This document shows, in pieces, positions 1 through 64,000 of a stretch of DNA of 64,000 nucleotides. This DNA comes from an uncultured Acidobacteriota bacterium (lineage in GTDB: Bacteria > Acidobacteriota > Thermoanaerobaculia > UBA5066). Location of the stretch: assembly GCA_963779415.1 (NCBI GenBank), contig CAVZYA010000001.1, positions 516,519 to 580,518 on the forward strand, in the 5' to 3' direction. A model generated the notes under the pieces. It did no database searches. It worked only from the letters and a program-made list of their open reading frames with translations, and was not told where the DNA came from. Numbering within the stretch: the first letter of the stretch is position 1; each line of letters starts with the position of its first letter. Both the position numbers and the translations under genes were made by a program.

Positions 1-1158
1 GCCCACCTGGGTGATCCAGGCGTCGAAGGGACCGTCCCGATCGGAAAGAAACGCGACAAACGTCCCGTCGTTCGAGATCGCCGCGTCCACCTCGGACCCT
101 TCCCAGTCCGTCAGCCGCGTGAAGCGGGCGCCGGCAAGAGGGTTCTTCCAGAAGTAGTCGCGCTGACGGAGACGCCATCCGCCGATCCCGAGGGCAAGCA
201 GAATCGCCGCGGCGATGACCGCCGGGATCCACCAGCGTCGTCGGCGGATCCGCTCGGTCACTCTCGGAAAGCCCTCGGGCGCGCTGATGGCCTCAGAAAG
301 ATGATCTCGAATCGTCGCGAGCTCGCGAGCGAGATCCTCCGTCGAGGCGTATCGGTTCCGCGGCTCCTTGGCCAGGCATCGCTCGATGATCCAGCGAACG
401 GGGGCCGGTATCTTCGGATTCAGCGCCGAGATCGGCCCGGGCTCGTCCTGAATGATCGCTGTCAGCGTTTGCGGCGGCGAGGCACGCTGGAAAGCGCGCA
501 TCCCCGTCGCCATTTCGTAGAGGATCGACCCGAACGAGAACTGGTCCGACCGGAAGTCGACAGACCCTCCCGTCGCCTGCTCGGGAGACATGTAGCCGAC
601 GGTCCCCAGAACGACACCCGCACCGGTCTGGCCCGATACCGTCGGCGCCTGCGTCGCTTCGCCGCCGCTCGTGTCCGGCTGCGTCAGCTTCGCCAGGCCG
701 AAGTCCAGAATCTTGACTAGGCCGTCGTCGGTCAGCATGAGGTTTTCGGGCTTCAGGTCCCGGTGGACGATCCCCGCGGCATGGGCCTTCGCCATGCCTT
801 CAGCCACCTGCGTGCCGACTTGAAGGAGCCGGCGAACCGGCAGCGCTCCCTGCAGCAGTACGGACCGGAGGGAGTCCCCCTTCACCAGCTCCATCGCGAT
901 GTAGGAGATGGAATCGGCCGTGCCGATGTCGTGGATCGCGACGATGTTCGGGTGGTTGAGCGCCGACGCTGACTGCGCCTCGCGTTCGAAGCGCTTCAGA
1001 CGCTGCGGGTCCGAGGCGACTTCGGCGGGCAGTACTTTGATTGCCACCTCACGGCCGAGCCGCGTGTCCCGCGCGCGGTAGACCTCGCCCATTCCTCCGG
1101 CCCCGAGCAGGCCGAGCAGCTCGTAGGGGCCCAGCCGCGTTCCGGACGAGACGTGCAT
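1..1158 (-). CDS. Serine/threonine protein kinase (Hanks type) with a TM helix and the start of a beta-propeller-like C-terminal region; the 3' end runs off the window
   Basis: Absent from the ORF track because there is no stop in the window. My reverse translation from ATG 1158..1156 reads [67 protein letters not shown] (kinase subdomains I, II, VIb, VII, VIII). It continues with the hydrophobic [20 protein letters not shown] and then [13 protein letters not shown]. Confidence 0.9.
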
Positions 1159-1243
1159 GGCTCGTTCTTGAGACTGCCTCTCAGATTATAGGCCCGGGCA
1201 CCGGACCGCTCCGATCCCGCGCCGCCGTTATAATCTCTCCGGC

Positions 1244-2464
1244 ATGTCGACGACCGTCTCGCCGAAGGTCTCCCACCGGGGCGAGGTGATGCCCCCCTCC
1301 CCGATCCGCAAGCTGATGCCGCTGGCCGACGAGGCGAAGAAGCGCGGCGTGAAGGTTCTCCACCTGAACATCGGGCAGCCGGATCTCGAGACGCCCGAGC
1401 CGATGCGCCGGCGCCTGGCCCTCCTGAAGGAGAAGGTCTACGCCTACTCGCCCTCCGGCGGAACGCCGGAGTATCTCGACTTCCTGGCGACCTACTACCG
1501 CCGGATGGGGATCGACCTTGCGCCCGGCGAGATCCTCGGGACGACCGGCGGGAGCGAGGCGATCCTCTTCGCCTTCATGGCCTGCTCCGATCCGGGGGGC
1601 GAGATCCTGACGGTGGAGCCCTTCTACACGAACTACCGCTCCTTCGCGACGATGGCGGGGCTGTCGCTCTGCCCGATCGTGACGCGCGGCGAGGACGGGT
1701 TCCACCTTCCGGGGCGCCCCGAGTGGGAAAAGGTCCGGACGCCGAAGACGCGCGTCGTCCTCCTCTGCAACCCGAACAATCCGACCGGGACCGTCTACTC
1801 CGGCGAGGAGATCCATGTCGTCGCGGAGTTCTGCCGCGACCACGGGCTCTTCTTCATCTGCGACGAGGTCTACCGGGAGTTCCTCTACGACGGGCGGGGG
1901 TCCCGGAGCGCCCTCTCCCTCGCCGGCTTCGAGGAACAGGTCGTCGTCGTCGACTCCCTCTCGAAGCGCTTCTCCGCCTGCGGCATCCGGCTCGGCGCCC
2001 TCGTGACGCGCAACGCCGACGTCGCCGGCGCTGCGGGCCGGATGGCACAGGGGCGGCTCTCGCCTCCCGGCCTCGCCCAGTTCATCGCTCCCGGCGCGCT
2101 GGAGCTGGGGCCGGAGTACTACCGGGGGGTCGTGACCGAGTACCAGAAGCGGCGCGACACCCTCTACGAAGGGCTCTCGAAGATCCCCGGCGTCCTCCTT
2201 CGGAAGCCGGAGGGGGCGTTCTACTTCGTCGCCCGGCTGCCGATCGCGGACAGCGACGACTTCGCCGCGTGGCTCCTCACCGACTTCTCCCTCCGCGGCA
2301 AGACCGTGATGGTCGCCCCCGCCAGCGGCTTCTACGTGACGCCGGGACTCGGGAAGAACGAGGTCCGGATCGCGTACGTCCTGAAGGACGAGGAGCTGCA
2401 CGAAGCCGTGCAGCTCCTCGCCTCCGCGCTTCCCGTCTACCGGAGGGCCCGGAACCTCGTCTGA
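1244..2464 (+). CDS. Pyridoxal-phosphate-dependent aminotransferase (class I/II, aspartate/aromatic type)
   Basis: 406-aa ORF with LNIGQPDLETP, NPNNPTG and SLSKRFSACGIRLG (the PLP-lysine SxSK motif). Confidence 0.9.
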   Translation: MSTTVSPKVSHRGEVMPPSPIRKLMPLADEAKKRGVKVLHLNIGQPDLETPEPMRRRLALLKEKVYAYSPSGGTPEYLDFLATYYRRMGIDLAPGEILGTTGGSEAILFAFMACSDPGGEILTVEPFYTNYRSFATMAGLSLCPIVTRGEDGFHLPGRPEWEKVRTPKTRVVLLCNPNNPTGTVYSGEEIHVVAEFCRDHGLFFICDEVYREFLYDGRGSRSALSLAGFEEQVVVVDSLSKRFSACGIRLGALVTRNADVAGAAGRMAQGRLSPPGLAQFIAPGALELGPEYYRGVVTEYQKRRDTLYEGLSKIPGVLLRKPEGAFYFVARLPIADSDDFAAWLLTDFSLRGKTVMVAPASGFYVTPGLGKNEVRIAYVLKDEELHEAVQLLASALPVYRRARNLV

Positions 2465-3991
2465 TCAGTGCTTCGACGTCTTCACGACCGGCTGGTCGGG
2501 GACGTCGATCTGCGCCTTCTGGATCTTTCCGGAGTAGTCGACGTAGATCGACTTCCACTCGGAAAAGACGTCGAGGCCCGCCGTGCCCGCCTCGCGGTGG
2601 CCGTTCCCCGTCTGCTTGATCCCGCCGAACGGAAGATGGGTCTCGGCCCCGATCGTCGGGAGGTTCACGTAGAAGATTCCGGCCTCGAGGTCCCGCATCG
2701 CCGTGAAGGCCTTGTTGACGTCCTGCGTGAAGATAGCCGAGGAGAGGCCGTAATCGCTGTCGTTCGCGACGTCGATCGCCTCCTCGAGGGACCCGACGGG
2801 GATCACGACAGTCACCGCCCCGAAGATCTCCTCGCGGGCGATCCTCATCTTCCGGTCCCCGTCGCCGAAGACGGTCGGCGAAAGGAACCATCCCCTGTCG
2901 AACGCCTTGCCCGTCAGTCGCCGTCCTCCCGCGACGAGCTTCGCCCCTTCGGCTTTTCCGATCGAGATGTAGTCGAGGACGGTGTCGAGCTGGCTCTCGT
3001 TGATGGCGGGGCCCATCTCGACGCTCTCGTCGAGGCCGCTCCCCACCTTCAGGGCCTTCGCCCGCTCGGCGAGAAGCTCCGTGAACTTCCTCGCGACCTT
3101 CCGGTGGACGAGGAGGCGCGAGGAGGCCGTGCACCGCTGTCCGCTCGTTCCGAAGGCCCCCCAGATCGCACCGTCCACGGCCAGCTCGAGGTTCGCGTCC
3201 TCAAGGACGATGATCGGGTTCTTCCCCCCCATCTCCAGGTGGACGTGCTTGAACGTGGGCGCGCAGGCCTCGTTGATCTTCTGCCCCACGGACGTCGAGC
3301 CGGTGAAGGAGATGACCTTCACGCGGGGATCCCTGATGATCGGGTTTCCGACCTTCGAGCCGCTCCCCGTGACGACGTTGAAGACCCCTTTCGGGAGGCC
3401 GGCTTCCTCGAGGGCCTGGGCGAAATGGATGACCGAATGCGGCGTGTCGGTGGCCGGCTTGATGACGATCGTGTTGCCGCAGATGAGCGCCGCCGTCGAC
3501 TTCCAGGCCGGGATCGCCATCGGGAAGTTCCACGGGGTGATGAAGCCGCAGACGCCGATCGGCGCACGGACCGACATCGCGAACTTGTCCGGCAGCTCGG
3601 AAGGAGTCGTCTGCCCGTGGAGCCGCCGCCCCTCGCCGGCCATCAGGAACGCCATGTCGATGGCCTCCTGCACGTCGCCGCGCGCCTCCTTCAGGACCTT
3701 CCCCATCTCGCGAGTCATCGCGCGTGCGTACTCCTCCTTCCGCTCCCGGAGGATCTGGCCGAGCCGGTAGAGGACCTCGCCCCGCTGCGGGCCCGGGACG
3801 AGCCGCCAGCTCCGGTAGGCTTCCGTCGCCGCGTCGACGGCATCTTTCACGTCACGCTCGTCCGAATCGGCGAAGCGTCCGATCAGGTCGGAGACGTCGG
3901 CCGGGTTACGGTTCTCGAAGGTCTTTCCCGAGCGGGCGCTGACCCACTCGCCTCCGATGAAGTTCCGGAGCACGGGAACGTTGCTCTTCAT
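2465..3991 (-). CDS. Aldehyde dehydrogenase family protein
   Basis: 508-aa ORF with [22 protein letters not shown] (catalytic Glu) and [10 protein letters not shown] (catalytic Cys). Confidence 0.92.
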
Positions 3992-4434
3992 GTCGCGTCC
4001 TTTCGCGGGGCGTCTCCGGCGGGTCCGTGCGGCCCGTCGGGAGACGCGACACCCTCGCCGCGCGCCTCCATGTCGACGCTCCCCCTGAATCTCGCTCCTT
4101 CGGCGATGACGATCTTCGGGGCCCGGATGTTCCCTTCGAGGGAGCCCGTCGGCAGCAGCTCGACCCTCTCGCCGGCGACGACGTTCCCGACGACATGGCC
4201 GCCGATGACGACGACGTTCGCGGTCACGTCGGCGAGGACCTCTCCTTCGGGTCCGACCCGGAACGAGCGGGCGACGTTCACGCGCCCCTCGATGCGGCCG
4301 TCGAAGAGCATGTCCTCCTCCCCCGTCAGATCCCCATGGAGGCGGACCTTGGGCCCGACGTAGGTACGCCGGACCTCGTGGCGGGGGGACTCCTTCTCGG
4401 GAGAAGGGGATCCGGACTTTCCGAAGATCGCCAT
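3988..4434 (-). CDS. Bactofilin-like polymer-forming protein
   Basis: ORF 3988..4578 trimmed to the internal ATG at 4434 (MAIFGK..). It has a beta-helix repeat pattern, [58 protein letters not shown]. Its stop overlaps the ALDH start (ATGA, 3988-3991). Confidence 0.8.
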
Positions 4435-4919
4435 TCGAAACGAAACGAGTGTAACCGGGCTCGTCGGGGGGAACAATGAAGCCGGAACATCAGACGCCCC
4501 AGGCTCTTCAGAAGCTCCGACTTCGGCTCGCCTGCCCGAAACGGGACAGGAGTTCTTACTTGTGCCTTCGGCGAACAAGGTAGACCGGCTTCCGGACCCC
4601 TACGTGTTCGGAACGCCCCCTTTTACGGTTCGCGTTAATTCATGTCGTCTAGTGCAAGTGCTTCATCGGCCTCGCCAGATTCCTATTTGACTCGAACGGA
4701 TTCTGGATATGATCGCCGCGAAGTCGCGATGAAGACGGAATCCGGGCGGTCGTCCTTGGCCTCCACTCGCTCGTTCTCAGCGGGAATTCCGGTCGATGCG
4801 AGCCCGGTCAGCCCAGGGAGATATTAATAATGATGGCTCAATAGAGGTCCGGCCTCTGGCGTTTCCCATTTCGTTCGAAGACGAGGAGAGGAATGAAAGG
4901 AAAGGGAGGAAAGGGATAA

Positions 4920-6053
4920 ATGAAAGAAGTCAGAAAGTCGTTCTTCCGGTTCGTTCTTCCAGCCGCGATCGTCGTTACGATTCTGGTGGCCGCGGCGCCC
5001 GCAAACGCCCAGGCCATCCTCAAGGTCTCGGACACGGTGAACCTCAAGTTCGGCATCCTCATGCAGGGGTGGGCCGACTGGCAGCAGACCCAGGCGGCTG
5101 GGGAGACGAATGGCTACGCGCAGAACCTCTTCCTCCGCCGGATGCGCATCCTGATGGCCGGCCAGGTCGCGAAGGACGTCACGTTCTTCCTCGAGACGGA
5201 CGACCCCAACCTCGGCAAGGCCCCGAAGAATCTCTACAACGTCGCGGACACGGCGACTTCGCCGGGATTCATCATCCAGGACGCGTTCATGCAGTGGAAG
5301 ATCGCGAACGAGTTCATGATCCAGGGCGGCCTCATCCTGATCCCGCTCTGCCGCAACTGCAACACGAGCGCCGCCTCGCTGCTGACGCTCGACTATGGAT
5401 CCTTCTCCTTCCTCGAGAGCGCGACCACGCAGTCGGTCGTCGGCCGTGACACCGGCTTCCAGGCCGTGGGCTATCTCCTGAGCGATCGCCTCGAGTACCG
5501 GGCCGGCGCTTATCAGGGCTTCCGCACGGCCAACTCCCACAACTCGTTCCGCTTCACCGGACGCCTCCAGTACGACTTCCTCGACGTCGAGAAGGGGCAG
5601 TTCTACCCGGGCACCTACCTCGGGAAGAAGAAGGTCCTCGCGATCGGCGCCGGCTACGACACGCAGGGCGACTACAAGGCGTACGCCTTCGACGGCTTCC
5701 TCGATCTCCCGGTCGGAAAGGGGAACGGGCTCACTGTCGAGGCGGACTTCGTCCACTACGACGGCGGAACCTTCTTCACGACCATGTACAACCAGGACAC
5801 GGAGATGGTCCGGGCCGGCTTCTACTTCGGCGGCGTCAAGCTGATGCCGTTCCTCCAGTACGAGAACGAGTCGTTCAAGGACGACATCCGGAAGGTCCTG
5901 AACAGCAGGAACTTCCAGGCGGGCCTCGCCTACTATCCCTACGGCTACAACTTCAACATCAAGCTCGCGTACACCCTCCGCGAGAGGCCGAACGACCCCG
6001 TGACCGCGAACACGAACGAGTTCACGCTCCAGATGCAGCTTTTCTACTTCTGA
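4920..6053 (+). CDS. Outer-membrane porin (OprO/OprP-like beta-barrel)
   Basis: Signal peptide ..AAAPANAQA, an LRRMRILMAG motif, alternating amphipathic strands and a C-terminal ..LQMQLFYF (terminal Phe). A purine-rich SD tract lies directly upstream. Confidence 0.7.
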   Translation: MKEVRKSFFRFVLPAAIVVTILVAAAPANAQAILKVSDTVNLKFGILMQGWADWQQTQAAGETNGYAQNLFLRRMRILMAGQVAKDVTFFLETDDPNLGKAPKNLYNVADTATSPGFIIQDAFMQWKIANEFMIQGGLILIPLCRNCNTSAASLLTLDYGSFSFLESATTQSVVGRDTGFQAVGYLLSDRLEYRAGAYQGFRTANSHNSFRFTGRLQYDFLDVEKGQFYPGTYLGKKKVLAIGAGYDTQGDYKAYAFDGFLDLPVGKGNGLTVEADFVHYDGGTFFTTMYNQDTEMVRAGFYFGGVKLMPFLQYENESFKDDIRKVLNSRNFQAGLAYYPYGYNFNIKLAYTLRERPNDPVTANTNEFTLQMQLFYF

Positions 6054-6118
6054 CACGACGTTCAGACGTCTCGTCGATTCCTGTTCTTTCGATAAATCAC
6101 GGAGGATAAGGAGGCTTC

Positions 6119-7345
6119 ATGGCGGAGGAAAAGCTACCCAACCGATGGATCATGGTCGTCGCGGCGCTGGTGATGCAGATATGCCTCGGCATCCTGTACG
6201 CCTACAGCGTCGTCCGGGGGCCCCTGACGAAGGAGCTCGGCTATACCGTCAAGGAAACCGGATACCCACTCATGGCCTCGTTCTTCTTCTTCGCGGTCGG
6301 CATGATCGTGGCCGGCCGCTGGCAGGACAAGGCCGGGCCTCGAACGGTCGGGCTCTTCGGCGGCGTGCTCCTCGCGATCGGGGCTGCGGTTGCCGGTGCG
6401 ATGTACAAGGACCTGACCATGCTGGTCATCGGCTACGGGGTCCTCGGTGGCCTCGGCGTCGGGTTCGCCTACGTCACACCGATCGCAACGTGCATCAAGT
6501 GGTTCCCTGACAAGAGAGGCACGATCACCGGCCTCGCGGTCTTCGGGTTCGGCGCGGGGACTCTCGTATTCGGGCCGCTGCTCTCCAGCCTCATCGCCAG
6601 CAGCGGCATCGCCACCACCTTCTACACCGTGGCCGTCATCATGCTCGTCTTCGTCTGTGGCTCCGCGGCCGTCTTCAAGGTCCCGCCCGCGGGCTACAAG
6701 CCCGCCGGATGGAACCCGCCGGCGCCCGCGCCGGGCGCACAGGTGATCAAGACGAACTACCTGCCGAGCGAGATCATCAAGACCGGCTCGTTCTGGATCC
6801 TCTGGTTCACCTACTTCATCGGCGCGTCGGCCGGCCTGATGATCATCGGGCAGGCGGTTCCCATCGGCGTCCAGGTGGCCAAGCTCACCGCGGCGGTGGC
6901 CGCCGGCGGCCTCGGCGTCATGGCCCTCCTGAACGGCCTCGGGCGGCTCTTCTGGGGGAGCGTCTCCGACAAGCTGGGCCGGACGAAGACCGTCATCGTC
7001 ATGTTCGTCGTCTACATCCTGGCCTTCGTCTTCGTCCTCCCGAACAGCAATACGTTCATGCTCTGGCTCGTGGGCATCTGCGCGGTCGGCTTCGCTTACG
7101 GCGGATACCTCGCTCTGATGCCTTCGCTCACGGCCGACTACTTCGGCACGAAGTCGCTCGGGGCGAACTACGGCTACCTCTTCACCGCGTGGGGCGTGGC
7201 CGGCGTGGGTGGCCCCTTCATGATCGACTGGATCAAGACGGCGACAGGCGCCTTCACGAACGCGATGTACGTCACGGCGGCCGCCTGCGTCGTCGGAATT
7301 ATTCTCGCTGCGATCGCGAAGCCCCCGAAACCGGAGGCCGCATAG
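6119..7345 (+). CDS. MFS transporter, oxalate/formate antiporter (OFA) family
   Basis: 408 aa with about 12 hydrophobic segments. The N-terminus NRWIMVVAALVMQICLGILYAYSV and AGRWQDKAGPR are typical of OFA-family MFS proteins. Confidence 0.88.
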   Translation: MAEEKLPNRWIMVVAALVMQICLGILYAYSVVRGPLTKELGYTVKETGYPLMASFFFFAVGMIVAGRWQDKAGPRTVGLFGGVLLAIGAAVAGAMYKDLTMLVIGYGVLGGLGVGFAYVTPIATCIKWFPDKRGTITGLAVFGFGAGTLVFGPLLSSLIASSGIATTFYTVAVIMLVFVCGSAAVFKVPPAGYKPAGWNPPAPAPGAQVIKTNYLPSEIIKTGSFWILWFTYFIGASAGLMIIGQAVPIGVQVAKLTAAVAAGGLGVMALLNGLGRLFWGSVSDKLGRTKTVIVMFVVYILAFVFVLPNSNTFMLWLVGICAVGFAYGGYLALMPSLTADYFGTKSLGANYGYLFTAWGVAGVGGPFMIDWIKTATGAFTNAMYVTAAACVVGIILAAIAKPPKPEAA

Positions 7346-7466
7346 ACTTAGGAGAGAAACTCTCGTAAGTGATAAGCCCGCGGGGCCGGGAGTTCCGGGC
7401 CCGGCCTCGTGGGTCATCTCTCGCAAGGCACCGGATTCGCTCCGTCAGACTTAATAACGTGCCTTC

Positions 7467-8966
7467 ATGGAGGTCCAAAACATGGCGGAAAAAAGAAATG
7501 TCGAGATCAAGAGCCGACAGGACACGCTGGCTCTGATCACTCCAGAAATCAGGCCCTGGCCTGTCTCACCACCCCCTTCGCCGGAGGAAGTGAAGAAGTC
7601 CTACGCCAAGCGGAAAGCCGAGGTGTTCGGCCAGTGGCTCGAAGACAACATGCGTCTCGAGTATTCCTGGCAGAAACCCGAGGCCCTGCAGGGCCTGAAG
7701 GTCCTCGACATCGGGCTCTGGAGGCTGGGGCACAAGTTCGGCGCCTCCACGCTCGCGCAGGCCGGTGCCGAGGTGATCTGTATCGAGCCCCCCACGGGCG
7801 ACCCGCTCAGACAGCTGACCCCCTTCGGGCGGGAAGAGTACATGCTCGCCGACAAGGAAACCGGCGAGAAGTGCGGCCTCGGGTTCATCGACATACACCG
7901 GAACACGCACTCGGTCACCCTCAACGTCGAGACTCCGGAGGGGCAGGAGCTGTTCAAGAAGCTCGCGGTCCACGCCGACATCGTCCTTGACGGGATGCTC
8001 CCCGGCTACATGGACAACCTCGGGATCGGGTACCGGGACCTCTCCCAGATCAACTCCCGCCTCATCTACGTGAACGTCATGCTCCGGGGATCCTGGGGCC
8101 CGGCAAAAGACCGCGTCTCCAAGTTCGGCCAGTGGGAACTGGATCCCTTCGCGCAGGCGACCAATTCGTACATTCACAACACCGGCTTCGCTCAGGACGC
8201 GCTGCCGCGCGGCAAAGGGGGCGACCCGACCCGGGCCGGGTCGTGGCTCGCCGACTATGTCGCCGGCGAGCAGGCGGCCGTCAACGCCCTCGCGGCGATC
8301 TACTGGCGGGAAGAGGTCAGCAATGAGGGGCAGTTCATCGAGGTGACCGGCGCCGAGACCCTGATGGACATCCTCGACTTCGACATCTCCTGGTACGGCT
8401 TCAACGGCAGCATCAAGGCGCGGACAGGGGGATGGGACCCCAACCTGAACCAGTATGCGTGGAACCCGTGCCGGGACGGCTACATGATGATCGGCGGCCA
8501 GAGCGACCGGCTCTGGTACCGGATCGGCATGTGCATCGAGCGGGACTTCCCGCAGTTCGGCCGGCTCATCCACGAAGACCCCTTCCTGAAGGAAGTCGGC
8601 GCGCGGAACGCCCTCCACGCCCTCATCAAGACCTACACCGTCACGACGCGCTGGCTCCGGGAGACCAATCGGATCGAGGCCGAAGAGAAGCTGATGGACT
8701 ACGAGATCGCGGCCGGCCCGCTCCTCTTCATCGACGAGACCTGCGAGTTCCCCCACTTCAAGTACCGGCCCTGGGTCTACAACTGCGAGACGGACTACGG
8801 GACCGTCCTCTACTCGACGGTCAATAACGCCTATCAGATGAGGACGCCGCACCGGGTCAAGTGGCTCGGGAGACGGCTCGGCAAGGACAACTACGACGTC
8901 TACCAGCGCTGGGCCGGACTGGGCCCGAACAAGGTGGACCAGCTCAAGGGAAAGGGGGCGATCTAA
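7467..8966 (+). CDS. CoA-transferase family III (CaiB/BaiF/Frc-like), paralogue 1
   Basis: [39 protein letters not shown], plus an Asp-containing active-site region [20 protein letters not shown] second in-frame ATG at 7482 is an alternative start. Confidence 0.88.
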
Positions 8967-10354
8967 TGGCCGGCGAGATCAGACCCAAGAGTGCGGGCGA
9001 GCTGCATGAGATGCGGGCGCCCTACGAGGAGTTCTGCCGGAAGGCCTTCGATCCCGGCAACGAGCACTCGAAGCCCGAGTCGCTGAAGGGGATCCGGTGG
9101 CTCTCCTGCACGATGTACATCTTCACGCCCCACTCGGCCGCGAACCTGGCCGAGCTGGGCGCCGAGGTGATCAAGATCGAGATCCCCCGGATGGGCGACG
9201 CCATGCGGCACACCTCGCCCTTCAACGAGGCGTACCTCTATCCCCTCCACGACACCCGGCCGGGGACGGGAACCGGGTTCGGGTTCACGAACGCCAACCC
9301 GAACAAGCACTTCATCTCCCTCGACTATCACGTACCGGAGATGCGGGAAGTTTTCTACAACATGGTCCGGCAGAGCGACGGGCTGACCGAGCTCTACCGT
9401 CCCGGGACCTTTGACCGCTGGAAGATGAGCTACCCGACCCTCGCGCAGATCAACCCGCGGTTCATCTACGTCTGGGGCGGCGGGTTCGGCTACGGGCCGA
9501 AGGTCTTCGGGGGCTCCTATGACATCCTCGCGCAGTCCCACGCCGGGTTCGCGTCCATCACCGGAATGCACGACTTCATGGGCGGCCACTGCTCCAAGTC
9601 ATCCAACTGGGTCATGGACTGGGCCTCCGGCACCCTGATCACGTTCGGGATCCTCGCCTCCATTCTCTGGCGCCGGAAGACCGGCCTCGGCACCATGATC
9701 GAGTTCTCGCAGGTGCAGACCTCCACGATGTTCACCGAGTATGCCGTTCCTCTTTACGGCCGGTTCGGCATCGTCCGGCAGCGGTGGGGAAACTGGGACA
9801 CCCAGCTCTGCGCCCACGGGATCATCCTTTGCGGCAAATCCGACTTCCCCGATGCCCAAAACCCGCAGGACAAGTTTGACGCCCGGTACGTCATGGTCTC
9901 CGCCTTCCAGGATGCGGACTTCAAGGAACTCTGCAACGTCGTCGGCCGGAAAGACATCTACGATAAATACAAAACGCACAAGGACCGGCTCGACCCCCGG
10001 GCCCAGGTCGACATCTACCAGGCGCTCGAGAAATGGGCCGGAGACAAGACCCGGGCGGCGGTGGTCAAGGTCCTGACCGACGCCGGCATCCTCGCCTCCC
10101 CCGTCATGAACGACCGGGAAGTCTACGAGTACGAGCACTACCGCGAGCGGGGCACCGTCCGCTGGATCGACGACCCCCTCTTCGGCGACTTCCTCCTGCA
10201 GGCCGGCTACAGCGCCGGCCACCTGGCCAAGACCCCGAGAAGGACGAACTGGATCTGGCGGCCCGTTGGCGCCGACAATGTCAAGATCTACCGGGATCTG
10301 CTCGGCTATCCACTGAGCAAGATCGAGGAGTGGTATGGCAAGGCCTACATCTAA
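8966..10354 (+). CDS. CoA-transferase family III (CaiB/BaiF/Frc-like), paralogue 2
   Basis: ORF 8861..10354 trimmed to ATG 8966 (TAATG junction with the upstream stop). Motifs [42 protein letters not shown] and [19 protein letters not shown]. Confidence 0.88.
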
Positions 10355-10368
10355 AAGGAGGCAGCGCC

Positions 10369-10854
10369 GTGTGTGACATCATCTGGTGCAAGAAGCAGGT
10401 TTCCGGCAAGACGTGCAACACCGTCAATTACCTGGACCCGTACAACTTCTGGAACTGGGAAGGCAAGGTGAACTGCGCCGAGTGCGGGACCGTCTACGCC
10501 ATCCACATGATCCAGGGCTTCATGTACAAGGGGCCAACGGAGAAACCCGGAGAGAAGCCCGACATGAGTCCCCTCTACGCCGACAAGCCGCTGGAGGGCT
10601 ACCGGTGTTACCTTCCCGGGATCGAGGGCAGGACGAGGCCTTGGCAGTGCCTCCCCCGACATATCTACCTCGGCCACGCGGACACGGTGAAGTGGAGCCT
10701 CCGCGGAAGACCCGTGCGTGGCTGGCGTCCTCAGCCGAAGTCTGCAGGCATCGCTGGAAGCTTCGGCCACAAGTGGGATATCGAGAAACTCTCACCGGAG
10801 ATCTGGGCCGAATACCAGGAGAAGCTGAAGAGCGGGAAGCTGAAGGACTGGTGA
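10369..10854 (+). CDS. Hypothetical protein with an N-terminal Cys cluster (zinc-ribbon-like)
   Basis: ORF 10033..10854 trimmed to GTG 10369, just downstream of AAGGAGG. The product starts VCDIIWCKKQVSGKTC..(18)..CAEC. No family recognised. Confidence 0.6.
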   Translation: MCDIIWCKKQVSGKTCNTVNYLDPYNFWNWEGKVNCAECGTVYAIHMIQGFMYKGPTEKPGEKPDMSPLYADKPLEGYRCYLPGIEGRTRPWQCLPRHIYLGHADTVKWSLRGRPVRGWRPQPKSAGIAGSFGHKWDIEKLSPEIWAEYQEKLKSGKLKDW

Positions 10855-10876
10855 GACATTCAGAAAGGAGCGCCAC

Positions 10877-11137
10877 ATGGCCGAGGGAAAACAGTTAACG
10901 CCTGAAGAATTCCTGGCTACGGTTCTCGTGCCGCAGTATGGCCGGGAAAGCGGGCACATGTGCTGGGATTGCAAGCACTTCAAACCGGTTCTGAAGGGCT
11001 CCAAGTTCCCGCCCACCGACACGATCGGCTGGTGCACGCAGATCCACTGGCCCTTCTACTGGTGCGTGACGGACTTCAACGTCGTCAAGAAGTGCTACGC
11101 CTTCGAGAAGGGCATTTACACCTTCAAGAAGTTCTGA
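10877..11137 (+). CDS. Small Cys-rich hypothetical protein (possible Fe-S or Zn protein)
   Basis: 86 aa, with GAAAGGAG 6 nt upstream. Cys pattern CWDC-x20-C-x9-C-x9-C. Confidence 0.65.
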   Translation: MAEGKQLTPEEFLATVLVPQYGRESGHMCWDCKHFKPVLKGSKFPPTDTIGWCTQIHWPFYWCVTDFNVVKKCYAFEKGIYTFKKF

Positions 11138-11138
11138 C

Positions 11139-11432
11139 ATGGAGGAGAACGTCCGGAAGGAGCTGGATACGCTCACGGGGATGGTGCTGACCTGGAAGAA
11201 GGACTATCTCGGGTCGGTATCATCCGATGAGGACTGCGAGTACCTCGCTCGGGAATTCCTGGACGAGGTGGAGACCCACGTCTACCCCTACGTGAGGAGG
11301 CTCATGGAATGCAATTTCCTCACGGGACCGGAGGCGACGGAGTTTCTCGACTCCTGCTATCGCCAGGCAGAGGAGCTGAACAAAGCCATCCAGCAGCCGG
11401 ACGCCAAACAGGGTGAAACGATAGGAGGGTAA
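11139..11432 (+). CDS. Hypothetical protein (acidic, probably helical)
   Basis: 97 aa. The ATG lies 1 nt after the upstream stop, and G/C at codon position 3 is high. No family recognised. Confidence 0.6.
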   Translation: MEENVRKELDTLTGMVLTWKKDYLGSVSSDEDCEYLAREFLDEVETHVYPYVRRLMECNFLTGPEATEFLDSCYRQAEELNKAIQQPDAKQGETIGG

Positions 11433-11434
11433 AC

Positions 11435-11854
11435 ATGGCTGAGAAATGCCGAGTGGGGGTCTGCGGGTACGACCCCGTTCTGGTGAAGGGATACGTCAAG
11501 ACAGGCGAGCGAGCCCTCTGGTGGCACCTGTCGGACGAGGTGTACGAACAATACCAGGTGAAGCCGGGTGACACCGTCACCGGGAAGATCCTGGCGGTTT
11601 ACGACGGGACCGGCACGAAGACGGCCTCCCCGAACGAGCCCTTCGAGTGGAAGTGCCCGAAGGAGTCGGGCCTGGCGGTCCTCCTGCCGCCTGCGACCAT
11701 CGTCAAGTTCAAGCTCTCCGCTTTCCATTTCCTCGAGCTGCTCGTGGAGAAGGTCGGCGGAAAGGACGTCTATCCCGGCAAGGAGCAGATGAGCTTGAAA
11801 TGGTGGCCCGAAGAGAGGATGAAGCTCGACTACAAGGTGCCTTACATCGAGTAG
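11435..11854 (+). CDS. Hypothetical protein
   Basis: 139 aa. AGGAGGG lies 5 nt upstream and the ATG is 2 nt after the upstream stop. N-terminal CRVGVC. No family recognised. Confidence 0.65.
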   Translation: MAEKCRVGVCGYDPVLVKGYVKTGERALWWHLSDEVYEQYQVKPGDTVTGKILAVYDGTGTKTASPNEPFEWKCPKESGLAVLLPPATIVKFKLSAFHFLELLVEKVGGKDVYPGKEQMSLKWWPEERMKLDYKVPYIE

Positions 11855-11948
11855 AACACAGGACGCTCTCTCCCCCGCTCCCTTGAAGCGCCGGTTCCGT
11901 TCGGACCGGCGGGCAAGGACCGGGCGGGGCGAAATCAGTCGCTCACGG

Positions 11949-11993
11949 CCCCCTCTCCTGGCCCTGAAGCACCAGGAGAGGGGGATTCTTTTT
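11949..11993 (+). terminator. Rho-independent terminator closing the CoA-transferase operon
   Basis: Perfect 13-bp stem ccccctctcctgg (11949-11961) / ccaggagaggggg (11972-11984) with a 10-nt loop, followed by attcttttt. Confidence 0.75.
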
Positions 11994-12048
11994 CATGTAT
12001 CCTCGGCGATGGAACGGTGACATTCGATCGGAAGGGAGAATCGCGTAC

Positions 12049-12291
12049 ATGACAGAACACGACAAGCCGAATGAAGAGGGCTACACGGCTCCGGCGTACG
12101 TCGACCCGGCGATGGGCGACAGCCCCCCCGTCGGAGGCCTGATTGACAACGAGGCCGTCTGCCGGGACTGCATGACCGCCGCCGAGGAAGTCAGCATGCG
12201 GCGCGGGTTTGTCGACCCCGTCTCCGAGCAGCAGGCCAAGGCGAAGGGGACCGTCTGCGCCCGGTGCGGCAAGAAACTCGTCGCCGCGTAG
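12049..12291 (+). CDS. Small zinc-ribbon-like protein (two CxxC knuckles)
   Basis: ORF 11995..12291 trimmed to ATG 12049, which has GGAAGGGAGAA just upstream. 80 aa with CRDC-x29-CARC. Confidence 0.55.
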   Translation: MTEHDKPNEEGYTAPAYVDPAMGDSPPVGGLIDNEAVCRDCMTAAEEVSMRRGFVDPVSEQQAKAKGTVCARCGKKLVAA

Positions 12292-12334
12292 CGCCCCCTT
12301 CAATCCAGCCGGACGGGGCGGGCGGAATCACCTC

Positions 12335-12748
12335 ATGGCAGAGCCGGAAAAGGCCCCACGACGAGAGGTCGTCGAGCAGCTCCTGCCGCTCGTGGTGGAG
12401 TTGATTCCAGGGCAGGCGGCTGAAGGCCTGATCGAAGTGCTCGAGCCGGGCAGCTACGAGGCCCATTCCCTCCGGACGCTTTGCGAGAATCTCCTCAGGA
12501 GAACGAACTGGAGCGTGGAGGAGCAGCAGGTCCTGGAGGACATCAGGAGACAGCTCGACGGGGGCCGGCTCCTCTGCCGGGGCCGACCCGTCGACGGCCG
12601 GGCTCTGGATCTCGCGGTGGTCGAGGAAACCGAAGCAGGCGAGAAGTATCTCTATGTGCCTGTCCACGCCATCAGGCCGCAGGAAGGCGGAGGCGCGGCA
12701 CCCCGGATCGCGCACCAAAGTTCAGCAGACGAGAGCAGGAGCCTATGA
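12335..12748 (+). CDS. Hypothetical protein
   Basis: ORF 12209..12748 trimmed to ATG 12335. Codon-position-3 G/C is high on the + strand, and the antisense ORF 12191..12718 looks compositional. No family recognised. Confidence 0.55.
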   Translation: MAEPEKAPRREVVEQLLPLVVELIPGQAAEGLIEVLEPGSYEAHSLRTLCENLLRRTNWSVEEQQVLEDIRRQLDGGRLLCRGRPVDGRALDLAVVEETEAGEKYLYVPVHAIRPQEGGGAAPRIAHQSSADESRSL

Positions 12749-12951
12749 GTTCCAGGTTCGTAGTCACGGAGAGCACCACGGTGGACGATGTTGCCGCGGC
12801 GGGCCGGCCCGACCCCCTCTACTGCAAACTCGGCCTGGGCCAGCAGGCCCGCGTCCTCGCGGACGAGATCGATGCCGCGCTTGGTGGGGATACGAGCTGC
12901 GGGGGCGCCGGACTCGGATATGTTCCGGACATCGTAGAGGTTGAAGAATAG
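12745..12951 (+). CDS. Small acidic-tailed hypothetical protein (candidate modifier or adaptor)
   Basis: ATG 12745 overlaps the upstream stop (ATGA). 68 aa: MSSRFVVTES..VLADEIDAALGGDTSCGGAGLGYVPDIVEVEE. Confidence 0.45.
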   Translation: MSSRFVVTESTTVDDVAAAGRPDPLYCKLGLGQQARVLADEIDAALGGDTSCGGAGLGYVPDIVEVEE

Positions 12952-12964
12952 CCTGGAGAATCGC

Positions 12965-13159
12965 GTGGAGATAGAGGCTCCCAAGGACTGGGACCCGAAG
13001 TGCCCAAAGTGCCAGGAAGAGCTTCGACGAATGCTCGAGCTGTCACAGTCGGTCTACGAGGACCTCGACCACGGCGCGGGGTTGTACCGGTTGCCGTTGC
13101 CACCTTGCACGCACCATGCGGCGCAGGGCGAGCACAAAGACGCAGGAGGGGTCGCTTGA
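12965..13159 (+). CDS. Small Cys/His protein ending ..DAGG-VA (candidate Ubl/sulfur-carrier-type modifier precursor)
   Basis: The track ORF starts at TTG 12941, but I prefer GTG 12965 (GGAG 6 nt upstream). 64 aa with CPKC-x32-CTHH and C-terminus EHKDAGGVA. Codon position 3 is mostly G/C. Confidence 0.45.
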   Translation: MEIEAPKDWDPKCPKCQEELRRMLELSQSVYEDLDHGAGLYRLPLPPCTHHAAQGEHKDAGGVA

Positions 13160-13199
13160 CAGACCCACTTGTGGCTTTCCGGCCGTCGGGCGCCCCGGC

Positions 13200-14411
13200 A
13201 TGATGGATCTGCTGGAGTCCGACCTGGAGCTCGTCGTCCGGTCAGGATTCATCTACCTGCCGCTCCTCTTTGATCCTTCGGTGGCGACGGAGATCGAGGG
13301 GAACGTGGGCAATCACCTGGTCGCCCGGGACGCCGGCAGGCATTTCGTTCGGACGATGAGCCTGCGATCGCTCGTTTCAAGCTACGAGGCTCTCTGGCCG
13401 AAGTCGTACGAGAAGTTGCGGCGGTCGAAGCTGTGCCGGTTCTCCGGGGACCTTTCGCCGGCCGAAACGGGCGCCAGCGAGCGGCTGAAGGAGATCCTCT
13501 TCTCCGTCATGCCGCACTTCGTCAGGAGGGGGAAGCGGCTCGACAGGAGGCGGCTGACCGAGGAGGACGTGCTGGACCTCATCGAGGAGAGAACCGGACT
13601 TCCCGGCGGATACGCCATGGCTGCAGCCAGCGCTCGGGATCCGGGCTCCATCCGGCAGATCCTCGTGGAACTCGAGGAACGCCGCCCGGCGGCCGAGCCG
13701 CTGCCCGAGGGCCGAATGTCTGCGCGGACCCTCGCGGATTGGCTTCTGCGCGCCCAGGAAGCCCGGATTCTGGAAGAGGAGAGCCAGCGACTGACGGGGT
13801 TTCTCTCCGCGCAGGAGGGCCTCGATACGAGGGCGGCCAGGCGGCTGGCGATTTTGCGGTGCGTCGCGGAGAAGGGGACGTTGGAAATCGACGGATTCGG
13901 CTTTCTGAGGACAGGACCCGGCGACGACTACGTGATCTACAAGCGCACCGGCGAGTTCGCTCTCAAGGACTACTACGGTCGGCTCTATCTGTTTCCGGAT
14001 TGCCGGGTTGCCGTGTCGACGGCCGCTGGCCTCAGGCCCTTCGTCGTGGAGACCTACAAGCATCCGTTTCTCGAGGCCCACGACTCCGGCCAGGAGATCT
14101 GCCTGGGCCGCACCACGGCGCGCCGCTTCTCCGGAGCGGCGGCGATCGTCGAGGCTCTGCAGGAGGGAATCAACGCCCTGCTCCATGGCTACAGCAGCCG
14201 GCGCCGAAACGGGTACCACAGACTGGAGGGACTGTTGAGGTCGGTCCGGCTCCCTGGCCCGGACGATCCCGGCTACCCGGAACCGCCGGACGACAGGCCC
14301 CGCTCCAAGCGGCACATCCTGGACGTCGACTTCGACGACTACCGCATCCCGGCCGATCACCCCGGGATCGTGTCGGGTCGGGTCGAGATCACCAACGACG
14401 TCGTGCCGTGA
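13200..14411 (+). CDS. Unknown protein with a putative UBC/E2-like C-terminal domain
   Basis: ORF 13116..14411 trimmed to ATG 13200, since the upstream gene ends at 13159. The C-terminal part reads DDYVIYKRTGEFALKDYYGRLYLFPDCRVAV..LRPFVVETYKHPFLEAHDSGQEICLGRT, which parallels the E2 core (..HPN..G.ICL..). The N-terminal ~230 aa are unassigned. Confidence 0.6.
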   Translation: MMDLLESDLELVVRSGFIYLPLLFDPSVATEIEGNVGNHLVARDAGRHFVRTMSLRSLVSSYEALWPKSYEKLRRSKLCRFSGDLSPAETGASERLKEILFSVMPHFVRRGKRLDRRRLTEEDVLDLIEERTGLPGGYAMAAASARDPGSIRQILVELEERRPAAEPLPEGRMSARTLADWLLRAQEARILEEESQRLTGFLSAQEGLDTRAARRLAILRCVAEKGTLEIDGFGFLRTGPGDDYVIYKRTGEFALKDYYGRLYLFPDCRVAVSTAAGLRPFVVETYKHPFLEAHDSGQEICLGRTTARRFSGAAAIVEALQEGINALLHGYSSRRRNGYHRLEGLLRSVRLPGPDDPGYPEPPDDRPRSKRHILDVDFDDYRIPADHPGIVSGRVEITNDVVP

Positions 14412-14884
14412 TGACGACGGACGACACCCTCTCGCGGGACGAGCCGCCCCGGGCGACGCCGGATCTGTTGCGGGACATAAGAACCATGCGCGCCGGCAGG
14501 CGGCGGAAGGAGCCCTTTCGGACGAGCCTCTACTCCCGGGTCGGGGGTCTGGTGAGGCGATATGGCCTGGACGAGGCGTTCCTCCGGGCGCTCGACTCCC
14601 CGGGCGGCTTCTCCCGGGACGGCCGTCCGGATGCCGTCCGGCCGAAGGGGAAAGCGCCCTATGCTCCTCCCCTCTTTTTCCTTTCCACGGAGAGAGAGCA
14701 CCGCGTGACGACGGTCATCCTGGAGAAAGTGAAGAGCCCGTTCCTCGCGTACGCCACGTCGCCCGACGAGATTCTCCTCTGCGAACGCCTGTTCCGTGAG
14801 GACCCGTCCCTTTCTCAGGAAACGCTCGCGTGCCATCATTTCGAGACGTTGATGCCGGCCGGAGCGGATTCCGGGCCGGGCTGA
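14411..14884 (+). CDS. Hypothetical protein
   Basis: ATG 14411 shares 1 nt with the upstream TGA (TGATG). 157 aa. No family recognised. Confidence 0.6.
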   Translation: MTTDDTLSRDEPPRATPDLLRDIRTMRAGRRRKEPFRTSLYSRVGGLVRRYGLDEAFLRALDSPGGFSRDGRPDAVRPKGKAPYAPPLFFLSTEREHRVTTVILEKVKSPFLAYATSPDEILLCERLFREDPSLSQETLACHHFETLMPAGADSGPG

Positions 14885-14899
14885 GGCGGGAGGAGAGTC

Positions 14900-16000
14900 G
14901 TGGAACGGATTTCGCCGCAACGCCGCCGGGAGATCGGGGAGAGAGTCGGCGCATTCCGCGAGAGCCAGGTCGGCGACGCCGTCAATCAGATTCTCGAGTT
15001 CGACAAGACGCCGGCCGACCTCAAGGCCTACATGGACCGGTTCGTCATCGGCCAGGAGCAGGGGAAGAAGATCATCTCCGTCGGCATCGCCTACCATTAC
15101 CGGAGGCTCGCGGCGGCCCTCAGGCGCGCCGTCGTCGAGAACGGCGAGGAGCTGGGCGCCGCCTTGCACGGCGCGGCCACGCCGAAGGCCAACATCCTGA
15201 TCGTGGGGCCCCCCGGCTGCGGGAAGACCTACACGGGCGAGGTCGCCTCCCGGCTCGTGGGGGTGCCGTTCGCCGTGGAGGACCTGACGAAGTTCAGCGA
15301 AACGGGCTACGTGGGCCAGAACGTGAGCGACATCCTCCTGGACCTGCTGATCGCGGCCGGCGGCAACCCCCAGGTGGCCCAGATGGGCATCGTCTACCTG
15401 GACGAGATCGACAAGATCGCCGCCGAGCCGATCGTCTCGAAGGACGTGTCGGGGCGCGGGGTCCAGAAGGGGCTCCTCAAGCTCGTCGAGGGGGCCGAGA
15501 ACACCATCGACCTGGGCCAAGAACGGATCTCCCTTTCCACCCGACACGTCCTGTTCATCGCAGGAGGCGTGTTCGAGGGGCTGGAAGGAACCGTCGGAAA
15601 GCGGATGGAAAGGGATCGTCTCGAAGGCGAGTGGAAGGACCACCTCCTCACGGACGACTTCGTCGGCTGCGGGATGGAGCGGCAGCTCATGGGGAGGTTC
15701 CCCGTTCGGGCCGTCTACGACCCGCTCAGCGTCGAAGACCTCAAGAACATCCTGCTCGAGAGCGAGGAGAGTCCGTCCCGCGCCTACATCGACGACCTGA
15801 AGGCGTGGAACATCGAACTCCGGTTCACGGACGGCGCTCTCACGGAGGTCGCGAGGCGCGCGCAGCAGGATCGGACGGGCGCCCGGGGACTCATCGGCAT
15901 CCTCCACAAGGTGCTTCTGGAGGACATGTACCGGCTTCCGGGCGTCCACACCGGCGAGCTGGTGGTGGACGAGAAGTACATCCGGGAGCGGCTCGGGTGA
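14900..16000 (+). CDS. ClpX/HslU-family AAA+ ATPase (minimal, with no zinc-binding N-domain and no IGF loop)
   Basis: GTG start after GGAGGAGAG. Motifs [27 protein letters not shown], Walker A GPPGCGKT, pore-1 loop ETGYVGQN, Walker [28 protein letters not shown] and sensor-2 TGARGL. Confidence 0.88.
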
Positions 16001-16803
16001 GATTCCGGGGGCTCTCGGAGCTGAAGCGCGCGCCATGCTTCGAGGCTCCCGTGGGAACCCTGCCGGAGTGGATCCGGATGACGCGTCACTCCCTCGCGAA
16101 GGCCTTCAAGATCAACGAGCTCGTCCGGTCCGTCCACGGGGACAGCTACGAGTGGTACGGATTCACCGTCGCCGAGCGGAGCGATCCGGAGCTGGTCGTG
16201 GACGTTCTTCTTCCGGCCAACGACGAGAACTTCACGGACCACACCCGCGTCGCACCCGAGGCGATCGACGCGTCGAGAGAGTCCCTCCCCCGGGATCGGG
16301 TGATCAACGGCTGGATCCACTCCCACGGGGCCCTGCCGTACGAAGGGTTCTCCTTCGTGGACGAGAGGAACCAGGAGGCCGTGACCGATTACGTGAACAC
16401 GCTTCTCAGGAAGCCGGTGGCCAAGAAGGAGATCCTGATCAGGGACCTCGCGATCCTCGTCGAGGGCCGCTTCTCGGAGAAGGAGCTGGAGCAGGGAAGC
16501 GTCGCGCTCATCACCGACGCCCCCGTCAAGGAGGCCCGGATCATCGAGACCATATACGGAAGCTTCTGCTTCGCCATCGTCATCGGCGACGACGGCTGGC
16601 ACAGGCAGCAGGTCCATTACCGCAGGCGGGGCATCCTTTCCGGGCAGACGACCGAGGAGAGCCGGGACACCGACATCGTCCTTTCGGGCGACGCGCGGCC
16701 GCTCACCGAGGCGGAGATCCAGATGCTGGCGGACGAGGTCCGCACCCGGATCCGGCCGGGCGTGGCCGTTCCACCCGAGCGGTTCGAGCGGGAGGCGACA
16801 TAA
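15997..16803 (+). CDS. JAB/MPN (JAMM) metalloprotease-domain protein
   Basis: JAMM signature: Glu in SYEWYGF, then [18 protein letters not shown] (HxH..S..D). The start is either GTG 15997 (GTGA overlap with the ATPase stop) or ATG 16078. The ~100-aa C-terminal extension is unassigned. Confidence 0.8.
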
Positions 16804-16840
16804 GGTCGGCGGCGGCCTGGGGCGAAGGGACGCGATCGGC

Positions 16841-18118
16841 ATGGAGACGGGACCGGCTCGCGAGAAGGCGCATGACCCGAGGCTGGACCGCCAGCTCCGG
16901 ATCCCGAACTGGAACCAGCGGGCCCTCGAGGAGGCGCGGCTCGCCGTCTTCGGCGACGACGACCTTCTCGCCTCGCTCTACGTCCTCTCCGCCGCGGCCC
17001 TCGGCGTGAACGACGTCGTCCTGATCGCGCCCGCCTGGAATGAGAAGCTGATCGAAATCGCCCGCCAGCTCAATCCGAGGCTCAGGCTGGCCCTCCTCGA
17101 GGGGCTCCACACCCACCCGGTCCTGGAGGAGCTCTTCAGGCCCTGCACGGCCATCGTGGACCTCACCCGCTACGCTCTGGCCAACAAGCTTCTGCTGGAG
17201 ACGGGCTACCGGTCGGGAATTCCGGTGATCCGTGGGTTCTGCCTCGAGAAAGACGGGTGGGAAGGGCTCTCCGTCTTCACCTACAGGCGCGGCCGGGAGT
17301 GGGAGGAGCTCCGGGAGCTCGTCTCGCCCTCCAATCTTCCCTGCGACCACTTCGACGACGCGATTCTGGCCCTCGTCGCGGCCGGCATCGCCCTGGAAGA
17401 AACCAAGAACGTCATCATGGGACACCGGGTGTCGGAGGAGCTGATCGGCTACAGGCGGCCGAAGGTGGTTCCCCTGGAGCCCGACTCCGGCGTCATCATC
17501 GTCGGCGCCGGCGCCCTGGGTAACTTCGTCGGGCTCGGACTGGCCTGTACGGGGCTCCGGCGAATCACGGTCGTCGATCCCGACGTGGTGGACGTGACTA
17601 ACCTCAACAGGCAGGTGCTCCTGGCCGGCGGCGTAGGCCGAAGCAAGGCCGAGGTCCTCTGCGAGCGCCTGCACTCCCTCTTCGGAATCCGGGCGGAGGC
17701 CCGGGTGGCTTATTTCCGGAAGGACTCCGAGCTCGACGCCTCCGACGCTGTCTTCGATTGCGTGGACAACTTCGAGACCCGGGTGATCCTGAGTGAGAGG
17801 TGCCGGGAAGAGGGAAAGGTGCTCATCAGCGGCGGCACGGGCCCTCAGGCCGGACAGGTCATCGTGTTCGATCCGGCGCGCCCGAGCGAAACGCCCGCGG
17901 AGGTTCTGGGACTCTACGAAATCGTCGAGAGGCGGGAGATCGACGCCTTCCGGAGGGAGACGGCGTCCTGCGCCTACCAGCCCGATCCGTCCGTCGTCAT
18001 GACGAATCAGATTATCGGAGGATTGATGGCCGATTCCTATCGTAGGCTCCTGGCCGGAGAGGAGACCCCGAATATCTTCTACGATTCGAGGAACGACGCC
18101 CGGATCTTCGGGGGGTGA
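16841..18118 (+). CDS. E1-like ThiF/MoeB/HesA-family adenylyltransferase with tandem (degenerate + active) Rossmann domains
   Basis: The active domain has VIIVGAGALGNFVGLGLACTGLRRITVVDPDVVDVTNLNRQVL and a Cys in RETASCAYQPDPSVVMTNQIIGG. The N-terminal half repeats the fold outline (LDRQLRIPNWNQRALEEARLAVFGDDDLLASLYVLSAAALGV) but lacks GxGxxG. Confidence 0.88.
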   Translation: METGPAREKAHDPRLDRQLRIPNWNQRALEEARLAVFGDDDLLASLYVLSAAALGVNDVVLIAPAWNEKLIEIARQLNPRLRLALLEGLHTHPVLEELFRPCTAIVDLTRYALANKLLLETGYRSGIPVIRGFCLEKDGWEGLSVFTYRRGREWEELRELVSPSNLPCDHFDDAILALVAAGIALEETKNVIMGHRVSEELIGYRRPKVVPLEPDSGVIIVGAGALGNFVGLGLACTGLRRITVVDPDVVDVTNLNRQVLLAGGVGRSKAEVLCERLHSLFGIRAEARVAYFRKDSELDASDAVFDCVDNFETRVILSERCREEGKVLISGGTGPQAGQVIVFDPARPSETPAEVLGLYEIVERREIDAFRRETASCAYQPDPSVVMTNQIIGGLMADSYRRLLAGEETPNIFYDSRNDARIFGG

Positions 18119-18191
18119 TAGAGTCGCGGCGAATTGCGTCCTGACGTGATGCGACGGCGAAAGGCCGCGGATCAGGGCCGAAGGAGCCGAG

Positions 18192-19415
18192 ATGAGCAGC
18201 GAGAACGACGTCGCGCAGACTCAGGAGGACCAGCCGATCGGCTGGCAGCGCCTCGGCGACGTCCTGACACCGCCGATTCCCGGCTTCGAGGACCTCCTCT
18301 TCCTTCCGAGCCTCGACAATCAGTCCTCCAACATCTACGTCCTGCCGGGGGACTGCGTAACGATCGTGGACCCGGGGAACGATTACACGGCCTTAATGGA
18401 GCTCTTCCCTGCGAGAGCCAGGCCCGAGGACGTCAGGAAGATCGTCCTGACGCACGGGCATTTCGACCACGCCATGGGGGCGCTCGAGTTCCTCAGGACG
18501 TATCCGGATCGCCCCACGGGCGCGCGCATCGAGCTGATCCTCCACGAAGGGGGTCCCGACCAGTTCAAGCAGACGGCGAGGGAGCAGGGCGCCTCCGTGA
18601 CCGAGGTACGGGGCGGGGAGACTCTCGAGCTGAGCGGCCTTTCCTTCGACGTGATCTACACGCCAGGCCATACCATCGACGGCATCGCCCTCTATCACGC
18701 CCCCTCGAGGACCGTCTTCAGCGGCGACGTCGTGCTGCCGCTCGCGGTAGCCGGACCCGATCCCAAGGCCGGGGGAAGCCTGGACCAGTACCTGTTCGGG
18801 CTGAGGGCGTTGCTCGCGAGGGAGATCGAGAACGTCCTCCCGGGCCACGGCCCCGTCGTCGGCCCGGGCGGGAGGAAGGTCATCGAGCAGACCTACGAGG
18901 CCGTCATGATGAAGCTCCTGGGGGTCGAGAAGCCGATCCCGTGGATCCAGGGTGCCATTCAGCTCGCGGAGCGCGGGCTGCTGGAAGAGGCCGTTTTCTG
19001 CGCCGGGAAAGAGCTGGCCCGCGACCCGGGGCACGCCAAGGCCCTCGAGCTCAAGGCCGTGTGCCTCAACGATCTCGGGCGGTCGTCTGAGGCCCTCGAG
19101 GTCCTGGATCGGCTGCAGGAGCTGCAGGCCGGCGACGATGCGTTCATCCACGTCGGCAGGGGATATGCCCTCATGGGGCTTGGCCAGTTCGAGGAGAGCG
19201 TCAAGTGCTTCGACGCCGCTCTCCGCATCACGCCGGGCCTGAGGGACGCGCTCGTCTACAAGGGGATGGCCCTCCATCTCTCGGGGAACCACGAGGAGGC
19301 CATGGACATCGAGCCCTTCAGGACGGAGTTCATGGGGCGGTTCCGGAGCGAGCTGCTCAAGGCGTCGCGGCCCGCCCCGAAGGATGGCCTCGCCGAAGGC
19401 ACTGGAAAGGCCTGA
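18192..19415 (+). CDS. Metallo-beta-lactamase-fold hydrolase fused to TPR repeats
   Basis: AAGGAG lies 5 nt upstream. Motif VLTHGHFDH (HxHxDH) and TPGHT. The C-terminal ~150 aa are TPR-like helical repeats (..AKALELKAVCLNDLGRSSEALEVLDRL..). Confidence 0.85.
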   Translation: MSSENDVAQTQEDQPIGWQRLGDVLTPPIPGFEDLLFLPSLDNQSSNIYVLPGDCVTIVDPGNDYTALMELFPARARPEDVRKIVLTHGHFDHAMGALEFLRTYPDRPTGARIELILHEGGPDQFKQTAREQGASVTEVRGGETLELSGLSFDVIYTPGHTIDGIALYHAPSRTVFSGDVVLPLAVAGPDPKAGGSLDQYLFGLRALLAREIENVLPGHGPVVGPGGRKVIEQTYEAVMMKLLGVEKPIPWIQGAIQLAERGLLEEAVFCAGKELARDPGHAKALELKAVCLNDLGRSSEALEVLDRLQELQAGDDAFIHVGRGYALMGLGQFEESVKCFDAALRITPGLRDALVYKGMALHLSGNHEEAMDIEPFRTEFMGRFRSELLKASRPAPKDGLAEGTGKA

Positions 19416-19540
19416 AAAAAGACTTCGAGATCCCGGGGCCAAGGGATAGACTCGCTCGCGTTTCACCCCAGATTCCGACCGCGGCCCGCGTCGCCGGCCT
19501 CTCCCGGCGAGCCGGGCAAGAGACAGGAGGAGACGTCGCC

Positions 19541-21214
19541 GTGAGCACGATTCCCGAAAACTATCTTCCCCCGAAGGAGTTCCAACCCGAGCGGATCTAC
19601 AAGCTGAAGGAGTTCGCGAGCTACCCGGATCCGCTGAACAGCACCGAGGAGCTACTCGACAAACAGATCGCCGCGGGCCGGGGCGACAGCCCGGCGGTCC
19701 TCTTTGCGGACAAGGTCCTGACCTACAAGCAGCTTCTGGGGGCGTCCTGCAAGATCGGGAACGCGCTCCGGAAGCTGGGGGTCGAGGAGTCGGACCGGGT
19801 GTTGCTCCGCTCTCCGAACGTTCCGCCCGCCCTCTTCACGAACTTCGGGGTCCTGAGGCTCGGGGCGGTCATCGTCCCGACCTCTCACATGCTCTCCCCC
19901 CCGGAGATCATCCACATCGCCAACAACGCCGAGGCGAAGGTGATCGTGGTGGCGTCCGCGTTCCTCGAAGGGGTCATCAAGGCGCGCCCGAACCTGAAGA
20001 CCGTCAAGCACGTCATCGTCTTCGGCGGCCAGCCCGAGGAGCTGAAGAAGCAGGATCTTCTCTGCTACGAGGAGCTCGTCGCGAACGAGGCGCCGGCCTT
20101 CGCCCCGGTACGCCGTCCGCGCAAAGCCGTCGCCGTTCTTCTTTACACCTCGGGCACGACCGGCCTGCCGAAAGGGACGGTCCACTACCAGGAAGAGGCC
20201 CTGATCGTTCCGGACACCTTCGGCAAGTACGGATGGAACGTCCAGCCGGAAGACATCATCTGCGGACCCGCGCCCATCTCGCTGGCCGGCGGATACTCGA
20301 CCGTGGCGACGATCCCCTTCCGGTTCGGCGCCGCGGCCTCCCTGATTCCCAAATTCACGCCGGACGGGCTCTTCGAGACGGTCCAGAATCACAAGGTGAC
20401 GATCCTGAGCGCCCTCCCCACGGCGTACCGCAAGATGCTCGAGGTTCCCGGCGCGGAGAAGAAATACAACCTCTCCACCCTCCGCGTCCTGACCGGTGGC
20501 GGTGAATCGCTGACCGCAAAAACCTACAACGACTGGAAGGGGCGCTTCGGCCAGGAGATCTACGAGGGGCTCGGCACGTCGGAGATGATGTACGTCTTCG
20601 TCTCGAGCGTGGTGACGCGGAAAGTCAAGCCCGGCGCGATCGGCACCGCCGTCCCCGGTTACGAGATCCAGGTCATCACCGAGGAGGGAAAGGTCGCCAA
20701 GCCCGGAGAGCTGGGCCGGCTTTACGCCCGCGGGCCGACGGGGACGCTCTACTGGCGCCCGTACGAGGACGGCGGCAGCATGCTGGAGAAGCAGAAAGCC
20801 GTCATCCGCGAGGGGTGGGTGCTCGTCGGGGACTTCTGCACGATAGACGACGACGGGTACCTCAGCTTCGTGTCGCGCCAGGAGGACCTGATCAAGAGCT
20901 CCGGCTACCGGATCGGACCCGAGGAGGTCGAGGACGCTCTTCTCAAGCACCCGGCCGTGGCGGACGCCGGCGTGATCGGGGTTCCGGACCCCGTCCGGGG
21001 CCACAACGTCAAGGCCTTCGTCCTCCTGAGGCCCGGACAGACGCCGAGCGACGAGCTGAAGCAGCAGATCATCGACAGTTGCCGAGATCACATCGCGATC
21101 TACAAGCTTCCCCGCATCATCGAATTCACGAGCGAACTCCCGCGCACCCTCCAGGGGAAGCTCCTCCGGCGGGTTCTGCGGGACAAGGACAAGGGGGCGG
21201 CTCCCGCGAGCTAG
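19541..21214 (+). CDS. AMP-forming acyl-CoA synthetase (benzoate-CoA-ligase-like)
   Basis: ORF 19205..21214 trimmed to GTG 19541, after AGGAGGA. AMP-binding motifs LLYTSGTTGLPKG, GYRIGPEEVE and a C-terminal ..LPRTLQGKLLRR. Confidence 0.9.
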   Translation: MSTIPENYLPPKEFQPERIYKLKEFASYPDPLNSTEELLDKQIAAGRGDSPAVLFADKVLTYKQLLGASCKIGNALRKLGVEESDRVLLRSPNVPPALFTNFGVLRLGAVIVPTSHMLSPPEIIHIANNAEAKVIVVASAFLEGVIKARPNLKTVKHVIVFGGQPEELKKQDLLCYEELVANEAPAFAPVRRPRKAVAVLLYTSGTTGLPKGTVHYQEEALIVPDTFGKYGWNVQPEDIICGPAPISLAGGYSTVATIPFRFGAAASLIPKFTPDGLFETVQNHKVTILSALPTAYRKMLEVPGAEKKYNLSTLRVLTGGGESLTAKTYNDWKGRFGQEIYEGLGTSEMMYVFVSSVVTRKVKPGAIGTAVPGYEIQVITEEGKVAKPGELGRLYARGPTGTLYWRPYEDGGSMLEKQKAVIREGWVLVGDFCTIDDDGYLSFVSRQEDLIKSSGYRIGPEEVEDALLKHPAVADAGVIGVPDPVRGHNVKAFVLLRPGQTPSDELKQQIIDSCRDHIAIYKLPRIIEFTSELPRTLQGKLLRRVLRDKDKGAAPAS

Positions 21215-21241
21215 GCGCCGACCCCGGCGAGGAGGCCGGCC

Positions 21242-22054
21242 ATGGCGGTCGTCACGGTGTCGCGCGGAGCCGGGAGCAAGGGGCAGGCATTCGCCCGGCA
21301 GCTTGCCGACCGCCTTGGATACGAGCTCGTCAGCCGGGAGGACGTCGTTCAGGCGGCGGCTAAATCCGGCGTCCCCGCCGAGAGGTTGCAAAAAGCGCTT
21401 CTCGAGGCGCCCGGCTTCTGGGACAGGCTCACCCTCGACCGGAAGCGATATCTGGCGTTCGTCCAGGCGGCGCTTTCGGAGCGGGCCCGCAAGGACCGGA
21501 TCGTCTACGAGGGGAACGCGGGACACCTGCTGCTCCGCGGCGTCTCGCACGTCGTCTGCATTCGTCTCCTGGCGCCGCTCTCGCACCGCGTCCAGACGGC
21601 CGTGGAAACTCTCGGGATGAGTCACGACGAAGCCGTTCGTTACATCGAGAGCTCGGATCACGAACGGGAGAACTGGACGCGCTTTCTCTACGGCGTGGAC
21701 TGGCTCGATGCCGCCCTCTACGACGTCACCCTCAATCTGAGGACGCTCCTGATCGACGGCGCCGTCGAGGCGGCGCTGGCGGTCGTCCAGCGCCCGGAGT
21801 TCGCGCCGACCGGAGAGAGCCGGAGCGCGATGGAGAACCTCGTTCTGGAAAGCCGCGTGCAGGCGGCCCTCGCGTCCAATGGCGAGACCGCGGCGGCGGC
21901 GGTCCAGGTACATGCCGGGGACGGAGTCGTGTCGCTTCGGGGCCGGGTCCGCCCGGCCCGGATGGTCGACGCCGTCCTCGGCGTCGTCGGCCGCGTGGAC
22001 GGTGTGAAGGAGATCGACTCGCGGGACCTCGGAGCGCCCGACTACACCGTTTAG
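21242..22054 (+). CDS. Cytidylate-kinase-like family protein with a C-terminal BON domain
   Basis: N-terminus VVTVSRGAGSKGQAFARQLADRLGYELV (P-loop-like, Cytidylate_kin2 type). C-terminus VQVHAGDGVVSLRGRVRPARMVDAVLGVVGRVDGVKEI (BON-like). Confidence 0.75.
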   Translation: MAVVTVSRGAGSKGQAFARQLADRLGYELVSREDVVQAAAKSGVPAERLQKALLEAPGFWDRLTLDRKRYLAFVQAALSERARKDRIVYEGNAGHLLLRGVSHVVCIRLLAPLSHRVQTAVETLGMSHDEAVRYIESSDHERENWTRFLYGVDWLDAALYDVTLNLRTLLIDGAVEAALAVVQRPEFAPTGESRSAMENLVLESRVQAALASNGETAAAAVQVHAGDGVVSLRGRVRPARMVDAVLGVVGRVDGVKEIDSRDLGAPDYTV

Positions 22055-22082
22055 GCGAGACGGCCGAAAATCTCCGTTCCCC

Positions 22083-22460
22083 TCAGGACTTCGGACCCCC
22101 CGTCAGGCTCACGATGAGGTCCCGAAGCTGCGTGATCTTGAACGGCTTGGGAATGAAATCCACCGCTCCGCTCCGCATCGCCTCGCGCGCCGTGTCGACG
22201 GTGGCGAAACCGGTGATGATGATCACCTTCGTCGCCGGCGCGTGCTCCTGCGCAAACCGGAGGACATCGATGCCGTCCGGCCCCTGCATCTTGAGATCCG
22301 TCACGAGGACGTCGAATTTCTCTTCCATCAGCCGGTCGATGACCTTCTGGCTGTCCGTGTAGGTCTCCACTTCGAAGCCGCTCTTCTCCAGCGCCGGCTT
22401 GAGCCTCTCGCACACGATGGGCTCGTCGTCGAGGATCAGGATCCTCCGTTTGCCTCTCAT
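22083..22460 (-). CDS. Single-domain response regulator (CheY-like receiver)
   Basis: RILILDDEPIV..VLVTDLKMQGPDGIDVL..VIIITGF..FIPKPF. The start overlaps the upstream stop (ATGA, 22457-22460). Confidence 0.9.
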   Translation of the reverse strand: MRGKRRILILDDEPIVCERLKPALEKSGFEVETYTDSQKVIDRLMEEKFDVLVTDLKMQGPDGIDVLRFAQEHAPATKVIIITGFATVDTAREAMRSGAVDFIPKPFKITQLRDLIVSLTGGPKS

Positions 22461-25069
22461 CGCGTCTGTCGTCTCCTTTCCATGCCGCCATCGTCAAAGC
22501 CCGACACCACGCCGTACTTCCCCTCCATGAAGCTGCTCACGAACCGGTCGACGAGACCGTCGTCGCGCAGGAGGATGTCGAGCTGTCTCGTGAAGCCGAT
22601 CAGGCGCCCGATCATCCGGAGGCGATCGACCATGGCGTCGCAGGGGATCTTCTTCACCCTCCCGATCACGAGGTCGCCCGCCCCGCCGACCACGAAGTCG
22701 TGGGCCGTGAGAATCTGCCGGAGGAGGACGGCGCGACGGGCCCGACGCGTCATTTCGGTCACGCCGCCGGTGAAGCGGAAGTAGATGTAGTTGTCGCTGC
22801 GCGACTCCGAAAGAAAGGACTCCACGATGTTGAAGTGATACCCGAGCCGGAGGCTCAGGTTCAGGTAATCGGCGGCAACGATGGCGACGTTCAGGTCCGG
22901 GCGCATCGACGACTGGTCGGTGAGCGCTTGGGAGCGGGTCATGCTCGACATGAAGCCGTCGAGGTCCATGTCGGCCGGCCCGGTGGCCCAGACGCCTTCG
23001 GTGGCCAGTCCCTCCATCACGGCCTGGAGCGGGCGCGAGCGGATCTGTTCGGGGCGGAGTGGCGTCCGGTCATCGCCGGATTCCACGCCCCCGCCGAGGT
23101 CGATGACGACGAGGTCGAGCGGCACCTTCAGGTCCAACCGGCGAACGGACCGGTCGCCCGGCCGGGGCGTCAGCCGGTGCCCTTCGGCCAGCTCCTCCAT
23201 CGCCTTCTCGTGGGCGAAGCGGATGATGTCGTGGTACGTCAGGCAATACTTGGGGAAGAAGTTCGACCCCCGGGGATTCTTGAGGTTCAGCGGGGCGATC
23301 TTCCGGAGCATCCGCCGGAGGAGACGGAACTCGGGCGTGTCGGAGAACGTCGCCCGGCGTAGGAGCTGATCCTCCAGAAGCTCGCGGACGCAGCCCGCGT
23401 AGACCACGTTCTCTTCGGCGTCCACGGTCACCTCGCCGGCGTCCCTGAGAAGCTCCGTGGCGTTCCCGGCGTCGACGATGGCGGGCACGCGGAACTCGCG
23501 CGCGATGGCGGCGAGGTGGCCGGTGGAGGTGCCGATGTCGGTAATGACGGCGGCGGCCTGCGCCACGGCCGCCGCCAGCCGAGGCGAAGAGGTCCTCGCC
23601 ACCAGAACGACGCCCGGGGTGACGACGTCCAGCTCCTCGGAGCCCGCGAGGATGCGGACGGGGCCGGAGCCGATGCCGCGGCATGCCACGACGCCGCGGT
23701 TCTTCAAAAGGACGGGATGACGGCTCGTCACCTCGTCCAGATCGAGAGACAAAGGGGGCGGGAGATTCACGAGACGAAGCGGCCTCGATTGCAGGACGAA
23801 GAGACGCCCGTCGGGATCGATCGCCCACTCGATGTCCTGCGCTCCCTTCATGTACCTTTCGATCCGGAGCGCCGTGGCCGAAAGCTGCTGAAGCTCCGGA
23901 TCCGACACCGCCGGGACCGATCTCTCGGCCGCCGGAACGAGGACTCTTTCCACGCCGCCGCGGCCGACCGAGTACATTTCCGTCTTCTCGGCCACTCTCC
24001 TCGCGAGCACTTCGTGCGGCGCCTCCCGCGACACTTCGAACCGGTCGACGGCGAGGTTCCCTTCGACGACCGCCCGTCCGAGGCCGCGGGCGGCGGAAAT
24101 CTGGAGGACCCTTCTCGACGGGTCGTTCGGATCCAGTGTGTAGACGACGCCCGAAGCGCGCGCCGGGACCATGCTGAGGCAGGCCACGGCCATCAGCCCC
24201 TGTGCCGGATCGAGTCCGCCGCTCTTCCGGTACTGCATCACTCCGGCGGAGAAGAGGCTCGACACCACCTGCCGGTAGGCCGGGAGGACGTCCGCGGGCG
24301 AGACCCCCAGCCGGGTCTCGTACTGCCCGGCGAAGCTGAGCTCGCCGTCCTCGCCGAGCGCGCTGCTCCGGACGGCGAGGGCCACGAACTTCCCCTTCTG
24401 CTTCAGATCGTCGAGAGCTTTCCGGACCGCTCGCGCGAGCTCCTTCGGCAACGCCGCGTCCCGAACCTTCGCTTGGAGGGCGTTCGCCAGCCCGGCCATT
24501 CCAGCCGTCCGGTCCGCCTCGTTCCCGCTCCGCCAACTCTCGATCATGGCTCCGATTCCCGCCTGCTCGAGGAAGAGCTGGCAGGCGTAAGCCGTGATCA
24601 CGAAGCCCTCCGGAACGTGGCAGCCTTCCAGCTTCTTCAGGGAGCCGAGGCGGGCGATCTTCTCGCCCACGGTGTCGGCCAGCTCCTCCCCGACGCTCTC
24701 GAGGGGAACGACGATGTCCGCCTCGGGGACGAAAAGGCGCGACTCCAGCGTGGCGCGCACCGAGGCGTCGGCGCGCTTGAGGGCGTCGACGAGATCCGGG
24801 TAGCGGTCGCCCGTGATGGCGTTGAGGTCGAAGACGACCGCGCGGGTCGCCGCCTCGAGCTGCCCGGCGAGGGTGGCGAGCGTGTTCCGGTCGAAGACGT
24901 ACTCGCCTCCGAGCATCTCGCCCGCCTTCGCGATCAGTTCCAGGACCTCGTTGTTCTTGTCGACGAGGTCGCGCAGCCCCTCGATCCTCCGGCGAACGGC
25001 GTCGACCGTCTCCTCGGGCCGGGACTCCCGGGTGACCCTCTTCCAGAGGCTTCCCATATCGAGTGCCAC
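22457..25069 (-). CDS. PEP-utilising enzyme family protein (pyruvate, water dikinase-like) with an atypical C-terminal domain
   Basis: 870 aa. An N-terminal PPDK_N/ATP-grasp-like region is followed by the swivel phosphohistidine domain ..TDIGTSTGHLAAIAREFRVPAIV. The C-terminal ~330 aa (..LNLSLRLGYHFNIVESF..YIYFRFTGGV..) are not a canonical PEP/pyruvate TIM barrel as far as I can tell. Confidence 0.85.
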   Translation of the reverse strand: MALDMGSLWKRVTRESRPEETVDAVRRRIEGLRDLVDKNNEVLELIAKAGEMLGGEYVFDRNTLATLAGQLEAATRAVVFDLNAITGDRYPDLVDALKRADASVRATLESRLFVPEADIVVPLESVGEELADTVGEKIARLGSLKKLEGCHVPEGFVITAYACQLFLEQAGIGAMIESWRSGNEADRTAGMAGLANALQAKVRDAALPKELARAVRKALDDLKQKGKFVALAVRSSALGEDGELSFAGQYETRLGVSPADVLPAYRQVVSSLFSAGVMQYRKSGGLDPAQGLMAVACLSMVPARASGVVYTLDPNDPSRRVLQISAARGLGRAVVEGNLAVDRFEVSREAPHEVLARRVAEKTEMYSVGRGGVERVLVPAAERSVPAVSDPELQQLSATALRIERYMKGAQDIEWAIDPDGRLFVLQSRPLRLVNLPPPLSLDLDEVTSRHPVLLKNRGVVACRGIGSGPVRILAGSEELDVVTPGVVLVARTSSPRLAAAVAQAAAVITDIGTSTGHLAAIAREFRVPAIVDAGNATELLRDAGEVTVDAEENVVYAGCVRELLEDQLLRRATFSDTPEFRLLRRMLRKIAPLNLKNPRGSNFFPKYCLTYHDIIRFAHEKAMEELAEGHRLTPRPGDRSVRRLDLKVPLDLVVIDLGGGVESGDDRTPLRPEQIRSRPLQAVMEGLATEGVWATGPADMDLDGFMSSMTRSQALTDQSSMRPDLNVAIVAADYLNLSLRLGYHFNIVESFLSESRSDNYIYFRFTGGVTEMTRRARRAVLLRQILTAHDFVVGGAGDLVIGRVKKIPCDAMVDRLRMIGRLIGFTRQLDILLRDDGLVDRFVSSFMEGKYGVVSGFDDGGMERRRQTR

Positions 25070-25070
25070 C

Positions 25071-25874
25071 CTAGTGCGGCCGTCTGGACCCGCGGCCGAA
25101 GACGACTCCGGTGAACATGCCCGCGGCGATCGCGACCACGACGGAGACGATTCCGTAGAGGAGGCCGCGCTCGTGCGCCATTCTCGAGGTGAACGCGGCG
25201 AATCCCACCTGCTGCACGATCATGGCCGTCCCGGCCACGGCGGCCCCCTCTCCGTCGCGAAACGAGAAGAGCCGGACCCGGTACTCCCCGGGGGGGGTTT
25301 TCGCCGGGAGAAAGAGGTCCGCCGCGACCTCGAGGCGGCCTTCGCCCCCCGGTTTCAACGAGACCGTGCCTTCCACGAGGGACCAGAGCCCTTCGCCCTT
25401 CTTGAGCCGCACCAGCTCGCCGAACAGCGCCGCGCTGCCGGCGGCTGCCTCTCCGGCGGTCGCCCGGGCCTCCAGGGCATCCACGCCCACGCCGAGGCGT
25501 GCGAGGACCCCGGCGGGCGCGAGATCTCTCAGGGGCCCGGAGGTGCAGAGGAGATAGACGGACGGAACGTGGTCGAAGGCGACATCGCCGGTATTCATCC
25601 AGAAGAGACCCCAGACTCTCCCCTTTCTCTTGAGATCGAGCCGGCCCTCGCTCCCCTCGCAGACGACGGCGGCCTTCTGGCCGGCCGGAATCGTCCCGTG
25701 GACGTGAAGCAGGGCCCCATTGAAGAAGAGGCCGACCCGGACGACATCGGGCTCCACCGAAAGCGTTCCGTGCCCTTCGGCGGGGTCGCCCGGCGTCTGG
25801 CCGCCGGATCGGGTCGCCAGGACGGCGAGGCCCAGTGCGCCCAGCGCCCGAAGCCCCCAGCGCGAGGCCCTCAT
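25071..25874 (-). CDS. Secreted/membrane-anchored protein (TIGR02186-like, usual partner of TauE permeases)
   Basis: 267 aa with an N-terminal signal peptide (LRALGALGLAVLATRSGG) and a C-terminal TM helix (LLYGIVSVVVAIAAGMFTGVVFG). The family name comes from recalled architecture and neighbourhood only. Confidence 0.6.
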   Translation of the reverse strand: MRASRWGLRALGALGLAVLATRSGGQTPGDPAEGHGTLSVEPDVVRVGLFFNGALLHVHGTIPAGQKAAVVCEGSEGRLDLKRKGRVWGLFWMNTGDVAFDHVPSVYLLCTSGPLRDLAPAGVLARLGVGVDALEARATAGEAAAGSAALFGELVRLKKGEGLWSLVEGTVSLKPGGEGRLEVAADLFLPAKTPPGEYRVRLFSFRDGEGAAVAGTAMIVQQVGFAAFTSRMAHERGLLYGIVSVVVAIAAGMFTGVVFGRGSRRPH

Positions 25875-25877
25875 CGC

Positions 25878-26807
25878 TCAGTGCCCTCCCCCGTACGTCA
25901 GCATGACGTCCGGCTTCAGAAGAAGGCCGAGAAGCATCTTCACCATCACGGCCAGAACGATGACGGACATGAGGATCTTGAGCTGATCGGCCTGCAGCCG
26001 CTTGCTGAAGCGGGCGCCGACCTGGGCCCCGATGACCGAGCCGATCAGCAGTATCAGCGCCAGCACGACGTCCACGTTGTGGTTCACCGCGGCCTGGAGA
26101 ATCGTCACGTTGATGCAGGTGGCGAGGATCTGGAAAAGGCTCGTCCCCACGACCACGTGCATCGGCATCCGGAGGAGGTAGACCATCACCGGGACCATGA
26201 TGAAGCCCCCTCCGACCCCCATCACGGCGGCGAGCGCGCCGACCACCACCCCGAAGAAGAGCGGGACGAGCGCCGAGAAAGTGACGTTCGAGCGCGCGAA
26301 GTGCATCTTCATGGGAAGGGCCTCGACGAGGCGAGCGAGCGGCGACCGACGCCGTTCCGCGCCCTGCGGAGTCGGACGGCGCCCCCCGCGAAGCCCCTGA
26401 AGGCTCTCGAAGAACATGTAGCTGCCGACGCCGCCGAGCATCAGGACGTACGTCGCCGTGATCACGAAACCCGCCTCGCCGGCGCTCCGGAGAAGCTTGA
26501 TCAAAACGACGCCGAGCGACCCGCCGACGATGCCGCCGACGAGGAGCAGTCCCCCCATCCTGAAGTCGACCGACCCGGCCCGAGCGTGCGCATACGTCCC
26601 CGAGGCCGAGGCCGCCACGATCTGGTTGGAGTCCGAGGCGGCCGCGATCGTGGCGGGAACGCCGATCATCATCAGGAGGGGGGTCATCAGGAACCCGCCG
26701 CCCACCCCGAAGAGGCCCGAGAGGAAGCCGACGAGCCCTCCCAGCCCGAGGAGAAGGAAGACGTTCACCGCGTTGCCGGCGATCGGCAGATAGACGGAGA
26801 AGCTCAT
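25878..26807 (-). CDS. Sulfite exporter TauE/SafE family permease
   Basis: 309 aa, polytopic. Carries the repeated motif GFLSGLFGVGGGFLMTPLL / AAVMGVGGGFIMVPVM. Confidence 0.88.
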   Translation of the reverse strand: MSFSVYLPIAGNAVNVFLLLGLGGLVGFLSGLFGVGGGFLMTPLLMMIGVPATIAAASDSNQIVAASASGTYAHARAGSVDFRMGGLLLVGGIVGGSLGVVLIKLLRSAGEAGFVITATYVLMLGGVGSYMFFESLQGLRGGRRPTPQGAERRRSPLARLVEALPMKMHFARSNVTFSALVPLFFGVVVGALAAVMGVGGGFIMVPVMVYLLRMPMHVVVGTSLFQILATCINVTILQAAVNHNVDVVLALILLIGSVIGAQVGARFSKRLQADQLKILMSVIVLAVMVKMLLGLLLKPDVMLTYGGGH

Positions 26808-26814
26808 CGGCGCA

Positions 26815-28335
26815 TCAAGCCTCCGTTCTTTGAATCCGGGCGACGGGGATGAGGACGGTGAAAGTCGTCCCTTCTCCCACCGCGCTCTCGACCGAGATCT
26901 TCCCGCCGTGCTTCTCGACGATCGACTGCACCACGGTGAGGCCGAGCCCGGTCCCCTTGCCGGCTTCCTTCGTGGTGAAGAAGGGCTCGAAGATCTTTCC
27001 GAGATTCTCGGCGCTGATCCCCACTCCCGTGTCGCTCACGTCGACGCGGACCATCGACTCGCCTTCCGGGCGCGCCCGGATGCCGAGCACGCCCCCCTTC
27101 GGCATGGCGTGAATTCCGTTGAGGCAGAGGTTGAGGAAGACCTGCTGGAGGTTGCGCGGGTTGCCGAGGACGGGAGGGAGGTTCCCGTCGGTCTCCAGCC
27201 GGGGCTCCACCCGGGCCAGGCTCAGCTCGTTGCCGATCAGCTTGAGGGTCGATTCGAGGATCCCCGCGATGGCCACCTGCGTGAAGGCGGGCTGGTCCTT
27301 GCGGGTGAAGTCGAGAAGCTGGCGGACGGTCGCGCTCGCCCGCTCCACCTGCGTGGAGATCTGGTCGAGCATCCGGAGCTTTTCGTCCTCCGAAAAGCTC
27401 GCGAAGTCGTCGAGAAGGGTCTCGGTCGTCAGGCTGATGTTGTTGAGCGGGTTGTTCAGCTCGTGGGCGATGCCCGACGTGAGCGACCCCACGGCGGCCA
27501 TCCGCTCCGAATGGACGAGACGCTCCTGATGGGCCTTGAGCTCGTGAAGCGTGCGGTTCATCGCCATGGCGAGGTTCGAGAACTCGTCGCGATACTTGCG
27601 AACCGGCGTGATCGGGGAATAGTCCCCCGTTCCGATCCGCTCCATGTACCTCATGAAGCGCCCGAGCGGCTGAAGGACCGTCCGGGCGAGAAAAGCGGCC
27701 ACGAGGACCATCGTGAGAACCATGAAGACGAGAAAGCCGACGGCGGAGACCAGGGCGGTGTTCAGCGCGGCGTGCACCGCCAGGCGCTCCTGGTCGAGCG
27801 TCTCCTCGGCATCCAGCACGATCTGGGCGCCGTGCTGCCGGAGAAGGGTTTGGATACTCAGGCGTTCCTCCGCCGGCCGGTCTGCCGGCGCCTGCGTGAG
27901 GTGCAGGAGTCGTTCCAGGCTCGTCTCGTACAGCGTCAGACTCGCGCGCATGGCGGCGAGCTTCTTCGCGCCGAGGACCGACTCCAGCTCCTGCCGGTTG
28001 CGCTCGAGATAGGCGTCCGCCAGGTGGACGCTGCTCAACGCGTCGTCGAGGTTCGTGCCATAGAGAAAGAAGTTCTTCTCGTACCGGCGCGCCTGCTGGA
28101 TCTCGAACTCGTAGCCGGCCGCCCGCTCGAGAAATCCCTGCTTCACCTTGAGGTTCGAGATGAGCACCACGGCCATCACCGTGATGGCGGCGAGAAGAAG
28201 GAACAGGGCGCCGAAAGCCGCCGCGATGCGCGCCGCCACGCTGAACCGCGGACGTTGAAAAAGCGCACGCTGCGCCTCGACCTCCGCTCCTTCTCCCGCG
28301 ACCTTCGGTCGGGGCATGGACTCCGGAGAGGTCAT
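26815..28335 (-). CDS. Sensor histidine kinase (TM, periplasmic region, HAMP, HisKA, HATPase)
   Basis: H-box SLTSGIAHELNNPLNNI, an N/G boxes region DTGVGI..GTGLGL, and two TM segments. Confidence 0.9.
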   Translation of the reverse strand: MTSPESMPRPKVAGEGAEVEAQRALFQRPRFSVAARIAAAFGALFLLLAAITVMAVVLISNLKVKQGFLERAAGYEFEIQQARRYEKNFFLYGTNLDDALSSVHLADAYLERNRQELESVLGAKKLAAMRASLTLYETSLERLLHLTQAPADRPAEERLSIQTLLRQHGAQIVLDAEETLDQERLAVHAALNTALVSAVGFLVFMVLTMVLVAAFLARTVLQPLGRFMRYMERIGTGDYSPITPVRKYRDEFSNLAMAMNRTLHELKAHQERLVHSERMAAVGSLTSGIAHELNNPLNNISLTTETLLDDFASFSEDEKLRMLDQISTQVERASATVRQLLDFTRKDQPAFTQVAIAGILESTLKLIGNELSLARVEPRLETDGNLPPVLGNPRNLQQVFLNLCLNGIHAMPKGGVLGIRARPEGESMVRVDVSDTGVGISAENLGKIFEPFFTTKEAGKGTGLGLTVVQSIVEKHGGKISVESAVGEGTTFTVLIPVARIQRTEA

Positions 28336-28527
28336 GCGCGGAAGACCTCCGGGAGACGGAAGACGGGCGCGACCCGGGCCCAGAACACGTTTTCAGATCG
28401 TGGCACCGTTTCATGCGGACGTCCACCGTCTCCCGCGTCGGAGGGTTCCAAAAAGCCGGTACGCCACGACTTCGTGGAAGACGGGACGACGCCCGCTCCT
28501 GATCTATCATCGGGTCCGGTGACCACG

Positions 28528-29376
28528 ATGGTGCTGCAGGCCGTCGCGTCGGGAGTGGCGCTCGGTCTGATCTATGCCGGCGTCGGGGCCGGTCTCTCCC
28601 TGATCCTCGCGACCGGTCGGCTGACGAACCTCGCGCACGGAGAGTTCGTCCTCGCCGGCGGCTACATCCTTTACGCCCTCTGCCATGGTATCGGGTGGCC
28701 CTGGCCGGCCGCTCTCGCCGTGGCGGCTCTCGGCGGCGCCCTCCTGGGCGGGGCTCTTCCCCCCTTCGTCCGACGGCTTCCAAGGCGGGAGGTGGACGGT
28801 CTCGCTTTTACCCTCGGCGTGGCTTTCATCCTCCAGAACCTCCTTCTTCTCGGGGCCACCGCGACGTACCGTGTGATTCCCGGAGGTTACTGGCTCCGGA
28901 CAGTCCCCTTCGGGCCGGTGATTCTGAGCCGGGTCTCTCTCGCGGCCGCGGGGGCGGCCGCGGCCGCACTCGTCGGACTCGACCTCTGGCTCCGCTTCAG
29001 CTGGACCGGATCGGGCCTCCGGGCCGTCAGTCAGTCCCGGCCGGCGGCCGCCAGTCTCGGGATCTCCCCCGCCCGGATGGAGCGGATTGCCTTTCTCGCC
29101 GGTGGCGCGACCGCGGCGGCTGCCGGAGGACTTGTTCTTCTGACCCGATTCCTGACGCCGGGAGAAGGTCCCGCCTGGACGCTCGTGGCTCTTGCGGTCG
29201 CTTTCCTCGGCGGCCGGCCGGCCGCAGGGGCGCTCATGGCGGCCGGAGTCGGGCTCGGCGTCGCGGAGTCCCTCGCCACGGTTCTCGCGGGAGGAGCGTG
29301 GCGGGAGGTCGTGGTGAGCGCGTCGGTCCTCCTCTGGCTTCTCGTCCGCGGGAGAACTCTCCTCACCGATGCGTGA
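28528..29376 (+). CDS. Branched-chain amino acid ABC transporter permease (LivH-like)
   Basis: From ORF 26830..29376. The start is ATG 28528, or GTG 28519. N-terminus MVLQAVASGVALGLIYAGVGAGLSLILATGRLTNLAHGEF. Confidence 0.85.
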   Translation: MVLQAVASGVALGLIYAGVGAGLSLILATGRLTNLAHGEFVLAGGYILYALCHGIGWPWPAALAVAALGGALLGGALPPFVRRLPRREVDGLAFTLGVAFILQNLLLLGATATYRVIPGGYWLRTVPFGPVILSRVSLAAAGAAAAALVGLDLWLRFSWTGSGLRAVSQSRPAAASLGISPARMERIAFLAGGATAAAAGGLVLLTRFLTPGEGPAWTLVALAVAFLGGRPAAGALMAAGVGLGVAESLATVLAGGAWREVVVSASVLLWLLVRGRTLLTDA

Positions 29377-30991
29377 GGGGACGCGCTTCTTCGTCCTCTG
29401 GGCGGTCGTTTTCTCGGCCGCAGGCATCGTCGCCGCGTCGACGGGCCGGTACGGCCTCAACGTCGTCGCCTTCGGATTCCTCTACGCCGTTCTCGCCACG
29501 AGCTGGAGCTGGCTGCGGGCGGCTGGGCTTCTTTCGCTCGGGCAGGCGGCCTTCTTCGGGGCCGGAGCGCTGACGCAGGCCTGGCTGGTCACTGCGGAAC
29601 GGATCTCCCCGTGGCTCGCCCTCTGCGCGAGTGCCGCCGCCGGCGCTCTCGCCGCGCTCCCCCTGATCCCGGCTCTTCGCCTGAGGCCGGCAAGCTTCGG
29701 CCTCGCGACACTCTCCTATGCCCTTCTCCTGAGGGGTCTCGCGGGGGGCGTCCTCGCTTTCGGCATGGAGGGATTCCTTCTTCCGAAGGTGCCGGGCTTC
29801 GAGGGGGCGGCGCCCGCGGCCGTGGCGACGCTTGGAGTGCTGGCCCTCGCCTCGAGCCTCGGTTACGAGGCGTTCCTCCGGCGGCCGGGGGGCCGGGCCG
29901 CGGCCGCCATCCGCCAGTCCCCGGCGACGACCTCGAGCCTCGGCATCGACCTCGTCGGAGAGCGCTGGCGTCCGCTGGTCCTGAGCGCCGCCGCCACCGG
30001 ACTCTCGGGAGCCCTTTACGCACACTTGACCGGGAGCGTCGAGACGGCCGTCGTCTTCTCACCCACCTTCTCGATTCTGCCGCTCGTTTTCGGAATGCTC
30101 GGGGGCGCCCTCCACCCGCTGGGAGGAATCCTCGGAACGCTCCTCCTCTACCCGTTCGACGAAATGCTCCTCAGGCAAGCCCTCCCCCAGGCTCATCTGC
30201 TGGCCTACGGGCTCATTCTCTGCGGTCTGTTGATGGTGAGGCCCGAGGGGATCCTCCGACAGAGGGTTCCGGCGGTCCCGCCGCAGACGACACCGAGGCG
30301 CCGACGACAGGAGCCCTTCGCTCTGGCCGTCCAGGACGTGACCGTCCGCCGCGGAGGGATCCCCGTCCTCAGGAACGTCAGCTTCACGGTCGAGCCGGGA
30401 GAGATCCTCCGGGTGGTCGGGTCCAACGGGGCCGGCAAGACCTCGCTGCTGCTGGCCATCGCTGGAGGAATTCCGATCGCAAGAGGAGCCATCCTCTTCG
30501 GCGGAGCGCCGTCTCCCCGGGGTGCCGCCGCACGGGCGCGGCGCGGCGTGGGCCGGTCGTTCCAGGCTCCCCGCCCCTTTCCGGAGTGGACGGTTCGAGA
30601 GAACGTGGCGCTCGCCGCCGAGCGAGGCGGAACCCGGGTCGACGTGGACCGCCTCCTCTCGGAGCTTCGGCTCGCCGCCCTGGAGGACCGCCCCGCCGGC
30701 CAGTTGAGCCTCGGAGAGGGAAAGCGACTGGAATTCGCGAGGGTTCTCGCGGCGGATCCGGCGCTCCTCCTCCTCGACGAGCCCCTGGCGGGCCTCAGTC
30801 CCGAGGCGGCCGAGCACGTCTCGGGCCTCATCGATCGGGCGCGGCGGCAGGGCGCCGCCGTCGTCTGGGTCGAGCACGGTCCGGCCGCGGGGAAGCTCGC
30901 GGACCGCCTTATCGTCCTCGAGAGGGGGCAGATCCGATTCCGCGGATCGGTCGCGGAATGGGAAGCCGCACGTCTGGAGCCTTCGTCGTGA
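29369..30991 (+). CDS. Fused LivM-like permease / LivG-like ABC ATPase
   Basis: One 540-aa ORF. The N-terminal ~300 aa are polytopic (..LSLGQAAFFGAGA..), followed by GEILRVVGSNGAGKTSLL, LSLGEGKRL and LLLLDEPLAGL. Confidence 0.85.
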   Translation: MREGTRFFVLWAVVFSAAGIVAASTGRYGLNVVAFGFLYAVLATSWSWLRAAGLLSLGQAAFFGAGALTQAWLVTAERISPWLALCASAAAGALAALPLIPALRLRPASFGLATLSYALLLRGLAGGVLAFGMEGFLLPKVPGFEGAAPAAVATLGVLALASSLGYEAFLRRPGGRAAAAIRQSPATTSSLGIDLVGERWRPLVLSAAATGLSGALYAHLTGSVETAVVFSPTFSILPLVFGMLGGALHPLGGILGTLLLYPFDEMLLRQALPQAHLLAYGLILCGLLMVRPEGILRQRVPAVPPQTTPRRRRQEPFALAVQDVTVRRGGIPVLRNVSFTVEPGEILRVVGSNGAGKTSLLLAIAGGIPIARGAILFGGAPSPRGAAARARRGVGRSFQAPRPFPEWTVRENVALAAERGGTRVDVDRLLSELRLAALEDRPAGQLSLGEGKRLEFARVLAADPALLLLDEPLAGLSPEAAEHVSGLIDRARRQGAAVVWVEHGPAAGKLADRLIVLERGQIRFRGSVAEWEAARLEPSS

Positions 30992-31692
30992 ACGCCCGCC
31001 TCGAGACGCGCGAGCTCACCGGCGGCTACCCCGGGGTGAGCGTTTTCTCGGATGTCGGGCTCTCCGTCGAACCCGGCGAGGTCCTGACGATCCTGGGGGC
31101 CAACGGATCCGGGAAGTCCGCGCTTCTCGAGACGCTCCAGGGCCTCCTTCACCCCCGCCACGGGGCCATTCTTCTGGACGGCGAGCCGGTGCAGGATCTT
31201 CCGCCCGAGGTCCGCGCCGCACGCGGAATGAGCCTCGTCTCGGATCGTCGCCGTCTCTGGAAGGAGATGACCGTCCGGGAGCATCTGCGGGTCGGCGCAT
31301 ACCGCCGGGCCGCGCGGGGCGGCTGGCGACGCCGTGAAGCATTCTTCCGGAATCTCTTCCCGGCTCTTTCCGGGAAACGCGGGGCGCGACCGGGGCAGCT
31401 GAGCAGCGGTCTCCAGCAGCAGCTCGCGCTGGCCCGATTCGGAATGTCGTCCCCGCGCGTCTGGCTCCTCGACGATCCTCTCCGGGGCCTCGACGAGTCG
31501 GCGTCGAGGCGCGCGCTCGAATGGATACGGGATTCGGCCGGCGGCGGCGCCGCCGTCGTCCTGACGGGCCAGAACGTTCCGGCGCTCCTCGGCGTCGCCA
31601 CGAAGGCGATGCTGCTCGAAGAGAGCCGCCTCTCCCCGATCCCCTCCGGTGCCGACGGCCTGCGGGACCCGCGGGTGCGCCGGCTGCTCTGA
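30988..31692 (+). CDS. ABC transporter ATP-binding protein (LivF-like)
   Basis: GTG 30988 overlaps the upstream stop (GTGA). Motifs GEVLTILGANGSGKSALL, LSSGLQQQL and WLLDDPLRGLD. Confidence 0.85.
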   Translation: MNARLETRELTGGYPGVSVFSDVGLSVEPGEVLTILGANGSGKSALLETLQGLLHPRHGAILLDGEPVQDLPPEVRAARGMSLVSDRRRLWKEMTVREHLRVGAYRRAARGGWRRREAFFRNLFPALSGKRGARPGQLSSGLQQQLALARFGMSSPRVWLLDDPLRGLDESASRRALEWIRDSAGGGAAVVLTGQNVPALLGVATKAMLLEESRLSPIPSGADGLRDPRVRRLL

Positions 31693-31729
31693 ATTCCCGG
31701 CGGAGAAGAGTCGTATAGTCGTCGCCACC

Positions 31730-32140
31730 ATGAGTGAGCCTCTCCTCAATTCAACGGCGTCCGCGCGCCTCAAGGTGGCGCCCTCCGACCTCGCCAACAC
31801 CCTGAATTTCGAGCCCGGGGACTCGTTCCCGCCGGTGTTCGCCACCTCCCGCATGGTGGCTCTGATGGAGGTGGCCGCCGCCCGGGTTCTCGGCCCCCAT
31901 CTGGCAGCGGGCGAAGTCTCCGTGGGCGTCTCCATCGATGTCGTCCACACGGCCGCCACTCCCCCGGGCGCCACGGTGACCGCCACGGCGAAGTTCGTCG
32001 GACGGGACGGAAAGCTCTTCCTCTTCGAACTCTCGGCGGCGGACGACGCGGGTGAAATCGGAAAAGGGACTCACAAACGGGCGATCGTCGCGTCGGAGAG
32101 GATCGTCGCCGGCGCGGCCAAGCGCCGAGCGCAGAGCTGA
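31730..32140 (+). CDS. Hotdog-fold thioesterase (FlK/YbgC-like)
   Basis: ORF 31649..32140 trimmed to ATG 31730. Motifs ..FATSRMVALMEVAAARVL..VGVSIDVVHTAATPPGATVTATAKFVGRDGKLFLFEL. Confidence 0.75.
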   Translation: MSEPLLNSTASARLKVAPSDLANTLNFEPGDSFPPVFATSRMVALMEVAAARVLGPHLAAGEVSVGVSIDVVHTAATPPGATVTATAKFVGRDGKLFLFELSAADDAGEIGKGTHKRAIVASERIVAGAAKRRAQS

Positions 32141-32148
32141 ACCGCCGG

Positions 32149-34179
32149 TCAGTCCGCCCTACCGAGGACGACCCGCGCATCCACGACCGTGAGCCCGCTC
32201 TCGTGAACGAGGACCGGATTCAGGTCCATCTCGTCGATCTCGGGGTGCCGCGCCACGAGGTCCGAGAGCTGCACGAGAAGGCGGCGCAGGGCCGACACGT
32301 CGGCCGGCCTCGCTCCGCGGACCCCTTTGAGCAGCTTCGCTCCCCGGGTCTCCTCGATCATCTCGGCCGCGTCTTTCTCTCCGAACGGCACGATCCGGAA
32401 GGAGACGTCCTTGAAGAGCTCCACGAGAGTCCCCCCCATGCCGAACATGACGGCATGCCCGAACTGGAGATCGCGGGTCACCCCGACGATGACCTCCGGT
32501 CCGGCCGCGGACATGGCGCTCACGAGGACTCCCCCGTCCCGCGCGCCGATTCGCTTCACGATGCCGCCGATCTCCCGGAAGGCCTTCCGGACTCCCGACT
32601 CGTCTCTCACGTTCAGGATCACTCCCCCGACGTCGCTCTTGTGCGTCACGTCGACGGAGTTCATCTTCACCGCGACGGGGTATCCGATCTCCCCCGCCGC
32701 CCGGACGGCCTCCTCCTCGTTCCCAGCCTGCCGCGAGGAAACGACCGGCAACCCCTCGCGCACGAGAAAGCTGATGGAGTCTGCCGGGGAGAGTGACCTC
32801 GCGGCGGACGACGGAGCCGATGCCACGGCCGCCGGGGCCGCCTCCACCGTCCGGGGCCAGCGGTCGCCGGCGAAGCGGACATGGCAGGAGAGCGCCTTGA
32901 CGGCGCGCTCCGGCGTCGGAAAGACGGCGATTCCCTTCTCGTGAAGGAGAAGCCGCTCGGCGCGCTCCACGTCGGCGCCGCCAAGGAACGCGACGAGGTC
33001 GTTCCGGCCCGGCTCCAGGGCCGTCGAGGCGTTTGCGATCGGATCCCCGAAGATCGTCAGAACGACGTCGTAGTGATCCCGTGACGTCGCGATGACTTTC
33101 CGGAAACAGTCGGCGTCGCCGTCGCCCGTCAGGTCGAGGGGGTTCCCGACGATGAAATGGGATGGCAGCGTCCGCCGCAGCTCCGAAGCCAGGGCCGCGG
33201 GGAGCGGGCTCACGTGGAAACCGTTGTCCGCCGCGACGTCGGTGGCGATGATGGCCGAGCCTCCGGAGCTGGTGACGATCAGCATCCGGGGGCCCGCGGG
33301 TGCGGGAACGTAGGCGAGGGCCTTGGAAAAATCGTAGAGCTCCTCGAGGGAGGCCGCGCGGTGGATCCCGTACTGCCGGAAGACCGCGTCGTAGATCTCG
33401 TCCTTCGTGGCGAGCGTCCGGGTGTGCGATTCGGCGGCCTTGCGTCCCTGATCGGTCCGGCCGGCCTTGAAGATGACGATGGGCTTGCGGCATTCCTTCA
33501 CGGCGGCCAGGAACCGTTTGGGGTCGCGTATGCCTTCGATGTAAAGGGTGATCACCTTCGTGTTCGGATCGGACGCGAAGAAGGTGATCAGGTCGGCCTC
33601 GTCCACGTCGATCCGGTTCCCCATGCTCACGAAGGCCGAAAAGCCGAGCCTCTCCTCGGCCGCCCAGTCGATCAGCGCCGCCCCGACGGTTCCGCTCTGA
33701 GACGCGATGGCCATCGCCCCTTTCCGCGTGATGAGCGGCCAGGAGGCGCAGAGGCCGTGGTGGGGGTAGTTCACTCCCTGGCAGTTCGGACCGACGACGC
33801 GGATGCCGCACCGGGTGGCGTTCTTCTTCAGCTCTTCCTGAAGGCGGGCCCCGTCCGACCCCGATTCGGCGAAACCTCCCGTGATGACGATGGCCGCCCG
33901 GACCTTCCGTTCGCCGAGCTGAAGGATCGTCTCGGGGACGGAGAGGGCCGGAACGATGACGACGGCCAGGTCCGTTCCGGACGGGATCTCCCCCACCGAC
34001 CGGACGGACGGCGTTCCGAGAATCGTCTCCCCCTTCGGATTCACGGGGGTGACGGGCCCGGCGAAGCCCGCGTCGAGGATGTTCTTCAGGATCTGGTACC
34101 CGAGCTTCCCCGGTTTCGCGGAGGCGCCGATGACGGCAAGGCCGTTCGGCCGAAAGAGAGCCTGCAGGGAGTCGTTCAT
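32149..34179 (-). CDS. ADP-forming acyl-CoA synthetase (acetate--CoA ligase family, fused alpha/beta)
   Basis: 676 aa. CoA-binding N-terminus LFRPNGLAVIGASAKPGKLGYQIL..PVNPKGETILG, and a C-terminal ATP-grasp region (..GYPVAVKMNSVDVTHKSDVGGV..). Confidence 0.9.
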   Translation of the reverse strand: MNDSLQALFRPNGLAVIGASAKPGKLGYQILKNILDAGFAGPVTPVNPKGETILGTPSVRSVGEIPSGTDLAVVIVPALSVPETILQLGERKVRAAIVITGGFAESGSDGARLQEELKKNATRCGIRVVGPNCQGVNYPHHGLCASWPLITRKGAMAIASQSGTVGAALIDWAAEERLGFSAFVSMGNRIDVDEADLITFFASDPNTKVITLYIEGIRDPKRFLAAVKECRKPIVIFKAGRTDQGRKAAESHTRTLATKDEIYDAVFRQYGIHRAASLEELYDFSKALAYVPAPAGPRMLIVTSSGGSAIIATDVAADNGFHVSPLPAALASELRRTLPSHFIVGNPLDLTGDGDADCFRKVIATSRDHYDVVLTIFGDPIANASTALEPGRNDLVAFLGGADVERAERLLLHEKGIAVFPTPERAVKALSCHVRFAGDRWPRTVEAAPAAVASAPSSAARSLSPADSISFLVREGLPVVSSRQAGNEEEAVRAAGEIGYPVAVKMNSVDVTHKSDVGGVILNVRDESGVRKAFREIGGIVKRIGARDGGVLVSAMSAAGPEVIVGVTRDLQFGHAVMFGMGGTLVELFKDVSFRIVPFGEKDAAEMIEETRGAKLLKGVRGARPADVSALRRLLVQLSDLVARHPEIDEMDLNPVLVHESGLTVVDARVVLGRAD

Positions 34180-34290
34180 GTCGCTCCTCGAGAATGCCGC
34201 GCCTCGAAGTCTATCGCGGCGGAACGTCCCTCGCCGGCTCCGTCAGCAGCCGCTCACGTCTCGTCAGGCCGTCCGAGCGCGGCGGCCGGG

Positions 34291-34968
34291 CTACGCCCCG
34301 GGGGGCGAAAGGAAGCTCTCGAGCCGATCCTCATTCAGGATGAAGTGGCCCCCCTCTCGCTTGAGAAGGCCCATCTGCCTGAACCTGTTCACCTGCGTCG
34401 TGACCGTCTCGCGGGTGGTCCCGATCAGCTTGGCCAGGTCCTCGTGGGTCAGCCGGAGGGGAATCAGCGTCCCTCCGGCCGTCCTCACGCCGTGCTCCCT
34501 CCCGACCTGGAGCAGGACTTTCCCGAGCCTTTGGTACGACCACGTGTGGCCGAAAGCCGCGTACCCCTGCTCGATCTTGACGAGCCGCTTCGACAGGAGG
34601 CGGATGAAGTTCCGGGCGACCGCTGGAAAGGCGGACAGAATCTCCTCGAGGCTCTTCCTCGGGATGACGGTGACGACGACCTCCGTCTTCGTCACGGCGT
34701 CGAAGGCCCGCTTCTCCTCCGCGAAGAGAAGCTCGCCGAAGATCTCTCCCGGCTTCAGGATGTGGAGGGTGGTCTCGCCCCCTCTGCCCGAGACCGAGAC
34801 GAGCTTCACGATGCCCTCCGCGACGATGAACATGGCGTCCGCGCGGTCTCCCTCCGAAAAAACCGGGACTCCCTTCGCATAACGCCGCTCGCCAAAAATC
34901 CGCGTGATCCGGCGCATCTCCTCGTCGGCCACTCCCCGGAACAGCTCAAGGGCCGTCGGGCGCACCAC
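34291..34968 (-). CDS. Crp/Fnr family transcriptional regulator
   Basis: cNMP-binding fold (..GDRADAMFIVAEGIVKL..GEIFGELLF..) plus a C-terminal HTH (LTHEDLAKLIGTTRETVTTQVNRF). Confidence 0.9.
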   Translation of the reverse strand: MVRPTALELFRGVADEEMRRITRIFGERRYAKGVPVFSEGDRADAMFIVAEGIVKLVSVSGRGGETTLHILKPGEIFGELLFAEEKRAFDAVTKTEVVVTVIPRKSLEEILSAFPAVARNFIRLLSKRLVKIEQGYAAFGHTWSYQRLGKVLLQVGREHGVRTAGGTLIPLRLTHEDLAKLIGTTRETVTTQVNRFRQMGLLKREGGHFILNEDRLESFLSPPGA

Positions 34969-35118
34969 AGCTCCCGAGTCTAGGGGCCCGGCTTGAGCCT
35001 TTCAACCGCCCGCCAGAAACACGAACGCCGATGACGTCCCCCCAAGAACGTCCCGGCGGTTCGTGTCTCGTCGTTCACGCCACATTGCGAGACATGTCGA
35101 ATCGGAATCTGACGGGCC

Positions 35119-35331
35119 TCAGGCCGCGCGGCGCATTTCGACGTCACGGGGGAGGAAATCGACCAGCTCCGACTCTGAAGAGGACGACTCCGTCCAGAAG
35201 AACCTCTTTCCGGCCTTTTCCTTGTCGGCGAGAGAGCCGAGAAGAATCCCTTCGACGGCGATGACGAGAAGCGCCAGGGCGGCAAGAACAACTCCCGGCC
35301 CGACGGTGAGTTCCGTAAGAATGCCTTCCAT
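35119..35331 (-). CDS. Possible small membrane protein
   Basis: 70 aa with one hydrophobic helix (GPGVVLAALALLVIAVEGILLGSL) and a GGGGGTGAG SD-like sequence upstream. Weak support. Confidence 0.35.
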   Translation of the reverse strand: MEGILTELTVGPGVVLAALALLVIAVEGILLGSLADKEKAGKRFFWTESSSSESELVDFLPRDVEMRRAA

Positions 35332-35391
35332 CTATCTCACCCCCTTTCCAACTCTCCAACCGGAATATGGTTCCCGCGATGAAAACTGTCT

Positions 35392-37287
35392 GTGCGACCT
35401 TTCACAACCCTCTCGGAAAGGAAGCTAGACTCGCCCCGCGTGATCGAAAACCAGCGACGCGCAGACGAGAGGCCTTTCAGCGTCCCTCGGTCGAAACAGG
35501 AGATCCTCGGGGATCTCGAGACATTGATCGCGGAGAGAAAGCTCTTCGGCGCGGAGCTGAACCCGACGATTCTCAAGAAGAGCGGCAAGGGAGCGCGATT
35601 TCTCGTCAGCAAGGTTCCCTCGCGGCGAAAGCTCCTTCGGAGCTGGAGGGCCCTCTTCGAGGACCGGATCCCGCCCGCCGCCCTCTTCCGGGCCCTCGGT
35701 CCCCGCTACGGCGAGTTCTCGCACCGGGAGAGCCTCCTCCTCTTCGGCAGGAACCGCATCCTCTACGACACGCAGATTCTCGAGGGCGAGGAGAGCGTCG
35801 GCGAGGTGACGCTCAGCTTCGCGTCTCTCCCGGATCCGGCGCTCGGGCTCACGGCCTTTCTCCGGGGCCGCCGCATCAGGGTCGTCTACATCGACCACAT
35901 CCGCGTGAACGCGCAGCGCTCCGGCTACGCCGCGACGCTGTTCCGCCACTACGAGGGGCTCTTCCGGGACCTGGGCTTCCGCGAGTTCCGGCTGAACGCG
36001 TCTCTTTCCATCGGTCGGTACTACTGGGGAAAGGAAGGATTCGATTTCGCCGACAGGTCCGAGGTCGAAAGGAGAAAGCAGGCCCTGCGTACTCTCGTCC
36101 GGGAGAAGGGCCTTCCCGTGCGCGAGATCGAGATCGGGCGTCTGAACCACCCGTTCGATCTCGCCGGGTTCCGGAAGGACCTGAGGATCCCCGTCTACCG
36201 GGATGCCGACGGATACCACTCGCTGACGGCCGATGAGCGGTTCACCGAGGAGGTCCAGCTGCCGCTGGGCAAGGCCTTCCTTCTCGCCTCGGCACCCTGG
36301 GAGGGGTACAAGACGATCTACACGAAGACACCCCGGAGGACGGGCTTCGTGACCTCTCCCGAATACCTTCGGCACCAGACCCGTGCCGGCCACCCGGAAA
36401 GCCACAAACGGCTCCGCGCCCTTCTCGCGGCCATCGAGAAGGAGGACCTCCGGAGGAGCCTCGTCTTCCTTCCTCCCTACGTCCCCGACCTCGAGTTCCT
36501 CGGGACGGTCCATGCCCCCGAGTACCTCGAGAGGTTCCGCGAGAGCGTCCGGAACGGAGACAAGATCTTCTCAACGAGAGACTGCTCGATCTCGGCCGCG
36601 ACCTGGGACGTCGCCCTTCTCGCGGCCGGCGGCGCGATGGCCGGCGTCGACGCCGTCATGAACGGGAGGGTCAAGAACGTCTTCTGCGCCGTGAGGCCCC
36701 CGGGGCATCACGCGGGACGGGCGTCCACGATGGGATTCTGCTTCATCAACAACGTGGCGGTCGGCGCCGTCTACGCACGGGCCGTCTACGGCGTCGAACG
36801 GATCTTCATCCTCGACTGGGACGTCCACCACGGAAACGGGACGCAGGCGATCTTCGAGGCGGACCCCCTGACGTACTACTGCAGCATCCACGAGCACCCG
36901 ACCTTCTGCTTTCCGGGGACGGGACGGCGGATGGAGCGGGGAACGGGGGCGGGAGCAGGGTTCACGCTGAACCTGCCGCTCAAGCCGTTCGCGGGGGACG
37001 AGGAGCTGGTGGAGACCTTCGAGAGGGAGGTCGTCCCGGAGATCGACCGGTTCCGGCCCGGCCTGATCATGATCTCCGCGGGGTTCGACGGACACGACAA
37101 CGACCCGATCGCCGACCTCCGGCTCACGAGGGAGTCATTCATCCACATGACGCGGAGGCTCTGCGAGCTGGCGGACCGCCATTGCGCCGGCCGCATCGTC
37201 TCGGTTCTCGAAGGAGGGTACGAGGGCCCCTGGTTCGCCTCGTCGGTCCTCGCCCATCTCCTGACGCTTCAGGGAAGGAGCCAATAA
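35392..37287 (+). CDS. Fusion protein: GNAT-like N-terminal region + class II histone-deacetylase-family (HDAC/APAH) domain
   Basis: N-terminus: YIDHIRVNAQRSGYAATLFRHYEGLFRDLGFREF (GNAT motif-A-like RxxGxA). C-terminus: RPPGHHAG, ILDWDVHHGNGTQ, SAGFDGHDNDP and LEGGYE. The GTG start at 35392 is uncertain. Confidence 0.85.
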   Translation: MRPFTTLSERKLDSPRVIENQRRADERPFSVPRSKQEILGDLETLIAERKLFGAELNPTILKKSGKGARFLVSKVPSRRKLLRSWRALFEDRIPPAALFRALGPRYGEFSHRESLLLFGRNRILYDTQILEGEESVGEVTLSFASLPDPALGLTAFLRGRRIRVVYIDHIRVNAQRSGYAATLFRHYEGLFRDLGFREFRLNASLSIGRYYWGKEGFDFADRSEVERRKQALRTLVREKGLPVREIEIGRLNHPFDLAGFRKDLRIPVYRDADGYHSLTADERFTEEVQLPLGKAFLLASAPWEGYKTIYTKTPRRTGFVTSPEYLRHQTRAGHPESHKRLRALLAAIEKEDLRRSLVFLPPYVPDLEFLGTVHAPEYLERFRESVRNGDKIFSTRDCSISAATWDVALLAAGGAMAGVDAVMNGRVKNVFCAVRPPGHHAGRASTMGFCFINNVAVGAVYARAVYGVERIFILDWDVHHGNGTQAIFEADPLTYYCSIHEHPTFCFPGTGRRMERGTGAGAGFTLNLPLKPFAGDEELVETFEREVVPEIDRFRPGLIMISAGFDGHDNDPIADLRLTRESFIHMTRRLCELADRHCAGRIVSVLEGGYEGPWFASSVLAHLLTLQGRSQ

Positions 37288-37922
37288 TGTTCGTCGGCAA
37301 GCGGATGACAAAGAACGTGATCACGGTCTCGCCGGGAGACACCCTGAAATTCGCCAGCCACGCCCTGATGGAGAACCGGATCCATCAGCTCCCGGTCGTG
37401 GAGAACGGCGAGCTGGTCGGCTTCGTGTCGGGCACGGACATCCGCAACTCGACCTTCGAGACCTCGACGGTCACGCAGCTCGGAAAGATCCTCGTGAAGA
37501 ACCGGACCGTCGCGGAGATCATGATGCGCGACGTCGTCACGGTGATGCCGGAGGACACGATCGAAGACGCGCTCCTCGTCATCCACAAGAGGAAGCTCGG
37601 GGCCCTCCCCGTCGTGGAGGGGCGGAAGCTGGTCGGGATCATCACGAAGCGGGACCTCCTGGCGGCCTTCTGCGACGCCCTCAAGATCGAGGAGCCGGGG
37701 GTCCGGATCGAGGTCATCCTCCCACGCGGGGCCGCTTCCCTCGTCCCCCTCGTTCGGAAGCTCGCGGACATGGAGGCCGAGATCTGGAGCCTGATCCTTT
37801 CGCCCGTCCCCGGCGGCTTCCTCGCCCTCGTCCGCCTCGCCACGATCGACGCGGGTGGCGTTCGGAGGGCCCTTCGCGATGCCGGCTTCATCGTCCCGGA
37901 CGTGGCGGACTTCCTGAAGTAG
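37287..37922 (+). CDS. CBS-pair + ACT domain protein (AcuB-like)
   Basis: ATG 37287 overlaps the upstream TAA by 1 nt. Two CBS motifs (MTKNVITVSPGDT..IHQLPVVENGELVGFVSGTDI; MMRDVVTVMPEDT..LGALPVVEGRKLVGIITKRDL) and an ACT-like tail. Confidence 0.85.
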   Translation: MFVGKRMTKNVITVSPGDTLKFASHALMENRIHQLPVVENGELVGFVSGTDIRNSTFETSTVTQLGKILVKNRTVAEIMMRDVVTVMPEDTIEDALLVIHKRKLGALPVVEGRKLVGIITKRDLLAAFCDALKIEEPGVRIEVILPRGAASLVPLVRKLADMEAEIWSLILSPVPGGFLALVRLATIDAGGVRRALRDAGFIVPDVADFLK

Positions 37923-37943
37923 CGGCCCGCCGGAAGGCTCCCG

Positions 37944-39278
37944 CTACCGGAGCTGATAGCCTTTCATCTTCCGCCAGAGGGTATTGCGCGAGATGCCGAG
38001 TGTGGCCGCGGCCCGGCCCCGGTGGCCGCCGTGCCGCGCGATCGCGTCGCGGATGGTCTCCGCCTCGGCCTGCTCCAGGGGACTCGCGCCGGGGGGGGCC
38101 GCGATCGCCGGCGCGCCGGGGAGCGAGGCGATCTGGGAGGGGAGGTCGGAGACCTCGATGATCGAGCCGCCGCAGACCACGAAGGCGTGCTCGATGGCGT
38201 TTTCGAGCTCCCGCACGTTCCCGGGAAACGAATGGGACATGAGGCGCGCCATCGCCGTCACCGAGATACCCGAGATGCGCCTCCCCTGCGCGGCGTTGAA
38301 GCGCGCGATGAACCGCTCGACGAGGAGCGGGATGTCCTCTGGGCGGCTCCGGAGCGGCGGCAGGGTCAGCCGGACGATGTTCAGGCGGAAGTAGAGGTCC
38401 TGGCGGAAGCGCCGGTTCATCACCTCCGCCGCGAGGTCGCGGTTGGTCGCGGCAATGATCCGTACGTCGGCCTTCGCCGGCTTGACGGCGCCGAGCGGCG
38501 TGTACTCCCGCTCCTGAAGGACCCGCAGAAGCTTGACCTGTATGGCCGGCGACAGCTCGCCGACCTCGTCGAGGAGGAGCGTCCCTCCCTGCGCGAGGGC
38601 GAAACGGCCGGGCTTGTCCTTCTTGGCGTCGGTGAAGGCGCCGCGGACGTAGCCGAACAGCTCCGATTCCACGAGGGAGTCCGGGATGGCGCCGCAGTTG
38701 ACCGCGACGAAGGGCTTTCGGGAGCGCGCCCCGAGGTTGTGGATCGCCCTCGCGACGAGCTCCTTTCCGGTGCCGGGCTCCCCCTCGATCAGGACGGTCG
38801 CGTCGCTCCGGGCGATGAGCGGCAGCATGTCGCGCACATGACGCATCGCCGCGCTCTTGGAGATGACGTCATCCGACTTGTAGCTGGCTTTCAGCTGGCG
38901 ACGCAGCTCGGCGACCTCGGAGAGGTCGCGGAACATCTCGACCCCCCCGATCACCTGTCCGTCCTCGCCACGCAGCGCCGCCGTGCTGACGGCGATCGGA
39001 ACGGAGCGCCCCTCCTTCCGGAGGATCGAGACCTCGCTGTCGGCATGGCTCTGGCCGGCCCGCATGCTGTCGCGCAAGAGGCAGTTCCTCTCGCATCCGG
39101 TGCTCCGGAGCACATCGCCACAGAAGCGCCCCAGAACCTCTTCCCGGCCGTAGCCCGTGATCTCCTCCGCCGTCCGATTGAAGGCCGTGATCCGGCAGTC
39201 GCCGTCTACGGTGAAGATCGCGTGCGGGATGGAGTTGAAGATCAGGTTCGCGTACCTGATGACGAGAGCCCGCTGCAT
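37944..39278 (-). CDS. Sigma-54-dependent transcriptional activator (PAS + AAA+ + Fis-type HTH; no receiver domain)
   Basis: Motifs GEPGTGKELVARAIH, GAFTDA (a GAFTGA variant), LLLDEVGEL and a C-terminal ..AAATLGISRNTLWRKMK. The N-terminal PAS carries a C-x8-C-x3-C motif. Confidence 0.92.
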   Translation of the reverse strand: MQRALVIRYANLIFNSIPHAIFTVDGDCRITAFNRTAEEITGYGREEVLGRFCGDVLRSTGCERNCLLRDSMRAGQSHADSEVSILRKEGRSVPIAVSTAALRGEDGQVIGGVEMFRDLSEVAELRRQLKASYKSDDVISKSAAMRHVRDMLPLIARSDATVLIEGEPGTGKELVARAIHNLGARSRKPFVAVNCGAIPDSLVESELFGYVRGAFTDAKKDKPGRFALAQGGTLLLDEVGELSPAIQVKLLRVLQEREYTPLGAVKPAKADVRIIAATNRDLAAEVMNRRFRQDLYFRLNIVRLTLPPLRSRPEDIPLLVERFIARFNAAQGRRISGISVTAMARLMSHSFPGNVRELENAIEHAFVVCGGSIIEVSDLPSQIASLPGAPAIAAPPGASPLEQAEAETIRDAIARHGGHRGRAAATLGISRNTLWRKMKGYQLR

Positions 39279-39324
39279 GTCGGCAATCTAACTCCTATGC
39301 TCCAGAAGTGCAACAACAGATGAA

Positions 39325-39345
39325 GAGACGTCTCGAATCCGAGAC
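39325..39345. promoter_or_regulatory. Overlapping palindromes, candidate activator-binding site (UAS)
   Basis: GAGACGTCTC (39325-39334) overlaps GTCTCGAATCCGAGAC (39330-39345), about 90-105 bp upstream of the sigma-54 promoter. Confidence 0.3.
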
Positions 39346-39430
39346 ACCACAATCGCAGCTGTTCAGACAAGAGGCCGTGTTTTCGAAAGCCAACACATTG
39401 TCAACGAAGAAGATGCCGCCGCCGCCCCGA

Positions 39431-39446
39431 TGGCACGTTGATTGCC
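39431..39446 (+). promoter_or_regulatory. Sigma-54 (-24/-12) promoter
   Basis: TGGCAC-gttga-TTGC matches TGGCAC-N5-TTGC exactly. It lies 43 bp upstream of ATG 39489 and is divergent from a sigma-54 activator gene. Confidence 0.7.
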
Positions 39447-39488
39447 ATAGAGGACCATGCGGGACGAACCGCAGCGCGGAGGGCTCGA

Positions 39489-40880
39489 ATGGCGCTAACA
39501 ACTTCCTATTACATGGAGGCGGTCGACACGAAGAACCTCCCGGAGAGGTTCCTCGAGGCATTCGCCGCGATTCTTTCTCACTCGAACTACGCCGCCGTTC
39601 TCGACCTCTATGCCCGGATGAGCACGCGATGCGGACGCTGCGCCGCGAGCTGTCCGGTCTACGAGGCCTCCTGCGATCCGCGGGACATTCCGTGCAAGAG
39701 GTCGGAGCTGCTCCTCGACGTCTTCACCCGCTACTTCACCCCTCTCGGCGCCCTCAAGGCGCGCTTCGGCACTCCCTTCACCCTCACGGAGGAGCACATC
39801 AACAGGCTGGCAGAGGATCTCTACCGCTGCACCGCCTGCCGCCGGTGCAAGCTCGAGTGCCCGCTGGGGATCGACCACGCGATGATCACCCACCTCGGCC
39901 GCTGGGTCCTTGCGGAGGTCGGCATCATTCCGAAGGCGCTCAAGGTGGCGGTGCGGGAGCAACTGGACGGAAAGACGCACAACACGTCGGCGATTCCCGA
40001 GGCGGCGCTGCGCGACACGTGCGAGTTCCTCACGGACGACTGCAAGGACACCTGGGGGATGAAGATCGAGTTCCCGATCGACCGGGAGGGGTCGGAATAC
40101 GTCTTCTTCCCGGCGGTATCCGATTACCTCCTGGAGCCCGACACGCTGACGGGAAACTCCGCGGTCCTCACCGCGGCCGGCGCCTCCTGGACCATCGGCT
40201 CGCGTTACTTCGACGGGATCAACTACGGCCTCTTCTACTCCGACCGGATGCTCGACCGGATCCTGCAGCAGGAGGTCGCGGAGGTCCGCCGCCTCGGGGC
40301 ACGCAAGATCCTGATCGGAGAGTGCGGGCACGCCTCGCGCTCGGCCAAGTTCTTCGTCCGGACTTTCGGCGGCGGCCGGAACGCTCCCGAGGTGGTCAAC
40401 ATCATGGAGTACACGCTGAGGGCGCTTCGGGAGGGGAAGCTGGCCCTTAAGGCCGGTTCGATCGGCGAGCGCGTGACGTATCACGATCCCTGCAACATCG
40501 CCCGATCGGGCTGGGTTGTAGAACAGCCACGCGAGATCCTTCGCGCCATCTGCTCGGACTTCGTCGAGATGACGCCGCACGGCCGCGAGAACTACTGCTG
40601 CGGGGGCGGAAGCGGGACCGTCTCCATCGACGAGATCCGCTCCTTCCGGACGCTCGTCGGCGGCAAGACCAAGGCGGAACAGATCCGCCGCACCGGCGCC
40701 ACCGTCCTGGTCGCCCCCTGCGCCAACTGCAAGAAGCAGCTCCGCGAGGTCTGCGAAGACCACGGCCTCAAGGACGTCCGGGTCGTCGGGTTGCACGATC
40801 TCCTCTTGCCGGCCCTCCAACCGCCTGCGGCCATGCGCGTCGAAAAACCGGCGGCCGACGAAGCCGCGAAGGGGGCGTGA
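39489..40880 (+). CDS. HdrD/DsrK/HmeD-like Fe-S oxidoreductase (two 4Fe-4S motifs + CCG domains)
   Basis: ORF 39438..40880 trimmed to ATG 39489 (GGAGGG 5 nt upstream). The track start lies inside the sigma-54 promoter. Motifs CGRCAASCPVY, CTACRRCKLECP, YHDPCNIARS, NYCCGGGSG and APCANC. Confidence 0.88.
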   Translation: MALTTSYYMEAVDTKNLPERFLEAFAAILSHSNYAAVLDLYARMSTRCGRCAASCPVYEASCDPRDIPCKRSELLLDVFTRYFTPLGALKARFGTPFTLTEEHINRLAEDLYRCTACRRCKLECPLGIDHAMITHLGRWVLAEVGIIPKALKVAVREQLDGKTHNTSAIPEAALRDTCEFLTDDCKDTWGMKIEFPIDREGSEYVFFPAVSDYLLEPDTLTGNSAVLTAAGASWTIGSRYFDGINYGLFYSDRMLDRILQQEVAEVRRLGARKILIGECGHASRSAKFFVRTFGGGRNAPEVVNIMEYTLRALREGKLALKAGSIGERVTYHDPCNIARSGWVVEQPREILRAICSDFVEMTPHGRENYCCGGGSGTVSIDEIRSFRTLVGGKTKAEQIRRTGATVLVAPCANCKKQLREVCEDHGLKDVRVVGLHDLLLPALQPPAAMRVEKPAADEAAKGA

Positions 40881-40883
40881 CGC

Positions 40884-41585
40884 GTGGACGCCTGGATCGC
40901 CCTCGCGCGGGGCCCCCTCTTTCGCATCTCCCTCGCGGTCTGCGTGCTCGGCCTTCTCTACCGTGTCGGCGTCGCCTGCTACTCCCTCCTGCGCGCGTGG
41001 CAGAGAGCGGGAGACCGGCTCCTGCCGCTCTCCGCGATCCGCCGCGCGACCCTGGAGTGGTTGGTGCCACGCCGTCTCCTCAAGGCGAGGCCGCTCTACT
41101 CGATCGCCTCGTTCGCGTTTCACGTCGGCATCATCGTCGTGCCGCTCTTCCTCGCCGGACACGTCCTCCTCTGGCAGCGCGACCTGCCGGTCGCCTGGCT
41201 TGTGCTCCCCGCCTTCTGGGCCGACCTCCTGACCCTCCTCGCCACGGCGGCGCTCTTCGGTGTCCTCGTCGCCCGGGCCGTGACGAAGGAGAGCCGCTTC
41301 CTGACGCAGACGCAGGACGTCGTGGTGCTCCTCCTCCTCGCAGGGGTGCTCGTCGCCGGCTTTCTCGCATCCCATCCGGGCCTCGCTCCGTTCGACGCAC
41401 GGGCGCTGCTCCTAGCCCACGTCCTCCTCGGAGATCTGGTGCTGATCCTGACGCCCTTGACCAAGATCGTGCACTGCGTCCTCTTCCCATTCATGCAGCT
41501 CGCCGGAGAGATCGGCTGGCACTTCCCCGCCGAGAGCGGCCGCCACGTGGCGCTCGCCCTCGGCAAGGAGGGTGAGCGGATATGA
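40884..41585 (+). CDS. Integral membrane protein, DsrM/HmeC/NarI-like (putative dihaem b quinol-interacting subunit)
   Basis: 233 aa with about 5 TM segments and conserved-looking His residues in the helices (FAFHVGIIVVPLFLAGHVLLW; LLLAHVLLGD; KIVHCVLFP). GTG start. Confidence 0.7.
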   Translation: MDAWIALARGPLFRISLAVCVLGLLYRVGVACYSLLRAWQRAGDRLLPLSAIRRATLEWLVPRRLLKARPLYSIASFAFHVGIIVVPLFLAGHVLLWQRDLPVAWLVLPAFWADLLTLLATAALFGVLVARAVTKESRFLTQTQDVVVLLLLAGVLVAGFLASHPGLAPFDARALLLAHVLLGDLVLILTPLTKIVHCVLFPFMQLAGEIGWHFPAESGRHVALALGKEGERI

Positions 41586-42391
41586 GCGCCTGGGGCATCC
41601 TGACCGACGTTACGAAGTGCATCGGCTGCGAGGAGTGCGTCGCCGCTTGCAAGCGGACGAACGCGACCGGAGAGGACGAGCCGTGGAGCTGGCAGGGCTC
41701 ACCCGGGGATCTCTCGTCGACGCGGTGGACGACGATCGTCTCCGCGCCGCGCGGACGCTCCGTCCGCGTCCACTGTCGCCACTGCCTCGAGCCGGCCTGT
41801 GCCTCGGCCTGTCCGGTGGGAGCGCTCCGCCGGACGAAGGAAGGCGCGGTCGCTTACGACGCGGACATCTGCATGGGCTGCCGCTACTGCATGATCGCCT
41901 GCCCGTTCAAGATGACCCGCTACGAGTGGGAGTCGGCCACCCCCCGGGTCCGCAAGTGCATCCTCTGCTACGACCGGATCCGTAAAGGCGAGATCAGGGA
42001 GCCGGCCTGTACGGCCGCCTGCCCGACGAAGGCGACGATCTTCGGCGACCGGGACACCCTCCTCGCCGAAGCCCGCCGCCGCATCGCGGAGGAGCCGGGC
42101 CGATACGTCCACCACATCTGGGGCGAGCACGAAGTGGGAGGGACCTCAGTCCTCTACCTTTCCGACGTCAACCTCTCCACGGCTGGCTGGCCCTCTTCGC
42201 TGCGCGACACTTCGTATCCGGCGCTCACGCATCCGGCCATGCACGCCGTCCCTCCCGCGTTTCTCGGCGTGGGCGCCGTGATGTTCGGCCTCTCGTGGGT
42301 GATCGGCCGCCGGGAGCGCCTCGCCCGGGAGGGGGATCCGGAAACTCCGCCGCACGAGAAAGGCAACACGCCTCCGAAGGCTACGCCATGA
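41582..42391 (+). CDS. 4Fe-4S ferredoxin-type subunit (DsrO/HmeA/HybA-like) with a C-terminal TM anchor
   Basis: Motifs CIGCEECVAAC, CRHCLEPACASAC, CMGCRYCMIAC and CILCYDR..C..C. The C-terminal helix is VPPAFLGVGAVMFGLSWVIG. I see no twin-arginine signal at the N-terminus. Confidence 0.85.
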   Translation: MSAWGILTDVTKCIGCEECVAACKRTNATGEDEPWSWQGSPGDLSSTRWTTIVSAPRGRSVRVHCRHCLEPACASACPVGALRRTKEGAVAYDADICMGCRYCMIACPFKMTRYEWESATPRVRKCILCYDRIRKGEIREPACTAACPTKATIFGDRDTLLAEARRRIAEEPGRYVHHIWGEHEVGGTSVLYLSDVNLSTAGWPSSLRDTSYPALTHPAMHAVPPAFLGVGAVMFGLSWVIGRRERLAREGDPETPPHEKGNTPPKATP

Positions 42392-44314
42392 GCACGCCCG
42401 TCAACATCCGCCTGGCCACGACCAAGGCCGTCCTCTGGCTCCTCGTCGGCGTGGCGACCGCCGTGGCGGCGGTGCGCTACGCGTACGGCCTCGGCCTGAC
42501 AACGGCCCTCACGGACCTCACCCCCTGGGGTCTCTGGATCGGACTCGACGTCATGGCCGGTGTGGCGCTCGCCGCCGGGGGCTTCGTCATCGCGGCCACC
42601 GTGTACGTCTTTCACCGCGAGCGCTACCACGCTCTCGTCCGGCCCGCCGTCCTGACGGCTTTCCTCGGTTACGTGGCGGTCGTCCTCGGACTGCTCGTCG
42701 ACCTCGGCCGGCCCTGGAACATCTGGCGAATGACCGTCCGCTGGCAGCCAACCTCCGCCCTCTTCGAGGTCGGCTGGTGCGTGATGCTCTACCTGACCGT
42801 CCTGACCCTCGAGTTCGCCCCGGTCGTCTTCGAGGGCTTGCGCTGGAATCGAGCTTTCGCTCTGCTCAAGCGCGCGACCCTCCCCCTCGTCATCGTCGGC
42901 ATCGCTCTCTCCACGCTGCACCAGTCCTCCCTCGGGACGCTCCTCGTCATCGCACCCGAACGCCTCCACCCGCTCTGGTACTCGCCCATCCTGCCTCTGC
43001 TTTTCCTCGTCTCGGCCATCGGCCTCGGGCTCGCCACCGTCGTCGTGGAGGATGTAACGAGCACGTGGCTCTACCGGCGGCAGCCGGAGTGGGACCTCCT
43101 GCCGGCCCTGACGCGCGCCTCGGCTCTGGTTCTTCTGCTCTACCTCGCGCTCCGTGTCGGCGACCTGGCTTTTCGCGGGACGCTGGCACGTGTCCTGGAA
43201 GGCTCGTGGTGGTCGGCGCTCTTCGTCGTCGAGCTGCTGGTGAGCGTCGTCGTCCCCGTCCTGATCTTCCTCCTCCCCTCGACGCGCAAGAGCCCCCGCG
43301 CCCTCTCCGTGGGCGCTTTCCTCGTCATTTCGGGATTCGTCTTCAACCGGGCCATGGTGGGAGGGATCGCCCAGCTCGCCCGGACCCGGGACTTCTACGT
43401 CCCGGCGGCCACCGAGCTCGCCATCAGCCTCGGGATCATCGCGGTGATGGCGCTGGTCTTCATGTTCTTCGTGGAGCACCTCGGAGTTTGGGAGACGCCG
43501 CCAGCGGCACCCGACCACTTCCGGCCGGCCGTGACCGACCGGGCCTCGGCCGTGCGCCTCCGCGGGCCCTGGTTCGGAAGCGTGCAACGCTCGGGTCTCG
43601 CGTGGGTCGTCGGCGTCCTCCTCGGACTGGGGATCGTCTCGGCCGAAGTCCGTCACCGCGGCATGGTCCGGGCGACTCCCGTGGCTCCGCCCCGGACGGT
43701 CACCGTGGACCGGTCGGATCGCCCCGGGGGGCTTCTGCATCAGCTCCGGCTTCTCCCGGCGACGGCCACCGGAGAGACGACCGAGAACGCGCTCCTCCTC
43801 TCGGCGGCCGGGAGCGGGCGGTACGTCCTTTTCGAGCATGACCAGCACCAGAAGAGGCTCGGCGGCGTCTCTTCGTGCCGCCGATGCCATCACCTCAACC
43901 TGCCTCTCGACAAGGCGACGCCCTGCGCGTCGTGTCACCGCGACATGTACGCGGCGACCGACATTTTCGGGCACGAGCGGCATGTCGTTTCCCTCGGCCG
44001 CAACGCCTCCTGCTCGAGGTGCCACGCTCCCGGAAGGGCGCAGACGAGGGAGGCGTCGACCCCCTGTGCGTCGTGCCATGCCGCGGAAGGCGGCCCGCCC
44101 GTCGGCCTTGGCGAGAGAAAGGATGCCGCCGGTATCGCGCCCGGCTATCGGCGAGTCCCTCCACTCCCTCTGCATCTCGTGCCATCGGTCCGAGGAGGCG
44201 CGGACCGGACGAAAGCCGTATCTCTCGCGCTGTCCGGCCTGTCATCGCGGGGCGGCCGCTGGCGACGAGAACCTCCGGGTCCGCGAAGGCGCGGTCCTCC
44301 TGGCGAGAAGATGA
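42388..44314 (+). CDS. NrfD/DsrP/HmeB-like polytopic membrane subunit fused to a multihaem (6x CxxCH) cytochrome c domain; one apparent +1 frameshift near 44138
   Basis: ATG 42388 (ATGA overlap). NrfD-like TM region (..LTPWGLWIGLDVMAGVALAAGGF..), then CRRCH, CASCH, CSRCH and CASCH in frame 1. CISCH and CPACH follow in the next frame, which ends at TGA 44312-44314 and overlaps the next ATG (ATGA). Confidence 0.8.
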
Positions 44315-44737
44315 TGCGCGAAATGCCGGCTCACCCACGCCCGCGGGTGGCGGTGGTCGATGACGAGCCAGACGTCCTGACGTTCGTGCGGCTCGCTCTC
44401 GACGACCGGGGGTTCGACGTCCTGACCCTCGACCGCGTCGCCGGAGCGCTTCCCGCGCCTCCACGCCTTCGCCCCGGACGCGGTCTGCCTCGACCTCTTG
44501 ATGCCGGAGCGGACGGGACTCTCGCTCCTCGTCGAGATCCGGAAGGATCCCGATCTGGCGAAGGTCCCGGTGCTCATCCTCTCGGCACTCAACGCCCGGG
44601 AGGAGCTCCTCGCGACCCTCCGCCGCGAGGGACTCGGCCCGGAGCCTGCCGCCTTCGTCGAGAAGCCGCTGGATATGGAGTCGCTGGTCCGGGCCTTGCG
44701 CGAGTGCCTGGGGATCGCGGTAGGAGGTGGGCCATGA
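44311..44737 (+). pseudogene. Single-domain response regulator, interrupted by one apparent +1 frameshift (~44443); may be an assembly error
   Basis: Frame 1 reads MMREMPAHPRPRVAVVDDEPDVLTFVRLALDDRGFDVLTLDR... The next frame reads ..FAPDAVCLDLLMPERTGLSLLVEIRKDPDLAKVPVLILSAL..FVEKPL. Confidence 0.7.
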
Positions 44738-46608
44738 CGACGCTTGCTCGCCGGCAGGCCCTCTTGCGCGCCGGGCTGTTCGACGAACATTCCGAGCGAA
44801 ATCGCGATCATCGACCGGACGCTGCGGCTCGTCGACAACAACCGCGCCTGCGTCGAGCAGCACGGCGAGGGGCTCGGAGCAGCCGTGCTATCGAGTCCTC
44901 AGGGGCCGGAACACGCCCTGCAGGGACTGCCCGGCGCCCCGAGTCTTCGCCGAGGGCCGGCCCTCTGTGCTGGAGACGACCGGGCGCGACAAACAGGCCC
45001 GGGCGTTCCCACCTCCTGCTGCAGCTCATCCCGCTCCGCGGGCGCGAAAGGCGACGTGACCCACCTCGCGGAGCTCGCCATCGACCTGACGGCATCGAGA
45101 CAGCTCCAGAGCGAATACCAGACGCTCTTCGAGAAAGTGCCGTGCTACGTCTGCGTTCTGAACCGGGACTTCCGGGTCGTCAAGGCGAACGAGCGGTTCC
45201 GTGAGGTCTTCGGGGTCGCGGCCGGAGAGCCCTGCCACATGGTCTACAAGCGGCGGCCGATGAAATGCACGAACTGCGCCGCGGAGAAGGTCTTTGCCGA
45301 CGGCGTCCTGCGCACGGCGCACCATGCCGGCGTCACCCGTGAGGGGAAGGCCGCCTACTACATCGTGAGCACCGCGCCTCTGCTCCACTCGGGAAACGAG
45401 GTCACACACGTCATCCAGATGGCCCTGGACGTGACCGAGCTGCGCGCCTTGAGGCAGGAGCTGGATCAGGCGAGCCGCCTTCGCGAGGCGCTCGTGGAGA
45501 CCTCGCCGGAGGCCATCGTCGTCCTGGACAACGCCGGGAAGGTCCTGATCTTCAACCGCGCCGCCGAGGCGCTCTGGGGCGTGGCGCGCCAACGCGTGGT
45601 CGGCCACGTCTGGCGCTCCGCGTTCCTGGAGGCCTCGGTGGTCGATCTCTATCGCGGCCGTCAGGAGCGCCTCGAGCTCGAGGAGACGCTGGCCGCGCCC
45701 CGGCAGGGCGAGCCGATCCCGGTGCTCGCGTCGGGCGTGACGTCTGCGGGATGAGGACGGGGGCGTCGCTGGGGCGGCCCTGCTGCTGCACGACCTTCGG
45801 GCGCGAAAGCAGCTCGAGAAGGAGAAGCTGGAGGCCGAGCGCCTGGCCGCCGTGGGCCAGACGGTCGCCGGGCTGGCCCACGGCATCAAGAACATTCTCA
45901 CCGGTCTCGAGGGCGGAATGTACGTGACCTCCACGGGCCTCGAACGGCACGACGACGCCCGCATCCGCCAGGGCTGGGGGATGCTGGAGCGCAACATCGG
46001 CAGGATCTCCACGCCTCGCCCGCAACCTGCTGGAGTTCTCGCGCGGCGAGGAGCCGCACCCGGAGATGGTGGATCCGGCGGCCCTCGTGGCCGAGGTCGC
46101 CGACCTCTATCGCGACAGCGCCCGCCAGCACGGCGTCGAGATCGTGGTCGAGGCGAACGGGCCCGTGCGGCCCGCCTCGCTCGACCACAAGGGCGTGGCG
46201 AGCTGCCTGGAGAACCTGGTCTCCAACGCCCTCGACGCCTGCCTCGTCAGCCGCCGCCCCTCGCCCCGGATCACGCTTCGCGCCATGGATCACGGTGATA
46301 ACCTCGAGTTCGAAGTCGCCGACACCGGGTGCGGCATGGACTACGAGGTCAAGCAGAAGGTCTTCACGAGCTTCTTCTCCACGAAGGGCGCCGGGGGGAC
46401 GGGGATCGGCCTGCTCCTGACGCGGAAGATCGTCCAGCAGCACGGCGGCGCCATCACGTTCGAGACGACGCCGGAGACGGGGACCACGTTCCGGCTGACG
46501 TTCCCCCGGGAGCGCCTGCCACGACCGGCGGCGGGGGCAACGGGGCCCCGGAAGGCAGTTCCCGCCGAGAGCGGCGCCGGGGCGGTCCCCGAGGCCAGGA
46601 AGGAGTGA
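44734..46608 (+). pseudogene. PAS-PAS-PAS histidine kinase, interrupted by about six apparent +1 frameshifts; may be an assembly error
   Basis: The pieces lie in three frames: MTTLARRQALLRAGLFD / IPSEIAIIDRTLRLVDNN.. / QPCYRVLRGRNTPCRDC.. / ..HLLLQLIPLRG / KGDVTHLAEL..PCHMVYKRRPMKCTNC.. / LRDEDGGVAGAALLLHD..VGQTVAGLAHGIKN (H-box) / RLARNLLEFSRG..DTGCGM..GGTGIGL (HATPase). Confidence 0.75.
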
Positions 46609-46611
46609 TCG

Positions 46612-47159
46612 ATGCGTCAGGCAACCGAGGTGACGGTACTGGTGGTGGACGACGACCCGGACGTCACGACCTTCCTCGGGACGATCCTCGGCGACGCGGG
46701 GATGCATGTGGTCACCGCGCACGACGGCCAGGAGGCTCTGGACCGGCTGCACGAGTTCACGCCGGACCTCATCTCCCTCGACCTCGTGATGCCGGGCAAG
46801 TCCGGCGTGCGGCTCCTGCACGACCTGCGCAAGCATCCGAGCTGGCAGCGGATCCCGGTGATCATCGTCACCGGTCACGCGCGGGACGAAAAGATACGGA
46901 GGGATCTCGACCAGGTGCTGGCGGAGAGCGCCATCTCGGGTCCGTCCGTCTATCTGGAGAAGCCGGTCACGGCGCGGGCCTATCTGGAGACAGGTCTGCC
47001 GGGTCGTCGGTGTGACGCCGCCCGGGCGGGGGACCGGCCCCCGGGCCGGACCGGCTGAAACACGAACTCGCCGAGCTGCTCGCCGGGGCCGACGAGGAGA
47101 GCCTGGCGCGGGCGATCGAGACTCTCAAGGCCGGGCGGCCGGTCAAGACGCCAGCCTAG
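46612..47159 (+). pseudogene. Response regulator receiver protein; the C-terminal tail appears frameshifted twice (~46992, ~47028)
   Basis: The receiver is intact: VLVVDDDPDV..LISLDLVMPGKSG..VIIVTGH..YLEKPV. A plausible tail, PDRLKHELAELLAGADEESLARAIETLKAGRPVKTPA*, lies two frames over and ends at TAG 47157-47159. Confidence 0.65.
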
Positions 47160-47179
47160 GCGCGGAAGGGGAAGACGTC

Positions 47180-47576
47180 ATGGAAAAGCCGGGACGGATC
47201 CTCGTCATCGACGACGATGCGGACATCGTCGCCTACCTCGGAACGATCCTTCGGGACCACGGCTACGAAGTCCTCTCCGCCACCGACGGCGCTGCGGGTC
47301 TCGAGCTGGCCCGCCGCGAGCGCCCCGACCTGATCTGCCTGGACATCGCCATGCCGCCGCCGACGGGCGTCCGCGTCTACCGCGATCTGCGGGACGATCC
47401 CGGCCCTGAAGGGGATCCCGGTGGTGATGGTGACCGGCGTCATGCCGCAGTTCAAGGAGTTCATCCATCACCGCAAGAAGGTCCCGCCCCCGGACGGCTA
47501 CATCCAGAAGCCGTTCGAACCCGCGGACGTGATCGCCACTCTCGGAAAGCTCCTGGCGCCGGCCGCGCGCGCCTGA
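47180..47576 (+). pseudogene. Single-domain response regulator, one apparent +1 frameshift at ~47402
   Basis: MEKPGRILVIDDDADIV..LICLDIAMPPPTGVRVYRDLRDDP, then in the next frame ALKGIPVVMVTGV..GYIQKPFEPADVIATLGKLL*, ending at TGA 47574-47576. Confidence 0.7.
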
Positions 47577-47579
47577 CGG

Positions 47580-49025
47580 TTACGTCGCCAGGTGGATCCG
47601 CTTCGTGTAGGCCATCTCCTCGATCTTGTCGGTCGAGCCGTAGAGGCCGCTGTCGCGGATGCCGCCGATGGGTAGCGTGTAGTCGCTGTAGAGAGGCCCC
47701 TCGTTGATCATGACCCGCCCGGCCGCGAGGTCCCGTCCGATCGCCGCCGCCTGCTCCCGCTCCCCGAAGATGCTGGCTCCGAGGCCGTAGGTCCCGTCGT
47801 TGGCGAGTGCCACCGCCTCGTCGACCGTATCGAAGACGACGAAGGAGCGGACGGGCGCGAAGGCCTCCTCGGTCCAGAGGAAGGGCTTCTCGTCATCGGG
47901 TTTTCCGAGAAGCTCCCCTTTCTCGAACTCGATCAGCGTCGGGTAGAAGAAGGGTCCGTCGGCCTTCCCTCCGATCAGGAGGCGGCCCCCCCGTTCCAGC
48001 GCCTCCTGGACCTGGTACGTCGCGATGTCCAGGCTCTCGTGCTTCCCGATCGGGCCGATGTCCGTCTCCTCGAGTCGGGGATCGCCCATCTTGAGCCGGC
48101 CGATTCCCTCGATGAGGCGCTCGCGGAACGCCGAGGCGACGGGGCGCTGGACGAGGAACCGCTTGGCGGCGATGCAGAGCTGGCCGCTGTGCGCAAACCC
48201 GCCGAGGAGGCCGGCGGCCGCGGCCTGTGGCAGGTCGGCGCTCGCGAGGACGATGAACGGGTCGTTTCCCGCGAGTTCGGGAACGTACTTCTTCATCCGG
48301 CCGCCGACGTGGAGCATGCACTCGCCGAGCGTCTTCTTCGTCCGTTCGAGATAAGACCCCATCTTGATCAGGTTGTCCTTCCCGACGGGGCTGGACGCAT
48401 AGTGGACGAGGACGTCGACCTCGGGGTTCTCGATGAACTCCCACGCGGCGTCCTCGCCGGGGCAAGTGGAGACCTGCGCGCCGTCCGCCGGGCAGCCCGC
48501 CTCGACGACGATCTGGACGATTCGCTGGCAGATCAGGGGAACGAGGCTGGAGGGCTTCTCGATGACGGCGTTCCCGGCCCCGAGCGCGGCCAGCATCGTG
48601 TAGAGCGGGACGACGAGGGGCGTGTTCCGCGGCGGGAGGACGCCAACGACGCCGTACGGCTCGCGGTAGAGGATGTTCCTTCCCTTGGCCGCGTGAAGCT
48701 CCCTCGGTTTGAGCAGCTCGAGACGCCGCTCGAGGTTCGCGGCGCTGGCGATGGCCCGCTCCATCTCCCACCGCGCGAATTTTCGCGGCTGGCCCCCTTC
48801 ACGAACCATCAGCTCCTCGAACTCGGCCCGCCTCGCCTCGAGCCGCGCCGCCACGCGGCGCCCCAGCCCGGCCCGCTCCTCGAAGGTCGTCTTTCGGACG
48901 GATTCCTTGGCCAGAAACGCCTTGTGGATCCTGGCGCGCAGGTCCCGGCGCGTGTCCACCGCCACCTCGCCGATCACCTCGCCCGAGAACTTGTCGCGGA
49001 TCTCCGTCCTTCTGAGGCTGAGCAT
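47580..49025 (-). CDS. Aldehyde dehydrogenase family protein
   Basis: 481 aa with ..LPPRNTPLVVP.., ELAGNDPFIV (catalytic Glu region) and GQLCIAAKRFLV (catalytic Cys). Confidence 0.9.
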   Translation of the reverse strand: MLSLRRTEIRDKFSGEVIGEVAVDTRRDLRARIHKAFLAKESVRKTTFEERAGLGRRVAARLEARRAEFEELMVREGGQPRKFARWEMERAIASAANLERRLELLKPRELHAAKGRNILYREPYGVVGVLPPRNTPLVVPLYTMLAALGAGNAVIEKPSSLVPLICQRIVQIVVEAGCPADGAQVSTCPGEDAAWEFIENPEVDVLVHYASSPVGKDNLIKMGSYLERTKKTLGECMLHVGGRMKKYVPELAGNDPFIVLASADLPQAAAAGLLGGFAHSGQLCIAAKRFLVQRPVASAFRERLIEGIGRLKMGDPRLEETDIGPIGKHESLDIATYQVQEALERGGRLLIGGKADGPFFYPTLIEFEKGELLGKPDDEKPFLWTEEAFAPVRSFVVFDTVDEAVALANDGTYGLGASIFGEREQAAAIGRDLAAGRVMINEGPLYSDYTLPIGGIRDSGLYGSTDKIEEMAYTKRIHLAT

Positions 49026-49072
49026 CTCTTCGCGATGCTAGCACCGGCCTCCGACGACGATTTCCTCGGAAC

Positions 49073-49088
49073 TGTGAAAGGTTTCACG
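49073..49088. promoter_or_regulatory. CRP/FNR-type operator candidate 1
   Basis: TGTGA-AAGGTT-TCACG matches 9 of 10 positions of TGTGA-N6-TCACA, with a core palindrome GTGAAAGGTTTCAC. It sits in the divergent ALDH/OFA intergenic region. Confidence 0.4.
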
Positions 49089-49154
49089 GATAAACGGGGA
49101 GCTTCGGCCTATCCATGGAGGGTCAGGCGGGGAGAGTGCGGGACGCTGCGGTTT

Positions 49155-49170
49155 GGTGAGACGTTTCACA
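49155..49170. promoter_or_regulatory. CRP/FNR-type operator candidate 2
   Basis: GGTGA-GACGTT-TCACA matches 9 of 10 positions of TGTGA-N6-TCACA. It lies 82 bp from candidate 1 and 38 bp upstream of ATG 49208. Confidence 0.4.
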
Positions 49171-49207
49171 ACAACAACCGTGCAACCGGCATAGTGGAGA
49201 GAAAACC

Positions 49208-50467
49208 ATGGAAGAGAAAACGCTCAGTCGCTCCTGGCGCATCGTCGGGGGCCTCTTCATGAACCTGGCGCTCGGCTCTCTGTATGCCTGGAGCGTCTTC
49301 GTCGCGCCCCTGGAGAAGGAATTCGGGTGGAAGCGGGCGGACACGTCCCTCGTCTTCACCTGGGCCGTCGTCGTCTTCGCGATCGCCTTCATTCTCGCGG
49401 GGCGGCTGCAGGACAAGCTCGGGCCCTTCAGGATCTCTCTCACCGGCTGCATCCTCCTGACGGCGGGTTTCATCCTCTGCATGTGGACCAGCAGCCTGAC
49501 CTATTTGATCATCTGCTTCGGCGTCCTCGTCGGCATCGGGAATGGCTTCGGCTACGCGACGCCGATTCCCGTCATGGCGAAGTGGTTCCCGGACAAGCGA
49601 GGCCTCGCCGTCGGACTGGCCGTGGCCGGCTACGGGGGCGGCTCGGCCATCTTCGGACCGCTCGCGAATCTCTGGCTCATCCCGGCGTTCGGGTGGCGCA
49701 GCACCTTCGTCATCCTCGGAGCGATCTTCTTCGTCATGACGCTCATCGGCTCTTTCCTGCTGAAGAACCCTCCGGTGGGCTACCGGCCGCCGGGATGGAC
49801 GCCCGCCGCCGCGGCCAGGACGACGGCCACGGCCTACGAGTTCTCTCCCGGTGAGATGTGGCGCACCCCGGCGGCGTATTTCATGTGGATCGCGTACGCG
49901 CTGGGCACGTCGGCCGGTCTCATGGTCATAAGCCAGCTCGTCCCCTTCGCCAACAGCATGAAAATCCCGAGCGAGGCGCTGGCGGCGATCACGCTCGTCA
50001 TCGGCGCGGCGGGGAACGCCTCGGGCCGGATCTTCTCGGGGTGGATGTCCGACGCACTCGGACGCCTCAATGTCCTGCGCCTCATGATCGGCATCTCCGC
50101 GGTCGCCATGCCGGTCCTCTACCTTACCGGCGGCAACGTGGGGCTGCTCTACGTCATGGTCTTCGTCGTCTACTGGTGCTACGGCACGCAGCTTTCGGTG
50201 AACGCGTCCACGACGTCCGATTTCTGGGGGACGAAGAACGCCGGGATCAACTACGGCATCCTGTTCACCGCCTGGGGCGTGGCCGGCATCCTGGGACCCC
50301 GGATCGGCGGCGCGTTGTTCGACAAGTACAAGAACTACGAAGCGGCTTTCTTCGTCGCGGCGGGCCTTGCCGTCGTGGCCCTCCTCTTCGAGCTTCTGGC
50401 GAGACGCCCCGCCGCGCCGGTGCAGACCGGCGTGGAGGCGCGACTCGCCGCCGGGGTCAAGGCCTGA
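49208..50467 (+). CDS. MFS transporter, oxalate/formate antiporter (OFA) family (second copy)
   Basis: 419 aa. WRIVGGLFMNLALGSLYAWSVF and AGRLQDKLGPF parallel the transporter at 6119-7345. Confidence 0.88.
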   Translation: MEEKTLSRSWRIVGGLFMNLALGSLYAWSVFVAPLEKEFGWKRADTSLVFTWAVVVFAIAFILAGRLQDKLGPFRISLTGCILLTAGFILCMWTSSLTYLIICFGVLVGIGNGFGYATPIPVMAKWFPDKRGLAVGLAVAGYGGGSAIFGPLANLWLIPAFGWRSTFVILGAIFFVMTLIGSFLLKNPPVGYRPPGWTPAAAARTTATAYEFSPGEMWRTPAAYFMWIAYALGTSAGLMVISQLVPFANSMKIPSEALAAITLVIGAAGNASGRIFSGWMSDALGRLNVLRLMIGISAVAMPVLYLTGGNVGLLYVMVFVVYWCYGTQLSVNASTTSDFWGTKNAGINYGILFTAWGVAGILGPRIGGALFDKYKNYEAAFFVAAGLAVVALLFELLARRPAAPVQTGVEARLAAGVKA

Positions 50468-50602
50468 TGGAGATCCTGCGGCTGTCGCCCGGGCCGTAGC
50501 CGATCCCGGTGAATCTCCGGACCTCCGCCAAGGTCTGCCGGGCGAAGGCGAGGGCCCGGGCGGCACCTTCTCGGCGTACCGGATCGCTTCGAAGGGCTCC
50601 TT

Positions 50603-51463
50603 CTAGGAAGAAAAGAGAGCGGCGGCGTTTTCGAAGAGGATCTTCCGCTTCACATCGGCCGGAAGCGGGAGCGAGAGAAACTCCTCCACGTTCCGGCGCA
50701 TCGACCGGACCCCCATCGAGGGCCAGTCCGTGCCCCACAGGACCCGGTCGGCAACGTCGCCGAGCCTCGGGAGGACGTCGAGAAGCCTCCTCGGCGGGAT
50801 CCCCGAGACGTCGAGCCGGACGTTCGGATGCCGGCGGACCAGAAAGAAGGCCGTGTCATACCAGAGCGGCCGGCCCGCGTGACAGAGGACGAGGGTCGTC
50901 CCGGGAAAGTCGACCGCCACGTCGTCGCACGGCATCGGGTCGGCGTGGACGTTCCGGGCTCCGGGGAATATGGACGTCCCGGTATGGATCAGGACGGGCC
51001 GCCTCGCTTCGCCGGCCAGCCGGTAGACCTCGGCGAGGGAGGGGCAATCGGTCCTGTAGGCGTTCGCCGCCAGCTCCATGTGCGGGGGGTGGATCTTGAT
51101 CGCGCCGACGCGGTGGACGTCGAGGAGCCTCTTCATCTCCCCGGCGACGTCGCGCGTGTGCCGAGGATGGATTCCGCCGACCGGGACGAGACGGTCGCGG
51201 TGTCCCGCGACGTATCGGGCGATCCAGGGGTTCACGCTCGCCGTGAGGCCCATGACCTCGGGCGAGACGGAGGTGATCAGCGCGGCCCGGGCGATTCCCT
51301 CGGCGTCCATCGCCTTGAGAAGCTCGTCGGCCGACTCGCCCACCCGCGCGACGAGGTCGAGGTCTTCCCGTCCCTCCGTCATCGCCCGCCGGGCCCCTTC
51401 CTTGAGCTGGTCGTTCGGGCCGACGTGGATGTGGGCGTCGAAAACCGGGAATGACGGCGACAC
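50603..51463 (-). CDS. Amidohydrolase-2 family metal-dependent hydrolase (TIM barrel)
   Basis: FDAHIHVGPND at the N-terminus, IHPPHMEL, LIHTG and LVLCHAGRPLWYD. Confidence 0.85.
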   Translation of the reverse strand: MSPSFPVFDAHIHVGPNDQLKEGARRAMTEGREDLDLVARVGESADELLKAMDAEGIARAALITSVSPEVMGLTASVNPWIARYVAGHRDRLVPVGGIHPRHTRDVAGEMKRLLDVHRVGAIKIHPPHMELAANAYRTDCPSLAEVYRLAGEARRPVLIHTGTSIFPGARNVHADPMPCDDVAVDFPGTTLVLCHAGRPLWYDTAFFLVRRHPNVRLDVSGIPPRRLLDVLPRLGDVADRVLWGTDWPSMGVRSMRRNVEEFLSLPLPADVKRKILFENAAALFSS

Positions 51464-51548
51464 CCGCGGGATAATAACGAAGCCCGGCCGTCGCTCCTTC
51501 GGTGCTAAGCTGAAGGGGACGGGGGGAAAGGGGACGACTTCCGCGCCG

Positions 51549-54354
51549 ATGCGAACCCTCTTCCTGCCGCCGACCTACCAGGACTCCGCGGAATCGGGTC
51601 GGCTCATCCTGCGCGACGGATCGACGGCATTCATCCGCCCGGCAGAGCCGTCGGACTTCGAAGAGCTGCGGGAGTTCTTTCGCCAGCTCTCGCCCGAGTC
51701 GAAGCGCCGCCGCTTCTTCTCCATCGCCGACCCGGCGAAGGCGCTCCTCGAACGGCAGTGCGATTCCTCCAATCCCCGCGTCCAGCTGACTCTGATCGTC
51801 ATCCGGATCGTGAGCGGCGCCTCGCGGATCATCGCGACCGCCTCCTACGTCGCGCGGGACGAGACGAGCGCCGAGGTCGCCTTCGCGGTCGACGACGAGT
51901 TCCAGGGACGAGGCCTCGGAGGCCTCCTTCTCGAGCGCCTGGCCCTCATCGCCGCCCGGTACGGCTTTGTCCGCTTCTGGGCCGTGACGCGTCTCGAGAA
52001 CGCCCTGATGCTCGACACGTTCCGCCGCTCGGGCTTCCCGCTCCACACGAAGGTCGAGGACGAGTGTGTCGAGATCGACTTCTCCGTCGCCCAGAGCGAG
52101 GACAGCGTCAGTCACTCGGAGTCGCGGGACCGTCTCTTCACCACGGCCTCGCTCCACCCCCTGTTCCGTCCCCGCGCCGTCGCCCTCATCGGCGCCTCAC
52201 GCGACGTCTCCAGCATCGGCTGGCGCATCCTCGACGGGCTCGTTCAGAGCGGCTTTCACGGCCCGGTCTACGCGGTGAACCCGAATGCGACGCACGTCCA
52301 CTCGCTGCCGGCCTACTCTTCGGCCCGCGAGATCCCGAAGGGGACCGATCTCGCCATCGTGGCGATCCCGCGCGAGGGCGTGCTGGATGCCGTGGACGAT
52401 TGCGCCGCCGCCGGCGTCCGCGCCCTCGTCGTCGTCACGGTCGGCTTTCTGGACAGCTATTCCGGAGGACGTGACCTGCAGGAGAAGCTCCTCGAGAGGG
52501 TTCGCGGCCACGGGATGCGCCTCGTCGGTCCCAACTCGATGGGCGTCGTCAACACCGATCCGGAGATCCGGCTCAACGCCTCGGTCTCCCCCGTCCTGCC
52601 TCCACGCGGGAGCGTGGCGATGTCGTCCCAGAGCGGCGTCCTCGGCATGGCGATGCTGGCTCTCGCGCGGCAGCGCCATGTCGGCGTCTCGACCTTCATC
52701 AGCGTCGGCAACAAGGCCGACATCTCCGGCAACGACCTTCTGCAGTACTGGCAGGGGGACGATGCGACACGCGTCATCCTTCTCTATCTGGAGTCCTTCG
52801 GAAATCCGCGCCGCTTCGCCCGGATCGCGCGGGTCGTGAGCCGGGAAAAGCCGATCGTCGTCGTGAAGGCGGGACCGGCCCCGGAGCCCGCCCGATCCGC
52901 CGCCGCGACGCTCGTCGCGGGCGAAGCCGTCGTGAACGCGCTCTTCCGTCAGACGGGGGTCATCCGGGCCGACACGCTGGACGAGATGTTCGACCTCGCG
53001 GCCGCTCTCGACCGGCAGCCTCTTCCGGCAGGGCGCCGCGTCGCGATCCTCTCGGACGGGAGCGGTCCCGGCATCCTCTGCGCGGGCGCCTGCGAGGCGG
53101 CCCGTCTGACCGTGCCGCCGCTCTCGGAGACGACGGCGGAGCGGCTCGCGACTTTCCTCCCCTCCGGCACGCCGATCGGCAACCCCCTGGAGCTCGTCTT
53201 CTCGCCGACTCCGGAGCCGTACCGGCAAGCCCTCGAGACGCTCCTCAAGGCTCCCGAAGTGGACGCCCTCATCGCGATTCACACGCCGCTCGACGAGAGC
53301 GGTTCGGAGGCCATGGTGGAGGCGATCCGGCAGGGAGCCGCGGCGGCGCGCGCCTCGGGAGGCGACGGCAAGCCGGTCCTCGCGTGCCTCCTCGCGAAGG
53401 AGGACGCCGGTGCGCCGGTGGTTCTCGGAGAGTCGAGCATTCCGACGTATGCGTTTCCGGAGTCGGCCGCGCGGGTTCTCGGGAAGGTGGCCGCTTACGC
53501 GGAGTGGCGCGCCGGCTCCGCACGGGGTCATTCCCGACTTCGACGACATCGACCCGGCGGCCGCCCGTTCGATCTGCCGGAAAGCGATCGAGGAGCGCGG
53601 AGCCGGACCTCTCACTTCGGACGAGGCGAGGGCGGTCCTTCAGGCCATGCACCTTCCCGTCGCTCCGGGCGGGGTCGCCCGGACGCCCGACGAGGCCGTG
53701 GCGCTCGCCCGGGGAATCGGATTTCCCGTCGCCGTCAAGCTCGCTTCTCCCCGGATCCGCCAGAAGACCGAGAAGGGAGCCGTTCACCTGAACGTGGAGG
53801 AGGAGATCGGGGTCCGGCTGGCTTTCGGGGCGATCCGAAAGACGAGGGAAGCGGATCACAACCCGGAGGCGATGGAGGGAGTGCTGGTCCAGCCGATGGC
53901 CGGAACCGACGTCGAGGTGATGGTGAGAGTCGTGGAGGACCCTCTCTTCGGGCCTCTCGTCGTCTTCGGTCTGGGCGGGATCCACGTCGAGGTGATCGCC
54001 GATGCGGGTCTGCGCGTGACGCCGCTGACCGATCGCGCCGCCCAGGCGATGGTCCGGGAGATCCGGGGTTATTCCCTCCTCGAGGGGTACCGGGGGCATC
54101 CTCCCGCCGACGTTTCGGCCATCCACGACGTCCTTCTGCGCGTCTCTCGCCTCGTCGAAGAGGTCCCCGACATCTCGGAGGTCGATCTGAGCCCGATCTT
54201 CGTCGGGCCCCCCGGCGGAGGGTGCTACATCTTCGACTCGCGAATCGACGTGGCTCTCCCCCGGAAGGACCGGGCGGCCCGCTACACCGTTCCCCCCCTT
54301 CCCGTCGTCCGCAAGGAAGCGGTCGCCATCTCCCCCGCCGAGGCGCCGAGGTAG
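51549..54354 (+). CDS. Pat-like bifunctional GNAT acetyltransferase / NDP-forming acyl-CoA-synthetase-like protein (GNAT at the N-terminus); one apparent +1 frameshift at ~53524-53527
   Basis: ATG 51549 lies within ORF 51078..54383; the upstream part of that ORF is antisense to the amidohydrolase. GNAT: VDDEFQGRGLGGLLLERL. CoA-binding: LFRPRAVALIGASRDVSSIGWRIL..AVNPNATHV. The ATP-grasp part continues in ORF 53410..54354 (..GFPVAVKLASPRIRQKTEKGAVHL..). Confidence 0.85.
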
Positions 54355-54366
54355 CGAGGAGCTTTC

Positions 54367-54813
54367 ATGACCGATTTCCCTGACCACGACTGGCTCTGCC
54401 GGAGAATCGTCGAAGACTCCCCGGTGGCGATTCTTTTTGCCGACCGGGAAGGAACGATCCGCCTCTGGAACGCGGGGGCCGAGGCGATGTTCGGCTACCT
54501 GGCAGACGAGGCGCTCGGCCAGTCGATGGACCTGATCATCCCAGAGCGCCAGAGGCCCCGGCACTGGGAAGGCTGGAAGAAGGTGATGGCGACCGGAGTC
54601 ACGCGGTACGGCCGCGAGGTGCTGGCGGTTCCGGCCATGCGAAAGGACGGCTCGCGAATCTCCATCGAGTTCAATATCCTCCTGCTGCGGACGGGCGACG
54701 GCGGGATCCCGGGCGCGGCCGCCCTGATTCAGGACGTGACGGCCCGGTGGCAGCGAGAGAAAGAGATGAAGGCGCGCCTCGCGGCCCTCGAAGCCGGGGC
54801 GCGGGAGGGCTGA
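54367..54813 (+). CDS. Stand-alone PAS domain protein
   Basis: 148 aa: IVEDSPVAILFADREGTIRLWNAGAEAMFGY..EALGQSMDLIIPE..RKDGSRISIEF. Confidence 0.85.
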   Translation: MTDFPDHDWLCRRIVEDSPVAILFADREGTIRLWNAGAEAMFGYLADEALGQSMDLIIPERQRPRHWEGWKKVMATGVTRYGREVLAVPAMRKDGSRISIEFNILLLRTGDGGIPGAAALIQDVTARWQREKEMKARLAALEAGAREG

Positions 54814-54814
54814 G

Positions 54815-55552
54815 ATGGATTTTCGGCGGGTGAACGATCTGAAGGCGCCGGACGGCCATGACATTCCGGCCTTTCTTCTCGCGCCAGCCTCGCCGCGCGG
54901 CGGCGCCGTCGTCTGTCACGGCTACGGGGGGTCGAAGGAGCAGATGCTCGGAATCGCGACGAGCATCGCCGAGAAGGGCGCCGCCGCGCTCGCGATCGAC
55001 CTCTGCGGACACGGCGAGAACAGGGCGCCGATCGGCCCGGCCATGCGCGAAGAGCTGGAGGCGGCCGTCGCCTTCGCCCGGCGGTTCGGCCGGACGGGCG
55101 CCATCGGCCACAGCCTGGGGGGAAGGCTGGCGCTCATGTCGTCGGCGGACGTCATGGTGGCGATGTCGCCGTCCGTCATGGTGCAAATGTCTCCCCAAGG
55201 GAAGTGGATGTTCGAGAACCTCCCGAGCCCCGGCGTCCGCGAGCCCTATTCCGGCTACGTCCTCGAGCTGCTGGAGAAGCTGGGACCGGTTCCGCCGCAC
55301 GGGCGCCCCTGCCTTCTCCTCTACTCCGAAAGGGACATCCAGGGGCTTCTGGACGGCGCGGCGGGCCTCCTCTCCCAGCTCTCCGGTGCCGAGAAGCAGC
55401 TCGTCACCCAGGACATCCGTCCCGACGTGCAGCACGAGAGCGGCCTGGTCCGGTACCTGCCGCGCTGGTTCAACCACATCGAGCTCAAGTCCAACGCTTC
55501 GGCTTCCGCCACGGCGGGCTCCTGGCTCGCCGGTCGCCTCGCCGGAGCCTGA
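54815..55552 (+). CDS. Alpha/beta hydrolase (dienelactone-hydrolase-like)
   Basis: VVCHGYGGSKEQM, the nucleophile elbow GHSLGG, and a late His (..DVQHES..). Confidence 0.8.
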   Translation: MDFRRVNDLKAPDGHDIPAFLLAPASPRGGAVVCHGYGGSKEQMLGIATSIAEKGAAALAIDLCGHGENRAPIGPAMREELEAAVAFARRFGRTGAIGHSLGGRLALMSSADVMVAMSPSVMVQMSPQGKWMFENLPSPGVREPYSGYVLELLEKLGPVPPHGRPCLLLYSERDIQGLLDGAAGLLSQLSGAEKQLVTQDIRPDVQHESGLVRYLPRWFNHIELKSNASASATAGSWLAGRLAGA

Positions 55553-55574
55553 GGGGCTCGGAAAGGTGCACGGA

Positions 55575-56351
55575 ATGACGTACGAGAACCTCACCTTCGA
55601 AACGGAGGGCCCGATCGCCGTCGTGACGCTCAATCGCCCGACCCGGCGAAACGCCCTTTCGCTGGGGCTCATGCGGGAGCTTCTCGACTGTCTGACGGAG
55701 ATCGGCCGAGACCGGCAGCTCCGCACCGTGATCCTCGCCGCCGCCGGGAAGGTCTACAGCTCGGGACACGATCTCTCCGAGCTGGTCGGGAGGGACCTCA
55801 ACGCCTACCGGGAGATCTTCGACGTCTGCGCCGACCTGATGACGAGGATCCAGGCGATTCCGCAGCCCGTCATCGCGGAAGTCCAGGGAGTCGCCACCGC
55901 GGCCGGCTGCCAGCTCGTGGCGACGTGCGACATCGCGGTGGCGGCCGAAGAGGCCTGGTTCGCCACGCCGGGCGTCAAGACCGGGCTATTCTGCACGACG
56001 CCGATGGTCGCGCTCTCCCGGGCGATCGGGCGCAAGCGCGCGCTCCAGATGCTCCTGACCGGAGATCCGGTCGACTCGAAGACGGCGGCCGAATGGGGAC
56101 TCGTCAACAGCGTCGTCCCCGCGGGGTCGCTCCGCGCCGAGACGCGGAAGCTCGCGGCGAAGATCGCCGAGGCGAGCCCCGTCACGGTCGCCATCGGAAA
56201 GCAGGCCTTTTACTCGCAGATCGACCTCGATCAGCCGAAAGCCTATGCCTACGCAAAGGAGATCATGGCGATGAACTCCCTAGCGATGGACGCCCAGGAG
56301 GGAATCTCAGCGTTCCTCGGAAAGAGGGCGGCCTCCTGGACGGGACGATAG
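55575..56351 (+). CDS. Enoyl-CoA hydratase/isomerase (crotonase) family protein
   Basis: From ORF 54858..56351; start at ATG 55575, or GTG 55566. Motifs IAVVTLNRPTRRNAL, YSSGHDLSE, VQGVATAAGCQLV and EGISAFLGKR. Confidence 0.9.
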   Translation: MTYENLTFETEGPIAVVTLNRPTRRNALSLGLMRELLDCLTEIGRDRQLRTVILAAAGKVYSSGHDLSELVGRDLNAYREIFDVCADLMTRIQAIPQPVIAEVQGVATAAGCQLVATCDIAVAAEEAWFATPGVKTGLFCTTPMVALSRAIGRKRALQMLLTGDPVDSKTAAEWGLVNSVVPAGSLRAETRKLAAKIAEASPVTVAIGKQAFYSQIDLDQPKAYAYAKEIMAMNSLAMDAQEGISAFLGKRAASWTGR

Positions 56352-56366
56352 AAAGGAGACACTTCG

Positions 56367-56672
56367 ATGGTCACGTTCGAGTACCGGTTCGACGTCCTCC
56401 CCGGAAAGCTGCGGGACTACGAGAGGCATACGAAGGGCGCCGGAAAGGACATCTGGCTGAGGTTCCGCGGAGTCAAGACCGTCCGGGTCTACAAGAGCAT
56501 GCTCGGCGGGTCGTCGCCGCAGCGCGTGGTCCAGGTCGACCTGGAGAGCCTCGCGGCGCTCGAGAAGATCCTGACCGACCCGGGCTTCCGGAAGGTCAAG
56601 GAGAACTTCCACAAGATCGTCACGAACGTCACGGACTCGCTTCTCGTCCAGGTGAGCGAAAAGAAGAAGTAG
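56367..56672 (+). CDS. Small hypothetical protein (possibly a dimeric alpha+beta barrel)
   Basis: 101 aa, with GAAAGGAGA upstream. No family recognised with confidence. Confidence 0.55.
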   Translation: MVTFEYRFDVLPGKLRDYERHTKGAGKDIWLRFRGVKTVRVYKSMLGGSSPQRVVQVDLESLAALEKILTDPGFRKVKENFHKIVTNVTDSLLVQVSEKKK

Positions 56673-56678
56673 CCGCGG

Positions 56679-57191
56679 TTACGGGCGCGGCTTCTTTCCC
56701 GTCGGGCGCGGGCGTCGCCTGACGCCCGCGCCCGACGAGAGCGCCCGGACGACGGCGCCCCAGTTGTCGAACCACGTTTCGAACGCGGCCCGGAGCTGGG
56801 ATCGTCCCTGCTCGTCGGCCGCGGCGCGCAGGGCCTCCACCACCGCGGCCGTGGACGGGCGAAGGCGGCGTTCGCCCTTCCGGGTCAGCGCCACGTGGAC
56901 GAAACGGCGATCCGTCGCGGAGCGCGTCGTGCGAACCAGACCGGCCCGCTCCATCCGCCGGACGAGGGCGGAGGTCGTGTTCATCGTGCCGAACGTCTGG
57001 CGCGCCAGATCGCCGATCGTCAGAGGGACCCCCGAGGGGTTGCCGGCCAGCGTCAGGAGGACGAACTGCTGGGCGGAGGTGAGTCCGCCGTCGGTCGGTT
57101 CGGTCGTGATCGTCCGGCGAACCGACTCGAAGAACCGCCTCAGGTGGGCCATCGAGCGGTAGATTTCCGCGAGGCGCCGCTGCGTGGTCAT
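56679..57191 (-). CDS. MarR family transcriptional regulator
   Basis: LTSAQQFVLLTLAGNP..LTIGDLARQTFGTMNTTSALVRRMERAGLVRTTRSATDRRFVHVALTRKG (winged HTH). Confidence 0.9.
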   Translation of the reverse strand: MTTQRRLAEIYRSMAHLRRFFESVRRTITTEPTDGGLTSAQQFVLLTLAGNPSGVPLTIGDLARQTFGTMNTTSALVRRMERAGLVRTTRSATDRRFVHVALTRKGERRLRPSTAAVVEALRAAADEQGRSQLRAAFETWFDNWGAVVRALSSGAGVRRRPRPTGKKPRP

Positions 57192-57231
57192 TACGCGCGA
57201 TTATAGGGAGGAGGGACCGGGCGATTCCGCT

Positions 57232-57262
57232 TGACTCGGGGCGGCACCGGACACCTAAAATC
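57232..57262 (+). promoter_or_regulatory. Possible sigma-70-type promoter for the U32 operon
   Basis: TTGACT (57232-57237), a 19-nt spacer, then TAAAAT (57257-57262). The spacer is longer than optimal. Confidence 0.25.
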
Positions 57263-57352
57263 ATTCCACGTGACGAACAGTCGACGACACGTACTATTCG
57301 GCCCACAGCCCGACACGGGACTCCTCGCCGGAGAGGAATCCCCTTTCGTGTC

Positions 57353-58264
57353 GTGATGGCTCTCCCCGCTCTTCTCGCGCCCGCCGGAAGTCCCGCGGCC
57401 GTCCGCGCGGCGCTCGACGCGGGGGCCGACGCCGTCTACGTCGGCCTCAAGGGCTGGAGCCGGGGGGGCTCCCGAGGCGAGCTCGACTGGGACGAGCTGG
57501 TCTCCTCCCGGAGCGAGGCCGCCGCGGCGGGGCGGAGCCTTCAGGTGGCGCTCAACATCATCCCCAAGGCCCCGGAGCGCGCCCGGCTCTTCGAGCGAAT
57601 CCCCGCGCTCCTCGATCTGGGGATTCGAGAAGTCATCGTCAACGACATCGGGATTCTCGCCACGCTGCGCCGCGACTTTCCGGACCTTCTCCTGACGGCC
57701 AGCATCGGCTGCGGGGCACGGACGGCCGCGGACGTCGCGTTCTTCCGGGATCTGGGCGCCGACGCCGTCGTCCTGCCGGGGACGTTGAGCCCCGCGGAGA
57801 TGAACGAGATCCGGAGCGTCCGGGGGATCTCGATCGAGATCATGATCCACATGGTCGAGGAGTTCGTCCTCCTCGGAAAGTGCTGGATGCCGAGCTACGT
57901 GAGCCTGAAGCCGTCGCGGCTTCCGGACGCCGGGGGGCTTCGGCAGACCGGAAGCATGAAGCGAGGGGGCGTCGGGGCCTGCTTCCGGGTCTGTCAGGAG
58001 CCATGGGAGCTCTACGCCTGCGGGCGGCACCTCGAGACGCGCTTCCTTCCGGGACGACAGATCAGCCGGATTTCCGAGGTCCAGACCTTCGCGGACGCGG
58101 GCGTGGACGTCCTGAAGCTCCAGGGGCGGAGTCTTCCCCCGGAGCTTCTCGCGCCTCTCGTCCGGAGCTACCGGGAGGCGATCGACGCCCGGGACGTTCC
58201 GGCCACGGATGAAGAGATCGCTTCGCCGGCCCTGCCGGCGGCCTGGACGGTGGTCGGACGATGA
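57353..58264 (+). CDS. Peptidase U32 family protein (paralogue 1)
   Basis: LLAPAGSPAAVRAALDAGADAVYVGLKGWSRGG.., ..IEIMIHMVEEFVLLGKCWM.. and ..GACFRVCQEPW. Start at GTG 57353, or ATG 57356. Confidence 0.85.
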   Translation: MMALPALLAPAGSPAAVRAALDAGADAVYVGLKGWSRGGSRGELDWDELVSSRSEAAAAGRSLQVALNIIPKAPERARLFERIPALLDLGIREVIVNDIGILATLRRDFPDLLLTASIGCGARTAADVAFFRDLGADAVVLPGTLSPAEMNEIRSVRGISIEIMIHMVEEFVLLGKCWMPSYVSLKPSRLPDAGGLRQTGSMKRGGVGACFRVCQEPWELYACGRHLETRFLPGRQISRISEVQTFADAGVDVLKLQGRSLPPELLAPLVRSYREAIDARDVPATDEEIASPALPAAWTVVGR

Positions 58265-59244
58265 CGGCGACTGGCAAATCAGGAGGAGCATTGAGCTCGT
58301 TCGAGCTGAACACGACGATCGCGAACCTCCGGGACCTCCGTGAGTCGGACCTGACCGACTACGACGGGATCTACCTGGGCGACATCTACTGCCGGCTCTA
58401 CGAAGCGAACTTCCTCGAGCAGCTCGGAGACCTCAGGGAAGGGCTCCGCATCCTGCGGGATCAGGGGAAGCGCGCCTACGTGACGACCTACGCCGGGCCA
58501 CGCAACGACTTCCTTCCCAAGGTGATGAGGATGCTGGAAGCCGCCGCCGCGGCGGGAGCCGAGGCGGTCGAGATCCACAACATGGGGATCCTGCGGATGG
58601 CTCACGAGTCGTTCCCGGGGCTCCCGTTGCACGTCGGCGGCTTCGCGAACGTCTACACCGCCGCGGGCGCCGAGGTCCTGCGCGGTCTCGGGGCCGTGCG
58701 GTTTACGCCCAACTACGAGCTGAGCCTGGACGAGATCCGGGAGATGACGGACGCCGGCGCCGCTCCCATGGAGCTCCTCGTGCACGGGAAGATGCCTCTC
58801 GGGATCTCGGACTACTGCTTCCTCCTGGAATACGAGGAGAAGTGGGGCATCAAGTGTCCCGACCTCTGCCAGAAGGAGCTGTTCCTCAAGCAGGGCGAGT
58901 GGGCCATGAAGTCGCTCGGGAAGGGGATCCTGAGCGGCAAGGACGTCTGCATGCTGGAGCACCTGCCGCGTCTCCTCTCCGAGGGCCACCGGCACTTCCG
59001 GATCGAGGCCATTTCGGAGAGCCCTGCGTACCGGCGCGAGGTCGCGGCGGTCTACCGCGCGGCGCTCCAGGGGGCCGCCGGCGGCGAGGGCGAGGTCGAC
59101 GAAGCCTGGTGGGAGACGTTGCGGCGCCATGCGAGGATCGGTCTATGCAACGGGTTCTATTTCGGCAAGAGCGGAATGGACTATTCGGGAATCCGGCCGG
59201 GGGCGATGGGGTCCCTTCCGACGATCTCCCGTCTGGAATCCTAG
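58261..59244 (+). CDS. Peptidase U32 family protein (divergent paralogue 2)
   Basis: ATGA overlap with paralogue 1. Motifs ..DGIYLGDIYC.., ..MELLVHGKMPLGISDYCFL..KCPDLCQ.. and ..LSEGHRHFRIE. Confidence 0.75.
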   Translation: MTATGKSGGALSSFELNTTIANLRDLRESDLTDYDGIYLGDIYCRLYEANFLEQLGDLREGLRILRDQGKRAYVTTYAGPRNDFLPKVMRMLEAAAAAGAEAVEIHNMGILRMAHESFPGLPLHVGGFANVYTAAGAEVLRGLGAVRFTPNYELSLDEIREMTDAGAAPMELLVHGKMPLGISDYCFLLEYEEKWGIKCPDLCQKELFLKQGEWAMKSLGKGILSGKDVCMLEHLPRLLSEGHRHFRIEAISESPAYRREVAAVYRAALQGAAGGEGEVDEAWWETLRRHARIGLCNGFYFGKSGMDYSGIRPGAMGSLPTISRLES

Positions 59245-59267
59245 AAAGGGTCGAGGAGGGCGGAGTC

Positions 59268-60236
59268 ATGGTCGAGCTTCTGGCGCCGGCAGGCAATCTT
59301 CCGATGGTCGAGGCCGCCCTGGCGGGCGGCGCGAACGCGATCTACGTCGGCGCCCGCGGGTGGAGTCGGCGGCGCGACCGTTACGAGCTGGCGGACGACG
59401 AGGTGAAGGCCGCGATCGGCATCGCCCACGGGGGCGGCGCGAAGCTGCGGGTGGCCATCAACACCAACATGCAGTCCCACGAGATTCCGCCCCTGCTCCG
59501 GAAGATGGAGCGCTTCGTCGCCTGGGGGGTGGACGGAGCGATCATGACCGACATCGGCGCGATCGCGGAGGTTCACCGGAACTTCCCCGACCTCACCCTC
59601 CACGCCAGCATCGGGGCCAACATCCTCAACGACGAGGACGTCCGCTTCTATCGTTCGCTCGGCGTTTCCCAGGTCGTGGCGGACACGAAGCTGACGCTCA
59701 CGGAGCTGGCGTCCCGGAAGGGGCGGATCGACGTCGGAATCGAGATCCTGATCCACGCCAACAAGTGCTACACCTACCTCGGAAAATGCTGGATGTCCCC
59801 CTATCACCGGCTGGAGCGGACGACGGACCCCTTCGGAAAGGACATGTTCAAGGGAAGTCCCAACCGCGGCGGCCTCGACTACCGTGTCTGTCTGGAATCG
59901 TGGGACCTTTTCCACGGTGACGAGCCGTGGGAAAAGGGCGTGGCCTTGAAGAACGACGCCTTCTTCCTCCTGGAAGACATCCCCCACCTGATCCACCTCG
60001 GCGTCCATTGCCTGAAGGTGCAGGGGCGGGAGTATCCGGTCCCCCTCGTGGAGCGAATCGTCCGGTTCTACCGGGATCTGATCGACGCGTGTCTGGCTTC
60101 CCCGAAGGGCGAGCCCTTCGACTGTTCGCCATGGCACTCCCGCCTCGAGGCCATTCAGTCGGGACGCGACGCGGCCCGAGAGGAGGGAACCCGCCTCCTC
60201 CTGATCGAGGCCCGGCAACCGGTGCCGGCGCCCTGA
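59268..60236 (+). CDS. Peptidase U32 family protein (paralogue 3)
   Basis: From ORF 58842..60236; ATG 59268 follows GAGGAGGG. Motifs MVELLAPAGNLPMVEAALAGGANAIYVGARGWSRR.., ..IEILIHANKCYTYLGKCWM.. and ..HCLKVQGRE. Confidence 0.85.
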   Translation: MVELLAPAGNLPMVEAALAGGANAIYVGARGWSRRRDRYELADDEVKAAIGIAHGGGAKLRVAINTNMQSHEIPPLLRKMERFVAWGVDGAIMTDIGAIAEVHRNFPDLTLHASIGANILNDEDVRFYRSLGVSQVVADTKLTLTELASRKGRIDVGIEILIHANKCYTYLGKCWMSPYHRLERTTDPFGKDMFKGSPNRGGLDYRVCLESWDLFHGDEPWEKGVALKNDAFFLLEDIPHLIHLGVHCLKVQGREYPVPLVERIVRFYRDLIDACLASPKGEPFDCSPWHSRLEAIQSGRDAAREEGTRLLLIEARQPVPAP

Positions 60237-60243
60237 CACGGGT

Positions 60244-61440
60244 TTGAGCCGCTCCCGGCGTTCCGTATCGGGCGCGATCCTGGCGCTCGGCCTTCTCTCG
60301 GCGCACTGCTCCCGGGATAAGGGGAAAGGGATCGAGATTCGGGTCGGAGAGATCGACTCGTTGAGCGGCGCCCTGGCAGCCCAGGGGACGGCGGTTCATG
60401 AAGGGGTCGTCTTCGCCGTTTCCGAGGTCAACGCACGGGGAGGCCTTCGGGGCCGTCCCGTGATCCTGCTGACCCGCGACGACAGCGGCCAGCCGGACGC
60501 CGCCACGAACGCGGCCCACGACCTCGCCGTCCGCGAGAGCGTGAGCGCGCTGGTCGGGGGTTACGTCGACTCGATCGTCGGCCCGGCGGCCCAGGTCGCC
60601 GAGAGGGAGCGCGTTCCGTATGTCGCGGCCTCCTCCCTGGATCAGCGTCTCACGCAGCGCGGAAACGCCTGGTTCTTCAGGATCAGCCGCCTGGAGCCGT
60701 TCGTTCAGGCCACGACCGCCGTCCCGCTCGAAATCCTCCCCGCACGAAACGTCGCGATCCTCTATTCGTCGACGCCGGGGGCCACCCAGCTCGCCAGGCT
60801 CCAGAAGGAGCGGCTCGAGGCCCGGGGCGTGATCGTTTCTTCGTTCGACAGCTTCCAGACGGGGACCCCCGACTTCATCCCGCTTCTCACCCGCGGGAAG
60901 TCGGCCGGGGCGACCCTCCTCCTCATGGACGGCTTCTTCGCCGACAACCTCGTCCTCCTGCGGCAGCTCCACGGATCGTCCGGGCCCGTCCTGCCCGTCG
61001 TCGGCGCGTTCGGCATGGAGTTCCCCGCCCTCATCAGGCAGCTCGGCCCTCTCGGCGAGGGCGCGATCGGAGCGATCGTCTGGGAGCCCGGGATGTCGCT
61101 CTCGGGGGACGTGGAAGGGAGCCGCGCGTACGAGACCGGCTTCGAGAGGCAGTTCGGCCACCCCCCGGCGCCGCTCAGCATGTATGGCTACACGGCGATG
61201 CGGGCGGTCCTGGCCGCGCTGGAGCAGTCCGTCGCGGTCGGCACGACGCCGGAACGGGAAGCCGTCCGGGACGCGCTTCGAAAGACAGATCTCCTCCTCC
61301 CTTTGGAGCGCCTGAAATTCGACGAGCACGGAGATCCGCTCTTCTACCAGGTCGGCATTTTCCAGATCCAGGAGGGGCGGCACGTGCTCCTCTATCCGCG
61401 CGAGAGAGCCACCGGGGAGCCCGTCCGGCCGAAGTCCTGA
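60244..61440 (+). CDS. ABC transporter substrate-binding lipoprotein (LivK/branched-chain amino acid type)
   Basis: TTG start. Lipobox-like LGLLSAHC, then IRVGEIDSLSGALAAQGTAVHEGVVFAVSEVNARGGLRGRPV (type I PBP). Confidence 0.85.
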   Translation: MSRSRRSVSGAILALGLLSAHCSRDKGKGIEIRVGEIDSLSGALAAQGTAVHEGVVFAVSEVNARGGLRGRPVILLTRDDSGQPDAATNAAHDLAVRESVSALVGGYVDSIVGPAAQVAERERVPYVAASSLDQRLTQRGNAWFFRISRLEPFVQATTAVPLEILPARNVAILYSSTPGATQLARLQKERLEARGVIVSSFDSFQTGTPDFIPLLTRGKSAGATLLLMDGFFADNLVLLRQLHGSSGPVLPVVGAFGMEFPALIRQLGPLGEGAIGAIVWEPGMSLSGDVEGSRAYETGFERQFGHPPAPLSMYGYTAMRAVLAALEQSVAVGTTPEREAVRDALRKTDLLLPLERLKFDEHGDPLFYQVGIFQIQEGRHVLLYPRERATGEPVRPKS

Positions 61441-61456
61441 GACCGGAGGCGGGACC

Positions 61457-62581
61457 TCAGGTCCAGTACTGGCGGGCGAGGTCGAGCAGCCGCTCGGCCA
61501 CCTGCCGGTTGCGGTGCGAAACCTCGTAGCGGTTCGGGACGTCCGGACGCGCCGTCAGGGGATCGTGAAGGCTCTCCGGCAGCGTCTCGCCGACGGCCCC
61601 CTGCCATCTTTCCCTCCAGGGCTCCGGAACCCCGGACACGATCGGAAGATCGTGCAGCAGGAGATAGAGGATGGCCCAGATCCGCGGGGCCGCTCCGAAC
61701 GAGTAGCCGCCCCCCAGCGTGAAGAGAACCCTCCCCGAGGCAAACAGCTCCGCCCACTCGAGGATCTGCCGGAAGAGAGCTTCGTAGTCCCGCGTCGTCA
61801 GCATCAGATCGGCGAGCGGATCGTCGAAATGCGCGTCGGCCCCGGCCTGGACGACGAGGACGTCGGGCCGGAAGTGCCGGAGCGCCGGCGGGAGCACCTG
61901 TTCGAAGACCTCGCGATAGCTCTCGCCCGCGGTGAACGGCTGGAGGGGCACGTTGAGCTTCAGGCCGCGGCCCGCGCCGGCGCCGAGTTCCCGGATCTCG
62001 CCGCTTCCCGGAAAGAGAAACTGCCCCGACTCGTGAAGGCTGAGGGTCATCACGCCCGGGTCTTCGTAGAGGATCTCCTGGACGCCGTTTCCGTGATGGA
62101 CGTCGATGTCGATGTATGCGGTCCGGAGGCCCCTCCGGGTGAACAGGTCGATGGCGACCGCGAGATCGTTGTAAATGCAGAAGCCCGAAGCGGAGCTTCG
62201 CCCCGCGTGATGGAGTCCCCCACCCAGCTGAAGGACCCGCTTTGCATTCCCTTCCGCGATGAGACGGGCCCCGAGCAGGGTCCCGCCCACGTGCAACCGG
62301 GCGGCCTCGTCCATGCCGGGGAAGGCGGGCGTGTCCTGGGTACCGAGCCCGTACACCGCCGCGTCGGGAACCGTTCCGCCCGCGCTCAGCTCCTCCACGC
62401 GCTGCACGTAGGCGTCGGCGTGGACGGCGAGAAGGTCCTCTCTCGTGGCGGGCTCCGGCTCGACCGACTCCACGGAATGGCCGAGCGCAGAGACGAGATC
62501 GAGAGTCATCTCGACACGGAGCGGGCTGAACGGATGCTTTTCGCCGAAAGAGTATTTCCGGTAGGCCGGGGCGAAGATCAC
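61457..62581 (-). CDS. Histone deacetylase family protein (AcuC-like)
   Basis: ORF 61457..62986 trimmed to GTG 62581 (GTGA overlap with the upstream stop). Motifs GGGLHHAG, YIDIDVHHGNGVQ, VQAGADAHFDDP and LGGGYS. Confidence 0.88.
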   Translation of the reverse strand: MIFAPAYRKYSFGEKHPFSPLRVEMTLDLVSALGHSVESVEPEPATREDLLAVHADAYVQRVEELSAGGTVPDAAVYGLGTQDTPAFPGMDEAARLHVGGTLLGARLIAEGNAKRVLQLGGGLHHAGRSSASGFCIYNDLAVAIDLFTRRGLRTAYIDIDVHHGNGVQEILYEDPGVMTLSLHESGQFLFPGSGEIRELGAGAGRGLKLNVPLQPFTAGESYREVFEQVLPPALRHFRPDVLVVQAGADAHFDDPLADLMLTTRDYEALFRQILEWAELFASGRVLFTLGGGYSFGAAPRIWAILYLLLHDLPIVSGVPEPWRERWQGAVGETLPESLHDPLTARPDVPNRYEVSHRNRQVAERLLDLARQYWT

Positions 62582-63207
62582 CGCGGGCACGGCTTCTCCG
62601 GGGGCCAGAGGACCTGGAAGCCGCCTTTCCGCAGGTCCTGCGCCAGATAGGCGGTCTCCATCGAACCGATCCGCAGCACGGTGCGAATGGCACTCGGCCC
62701 CTCCGGATAGGAGAGGATCGAATGGATGTTCAGCTTCCGTTCGCTGAGGAAGCCGGCGAGGCGTGCCAGCTCGCCGGGCTGATCCGGAAGGCGCACGTCG
62801 AGGCGGCCCGACGGCTTGTCGACGCCCGTCATCCGGATGAGGGCGTCGAGCAGATCGAGGCCGGTCACGATCCCGATCAGGCGCCCGTCGTCCAGGACGG
62901 GAAGGCAGCCGATCTTCCGCTCGCGCATGACGCGCGCGGCGTCCTCGATCGGATCCGAGGGATCCGCCGTCAGCGGGCGGGAACACATGACGCCGGAGAC
63001 CCGGCTGCCGGGGGAGAACGGGTTCGGCACGAGGACGCTCGTCGCCAGCCTCAGATCGCGGTCCGTGATGACGCCGACGAGCCTTCCTTCGTCCAGGACG
63101 GGCAGATGCCGGATTCCCTTCTCCCGCATCGTTCGGTATGCGTCTTCAAGGGTGGTGTCCGCGGAGACGGTCACGGCCGGACTCCGCATGATGTCCCGTA
63201 CCAACAT
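62578..63207 (-). CDS. CBS-pair + ACT domain protein (AcuB-like)
   Basis: MLVRDIMRSPAVTVSADT..IRHLPVLDEGRLVGVITDRDL; a second CBS ..IGCLPVLDDGRLIGIVTGLDL; and an ACT-like tail. Confidence 0.85.
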   Translation of the reverse strand: MLVRDIMRSPAVTVSADTTLEDAYRTMREKGIRHLPVLDEGRLVGVITDRDLRLATSVLVPNPFSPGSRVSGVMCSRPLTADPSDPIEDAARVMRERKIGCLPVLDDGRLIGIVTGLDLLDALIRMTGVDKPSGRLDVRLPDQPGELARLAGFLSERKLNIHSILSYPEGPSAIRTVLRIGSMETAYLAQDLRKGGFQVLWPPEKPCPR

Positions 63208-63220
63208 GGGTGCGCCCTCC

Positions 63221-64000
63221 TCAGACGGGTTTCAGGCTTCCTTCCTCCAGCCAGTGCGTGAAAAGGCGGCGGATTCTGAAGGAGTCGGCGGGGATCGACT
63301 CCTCGCAGAGGCGCGGGCTCGCACCCTGGGAGGCCCGGGCCCACACCTGCTGCTGAAGGACGGCGTCCGATTCCTCCCCAAGCGCCGTCGGCTTCTGACC
63401 CGAGGCCGTGAGGTAGAGATCGTCCGGAATGAGGGCCGCGGCGCGCTGGAACTCGTCGTAGCGCCGCATCCCCTCGAGAAGGAGCGGCACGACCTCGCGG
63501 GGCGGCGGATCGGTCTCCTTCCGCGGCGCCGTCTCCTGCTTCGTAAAGGCGAACGTCCCCGGGAATGGCCTCTCGAAGAACTGGTAGCAGGCGTCGTCCC
63601 CCTTCAGGATGCCGAACTGGGCCGCACGAACCCGCCCGTGCTCCATCGTGATCGTCCCGACGCCGTTTCCCTTCTGGTCACGGAGCACGAGCTGACCCGT
63701 GACCTCCGAGACGCCGAGGCTCTGGAGGAGGCTCGGAAGCTCGAAGAGCTCGAGGTCGCCCGAGAGGCTCGCCGTCGCCGCCTCCTGAACGTGCTGCACG
63801 TCGAAGCCTCCGAGGACCTTCGCGGCGATCCGCGAGAACTCCTGGTTCGGGAAGCTCTCGACGATGTTCTCCATCAGCTTCCGGACCTGGGGCAACGGGG
63901 TCCCGGAAAGGGACTCGATGATCTGGCCGATCCGCTCGTCGTTCTTCTTCAGGACGAGCCCGAGCACCTTGAACGGCAGCTCCGACCGAAGGCTCTTGAG
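63221..64000 (-). CDS. DUF4388 (PATAN-like) domain protein; the 5' end probably lies beyond the window
   Basis: LSGDLELFELPSLLQSLGVSEVTGQLVLRD is DUF4388-like. The reading frame stays open from 63967 to the window edge. Confidence 0.65.
   Translation of the reverse strand, partial: LKSLRSELPFKVLGLVLKKNDERIGQIIESLSGTPLPQVRKLMENIVESFPNQEFSRIAAKVLGGFDVQHVQEAATASLSGDLELFELPSLLQSLGVSEVTGQLVLRDQKGNGVGTITMEHGRVRAAQFGILKGDDACYQFFERPFPGTFAFTKQETAPRKETDPPPREVVPLLLEGMRRYDEFQRAAALIPDDLYLTASGQKPTALGEESDAVLQQQVWARASQGASPRLCEESIPADSFRIRRLFTHWLEEGSLKPV

Follow-up and report, generated by a model that had tools for sequence, protein, structure and literature searches.

Canonical eukaryotic E1 enzymes are built either as single chains (Uba1, UBA6 and UBA7) or as heterodimers (NAE1–UBA3 and SAE1–SAE2), and the pseudo-dimer of an inactive and an active adenylation domain has long been considered a eukaryotic hallmark. 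A bacterial E1 of related design is BilD (PDB 8tyz), which belongs to the Type I/II Bil (bacterial ISG15-like) anti-phage operons described by Chambers et al. (10.1101/2023.09.26.559546). In Bil, a JAB peptidase trims the tail of the ubiquitin-like protein (Ubl), and the inactive adenylation-like domain (IAD) of the E1 supplies Arg9 (10.1101/2023.09.26.559546). Because the BilD structure shows a bacterial single-chain E1 with the order IAD–AAD(–CYS), where AAD is the ThiF/E1 adenylation domain, the pseudo-dimer layout is not exclusive to eukaryotes, and the contrast that a first-pass annotation of the present locus drew between bacterial one-domain homodimers and eukaryotic pseudo-dimers is out of date. 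In Bub, another bacterial system, the chemistry runs through Tyr/Ser oxyesters and the protease is of the DUF6527 type (10.1101/2024.11.21.623953).

Here we describe an E1-like protein encoded in a window of 64,000 nucleotides, the whole stretch of DNA that was analysed, from an uncultured Acidobacteriota bacterium. The open reading frame (16841–18118, including the stop codon; like all features below, on the forward strand) encodes 425 aa, with a Pfam ThiF domain at aa 216–411. Its homologues number more than 850; they are about 413 aa long and align with it over the full length. Relatives are carried by 208 GTDB species. We hold with high confidence that this E1 is a pseudo-dimer of a dead and a live ThiF domain in one chain. 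It is eukaryote-like in its pseudo-dimer core only.

Of 82 species-level loci, about 60 keep the cassette that accompanies the E1 gene; they come mainly from Desulfobacterota, Binatia, NC10 and Acidithiobacillales, and one of the hosts, Desulfoferrobacter suflitae DRH4 (L053), is in culture. The gene order of the module is fixed, with the E1 placed either first or last, and in the window there are overlapping start and stop codons among the cassette genes. The candidate ubiquitin-like modifier (12335–12748, 137 aa) carries the motif RAI(K/R)PQEGG, whose two glycines are aa 118–119 (nt 12686–12691), followed by an 18-aa tail. Orthologues were present in 66 of 82 loci and the PQEGG motif was invariant among them, with two terminating exactly at the GG; the tails that follow PQEGG are unrelated to one another and comprise 0 to about 27 residues (about 0–20 in most orthologues). 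We infer a beta-grasp fold for the modifier. Comparison of its profile by hhalign with E. coli MoaD and ubiquitin, for which approximate reference sequences served, was not significant, and family profiles built for the E2-like, JAB-like and Ubl-like proteins gave no meaningful match against PDB sequences.

The E2-like protein (13200–14411, 403 aa; orthologues in 60–65 of 82 loci) has a predicted C-terminal UBC-like core with an invariant KHPFL...GQxIC signature, the Cys of which is C301 (codon at nt 14100–14102), and structure prediction using database homologues gave a UBC-like fold. A conserved protein of about 157 aa (14411–14884; 61–63 of 82 loci), with no match among the family models scanned, is always encoded between the E2-like and AAA genes. 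The AAA gene (14900–16000; present in 61–63 of 82 loci) encodes a ClpX-like AAA+ ATPase of 366 aa that lacks the zinc-binding N domain and the IGF-type loop. It matches Pfam AAA_2, AAA and ClpB_D2-small as well as the NCBIfam ClpX model (E = 1.4e-76), the latter from model position 59 and at 258 bits, which is under the cut-off of 359. A GYVG pore loop was found in 58 of 58 ATPase orthologues, none of which (0/58 each) had CxxC within the first 60 aa or an [ILMV]G[FLM]G motif. A link to proteolysis is unsupported because the IGF-type loop is absent. The JAB/JAMM-like protein (15997–16803, 268 aa; 60 of 82 loci) begins with a GTG start that overlaps the AAA stop codon. Its conserved columns follow the pattern E52...H108-S-H110...S119..D122, with H108, S109, H110, S119 and D122 invariant and E52 kept in at least 90%. 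Weak Prok-JAB matches were obtained for 14 of 31 JAB-like orthologues (best E = 0.0043), and the protein of the window itself had no match in Pfam, NCBIfam or PDB sequences.

Beyond the E1 gene, a metallo-beta-lactamase-fold protein with C-terminal TPR repeats (18192–19415; Pfam Lactamase_B, E = 5.7e-24, and TPR families) is a frequent, though not constant, neighbour, with an orthologue at most 10 kb away in 23–24 of 82 loci. The window flanks encode an MFS transporter, CoA-transferases, an acyl-CoA synthetase, and cytidylate-kinase-like and PPDK-like proteins; no integrase, transposase or known defence gene was seen in them. Searches of the open-access literature turned up nothing relevant on a cassette joining ClpX to E1, E2 and JAB proteins, and the combination of modifier, E2-like, JAB-like and ClpX-like genes is apparently undescribed.

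These surroundings bear on whether the cassette serves in anti-phage defence, in the manner of Bil, Bub or CBASS type II, by tagging phage or host proteins on infection, rather than as a housekeeping system. The experimentally characterised bacterial E1–E2–Ubl–JAB operons have so far all been defence systems (10.1101/2023.09.26.559546; 10.1101/2024.11.21.623953), and one distant relative (L085) lies within a phage-like run of small same-strand genes. PADLOC models of E1–E2 (Cap2) also match the AAD (best E = 6.7e-16), but these matches are confined to the generic adenylation domain, and the other cassette proteins are without a PADLOC match. The flanking genes listed above likewise count against defence. 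The recurrence of the cassette at 50–60% identity over one broad lineage set, mostly on large chromosomal contigs, looks more like that of a vertically inherited system than of a patchy island. We regard a defence role as unlikely. Such a role concerns the biology of the cassette and is compatible with the E1 mechanism proposed below.

The C-terminal half of the E1 (17486–18115) is a ThiF/E1 adenylation domain by both Pfam and PDB sequence matches. The Pfam ThiF family (PF00899) matched aa 216–411 only, at E = 1.7e-35 and 122.7 bits against a cut-off of 28.1, and among the PDB matches listed were TcdA, Uba4, the Uba1 AAD, ThiF and MoeB. The nucleotide-binding loop GAGALG (aa 222–227; 17504–17521) is the sole GxGxxG in the protein, with G222, G224 and G227 invariant. 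The ATP-binding motifs DPD (aa 246–248) and NLNRQ (aa 254–258), together at 17576–17614, align with the matching motifs of TcdA and Uba1; D246, P247, D248, T253, N254, L255, N256, R257 and Q258 are invariant in the family alignment. In ThiF-type enzymes, the Mg-binding Asp is carried by a DxxDN strand. The corresponding strand here is DCVDN (aa 306–310; 17756–17770), with the predicted Mg-binding Asp and with D306, C307 and D309 invariant, and it aligns with the DAIDS segment of TcdA and the NALDN segment of Uba1. All four of these ThiF-superfamily motifs (GAGALG, DPD, NLNRQ and DCVDN) are invariant across 36 homologues.

The candidate thioester-forming residue is Cys377 (ASCAYQ; 17969–17971), which the first-pass annotation had already placed on a crossover loop. 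It does lie in a short loop and is invariant in the family alignment; among diverse two-domain relatives, including those at 27–40% identity, 19 of 20 conserve this column. In the AlphaFold2 model it falls in a low-confidence segment (370–378, pLDDT <50) between a beta-strand (337–343) and a helix (386–404). Naming a catalytic residue of the E1 from conservation alone is risky, because Bub E1/E2 pairs use Tyr/Ser oxyesters (10.1101/2024.11.21.623953). The same annotation had noted that the zinc CxxC motifs of ThiF are absent, and CxxC is indeed missing from the whole E1 and from 36 of 36 aligned homologues; everything it had quoted, such as NLNRQ, ASCAYQ and FGDDDL (aa 37–42), is likewise present at the coordinates given.

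Several of these features would also suit a sulfur-carrier activator of the MoeB/ThiF/TtuC type, which would adenylate the GG terminus to yield a thiocarboxylate for cofactor or thionucleoside synthesis. Cys377 would then act as ThiF Cys184 does, in an acyl-disulfide or persulfide relay, and protein conjugation would be lacking or would be a second function only, as with the archaeal SAMPs. The AAD is nearest to sulfur-pathway enzymes both in NCBIfam (ThiF, 6.5e-26; MoeB, 3.5e-23) and among PDB sequences (TcdA, Uba4, ThiF and MoeB), the N half, too, is MoeB-like, the crossover loop that carries the Cys is short, as in MoeB/ThiF, and no CYS domain, and the modifier has a GG end, as do ThiS and MoaD. 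However, the NCBIfam equivalog scores are all far under their cut-offs (ThiF TIGR02356, 91 versus 275; MoeB NF004281, 82 versus 266; MoeB TIGR02355, 64 versus 377), the zinc motifs of MoeB/ThiF are missing, and the modifier precursors have tails that need removal. The conserved cassette contains no gene for a rhodanese domain, ThiG, ThiH, MoaE or a cysteine desulfurase, but does encode a JAB-like protein, an ATPase of unfoldase type and a protein of predicted UBC fold in which a Cys is invariant. We find a sulfur-carrier activator improbable, and favour an E1 that serves a tagging system.

The N-terminal half is an inactive adenylation-like domain (aa ~10–207; 16868–17461). The motif RLDRQ (aa 14–18; 16880–16894), with R14, R17 and Q18 invariant, is the sole R..RQ motif in the chain. 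It is N-terminal in the inactive half and is a candidate for supplying the C-half active site with an arginine. In place of the ThiF GxGxxG loop there is GDDD (aa 38–41; 16952–16963), with invariant G38 and D41 and a nearly invariant D39; it aligns with the GLGGLG loop of MoeB, and a relic GSGxLA is still present at this position in distant relatives. Neither NLxRQ nor DxxDN was found in the N half. The nucleotide and Mg motifs are thus confined to the C half, in agreement with the first-pass reading of a degenerate N-terminal and an active C-terminal domain.

Pfam at default thresholds reported no domain in aa 1–215, and the N half searched alone gave a sub-threshold ThiF match (E = 0.067; aa 72–139 on profile positions 81–148). 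When a profile of 26 N-halves was searched against PDB, E. coli MoeB alone was significant (E = 1.8e-4 over the whole sequence and 0.0068 over the aligned stretch); the alignment is collinear from RLDRQ/RYNRQ through beta-1 and the DxxD and GG strands. Global and local hhalign comparisons of the N half with the C half were not significant (probability 0.1–1%), despite which the local alignment is collinear; the internal repeat is therefore visible only through the comparison with MoeB and through the fold. The N half is present in all 82 fetched loci and is conserved like the C half (mean identity to the query 62.6% versus 63.1%), and relatives at 27–36% identity align over aa ~13–405 as one stretch. 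It is hardly credible that the N half is some other module, substrate-binding or E2-like and unrelated to a dead adenylation domain, joined to a single ThiF domain through which the protein dimerises (compare the MccB/PaaA peptide clamps and the Cap2 E2–E1 fusions), a reading favoured by the empty Pfam result and the non-significant comparison of the halves, and by the fact that BilD was formerly taken for an E2–E1 fusion (10.1101/2023.09.26.559546).

We examined the architecture of the E1 in an AlphaFold2 model (pLDDT 83.8, pTM 0.88). Both halves are predicted to be of ThiF type and to pack together as an E1 pseudo-dimer, and they share one strand–helix order. Between the last strand of the sheet and the next helix, about 40 residues (aa 344–385) form two short helices and a disordered loop, with no CYS/SCCH insertion in the crossover loop of the model. 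The chain ends about 20 residues past the last AAD helix, with no C-terminal ubiquitin-fold domain, and orthologues stop at the same place. Of the parts of a canonical eukaryotic E1, this protein has the pseudo-dimer core, by motifs and by model, but lacks the CYS/SCCH and ubiquitin-fold domains.

We consider it likely that the protein is a minimal single-chain tandem ThiF/MoeB E1 that activates the PQEGG modifier and passes it via Cys377 to the Cys of the E2-like protein, with the ATPase acting on tagged proteins. Taken by themselves, activation of the Ubl and its passage to the E2-like protein are somewhat more likely than not. Computation shows the two-domain ThiF architecture, the motifs, their conservation across the family, the association of the genes and, as a prediction, the UBC-like fold of the partner; we infer all chemical steps, the arginine finger, what the ATPase does and what the system is for. 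Following this logic, the JAB-like peptidase would first remove the variable tail of the modifier, exposing the PQEGG end, much as the tail of the Bil Ubl is trimmed. The C-terminal domain would bind ATP-Mg and adenylate the C-terminal glycine of the modifier, and Cys377, on its short MoeB-like crossover loop, would accept the modifier as a thioester. The N-terminal domain would have lost nucleotide binding and been kept as a structural partner. By analogy with BilD Arg9 and with eukaryotic IAD arginines, which act in this way (10.1101/2023.09.26.559546), an arginine of RLDRQ is probably donated to the E1 active site. The E2-like protein would next receive the modifier on its conserved Cys (HPF...C) and pass it to target proteins, and the ClpX-like ATPase would act on proteins so tagged.

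More tentatively, the cassette may represent an undescribed tagging system, possible but doubtful as yet in its full extent, that consists of a PQEGG modifier, a large HPF–Cys E2, a divergent JAB and a minimal IAD–AAD E1, is largely vertical in bacteria, has archaeal-looking relatives, and, in Desulfobacterota, NC10, Binatia and Acidithiobacillales, has a stand-alone ClpX-like unfoldase coupled to it. If so, it would be a bacterial counterpart of ubiquitin-directed unfolding, with a Cdc48/proteasome-like logic, and not a phage-defence island. If the PQEGG protein is conjugated and its targets go to the ClpX-like ATPase, this would constitute a new bacterial protein-tagging pathway. The E1 family also bears on the evolution of E1 enzymes from MoeB/ThiF homodimers: an E1 with MoeB-type motifs in both halves and with neither a CYS domain nor a zinc site would stand, in structure, midway from the MoeB/ThiF homodimers to the eukaryotic E1s.

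Compared with known systems, the E1 is far smaller than canonical eukaryotic E1s (425 aa versus ~1000 aa) and has none of their FCCH, SCCH (CYS) and E2-recruiting ubiquitin-fold domains or their zinc site; as in MoeB, ThiF and Uba5, a short loop carries the Cys. The E1s of Bub (BubCD/BubBD, formerly the 6E or DUF6527 operons) and of CBASS type II (Cap2) form homodimers via one adenylation domain and have a JAB or an E2 fused to it, whereas here JAB and E2 have genes of their own, Cys residues are conserved, and the search of the cassette showed no DUF6527. MoeB/ThiF (with Uba4 and TcdA) are, among the matches listed, nearest in sequence to both halves of the E1, and share with it the Cys on a short crossover loop, the N-terminal RxxRQ and a (candidate) substrate ending in GG. 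However, as one-domain homodimers they have two active sites, and their zinc site is of the form CxxC...CxxC, whereas this E1 has two fused domains, one of them dead, and no zinc motif, and its genomic partners are of E2, JAB and AAA type instead of the sulfur-transfer enzymes that accompany MoeB/ThiF.

The single-chain IAD–AAD layout is common to this E1 and to BilD, published in 2023–24, and the cassette has candidate analogues of the Ubl, E2, JAB and E1 genes of the Bil operon. Alignment of the E1 family with E. aridi BilD by hhalign reached a probability of 14%, over the AAD only, and BilD was not found among the best 60 of 72 PDB sequence matches. We rejected membership of the Bil family on the grounds of this weak, AAD-only sequence match and of the missing CYS domain and zinc site. 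BilD is organised as IAD–AAD–CYS with a four-Cys zinc site, whereas the present E1 is IAD–AAD, with no CYS insertion and no CxxC; unlike in Bil, the E2-like protein is ~400 aa and retains HPF, and the AAA and 157-aa genes are conserved in addition. The E1 is a distinct, smaller variant than BilD, and its family would be a second bacterial version of the pseudo-dimer, much more MoeB-like and common in several environmental phyla.

The E1 gene (16841–18118, +) was called as an open reading frame of 425 amino acids. Its translation contains all of the motifs quoted in the first-pass annotation, which had claimed, from sequence alone, a degenerate N-terminal and an active C-terminal adenylation domain in one chain: RLDRQ (aa 14–18), FGDDDL (aa 37–42), a single GxGxxG (GAGALG, aa 222–227), DPD (aa 246–248), NLNRQ (aa 254–258) and ASCAYQ, which includes Cys377. 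The C half holds the sole Pfam ThiF domain of the protein (aa 216–411, E = 1.7e-35, 122.7 bits) and the full set of nucleotide and Mg motifs of ThiF-type enzymes, all invariant across the family. The only RxxRQ motif of the chain lies at the N-terminal end of the inactive half. In BilD (the E1 of Bil anti-phage operons) and in eukaryotic E1s, the single active site receives an arginine from the inactive domain (Arg9 in BilD; 10.1101/2023.09.26.559546); the corresponding donor in this E1 would, by analogy, be R14 or R17.

Scanned alone against Pfam, the N half gave a sub-threshold ThiF match in register (E = 0.067, aa 72–139 on profile positions 81–148). When a profile built from 26 N halves was searched against all PDB sequences, Escherichia coli MoeB was the only significant match (E = 1.8e-4), and the alignment was collinear through RLDRQ/RYNRQ, the first strand (where GDDD of the N half faces GLGGLG of MoeB), the DLS/DCTDN strand, the RGF/SGA strand and the FTY strand. 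The AlphaFold2 model of the E1 used 36 homologues and reached good confidence (pLDDT 83.8, pTM 0.88); in it, strands and helices follow one another in the same way in aa 33–207 and aa 217–415. The 50 best PDB matches of this model in Foldseek were all single-chain UBA7, Uba1 or UBA6 (query TM ~0.65). Alignment of the N half to the C half with hhalign was not significant, the sole negative among the N-half checks; the MoeB match, the model and the Foldseek search concur that the N half is a degenerate ThiF domain. Nor is the N half dispensable: its mean identity to the query is on a par with that of the C half (62.6% versus 63.1%), it was found in 82/82 fetched loci, and it is kept in cluster representatives down to ~27% identity, with the alignment unbroken over aa ~13–405. 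The pairing of a dead with a live domain in this E1 is thus real.

Cys377 is invariant in the E1 family alignment, and of 20 diverse relatives with two domains, 19 have a Cys in the matching column. The AlphaFold2 model places it inside a low-confidence segment (370–378) within a crossover region of ~40 residues, and contains neither an inserted CYS/SCCH domain nor a C-terminal ubiquitin-fold domain. The reported lack of zinc CxxC motifs was borne out across the entire 425-aa translation. In more distant relatives (~430–520 aa), the N half often retains GSGxLA as a relic loop, and a CxxC directly follows the final strand of the sheet; in the clade of the window these places are occupied by GDDD and TPAE, so the missing zinc motifs are a clade-specific loss.

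The E1 is the final gene of a tightly packed cassette, all on the + strand. The cassette opens with a 137-aa protein (12335–12748), whose family has an invariant ...RAI(K/R)PQEGG followed by 0 to ~27 unrelated residues (~0–20 in most); two orthologues terminate exactly at GG. As judged from sequence, this PQEGG end with a variable tail marks the protein as a candidate precursor of a ubiquitin-like modifier. Two small overlapping open reading frames conserved only in a sub-clade follow, of 68 aa (12745–12951) and 72 aa (12941–13159), the latter carrying CPKC...C..HH and perhaps encoding a small zinc-binding adaptor. Next come a 403-aa E2-like protein (13200–14411) and a 157-aa protein (14411–14884) with no detectable family, which could be an adaptor or E3-like factor. 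The ClpX-like AAA+ ATPase (14900–16000) matches the ClpX model from model position 59, with a score under the equivalog cut-off. It retains Walker A/B and the TGARGL sensor, and a GYVG pore loop is present in 58/58 orthologues; none of the 58 has an N-terminal CxxC or an IGF-type ClpP-docking loop, and the ATPase of the window lacks the N-terminal zinc-binding domain. From these motifs, it looks like an unfoldase that would not dock ClpP in the usual manner. The JAB-like 268-aa protein (15997–16803) begins at a GTG codon that overlaps the stop codon of the ATPase gene, and its family has conserved columns E52...H108-x-H110...S119..D122, with H108, S109, H110, S119 and D122 invariant and E52 in at least 90% of sequences; 14 of 31 orthologues gave weak Prok-JAB matches.

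Downstream of the E1 lies a metallo-beta-lactamase-fold (MBL) protein with C-terminal TPR repeats (18192–19415, +). MBL proteins also occur with unrelated '6A-MBL' E2-E1-JAB systems. The flanks in the window encode an MFS transporter, two family-III CoA-transferases, an acyl-CoA synthetase, a cytidylate-kinase-like/BON protein and a PPDK-like enzyme; genes of mobile elements and known defence genes were not seen there. CoA-transferase III and acyl-CoA synthetase genes bracket the cassette (7467–10354 and 19544–21214), and an unrelated locus, L001, also has a CoA-transferase III gene nearby (20767–21242), possibly by coincidence.

With each GTDB species represented by one genome, 208 species proved to carry an E1 relative, and the best 80 loci plus two further loci were searched for the components by tblastn. 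The 137-aa protein was located in 66–68 of the 82 loci, the 403-aa protein in 60–65, the 157-aa protein (always between the E2-like and ATPase genes) and the ATPase in 61–63 each, and the 268-aa protein in 60; missing components fell mostly at loci on short contigs. Gene order within the module is fixed, with the E1 at one end, first or last. The MBL/TPR protein was found in 23–24 loci, within 10 kb and on either strand, the 72-aa frame in five (all Binatia, Methylomirabilales or Acidithiobacillales) and the 68-aa frame in one. The main hosts are Desulfobacterota (Desulfobacterales, Syntrophobacterales, Desulfarculales, Desulfobacca and the isolate Desulfoferrobacter suflitae DRH4), joined by Binatia, Methylomirabilales/NC10 and one Acidithiobacillales MAG, which has the closest E1 among these genome loci (72% identity).

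We infer a pathway from this architecture, these motifs and the gene association. The JAB-like peptidase would cut the modifier back to ...PQEGG, and the E1 C-terminal domain would adenylate its terminal Gly, with the dead domain supplying its N-terminal arginine motif to complete the ATP site. A thioester would then form between Cys377 and the modifier, which would pass to a Cys of the E2-like protein and on to targets, and the tagged proteins may be processed by the ClpX-like ATPase. The Cys assignment calls for caution, since bacterial E1/E2 pairs can also use Tyr/Ser oxyesters, as in Bub systems (10.1101/2024.11.21.623953).

We also examined loci with two-domain E1 relatives at 28–36% identity. 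At L084 (GCA_964584825.1, CAZPBI010000046.1, 3578–7466), a four-gene core encodes a modifier-like protein (126 aa, ending PQEGGYLC), E2-like (E = 3.6e-31) and JAB-like (E = 3e-43) homologues and a two-domain E1, with no ATPase gene. This core adjoins an aEF-1alpha-type elongation factor and ribosomal protein S10 on a low-GC contig, neighbours that suggest an archaeal genome. Among the E2-like homologues, P0377 carries the label Nitrososphaera sp. Besides its E1, L083 encodes a 131-aa protein that closes with QEGG and a tail, a weaker E2-like homologue and a 959-aa JAB-containing protein. At L085 (JGI 3300037810, 1–17317), a distant two-domain E1 (28% identity) and a JAB-like homologue sit within an extended series of small genes on one strand, among them a second ThiF gene (220 aa); this stretch resembles a phage or other mobile element. 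Numerous and diverse proteins of 430–520 aa (P0156–P0268) follow the same plan, with RYDRQ at the N terminus, GSGxLA as a relic loop, a single NLNRQ and a single CxxC beyond the last strand. From this set, tandem dead-plus-live ThiF proteins seem common in prokaryotic metagenomes, well outside the Bil family.

Membership of MoeB/ThiF was rejected, as the E1 falls under the NCBIfam cut-offs and has two domains in its chain. Its layout is that of BilD and of eukaryotic E1 cores, but Bil family membership was also rejected: hhalign against E. aridi BilD found the active domain only (probability 14%), and the E1 lacks the CYS insertion and the zinc site. The E1s of Bub and Cap2 (CBASS type II) differ in being homodimers with fused JAB or E2. 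Operon types 6a–6e of Iyer et al. 2006 are without a ClpX-like ATPase and without an E2 of this kind (PMC1779556), and we found no published description of an E1/E2-like/JAB-like/ClpX-like cassette in the open-access literature; the Ubl-E2-JAB-unfoldase cassette around this E1 thus seems undescribed. The first-pass annotation was correct in its structural inference of a eukaryote-like pseudo-dimer. In bacteria, BilD already provides a precedent for this architecture, of which the E1 of the window represents a distinct, widespread and minimal variant.

Follow-up and report, generated by a model that had tools for sequence, protein, structure and literature searches.

A single gene in the window, the 64,000-nt stretch of uncultured Acidobacteriota DNA analysed here, joins a divergent GNAT-fold domain to a class II deacetylase (HDAC) domain in one polypeptide, and is followed directly by a gene encoding an AcuB-like CBS-CBS-ACT protein. 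About 60 uncultured bacterial species share this trio of GNAT-like domain, HDAC domain and AcuB-like protein, which has the look of a condensed AcuABC acetylation switch of Bacillus, in a form not described before. In most accounts of bacterial protein acetylation, writers (Pat, AcuA, other GNATs) and erasers (CobB, AcuC, HdaH) are separate proteins, and a literature search for a described GNAT-HDAC fusion found nothing relevant, which is not proof of absence. The fusion protein itself is annotated in databases only as "histone deacetylase"; under this name or "AcuC-like", the only ones that databases give to such proteins, the function of one half goes unseen. The N-terminal domain would thus represent a GNAT family that has so far gone unannotated. 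Coordinates below are those of the window, and residue numbers follow the 631-aa open reading frame (ORF) unless otherwise stated.

The fused gene and its two domains

The longest ORF runs from a GTG at position 35392 to 37287 (+) and encodes 631 aa. The preliminary description took this ORF at its full length; it does exist, but a start at 35392 is less likely than one at the GTG at 35440, giving a probable gene of 35440..37287 (+) and a protein of 615 aa. In our homologue alignment, the 615-aa start coincides with the start position of many homologues, several of which have a Met there, and a protein already called in public data (P0254) is 615 aa long and 100% identical to the fusion protein. 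A start far downstream, which had been considered earlier, can be rejected because about 60 species keep the entire N-terminal domain in one frame with the HDAC domain. A sigma-70 scan, a terminator scan, a sigma-54 pattern search and Rfam revealed no regulatory element ahead of the fusion gene. At one related locus (L003), a run of 140 codons lacks a canonical start.

The N-terminal part of the protein, about 290 aa, belongs to a family that has stand-alone members as well, each about 300 aa long. Pfam and NCBIfam gave zero matches to aa 1-333 at E ≤ 0.1, and a profile of the N-domain family searched against PDB sequences returned chance matches only (lipocalin, E 0.12). The AlphaFold model of the domain (aa about 31-312; 35482..36327, +) has a pLDDT of 84.6 and shows the alpha/beta fold of GNATs. 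The motif-A-like stretch previously pointed out, VVYIDHIRVNAQRSGYAATLFRHYEGLFRDLGFREF, can indeed be read at aa 164-199, and within it the beta4-alpha3 region YIDHIRVNAQRSGYAATLF (35887..35943, +) contains Q175-R-S-G178-Y-A180, which fits Q/RxxGxG/A, the acetyl-CoA pyrophosphate-binding loop that follows beta4 in GNATs. Among homologues, G178 and Y179 never vary, and conservation reaches 90% or more at Q175 and A180. A motif-B-like block, SIGRYYWGKEGFDF (36007..36048, +), is the most conserved patch of the N-domain family, with G208, Y210, Y211, W212, E215, G216 and F217 invariant in the homologue alignments; together with motif A it forms the best conserved part of fused and stand-alone forms alike.

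More distant copies of the domain, 152 in all, have the consensus Q-G-x-G-[FI]-[AG] followed by VG.YAWAR.GFDF. Some of the proteins that carry them match the Pfam GNAT models Acetyltransf_1, _7 and _10 in the region that aligns (P0121, with an E of 8e-16, P0134, P0131 and P0145), the link of the N-domain to these models being transitive only. Considering the predicted structure, the conserved QxxGxA and the Pfam scores of the distant relatives, we conclude that the N-domain is a very divergent GNAT, in keeping with the fold originally proposed for it. The conservation of motifs A and B suggests that it may bind acetyl-CoA and transfer an acyl group.

The Zn-dependent deacetylase domain (36391..37263, +) is of class II (cluster 1) and matches Pfam Hist_deacetyl (PF00850) over aa 334-624 (E 8.6e-91). 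The hallmarks listed in the preliminary description (PPGHHA, DWDVHHGNG, GFDGHDNDP and EGGY) all lie further along the same ORF, and the first three and LEGGY align with HDAC6 CD2; an alignment to bacterial HdaH was also made. The full motif set consists of RPPGHH (H439/H440), GFC, DWDVHH (D475/H477), GFDGHDNDP (D566), the gatekeeper P-I-A and EGGY (Y610), and includes the His-His dyad, the Asp-His-Asp Zn ligands and the catalytic Tyr. PPGHHA, DWDVHHGNG, GFDGHDNDP and LEGGY are invariant in 63 fused homologues. RPPGHH and EGGY mark robust deacetylases (motif meanings from PMC11532494).

The same RPPGHH, GFC, D-H-D Zn ligands and EGGY are found in cluster 1 deacylases of the HdaH type (PA3774, KpHdaH, Bordetella HDAH; 5ji5, 5zmp) and in HDAC6 CD2, to which the domain is 32-37% identical, with TM scores of 0.8-0.94 relative to the targets. 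Its best PDB matches are HDAC6, the HDAH PA3774, KpHdaH, 5ji5 and 5zmp, and Foldseek gives TM scores of 0.91-0.94 to the last two, which are compact bacterial forms of 305 aa. With an AcuC-like, class I-like copy encoded elsewhere in the window it shares just 35% identity. HDAC6 and HdaH are thus closer relatives of the domain than class I AcuC is, and, judged by its residues, the domain appears catalytically complete, as the description of an intact class II HDAC domain had it. Unlike the cluster 1 deacylases, it is paired with an AcuB-like protein and carries the N-terminal GNAT-fold domain of about 300 aa, which is without counterpart among solved structures (query-normalised TM ≤ 0.49).

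The full-length AF2 model of the fusion protein has a pLDDT of 85.5 and a pTM of 0.86. The domain junction, IYTKTPRRTGFV (36316..36351, +), is conserved in all fused forms; with a pLDDT of 83-96 in this model, it is predicted to be ordered rather than a floppy linker.

The AcuB-like partner and the gene neighbourhood

The next gene (37287..37922, +) encodes a protein of 211 aa. Its ATG at 37287 shares one base with the TAA stop of the fusion gene (TAATG), the 1-nt overlap already reported. Pfam identifies two CBS domains; Pfam ACT models do not match the ACT part, which is covered by alignments of aa 2-206 to TTHA0829 (5awe, E 1.6e-26) and of aa 2-203 to AcuB structures from B. subtilis and Geobacillus (E about 1e-22). 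These alignments bear out the CBS-CBS-ACT architecture assigned earlier and identify the partner as a genuine AcuB relative. Both CBS domains carry the ribose-binding motif G-h-h-[ST]-x-x-D, read from the sequence as GFVSGTD and GIITKRD.

An AcuB-like gene lies directly after the fusion gene in 55 related loci, either a few bases apart or overlapping the stop, and the overlap is ATGA in many of them; acuB and acuC are likewise joined by an ATGA overlap (PMC13039410). From this arrangement we conclude that the fusion gene and the AcuB-like gene are translationally coupled.

AcuB was shown experimentally in 2026 to be a nucleotide-sensing inhibitor of a deacetylase (PMC13121692, PMC13039410), with its Met188 plugging the active-site tunnel of AcuC (PMC13039410). 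The equivalent position in the partner lies within the ACT-loop motif T186-I187-D188 (37842..37850, +), where 'RVQTMNP' of Geobacillus AcuB aligns with 'RLATIDA'. TID is invariant in all 55 of 55 partner proteins; the Met188 equivalent is thus Ile187, another hydrophobic residue in place of Met, and the enzyme encoded alongside belongs to another class than AcuC. The earlier proposal that the fusion protein may be nucleotide-regulated through the CBS/ACT partner is now well founded, since AcuB is itself a nucleotide-sensing deacetylase inhibitor, and we infer that the AcuB-like protein would act on the class II HDAC domain.

On the other side of the fusion gene lie three genes on the opposite strand. 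The nearest (35122..35331, -) encodes a small predicted membrane protein of 69 aa, is divergent from the fusion gene and has GGGGGTGAG before its ATG; L003 also has a small gene at this position. Next comes a Crp/Fnr-family regulator (34291..34968, -), found at the same position in L003, L004, L005, L014 and L016. Beyond it, Pfam and NCBIfam identify an ADP-forming acyl-CoA synthetase-like protein of 676 aa with fused alpha and beta parts (32149..34179, -). This synthetase gene is divergent from the fusion gene and is adjacent to it in 16 of the 62 fused loci; its product is a candidate target or metabolic partner of the module. A cluster-based gene-order map places a monocarboxylate transporter of the SfMCT type directly next to the unit in about 20 loci, and roughly half of the loci have neither synthetase nor transporter adjacent. 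Elsewhere in the window are an AMP-forming ligase ending in PRTLQGK (19205-21214), a Pat-like GNAT-ACD protein (51078-54383), whose counterpart also lies beside the module in L001-L003, and a separate pair of AcuB and AcuC-like genes (61457-63207).

An AcuABC-like reading and its alternatives

In Bacillus subtilis and Geobacillus, AcuABC, encoded divergently from acsA, consists of the GNAT lysine acetyltransferase AcuA, the CBS-CBS-ACT nucleotide sensor AcuB and the class I-like deacetylase AcuC (PMC13121692, PMC13039410). The module described here similarly brings together, within one operon, a GNAT-fold writer, an HDAC-fold eraser and an AcuB-family protein, the gene for the latter being translationally coupled to the deacetylase gene; in the clade of the window, an acyl-CoA synthetase gene also lies divergently beside the operon. 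The model we favour, to which we give about an even chance, is that the module is a non-orthologous analogue of AcuABC, a two-gene reversible-acetylation unit in which the partner gates the deacetylase by adenine-nucleotide state; its catalysis, substrate and regulation are proposed here by inference. The GNAT domain would use acetyl-CoA to acetylate one or more lysines of a protein target, and the HDAC domain of the same polypeptide would take the acetyl mark off. Through its Bateman module, the AcuB-like dimer would sense adenine nucleotides (AMP/ATP or Ap4A), and in one nucleotide state the ACT loop, with T-I-D at the place of Met188, would block the HDAC tunnel. Net acetylation would then be set by acetyl-CoA supply and energy state, at a writer to eraser ratio fixed at 1:1. 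The likeliest targets would be acyl-CoA synthetases, either the ADP-forming enzyme at 32149-34179 or AMP-forming ligases in which the lysine lies in PX4GK, for example the one at 19205-21214, and the switch would therefore be tied to the use of short-chain carboxylates.

The GNAT fold evidence, the complete HDAC domain, the conserved fusion, the AcuB homology and the synthetase/transporter context all speak for the AcuABC-like model. The module also differs from AcuABC, and several points speak against the model. The N-domain has no sequence relation to AcuA (hhalign probability of 0.2% for the family profile against B. subtilis AcuA, the sequence of which was verified against PDB 9g7f). The deacetylase is of class II (cluster 1), whereas AcuC, the known target of AcuB, is class I-like (cluster 2c), and the plug residue is Ile within an invariant TID rather than Met. 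Writer and eraser form a single polypeptide, with AcuB following in the gene order, and opposing activities in one chain run the risk of a futile cycle unless regulated. The neighbouring synthetase is ADP-forming, in contrast to the AMP-forming AcsA, and we know of no control of ADP-forming acyl-CoA synthetases by lysine acetylation. Lastly, the absence of both an adjacent synthetase and an adjacent transporter in roughly half of the loci counts against it.

The GNAT-like domain could instead serve as an acetyl-CoA/CoA sensor or substrate-docking module for the attached deacetylase, without transferase activity, making the protein an eraser with two sensors, one for acetyl-CoA through the GNAT domain and one for adenine nucleotides through AcuB. 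We find this unlikely, though it has points in its favour: the two domains are predicted to pack rigidly, as judged by the pTM and the ordered junction, which would suit allostery. There is also precedent for a GNAT-like pseudo-acetyltransferase domain on a hydrolase that removes a post-translational modification, at the C-terminus of O-GlcNAcase (PMC3814719). However, conservation is strongest in motif A and the motif-B-like block, and these residues are common to the distant domains that score on Pfam models of catalytic GNATs. Moreover, the N-domain persists alone in at least three independent lineages after loss of the HDAC part, which argues for a function of its own.

Alternatively, the substrate of the pair may be a small molecule such as a polyamine, amino acid or other amine metabolite, which the GNAT would acetylate and the HDAC-type amidohydrolase deacetylate, such that its free pool would be buffered under AcuB-like control. 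Acetylpolyamine amidohydrolases and xenobiotic amidases do belong to the HDAC family, small-molecule acetyltransferases are numerous among GNATs, a transporter is often a neighbour, and the gatekeeper P-I-A resembles the P-I-S of the bacterial ApaH with dual specificity for polyamines and lysine. By both sequence and fold, however, the nearest relatives are the cluster 1 lysine deacetylases, HdaH and HDAC6 CD2, while cluster 4 ApaH comes last among the 60 listed matches. The domain is also compact (about 300 aa, its closest folds being 5ji5 and 5zmp) and therefore has scant space for the extended L1/L2 loops characteristic of polyamine enzymes; the Glu gatekeeper is absent. The neighbouring transporter is of the monocarboxylate (lactate) type, not an amine carrier, and the only role known to date for AcuB is to regulate a protein deacetylase. 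We consider a small-molecule substrate rather doubtful.

Because an SfMCT-type L-lactate transporter and an ADP-forming synthetase of the succinyl-CoA-synthetase superfamily recur beside the unit, one might also imagine a variant in which lactyl or some other short acyl group is handled and the synthetase supplies the acyl-CoA donor, but this seems improbable to us.

Returning to the AcuABC-like model, its consequences would reach beyond this locus. A fusion with its own AcuB-type sensor would be a minimal switch of fixed stoichiometry, the directionality of which is open to a two-protein in vitro study; the 2026 AcuB papers reportedly make a first start on the balance of opposing acetylation activities, in Bacilli only. 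The module would also test whether AcuB-type regulation, beyond class I-like AcuC, takes in class II deacetylases and distant phyla. The recurring acyl-CoA synthetases and monocarboxylate transporters suggest that abundant uncultured bacteria of soil and sediment regulate their use of acetate or lactate in this way. A stronger claim, which we advance tentatively and hold at somewhat less than even, is that in the 615-aa enzyme a natural 'writer-eraser' fusion for lysine acylation is recognised for the first time in prokaryotes, with its direction set by acetyl-CoA and by an AcuB-like energy/alarmone sensor adapted to a class II deacetylase, and that its N-domain is a new GNAT family, occurring also as tandem arrays in giant polyvalent proteins.

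Two further groups of proteins share features with the fusion. Pat/PatZ-type protein acetyltransferases control acyl-CoA synthetases, and Pat/PatZ, in which a GNAT is fused to an ADP-forming acyl-CoA-synthetase-like domain, likewise associate a lysine-acetylation writer with an ACD-type domain. Here, in contrast, the ACD-like protein is encoded by a separate gene (676 aa), the GNAT is joined to a deacetylase, and the sequence families differ. Giant polyvalent-type proteins (1000-5000 aa, often with tandem GNAT domains; P0121, and P0134 with an LPD1 domain) have a similar core, QGxG[FI][AG] ... VG.YAWAR.GFDF ... LGKAF(M/L)L ... W.G.K, but lack the family-specific N-terminal 100-130 residues and the HDAC fusion, and occur in a different, mobile-element-like genomic setting.

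Recurrence and descent of the fusion

The in-frame fusion is present in at least 221 protein clusters (90% identity, lengths of 603-632 aa), a count that is a lower bound. At the level of species, GNAT-like and HDAC domains share one frame at about 60 of the 71 genome loci, nearly always followed by the AcuB-like gene. The junction IYT(N/D)TPRRTG(F/I)V recurs throughout these independent clusters and species, in many assemblies and technologies, and the fusion arrangement is far beyond chance.

In a neighbour-joining tree (distance-based, crude and with no support values), stand-alone N-domain forms fall inside fused clades at least three times. The stand-alone N-domain as the ancestral state was rejected on the basis of this nesting.

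An assembly or annotation artefact, or pseudogene read-through of two genes, might be suspected from the many stand-alone proteins of about 300 aa among the top matches to the N-domain alone, and from some long-read contigs that are frameshifted (L014, L057) or without a canonical start (L003), but is effectively refuted by the recurrence of the same in-frame junction, with the uniform GC3 coding bias along the whole ORF, the predicted order of the junction and the nesting of stand-alone forms also against it.

At the stand-alone loci L001, L002 and L036, the ADP-forming synthetase gene also adjoins the N-domain gene, and has thus been kept beside it after loss of HDAC and AcuB.

An in-frame fusion conserved across genomes

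The ORF at 35392..37287 (+) runs uninterrupted for 631 codons, beginning with a GTG, in a window of about 66% GC with a clear GC3 coding bias, and contains all of the strings quoted from it in the preliminary description. Translation most probably begins at the second GTG (35440), the exact point where many homologues start, several of them with ATG/Met; an identical protein of 615 aa (P0254) has already been called on a public 2.18-Mb contig. The N-terminal domain (N-domain) is intact whether the start is GTG 35392 or GTG 35440. Hist_deacetyl is the sole Pfam domain in the 631-aa ORF (aa 334-624, E 8.6e-91), while aa 1-333 gave no match in Pfam or NCBIfam.

The N-terminal 318 aa, used as sole query, recovered 106 homologues, and most of the best-scoring were stand-alone, about 300 aa long and devoid of Pfam domains; a read-through artefact was therefore conceivable. 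This was excluded on three grounds. In a scan of 71 loci, with one genome per species (tblastn plus ORF analysis), the HDAC domain followed the N-domain directly, in the same frame and with no stop, in about 60, and frameshift interruptions were seen only in L014 and L057. A full-length search returned at least 221 clusters (90% identity) of fused proteins of 603-632 aa, publicly annotated only as "histone deacetylase" or "AcuC-like", labels that overlook the N-domain. Lastly, the junction, IYT(N/D)TPRRTG(F/I)V, is conserved, and it is ordered (pLDDT 83-96) in an AlphaFold model of the full 615 aa (pLDDT 85.5). The pTM of this model, 0.86, suggests that the two domains pack together rather than tumble on a linker.

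In a neighbour-joining tree of N-domains, stand-alone forms were nested in fused clades at least three separate times and appear to be secondary fissions or duplicates; fused and stand-alone forms coexist in some genomes (L040/L067, L045/L062 and L054/L071). In locus L003 of a related genome (5569-6001), the fused frame is open from 5572, but its first 140 or so codons include no ATG, GTG or TTG. An inserted gene for an SfMCT-type transporter directly precedes it, and the missing start could reflect an assembly error, damage to the 5′ end or initiation at a non-canonical codon.

A GNAT-fold domain and a class II deacetylase domain

The N-domain was modelled confidently from a 63-sequence alignment (pLDDT 84.6, pTM 0.80), its first 26 residues being disordered. 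The motif A proposed in the preliminary description corresponds to Q175-R-S-G178-Y-A180 (numbering of the 631-aa ORF) and does fit the Q/R-x-x-G-x-G/A consensus. Whether the domain is fused or stand-alone, G178 and Y179 are invariant and conservation of Q175 and A180 is at least 90%. A second block, G208-x-Y210-Y211-W212-x-x-E215-G216-F217, is fully conserved at the position of GNAT motif B. When 1.84 billion representative proteins were searched with a profile, 365 relatives emerged; those outside the close family are copies of the domain's C-terminal two-thirds. Some of these copies occur in proteins of about 300 aa, others, often arranged in tandem, in giants of 1000-5000 aa. The 152 copies aligned have Q-G-x-G-[FI]-[AG] ... 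VG.YAWAR.GFDF ... LGKAF(M/L)L ... W.G.K in common, and Pfam GNAT models match exactly that position in P0121 (Acetyltransf_1, E 8e-16), P0134, P0131 and P0145. Because predicted fold, motif A and transitive homology agree, we assign the N-domain to the GNAT superfamily, as a family that lies outside every curated model. AcuA was rejected as its identity, the family profile aligning with B. subtilis AcuA at an hhalign probability of 0.2%.

The giant proteins (P0121, P0124, P0125, P0134 and others, none of them in the window) carry up to five tandem GNAT copies related to the N-domain, for which VG.YAWAR.GFDF is a signature. P0134 additionally carries an LPD1 polyvalent-protein domain, and the group looks like a mobile-element or conflict-system family.

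The GNAT domain might be non-catalytic, serving in acetyl-CoA sensing or docking. We consider this unlikely, since the catalytic-site motifs are conserved and stand-alone copies survive independently; an active acetyltransferase is the preferred reading.

The HDAC domain is 32-37% identical to HDAC6 CD2 and bacterial HdaH/HDAH. Its catalytic hallmarks, reported earlier as complete, are indeed in register with those of HDAC6 CD2 and HdaH (RPPGHH, GFC, DWDVHHGNG, GFDGHDNDP and LEGGY), and none of them varies among 63 fused homologues. The closest folds are the compact, 305-aa bacterial structures 5ji5 and 5zmp ("lysine deacylase"; target-normalised TM 0.94 and 0.91), followed by PA3774, KpHdaH and HDAC6 CD2, and solved chains span at most half of the fusion (query-normalised TM ≤0.49). 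The domain falls in cluster 1, i.e. class II, of the classification of Graf et al. (PMC11532494), in which robust deacetylases having a small foot pocket are marked by RPPXHH and EGGY. The gatekeeper reads P-I-A, where HDAC10, which deacetylates polyamines, has PEG. P-I-A shares its hydrophobic character with PLG in HDAC6 CD2, but is also close to the PIS of the dual-specificity bacterial ApaH. This motif is compatible with a protein or a polyamine substrate and does not settle the matter. A small-molecule acetylation cycle, e.g. of a polyamine, is likewise considered unlikely, as the affinities of the HDAC domain are with class II lysine deacetylases and its compact size matches the 305-aa deacylases.

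A translationally coupled AcuB-like partner

The next gene (37287..37922, +) starts at ATG 37287 and has one base in common with the TAA stop of the fusion (TAATG), and Pfam finds two CBS domains in its product, bearing out the 1-nt overlap and CBS content noted earlier. The 211-aa product matches Thermus TTHA0829 over its whole length (CBS-CBS-ACT; E 1.6e-26) and also aligns with AcuB from B. subtilis and Geobacillus, the structures of which were solved recently (E ~1e-22). Both CBS domains have the G-h-h-[ST]-x-x-D ribose-binding signature (GFVSGTD and GIITKRD). The Bateman module of AcuB binds adenine nucleotides (AMP/ATP) or Ap4A, and AcuB inhibits the AcuC deacetylase via its ACT domain, with Met188 of the ACT loop occupying the substrate tunnel (PMC13121692, PMC13039410; 2026). 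Met188 aligns with Ile187 of the partner, inside a T-I-D motif invariant in 55/55 extracted partner proteins. In all 55 loci, the AcuB-like gene lies directly 3′ of the fused gene, overlapping its stop or beginning a few bases away; many have an ATGA overlap, the form of acuB-acuC translational coupling (PMC13121692, PMC13039410).

A second, more canonical AcuB homologue (62578-63207, −; 209 aa; Pfam CBS x2, ACT and TTHA0829-like_ACT) has S-M-E at the Met188 plug position. It is preceded by a DUF4388 protein gene (63221-63967, −) and followed by a class I-like AcuC gene (61457 to ~62580, −), with no AcuA-like gene adjacent to the pair in the window. In five related genomes (L012, L013, L015, L017 and L018), an AcuB/AcuC pair lies immediately downstream of the trio of GNAT domain, HDAC domain and AcuB-like gene.

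Proposed function and genomic context

Architecture, folds, intact motifs, conservation and gene coupling were established computationally; beyond them, we infer, with about even confidence, that the trio is a compact, non-orthologous analogue of acsA/acuABC controlling acyl-CoA synthetases and short-chain carboxylate use. The GNAT domain would acetylate a target lysine with acetyl-CoA as donor, the attached class II deacetylase would take the mark off again, and an AcuB-like dimer, reading AMP/ATP or Ap4A, would block the deacetylase via its ACT loop and so set the net direction. Being fused, writer and eraser would be held at a 1:1 ratio, and both may be brought to one substrate. The parts all come from known superfamilies and their logic mirrors AcuABC; in the literature that could be searched, we found neither a GNAT-HDAC fusion nor a class II deacetylase with an AcuB-type partner described. 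Two recombinant proteins would suffice for a direct test, which makes the trio attractive for research on bacterial acetylation.

The proposal that acyl-CoA synthetases and short-chain carboxylate use are under control comes from gene context. In the window's clade, a group of three minus-strand genes is transcribed divergently from the trio: a small predicted membrane protein (35122-35331, −; 69 aa, a size usually left unannotated) with one hydrophobic helix and a good Shine-Dalgarno, lying upstream of a Crp/Fnr regulator (34291-34968, −), and a 676-aa ADP-forming acyl-CoA synthetase-like protein (32149-34179, −), which scores too low for the acetate, 3-hydroxypropionate and 4-hydroxybutyrate equivalogs. 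In L003, too, a small gene is called at the position of the 69-aa ORF. Such a synthetase adjoins the fused gene in 16/62 loci, is convergent downstream of it in L029, L033, L051 and L072, and is still beside the N-domain gene where HDAC and AcuB are gone (L001, L002 and L036). The most frequent non-AcuB neighbour across species is an MFS transporter above threshold for the SfMCT L-lactate/monocarboxylate equivalog, immediately adjacent in about 20 loci and also preceding the stand-alone N-domain copy in L071; the window's own copy (49208-50467, +) is 11 kb from the fusion gene, beside aldehyde dehydrogenase and amidohydrolase genes. Neither synthetase nor transporter is adjacent in about a third of the loci.

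The window also encodes a Pat-like protein (51078-54383, +) with its GNAT N-terminal to an ADP-forming acyl-CoA-synthetase-like domain (ACD), the reverse of the order in enterobacterial Pat, followed by a small PAS protein (54367-54813, +); in L001-L003, the same pair is found at a distance of a few kb from the gene for the N-domain. An AMP-forming acyl-CoA ligase (19205-21214, +) ends in LPRTLQGK, which fits PX4GK, the classic site of regulatory lysine acetylation, and is a possible target of one of several acetyltransferases in the window.

The window's best sigma-54 promoter-like site (TGGCACGTTGATTGCC, 39431-39446, +) has one mismatch. It immediately precedes a gene for a CCG/4Fe-4S protein (to 40880) and is divergent from a PAS-sigma54 activator gene (37944-39278, −), whose product probably controls the CCG/4Fe-4S gene rather than the fusion operon.

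Follow-up and report, generated by a model that had tools for sequence, protein, structure and literature searches.

DsrMKJOP (Hme in Archaeoglobus) comprises two quinone-type membrane subunits, an Fe-S protein and a cytochrome c that are both located in the periplasm, and a catalytic subunit with a single CCG site in the cytoplasm. Its cytochrome, DsrJ, is a separate trihaem protein with one His/Cys-ligated haem. Cryo-EM of DsrMKJOP placed the quinol at DsrP and led to a proposed electron path from P through O, J, and M to K (bioRxiv 10.64898/2026.08.25.746951). Hmc of Desulfovibrio vulgaris (HmcABCDEF) employs a separate periplasmic 16-haem cytochrome, HmcA, and includes HmcD, a small hydrophobic subunit encoded between the NrfD-like and cytochrome b genes. 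The Fe-S subunit HmcB is tail-anchored and Tat-dependent, with an N-terminal twin-arginine signal (PMC10924467). Alternative complex III (ActABCDEF) likewise has an NrfD fold of 10 TM helices, accompanied by an Fe-S subunit on the periplasmic side and by multihaem cytochromes that are subunits of their own; its ActB carries a molybdopterin-like domain and a Tat signal. Geobacter CbcL, Cbc4/CbcSTU, and Cbc6/CbcMNOPQR are comparable by description, as they join quinone-interacting membrane modules to multihaem c-type cytochromes. In CbcSTU, for example, an anchored cytochrome with four haems accompanies an Fe-S protein (PMC13591261).

The locus described here encodes the same four module types as Hmc. 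Within the window, which is the whole 64-kb stretch of DNA under study, four translationally coupled genes are arranged on the forward strand in the order K', M', O', and P', with a cytochrome domain fused to the C-terminus of P' (P'::J'; Table 1). Judged from sequence, this locus is one copy of a widespread, conserved, and hitherto undescribed four-gene respiratory membrane complex related to Hmc and DsrMKJOP from sulfate reducers. We consider it reasonably likely that the encoded proteins form a transmembrane redox complex of four subunits under sigma-54 control, of Hmc/DsrMKJOP type, that belongs to an undescribed widespread family and operates by the electron path proposed below. The gene order and domain identities of the original prediction agree with NCBIfam and Pfam profile matches, and its three coupled junctions are evident at the nucleotide level: the K' stop (TGA, 40878-40880) precedes the M' GTG start at 40884, the M' stop (TGA, 41583-41585) overlaps the O' ATG at 41582, and the O' stop (TGA, 42389-42391) overlaps the P' ATG at 42388.

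Table 1. Features of the module and its surroundings (window coordinates)
Feature	Position	Strand	Basis or remark
PAS / sigma-54 activator gene, divergent, 444 aa	37944..39278	-	ORF, tblastn
Predicted sigma-54 type -24/-12 promoter, TGGCACGTTGATTGC	39431..39445	+	44 nt upstream of K' start
K', DsrK/HdrD-like Fe-S protein, 463 aa, predicted cytoplasmic	39489..40880	+	NCBIfam, Pfam
M', HmcE/TmcC/NarI-like membrane cytochrome b, 233 aa	40884..41585	+	NCBIfam
O', tail-anchored 4x[4Fe-4S] ferredoxin, HmcB/HybA-like, 269 aa	41582..42391	+	NCBIfam, alignments
P', NrfD/HmcC/HybB-like quinone-interacting membrane domain, 10 TM helices	42388..43560	+	NCBIfam, Pfam, AF2
Eleventh TM helix, LAWVVGVLLGLGIVSA	43597..43644	+	Sequence, AF2 helix 398-427
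First four CxxCH motifs, NrfD frame	43876..44079	+	Pfam Cytochrom_CIII
One-base insertion (+1 frameshift) in cytochrome domain	44146..44153	+	Translation, DNA alignment, tblastn
Haem motifs 5 and 6 and true C-terminus, +1 frame	44171..44314	+	Three-frame translation, tblastn
Co-conserved regulatory genes	44311..47570	+	tblastn, alignment to orthologues
Response regulator	44311-44737	+	Orthologue intact, 140 aa
Cys-rich PAS histidine kinase	44734-46608	+	Orthologue intact, 600 aa
Response regulator	46612-47058	+	Orthologue intact, 195 aa
Response regulator	about 47180-47570	+	Orthologue intact, 135 aa

The K'-M'-O'-P'::J' order recurs in essentially all of the best 80 species genomes, which span more than 10 phyla, and the four-gene order is kept wherever the contig permits. 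Fusion of the NrfD-like protein to the cytochrome, as originally proposed, is genuine in the family: orthologues are fused in every one of these 80 loci, and matches to P'::J' include more than 120 clusters of full-length proteins (640-690 aa). None of the four subunits reaches a curated cut-off of the NCBIfam models for Hmc or Dsr. Against the Hmc equivalogs, P' reaches 290 of the required 550 bits (HmcC), O' 229 of 420 (HmcB), M' 122 of 275 (HmcE), and K' 192 of 750 (HmcF); against the Dsr models, the values are 283 of 400 for K', 104 of 200 for O', and 31 of 350 for P'. Hmc models rank among the best NCBIfam matches of M', O', and P'. The Dsr/Hme likeness first suggested for the locus holds for K', which scores closest to DsrK and nearer to it than to HmcF, but not for the others, which are closest to HmcE (M'), HmcB/HybA (O'), and HmcC/HybB (P').

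Gene content and arrangement also set the module apart. Its order corresponds to F-E-B-C::A rather than the A-B-C-D-E-F of Hmc. HmcD is absent, the four genes abutting or overlapping with no room for it. Six haems, joined through an extra TM helix to the NrfD-like C-terminus, take the place of HmcA, whose model matches the module with only 23-34 bits. Compared with DsrJ, the cytochrome is a fused hexahaem domain with six conserved distal His. Unlike alternative complex III, the module has both a cytochrome b and a CCG subunit. The Cbc complexes differ in having the cytochrome as a separate protein; CbcL does fuse a membrane quinone domain to a periplasmic multihaem domain, as in P'::J', but that membrane domain is a b-type cytochrome and not NrfD-like.

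Several genomes encode the canonical system next door. A bona fide dsrK-O-P cluster, above cut-off and with a Tat-bearing DsrO, lies directly upstream of the module in seven loci; in one of these (L025), the neighbors exceed the respective cut-offs at 635 (DsrK), 296 (DsrO, cut-off 200), and 425 bits (DsrP). Rather than a rearranged DsrMKJOP, as first described, the module is by these comparisons a conserved, widespread paralogue and not the Dsr complex itself. Within 7 kb, 10 loci carry dsrA and dsrB, which pass their cut-offs with 586 and 514 bits, respectively, together with dsrD- and dsrN-like genes; dsrC is present in two loci. Any dsr gene within 7 kb was seen in 16 of 81 loci, and the 64-kb window contained none.

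Cofactor ligands are invariant across 68-79 aligned orthologues. K' belongs to the HdrD/DsrK CCG-domain family (CCG plus Fer4_8 in Pfam; PF02754 at 49.8 bits, cut-off 20.6; TmcB at 189 bits in NCBIfam), with two [4Fe-4S] motifs of ferredoxin type and, as in DsrK, a single complete CCG (noncubane cluster) site. The corresponding cysteines (C48/51/55/69, C114/117/120/124, and C279/335/370/371/411/414) are invariant in 68 orthologues, and the ATG start is consistent with the L001 orthologue. In M', which also matches TmcC (116 bits), H80, H93, H179, and H197 are fully conserved in 74 orthologues, enough for two haems b.

P' matches NrfD in Pfam (PF03916, 86.6 bits, cut-off 25.8) and HybB in NCBIfam (294 bits, below the cut-off of 450). 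It is of the 10-TMH NrfD/PsrC type (HybB, HmcC, NhcC, ActC), in which two helices flank an 8-TM core; HybB and NhcC, each with 10 TMHs, are the counterparts of ActC (PMC8076601). An AF2 model of a P' orthologue has 10 helices followed by an extra one, and the folds closest to it are those of ActC and ActF from alternative complex III (E 1.6e-8). The extra helix before the cytochrome domain had been anticipated correctly. Given the net positive loop that precedes it, this helix should run from inside to outside, and it carries the C-terminal haem domain to the periplasmic side. The NrfD topology of P' also puts the O' docking face in the periplasm.

The haem domain itself is interrupted in the window. 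CRRCH (43876), CASCH (43924), CSRCH (44011), and CASCH (44065) are read in the NrfD frame and together form a complete class III (c3-like) tetrahaem domain: Pfam Cytochrom_CIII (PF02085) matches residues 478-564 over profile positions 19-101 of 101, with 36.2 bits against a cut-off of 22.9 (E 8e-9). The remaining two, CISCH (44171-44185) and CPACH (44231-44245), are read one frame over (+1), up to a TGA at 44312-44314; the translation of this stretch shares 79% identity with L001 orthologue residues 586-642. The six motifs originally assigned to the NrfD-like protein therefore exist, but only four share its frame; the single continuous reading frame was a splice of two frames in which the shift went unmentioned. 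No stop or start separates NrfD from the cytochrome; the break is inside the cytochrome domain, where tblastn switches from frame 1 to frame 2, nucleotide alignment with L001 shows one extra base at about 44148, and APGYR|ESLH replaces the APGYRDSLH that runs unbroken to LCISCH in orthologues. The unshifted frame continues as nonsense to 45204 (969 aa), whereas intact orthologues have 642 aa, 86% identity, and six CxxCH in one ORF. Exactly six CxxCH occur in 77 of 82 loci, five plus one CxxxxCH variant in four more, and seven in one. Alignment of 25-35 homologues shows these motifs, far beyond chance, and six more His to be invariant, consistent with bis-His ligation; the haem domain showed no additional conserved Cys. 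The AF2 model of this domain has low confidence (pLDDT 26-67 per 10-residue block, mostly below 50).

O' matches HmcB best, followed by HybA (202 bits), and all 16 Cys are invariant. O' has the tail anchor of HmcB but not its signal. Alignments to the HmcB, HybA, and DsrO profiles begin at profile positions 36-43, so O' lacks the Tat leader typical of these families. In 78 loci, the first Cys follows 10-13 residues after the start, and none of the 78 encodes a signal peptide. A miscalled start was considered as the cause and rejected, as the signal is absent family-wide; in the window, an in-frame TGA (41573-41575) stands three codons upstream of the ATG, preceded by an AAGGAGG ribosome-binding site (41565-41571), and the DNA farther upstream is occupied by the M' gene, leaving no room for an overlooked leader. 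The missing Tat signal, noted at the outset, is therefore real. There is precedent in a HybA-like/HybB-like pair reported by the Palmer laboratory, in which a tail-anchored Fe-S protein lacks the signal peptide and keeps the C-tail; that pair is encoded downstream of a periplasmic [FeFe] hydrogenase (PMC10924467). There, the adjacent Tat-signal-bearing hydrogenase is an obvious hitchhiking partner, whereas no Tat-bearing partner was found in the operon or among the conserved neighbors of the module. Under current knowledge of Fe-S protein export, the two absences conflict with a periplasmic Fe-S subunit.

We infer the direction of electron flow, the substrate, and the quinone type. By homology with DsrMKJOP and Hmc, menaquinol would be oxidized at a periplasm-facing site of P', and electrons would reach K', on the cytoplasmic side, by way of the four O' clusters, then the six haems c, and finally the two haems b of M'. 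The fused periplasmic, bis-His, c3-like hexahaem cytochrome stands in for a separate DsrJ or HmcA, and its exposed haems might also pass electrons to or from cytochromes of the periplasm. The substrate reduced by K' would be thiol-based, most likely a trisulfide or disulfide of DsrC type. With protons released outside and electrons moving inward, the step would be electrogenic. DsrC may serve only some lineages, since about 80% of loci, including that in the window, have no dsr gene within 7 kb. The broader idea of an Hmc/DsrMKJOP-type module linking the quinone pool and periplasm to a cytoplasmic CCG (thiol/disulfide) subunit is supported.

The same parts could run in reverse, with electrons entering at the hexahaem domain from the periplasm (donated by H2 or formate through soluble cytochromes c, or by extracellular donors) and dividing between menaquinone reduction at P' and delivery to the cytoplasm via M' and K'. 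Such a direction has been proposed for Hmc and Qrc, and the kinship of three subunits with HmcE, HmcB, and HmcC/HybB is in keeping with it, as is a solvent-exposed multihaem domain suited to docking of soluble cytochromes; Hmc is implicated in hydrogen-to-sulfate electron transfer in the account of PMC10924467, which cites Dolla 2000. We regard reverse flow as possible but doubtful, as the conserved neighbors of the module include neither a hydrogenase nor a formate dehydrogenase gene and the structural work on DsrMKJOP favors quinol oxidation at the NrfD-like subunit. Lacking a signal peptide, O' might stay cytoplasmic as an N-in, tail-anchored protein that wires K' or cytoplasmic donors to the membrane, leaving the fused cytochrome alone to serve the periplasmic quinol site. 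The absence of both signal and Tat-bearing partner argues for this arrangement, as do the DsrO paralogues of the same genomes, whose RRxFLK-type Tat signals make the loss specific to O', and SoeABC, an NrfCD-type module known to face the cytoplasm (PMC8076601). It is nevertheless very unlikely. The positive-inside bias of the O' tail (4.5 K/R after the TM helix versus 1.7 before) and R243/R244 after that helix (100% and 96% conserved) match the tail of Tat-exported E. coli HybA and predict N-out. The 10+1 TM topology, ending in a c-type cytochrome, fixes the face of P' at which the Fe-S subunit docks as periplasmic. O' and P' are also translationally coupled; to our knowledge, so is every known NrfC/NrfD pair.

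If the insertion at 44148 is real, the most that the copy in the window could yield is a tetrahaem protein ending in nonsense sequence. At least eight more single-base insertions follow it, up to about 47400, for a total of at least nine (others map to 44458, 44785, 44881, 45006, 45044, and 45742 by alignment to L001), and no frameshifting indel was found in 39489-44100. Their confinement to 44148-47400, with flanking genes intact, could mark a decaying pseudogene cluster in which the frameshifts are real and the complex no longer functions. Bacterial gene decay is biased towards deletions, whereas every event from 44148 onward is a 1-nt insertion, of mixed bases and mostly outside homopolymer runs, with no uncompensated deletion seen downstream. 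Moreover, identity to orthologues in the corrected frames (77-93%) is as high as in the intact K', M', O', and P', and in-frame stops have not accumulated within those frames. Decay is thus unlikely, and the insertion in the haem domain is most likely a sequence error.

Regulatory genes bracket the module. The promoter motif TGGCAC-N5-TTGC has a single match in the window, against 0.01 expected by chance, and is found in identical form upstream of K' in six other loci (L001, L002, L011, L013, L028, and L053). The divergent activator is 92% identical over 443 aa to its L001 orthologue by tblastn, and an activator with PAS, Sigma54_activat, and HTH_8 domains also adjoins the module in L001 and L002. 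On the other side, the stop of the fused gene overlaps the response-regulator ATG at 44311 (ATGA), likewise in L001 and L002. The downstream regulatory genes are full of 1-nt insertions in the window, and conservation of the kinase downstream of the module extends to 53 of 81 loci.

ORF listing and three-frame translation of the window recovered the coupled gene order of the original prediction: four plus-strand genes encoding K' (DsrK/HdrD-like), M' (a dihaem cytochrome b), O' (a tail-anchored protein with four [4Fe-4S] clusters), and P', an NrfD-like membrane protein that continues through an eleventh transmembrane helix into a cytochrome c domain, J'. Pfam assigned CCG and Fer4_8 domains to K', Fer4_11 to O', and NrfD to P', where residues 478-564 also match the class III cytochrome c profile over positions 19-101 of 101, a complete domain. 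Like DsrK, K' has a single complete CCG site. Scores against curated family models fell below cut-off throughout: K' scored 283 bits with DsrK (cut-off 400), 192 with HmcF, and 189 with TmcB; M' scored 122 with HmcE (cut-off 275) and 116 with TmcC; O' scored 229 with HmcB (cut-off 420), 202 with HybA, and 104 with DsrO; and P' scored 294 with HybB (cut-off 450), 290 with HmcC (cut-off 550), 101 with QrcD, and 31 with DsrP. Searching PDB sequences with the P'::J' fusion returned no match, and FdnH was the best match for O'.

Features of the module and its promoter region in the window, with residues invariant across orthologues
Feature	Position	Strand	Details	Invariant residues (sequences compared)
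PAS/sigma-54 activator	37944-39278	divergent	co-conserved with the module	
Perfect sigma-54 promoter, TGGCACGTTGATTGC	39431-39445		44 nt 5' of K'	
K'	39489-40880	+	463 aa; GGAGGG ribosome-binding site; same start as the orthologue	two four-Cys motifs and C279/335/370/371/411/414 (68)
M'	40884-41585	+	233 aa; GTG start, 3 nt past the K' stop	H80, H93, H179, H197 (74)
O'	41582-42391	+	269 aa; ATGA overlap with M'; AAGGAGG at 41565-41571	all 16 Cys (79)
P'	from 42388	+	ATGA overlap with O'	
CxxCH motifs, NrfD frame	43876, 43924, 44011, 44065		four motifs	six CxxCH and six further His in the heme domain (25-35)
CISCH and CPACH, +1 frame	44171, 44231		stop at 44312-44314	

Scanning a single genome for each species yielded at least 595 relatives, and the best 80 of these all align to the query through the heme domain. 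Wherever the contig permits, the genes stand on a single strand in the order K'-M'-O'-P'::J'. Carriers are metagenome-assembled genomes labeled Acidobacteriota, Planctomycetota, Zixibacteria, Ignavibacteria/Bacteroidota, Kryptoniota, Latescibacterota, Gemmatimonadota, Myxococcota, "Deltaproteobacteria," Deferrimicrobium, and others, the locus closest to the window being that of GCA_037443065.1 (86% DNA identity). An exact copy of the K' protein was absent from the public assembly index. The fused ORF has exactly six CxxCH motifs in 77 of 82 loci, five plus a CxxxxCH variant in four, and seven in one. Six further invariant histidines in the heme domain are consistent with bis-His hemes. Judged by sequence conservation, K'-M'-O'-P'::J' is a conserved family and a distinct fused variant across many phyla.

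The prediction that six CxxCH motifs are fused to NrfD held for four of them in the window, the last two being out of frame. Past ~44150, the NrfD frame reads as nonsense, with its first stop only at 45204. With the two frames joined into one query, over 120 full-length clusters matched, ranging from 640 to 690 aa; P0001, a 642-aa fusion orthologue from locus L001, ranked first (86% identical). Across the shift, the window has APGYR / ESLHSLCISCH, and homologues have ...APGYRDSLHALCISCH... at this point. DNA alignment to L001 (86% identity over 6.9 kb) showed no frame-shifting indels between 39489 and 44100; beyond that stretch, the window has one extra base at each of 44148, 44458, 44785, 44881, 45006, 45044, and 45742, and tblastn indicated further shifts at ~45940-46010 and ~47395. 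At least nine single-base events fall within 44148-47400, every one an insertion, of mixed bases and mostly outside homopolymer runs. The flanking genes at 39489-44100 and 47580-50467 are intact, and the corrected frames retain 77-93% identity to orthologues. Bacterial gene decay being biased toward deletions, this pattern argues for local sequence error over decay and suggests that 44148-47400 is a locally poor stretch of assembly. A programmed frameshift in the heme domain was rejected, the orthologues being intact single ORFs. Given the many single-base insertions, ORF-based annotation of the window between 44.1 and 47.4 kb is unreliable and warrants caution. A GC3-based frameshift scan of the whole window was too noisy to interpret outside 39-50 kb. 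Elsewhere, at 29369-30991, a permease domain for branched-chain amino acids and an ABC ATPase domain share one ORF. Coding periodicity is weak in the surrounding region (28-32 kb), GC is 70%, and AT skew is strongly negative; the ORF could be a natural fusion or reflect further sequence problems.

The relation of the module to dissimilatory sulfur metabolism was assessed from gene neighborhoods. In ten loci (L008, L010, L017, L033, L034, L035, L047, L053, L071, and L082), dsrA and dsrB, a dsrD-like gene, a dsrN-like gene, or dsrC lies within 7 kb of the module; in L035, dsrA (586 bits) and dsrB (514 bits) both exceed cut-off. Bona fide dsrK (635 bits), dsrO (296 bits), and dsrP (425 bits) occur near the module in seven loci (L025, L026, L033, L041, L059, L079, and L080), directly upstream where examined. 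Because canonical dsrKOP coexists with the module in these seven loci, its original description as a rearranged DsrMKJOP did not hold up, and the possibility that it serves as the organism's own DsrMKJOP was ruled out; on gene content, the module is a paralogue coexisting with DsrMKJOP. A genomic link to Dsr metabolism, with dsrMKJOP or dsrAB-D-N alongside, was present in ~20% of loci examined. Given that about one-fifth of loci adjoin such genes, the module may fill a gap in the electron flow of recently discovered sulfite- and sulfate-reducing lineages. On a less likely reading, it is also a second respiratory complex linked to DsrC, so far unrecognized, in the dsr-carrying phyla that have newly been found. 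Within the 64-kb window itself, dsrA, dsrB, dsrC, and dsrN had no match, and a Pfam scan of ten neighboring genes returned ordinary functions, nothing Dsr-related. Apart from the module, the scanned part of the window gave a single hint of sulfur metabolism, a gene for a TauE/SafE-family anion (sulfite/sulfonate) exporter at 25878-26807 on the minus strand, ~13 kb upstream of the module. Some Ignavibacteria/Bacteroidota loci (L038, L039, and L043) carry a second DsrK-like gene ~3.5 kb 3' of the module, that of L038 (12416-14059) encoding 548 aa and scoring 337 bits with the DsrK model, below cut-off.

The membrane orientation of P' bears on the placement of its partners. The AF2 model of P0001 (mean pLDDT 67; good in the membrane part, poor in the heme domain) begins with ten helices and a cytoplasmic loop; the eleventh helix (398-427) then leads through a small β-rich linker to the heme region. 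The linker, between the eleventh helix and the first heme motif (P0001 residues 432-482, window ~43680-43830), has a moderate pLDDT of 56-69 and returned no family match. In P', positive charges concentrate at the N-terminus and even-numbered loops, and c-type cytochromes are necessarily periplasmic. To our knowledge, the Fe-S subunit docks on the corresponding NrfD-type face in all solved relatives. The best Foldseek hits of the P0001 model, at E 1.6e-8, were two subunits of alternative complex III, ActC and ActF, and HybB and NhcC are 10-TMH proteins equivalent to ActC (Calisto and Pereira, PMC8076601). Taken together, the modeled helices, the fold, the 10-TMH relatives, the charge pattern, and the periplasmic cytochrome fix the predicted orientation of P' as N-in, so that its Fe-S-binding face would be periplasmic.

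That O' lacks a Tat signal, as originally noted, was confirmed and extends across the family. In the window, an in-frame TGA stands three codons 5' of the O' ATG, and the upstream DNA is the M' gene; in 78 other loci, 10-13 residues precede the first Cys of O', and the N-terminal consensus reads M..AILTD[VT]TKC. A missed upstream leader was rejected on the strength of the in-frame stop, the M' gene, the short N-termini, and the absence, in every frame, of an RR motif with a hydrophobic stretch behind it. DsrO paralogues on the same contigs have RRxFLK signals. HmcB is considered a Tat-dependent tail-anchored protein, and the sole signal-less HybA-like variant described so far adjoins a Tat-targeted [FeFe] hydrogenase, with which it is thought to hitchhike (PMC10924467). 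In contrast to that variant, the module has no conserved Tat-bearing neighbor: when the flanking ORFs of 81 loci were clustered all against all, only regulators emerged as conserved flanks, with no obvious hitchhiking partner for O' among them. With no leader in the window or 78 loci and no conserved Tat-bearing neighbor, the puzzle of the missing signal is real and family-wide. The C-terminal helix of O' is followed by an invariant RR, and K/R residues average 1.7 over the 15 positions leading into the helix and 4.5 over the 15 that follow it. This RR was rejected as evidence for a novel C-terminal Tat-like signal; Escherichia coli HybA has both a classical N-terminal Tat signal and the same type of tail (...VLVRRNTK). 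Because the Tat-signal-bearing HybA shares it, the O' tail is an ancestral trait, from which the N-out orientation of HybA is predicted for O' as well.

An unlikely rival explanation retains O' in the cytoplasm, in keeping with its lack of a signal peptide; against it stand the HybA-like tail and the predicted periplasmic Fe-S face of P'. The opposing reading, that O' reaches this face with neither its own Tat signal nor a co-encoded Tat partner, by an unrecognized route of Fe-S export or assembly, is itself improbable in our estimation. Candidate routes include escort by a protein whose gene lies elsewhere and targeting via the C-terminal tail or the complex itself; if true, such a route would be novel and common to the many bacterial species with the module. 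As a protein predicted to be periplasmic and cofactor-containing, with no signal peptide and no obvious hitchhiking partner, O' offers a clean test case for Tat biology. The anatomy of the module is observed directly; the direction of electron flow, the substrate, and the export route of O' are inferred. By analogy with DsrMKJOP structures (bioRxiv 10.64898/2026.08.25.746951), menaquinol would be oxidized at P', and electrons would pass through the O' clusters, the six hemes c, and the two hemes b of M' to K'. There, K' would reduce a cytoplasmic substrate of thiol type, for which DsrC-trisulfide or DsrC-disulfide is a plausible candidate in carriers of dsr genes, and the transfer step through K'-M'-O'-P'::J' would be electrogenic. 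A less likely rival to this direction is a reverse, Hmc-like flow of electrons.

Modular NrfD/NrfC/cytochrome b/HdrD-like membrane complexes carry much of anaerobic energy conservation, and work to date on Hmc, Tmc, and DsrMKJOP has mostly concerned classical sulfate reducers. The module is best classed as of the Hmc/Dsr kind, its one real oddity being the signal-less O', and it occurs, as a distinct fused variant, in Acidobacteriota, Planctomycetota, Zixibacteria, Gemmatimonadota, and other phyla. We found no description of the fusion or the four-gene module in the literature; an earlier mention in Duarte et al. 2021 (BBA Bioenergetics) is possible. Source annotations name the fused protein either a hydrogenase cytochrome b subunit ("Ni/Fe-hydrogenase cytochrome b subunit") or an NrfD/PsrC anchor. 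In a sulfate-reducing acidobacterium, one NrfD homologue was assigned to "HydB" (PMC10564751); it may be a P'::J'-type protein.

Regulatory features accompany the module. The motif of the sigma-54 promoter 5' of K' occurs once in the window, against an expectation of 0.01, and the identical motif recurs 5' of K' in several orthologous loci. Downstream, the co-conserved set comprises a Cys-rich PAS kinase and three response regulators, one ahead of the kinase and two behind it; among 81 loci, conserved flanks include a PAS histidine kinase (53 loci), response regulators, and the sigma-54 activator. The co-conserved histidine kinase (window 44734-46608) contains two PAS-like repeats with the conserved Cys pattern C..VYK.R...C..C, suggestive of a site that senses a metal or a redox cofactor, and such repeats also occur in kinases of L002 (10378-12180) and L014 (9275-10771). 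In the acidobacterial locus L008, an exact TGGCAC-N5-TTGC at 12099-12113 lies just 5' of dsrA, which hints at common sigma-54 control of dsrAB and the module. In Ignavibacteria/Zixibacteria/Bacteroidota loci, a NifX/NifB-C-terminal/MrpORP-like gene and a small DUF134-like protein replace the sigma-54 activator as flank; this flanking feature lies at 9137-9878 on the minus strand in L035 and upstream of K' in 20 other loci (e.g., L022, 3112-3939).
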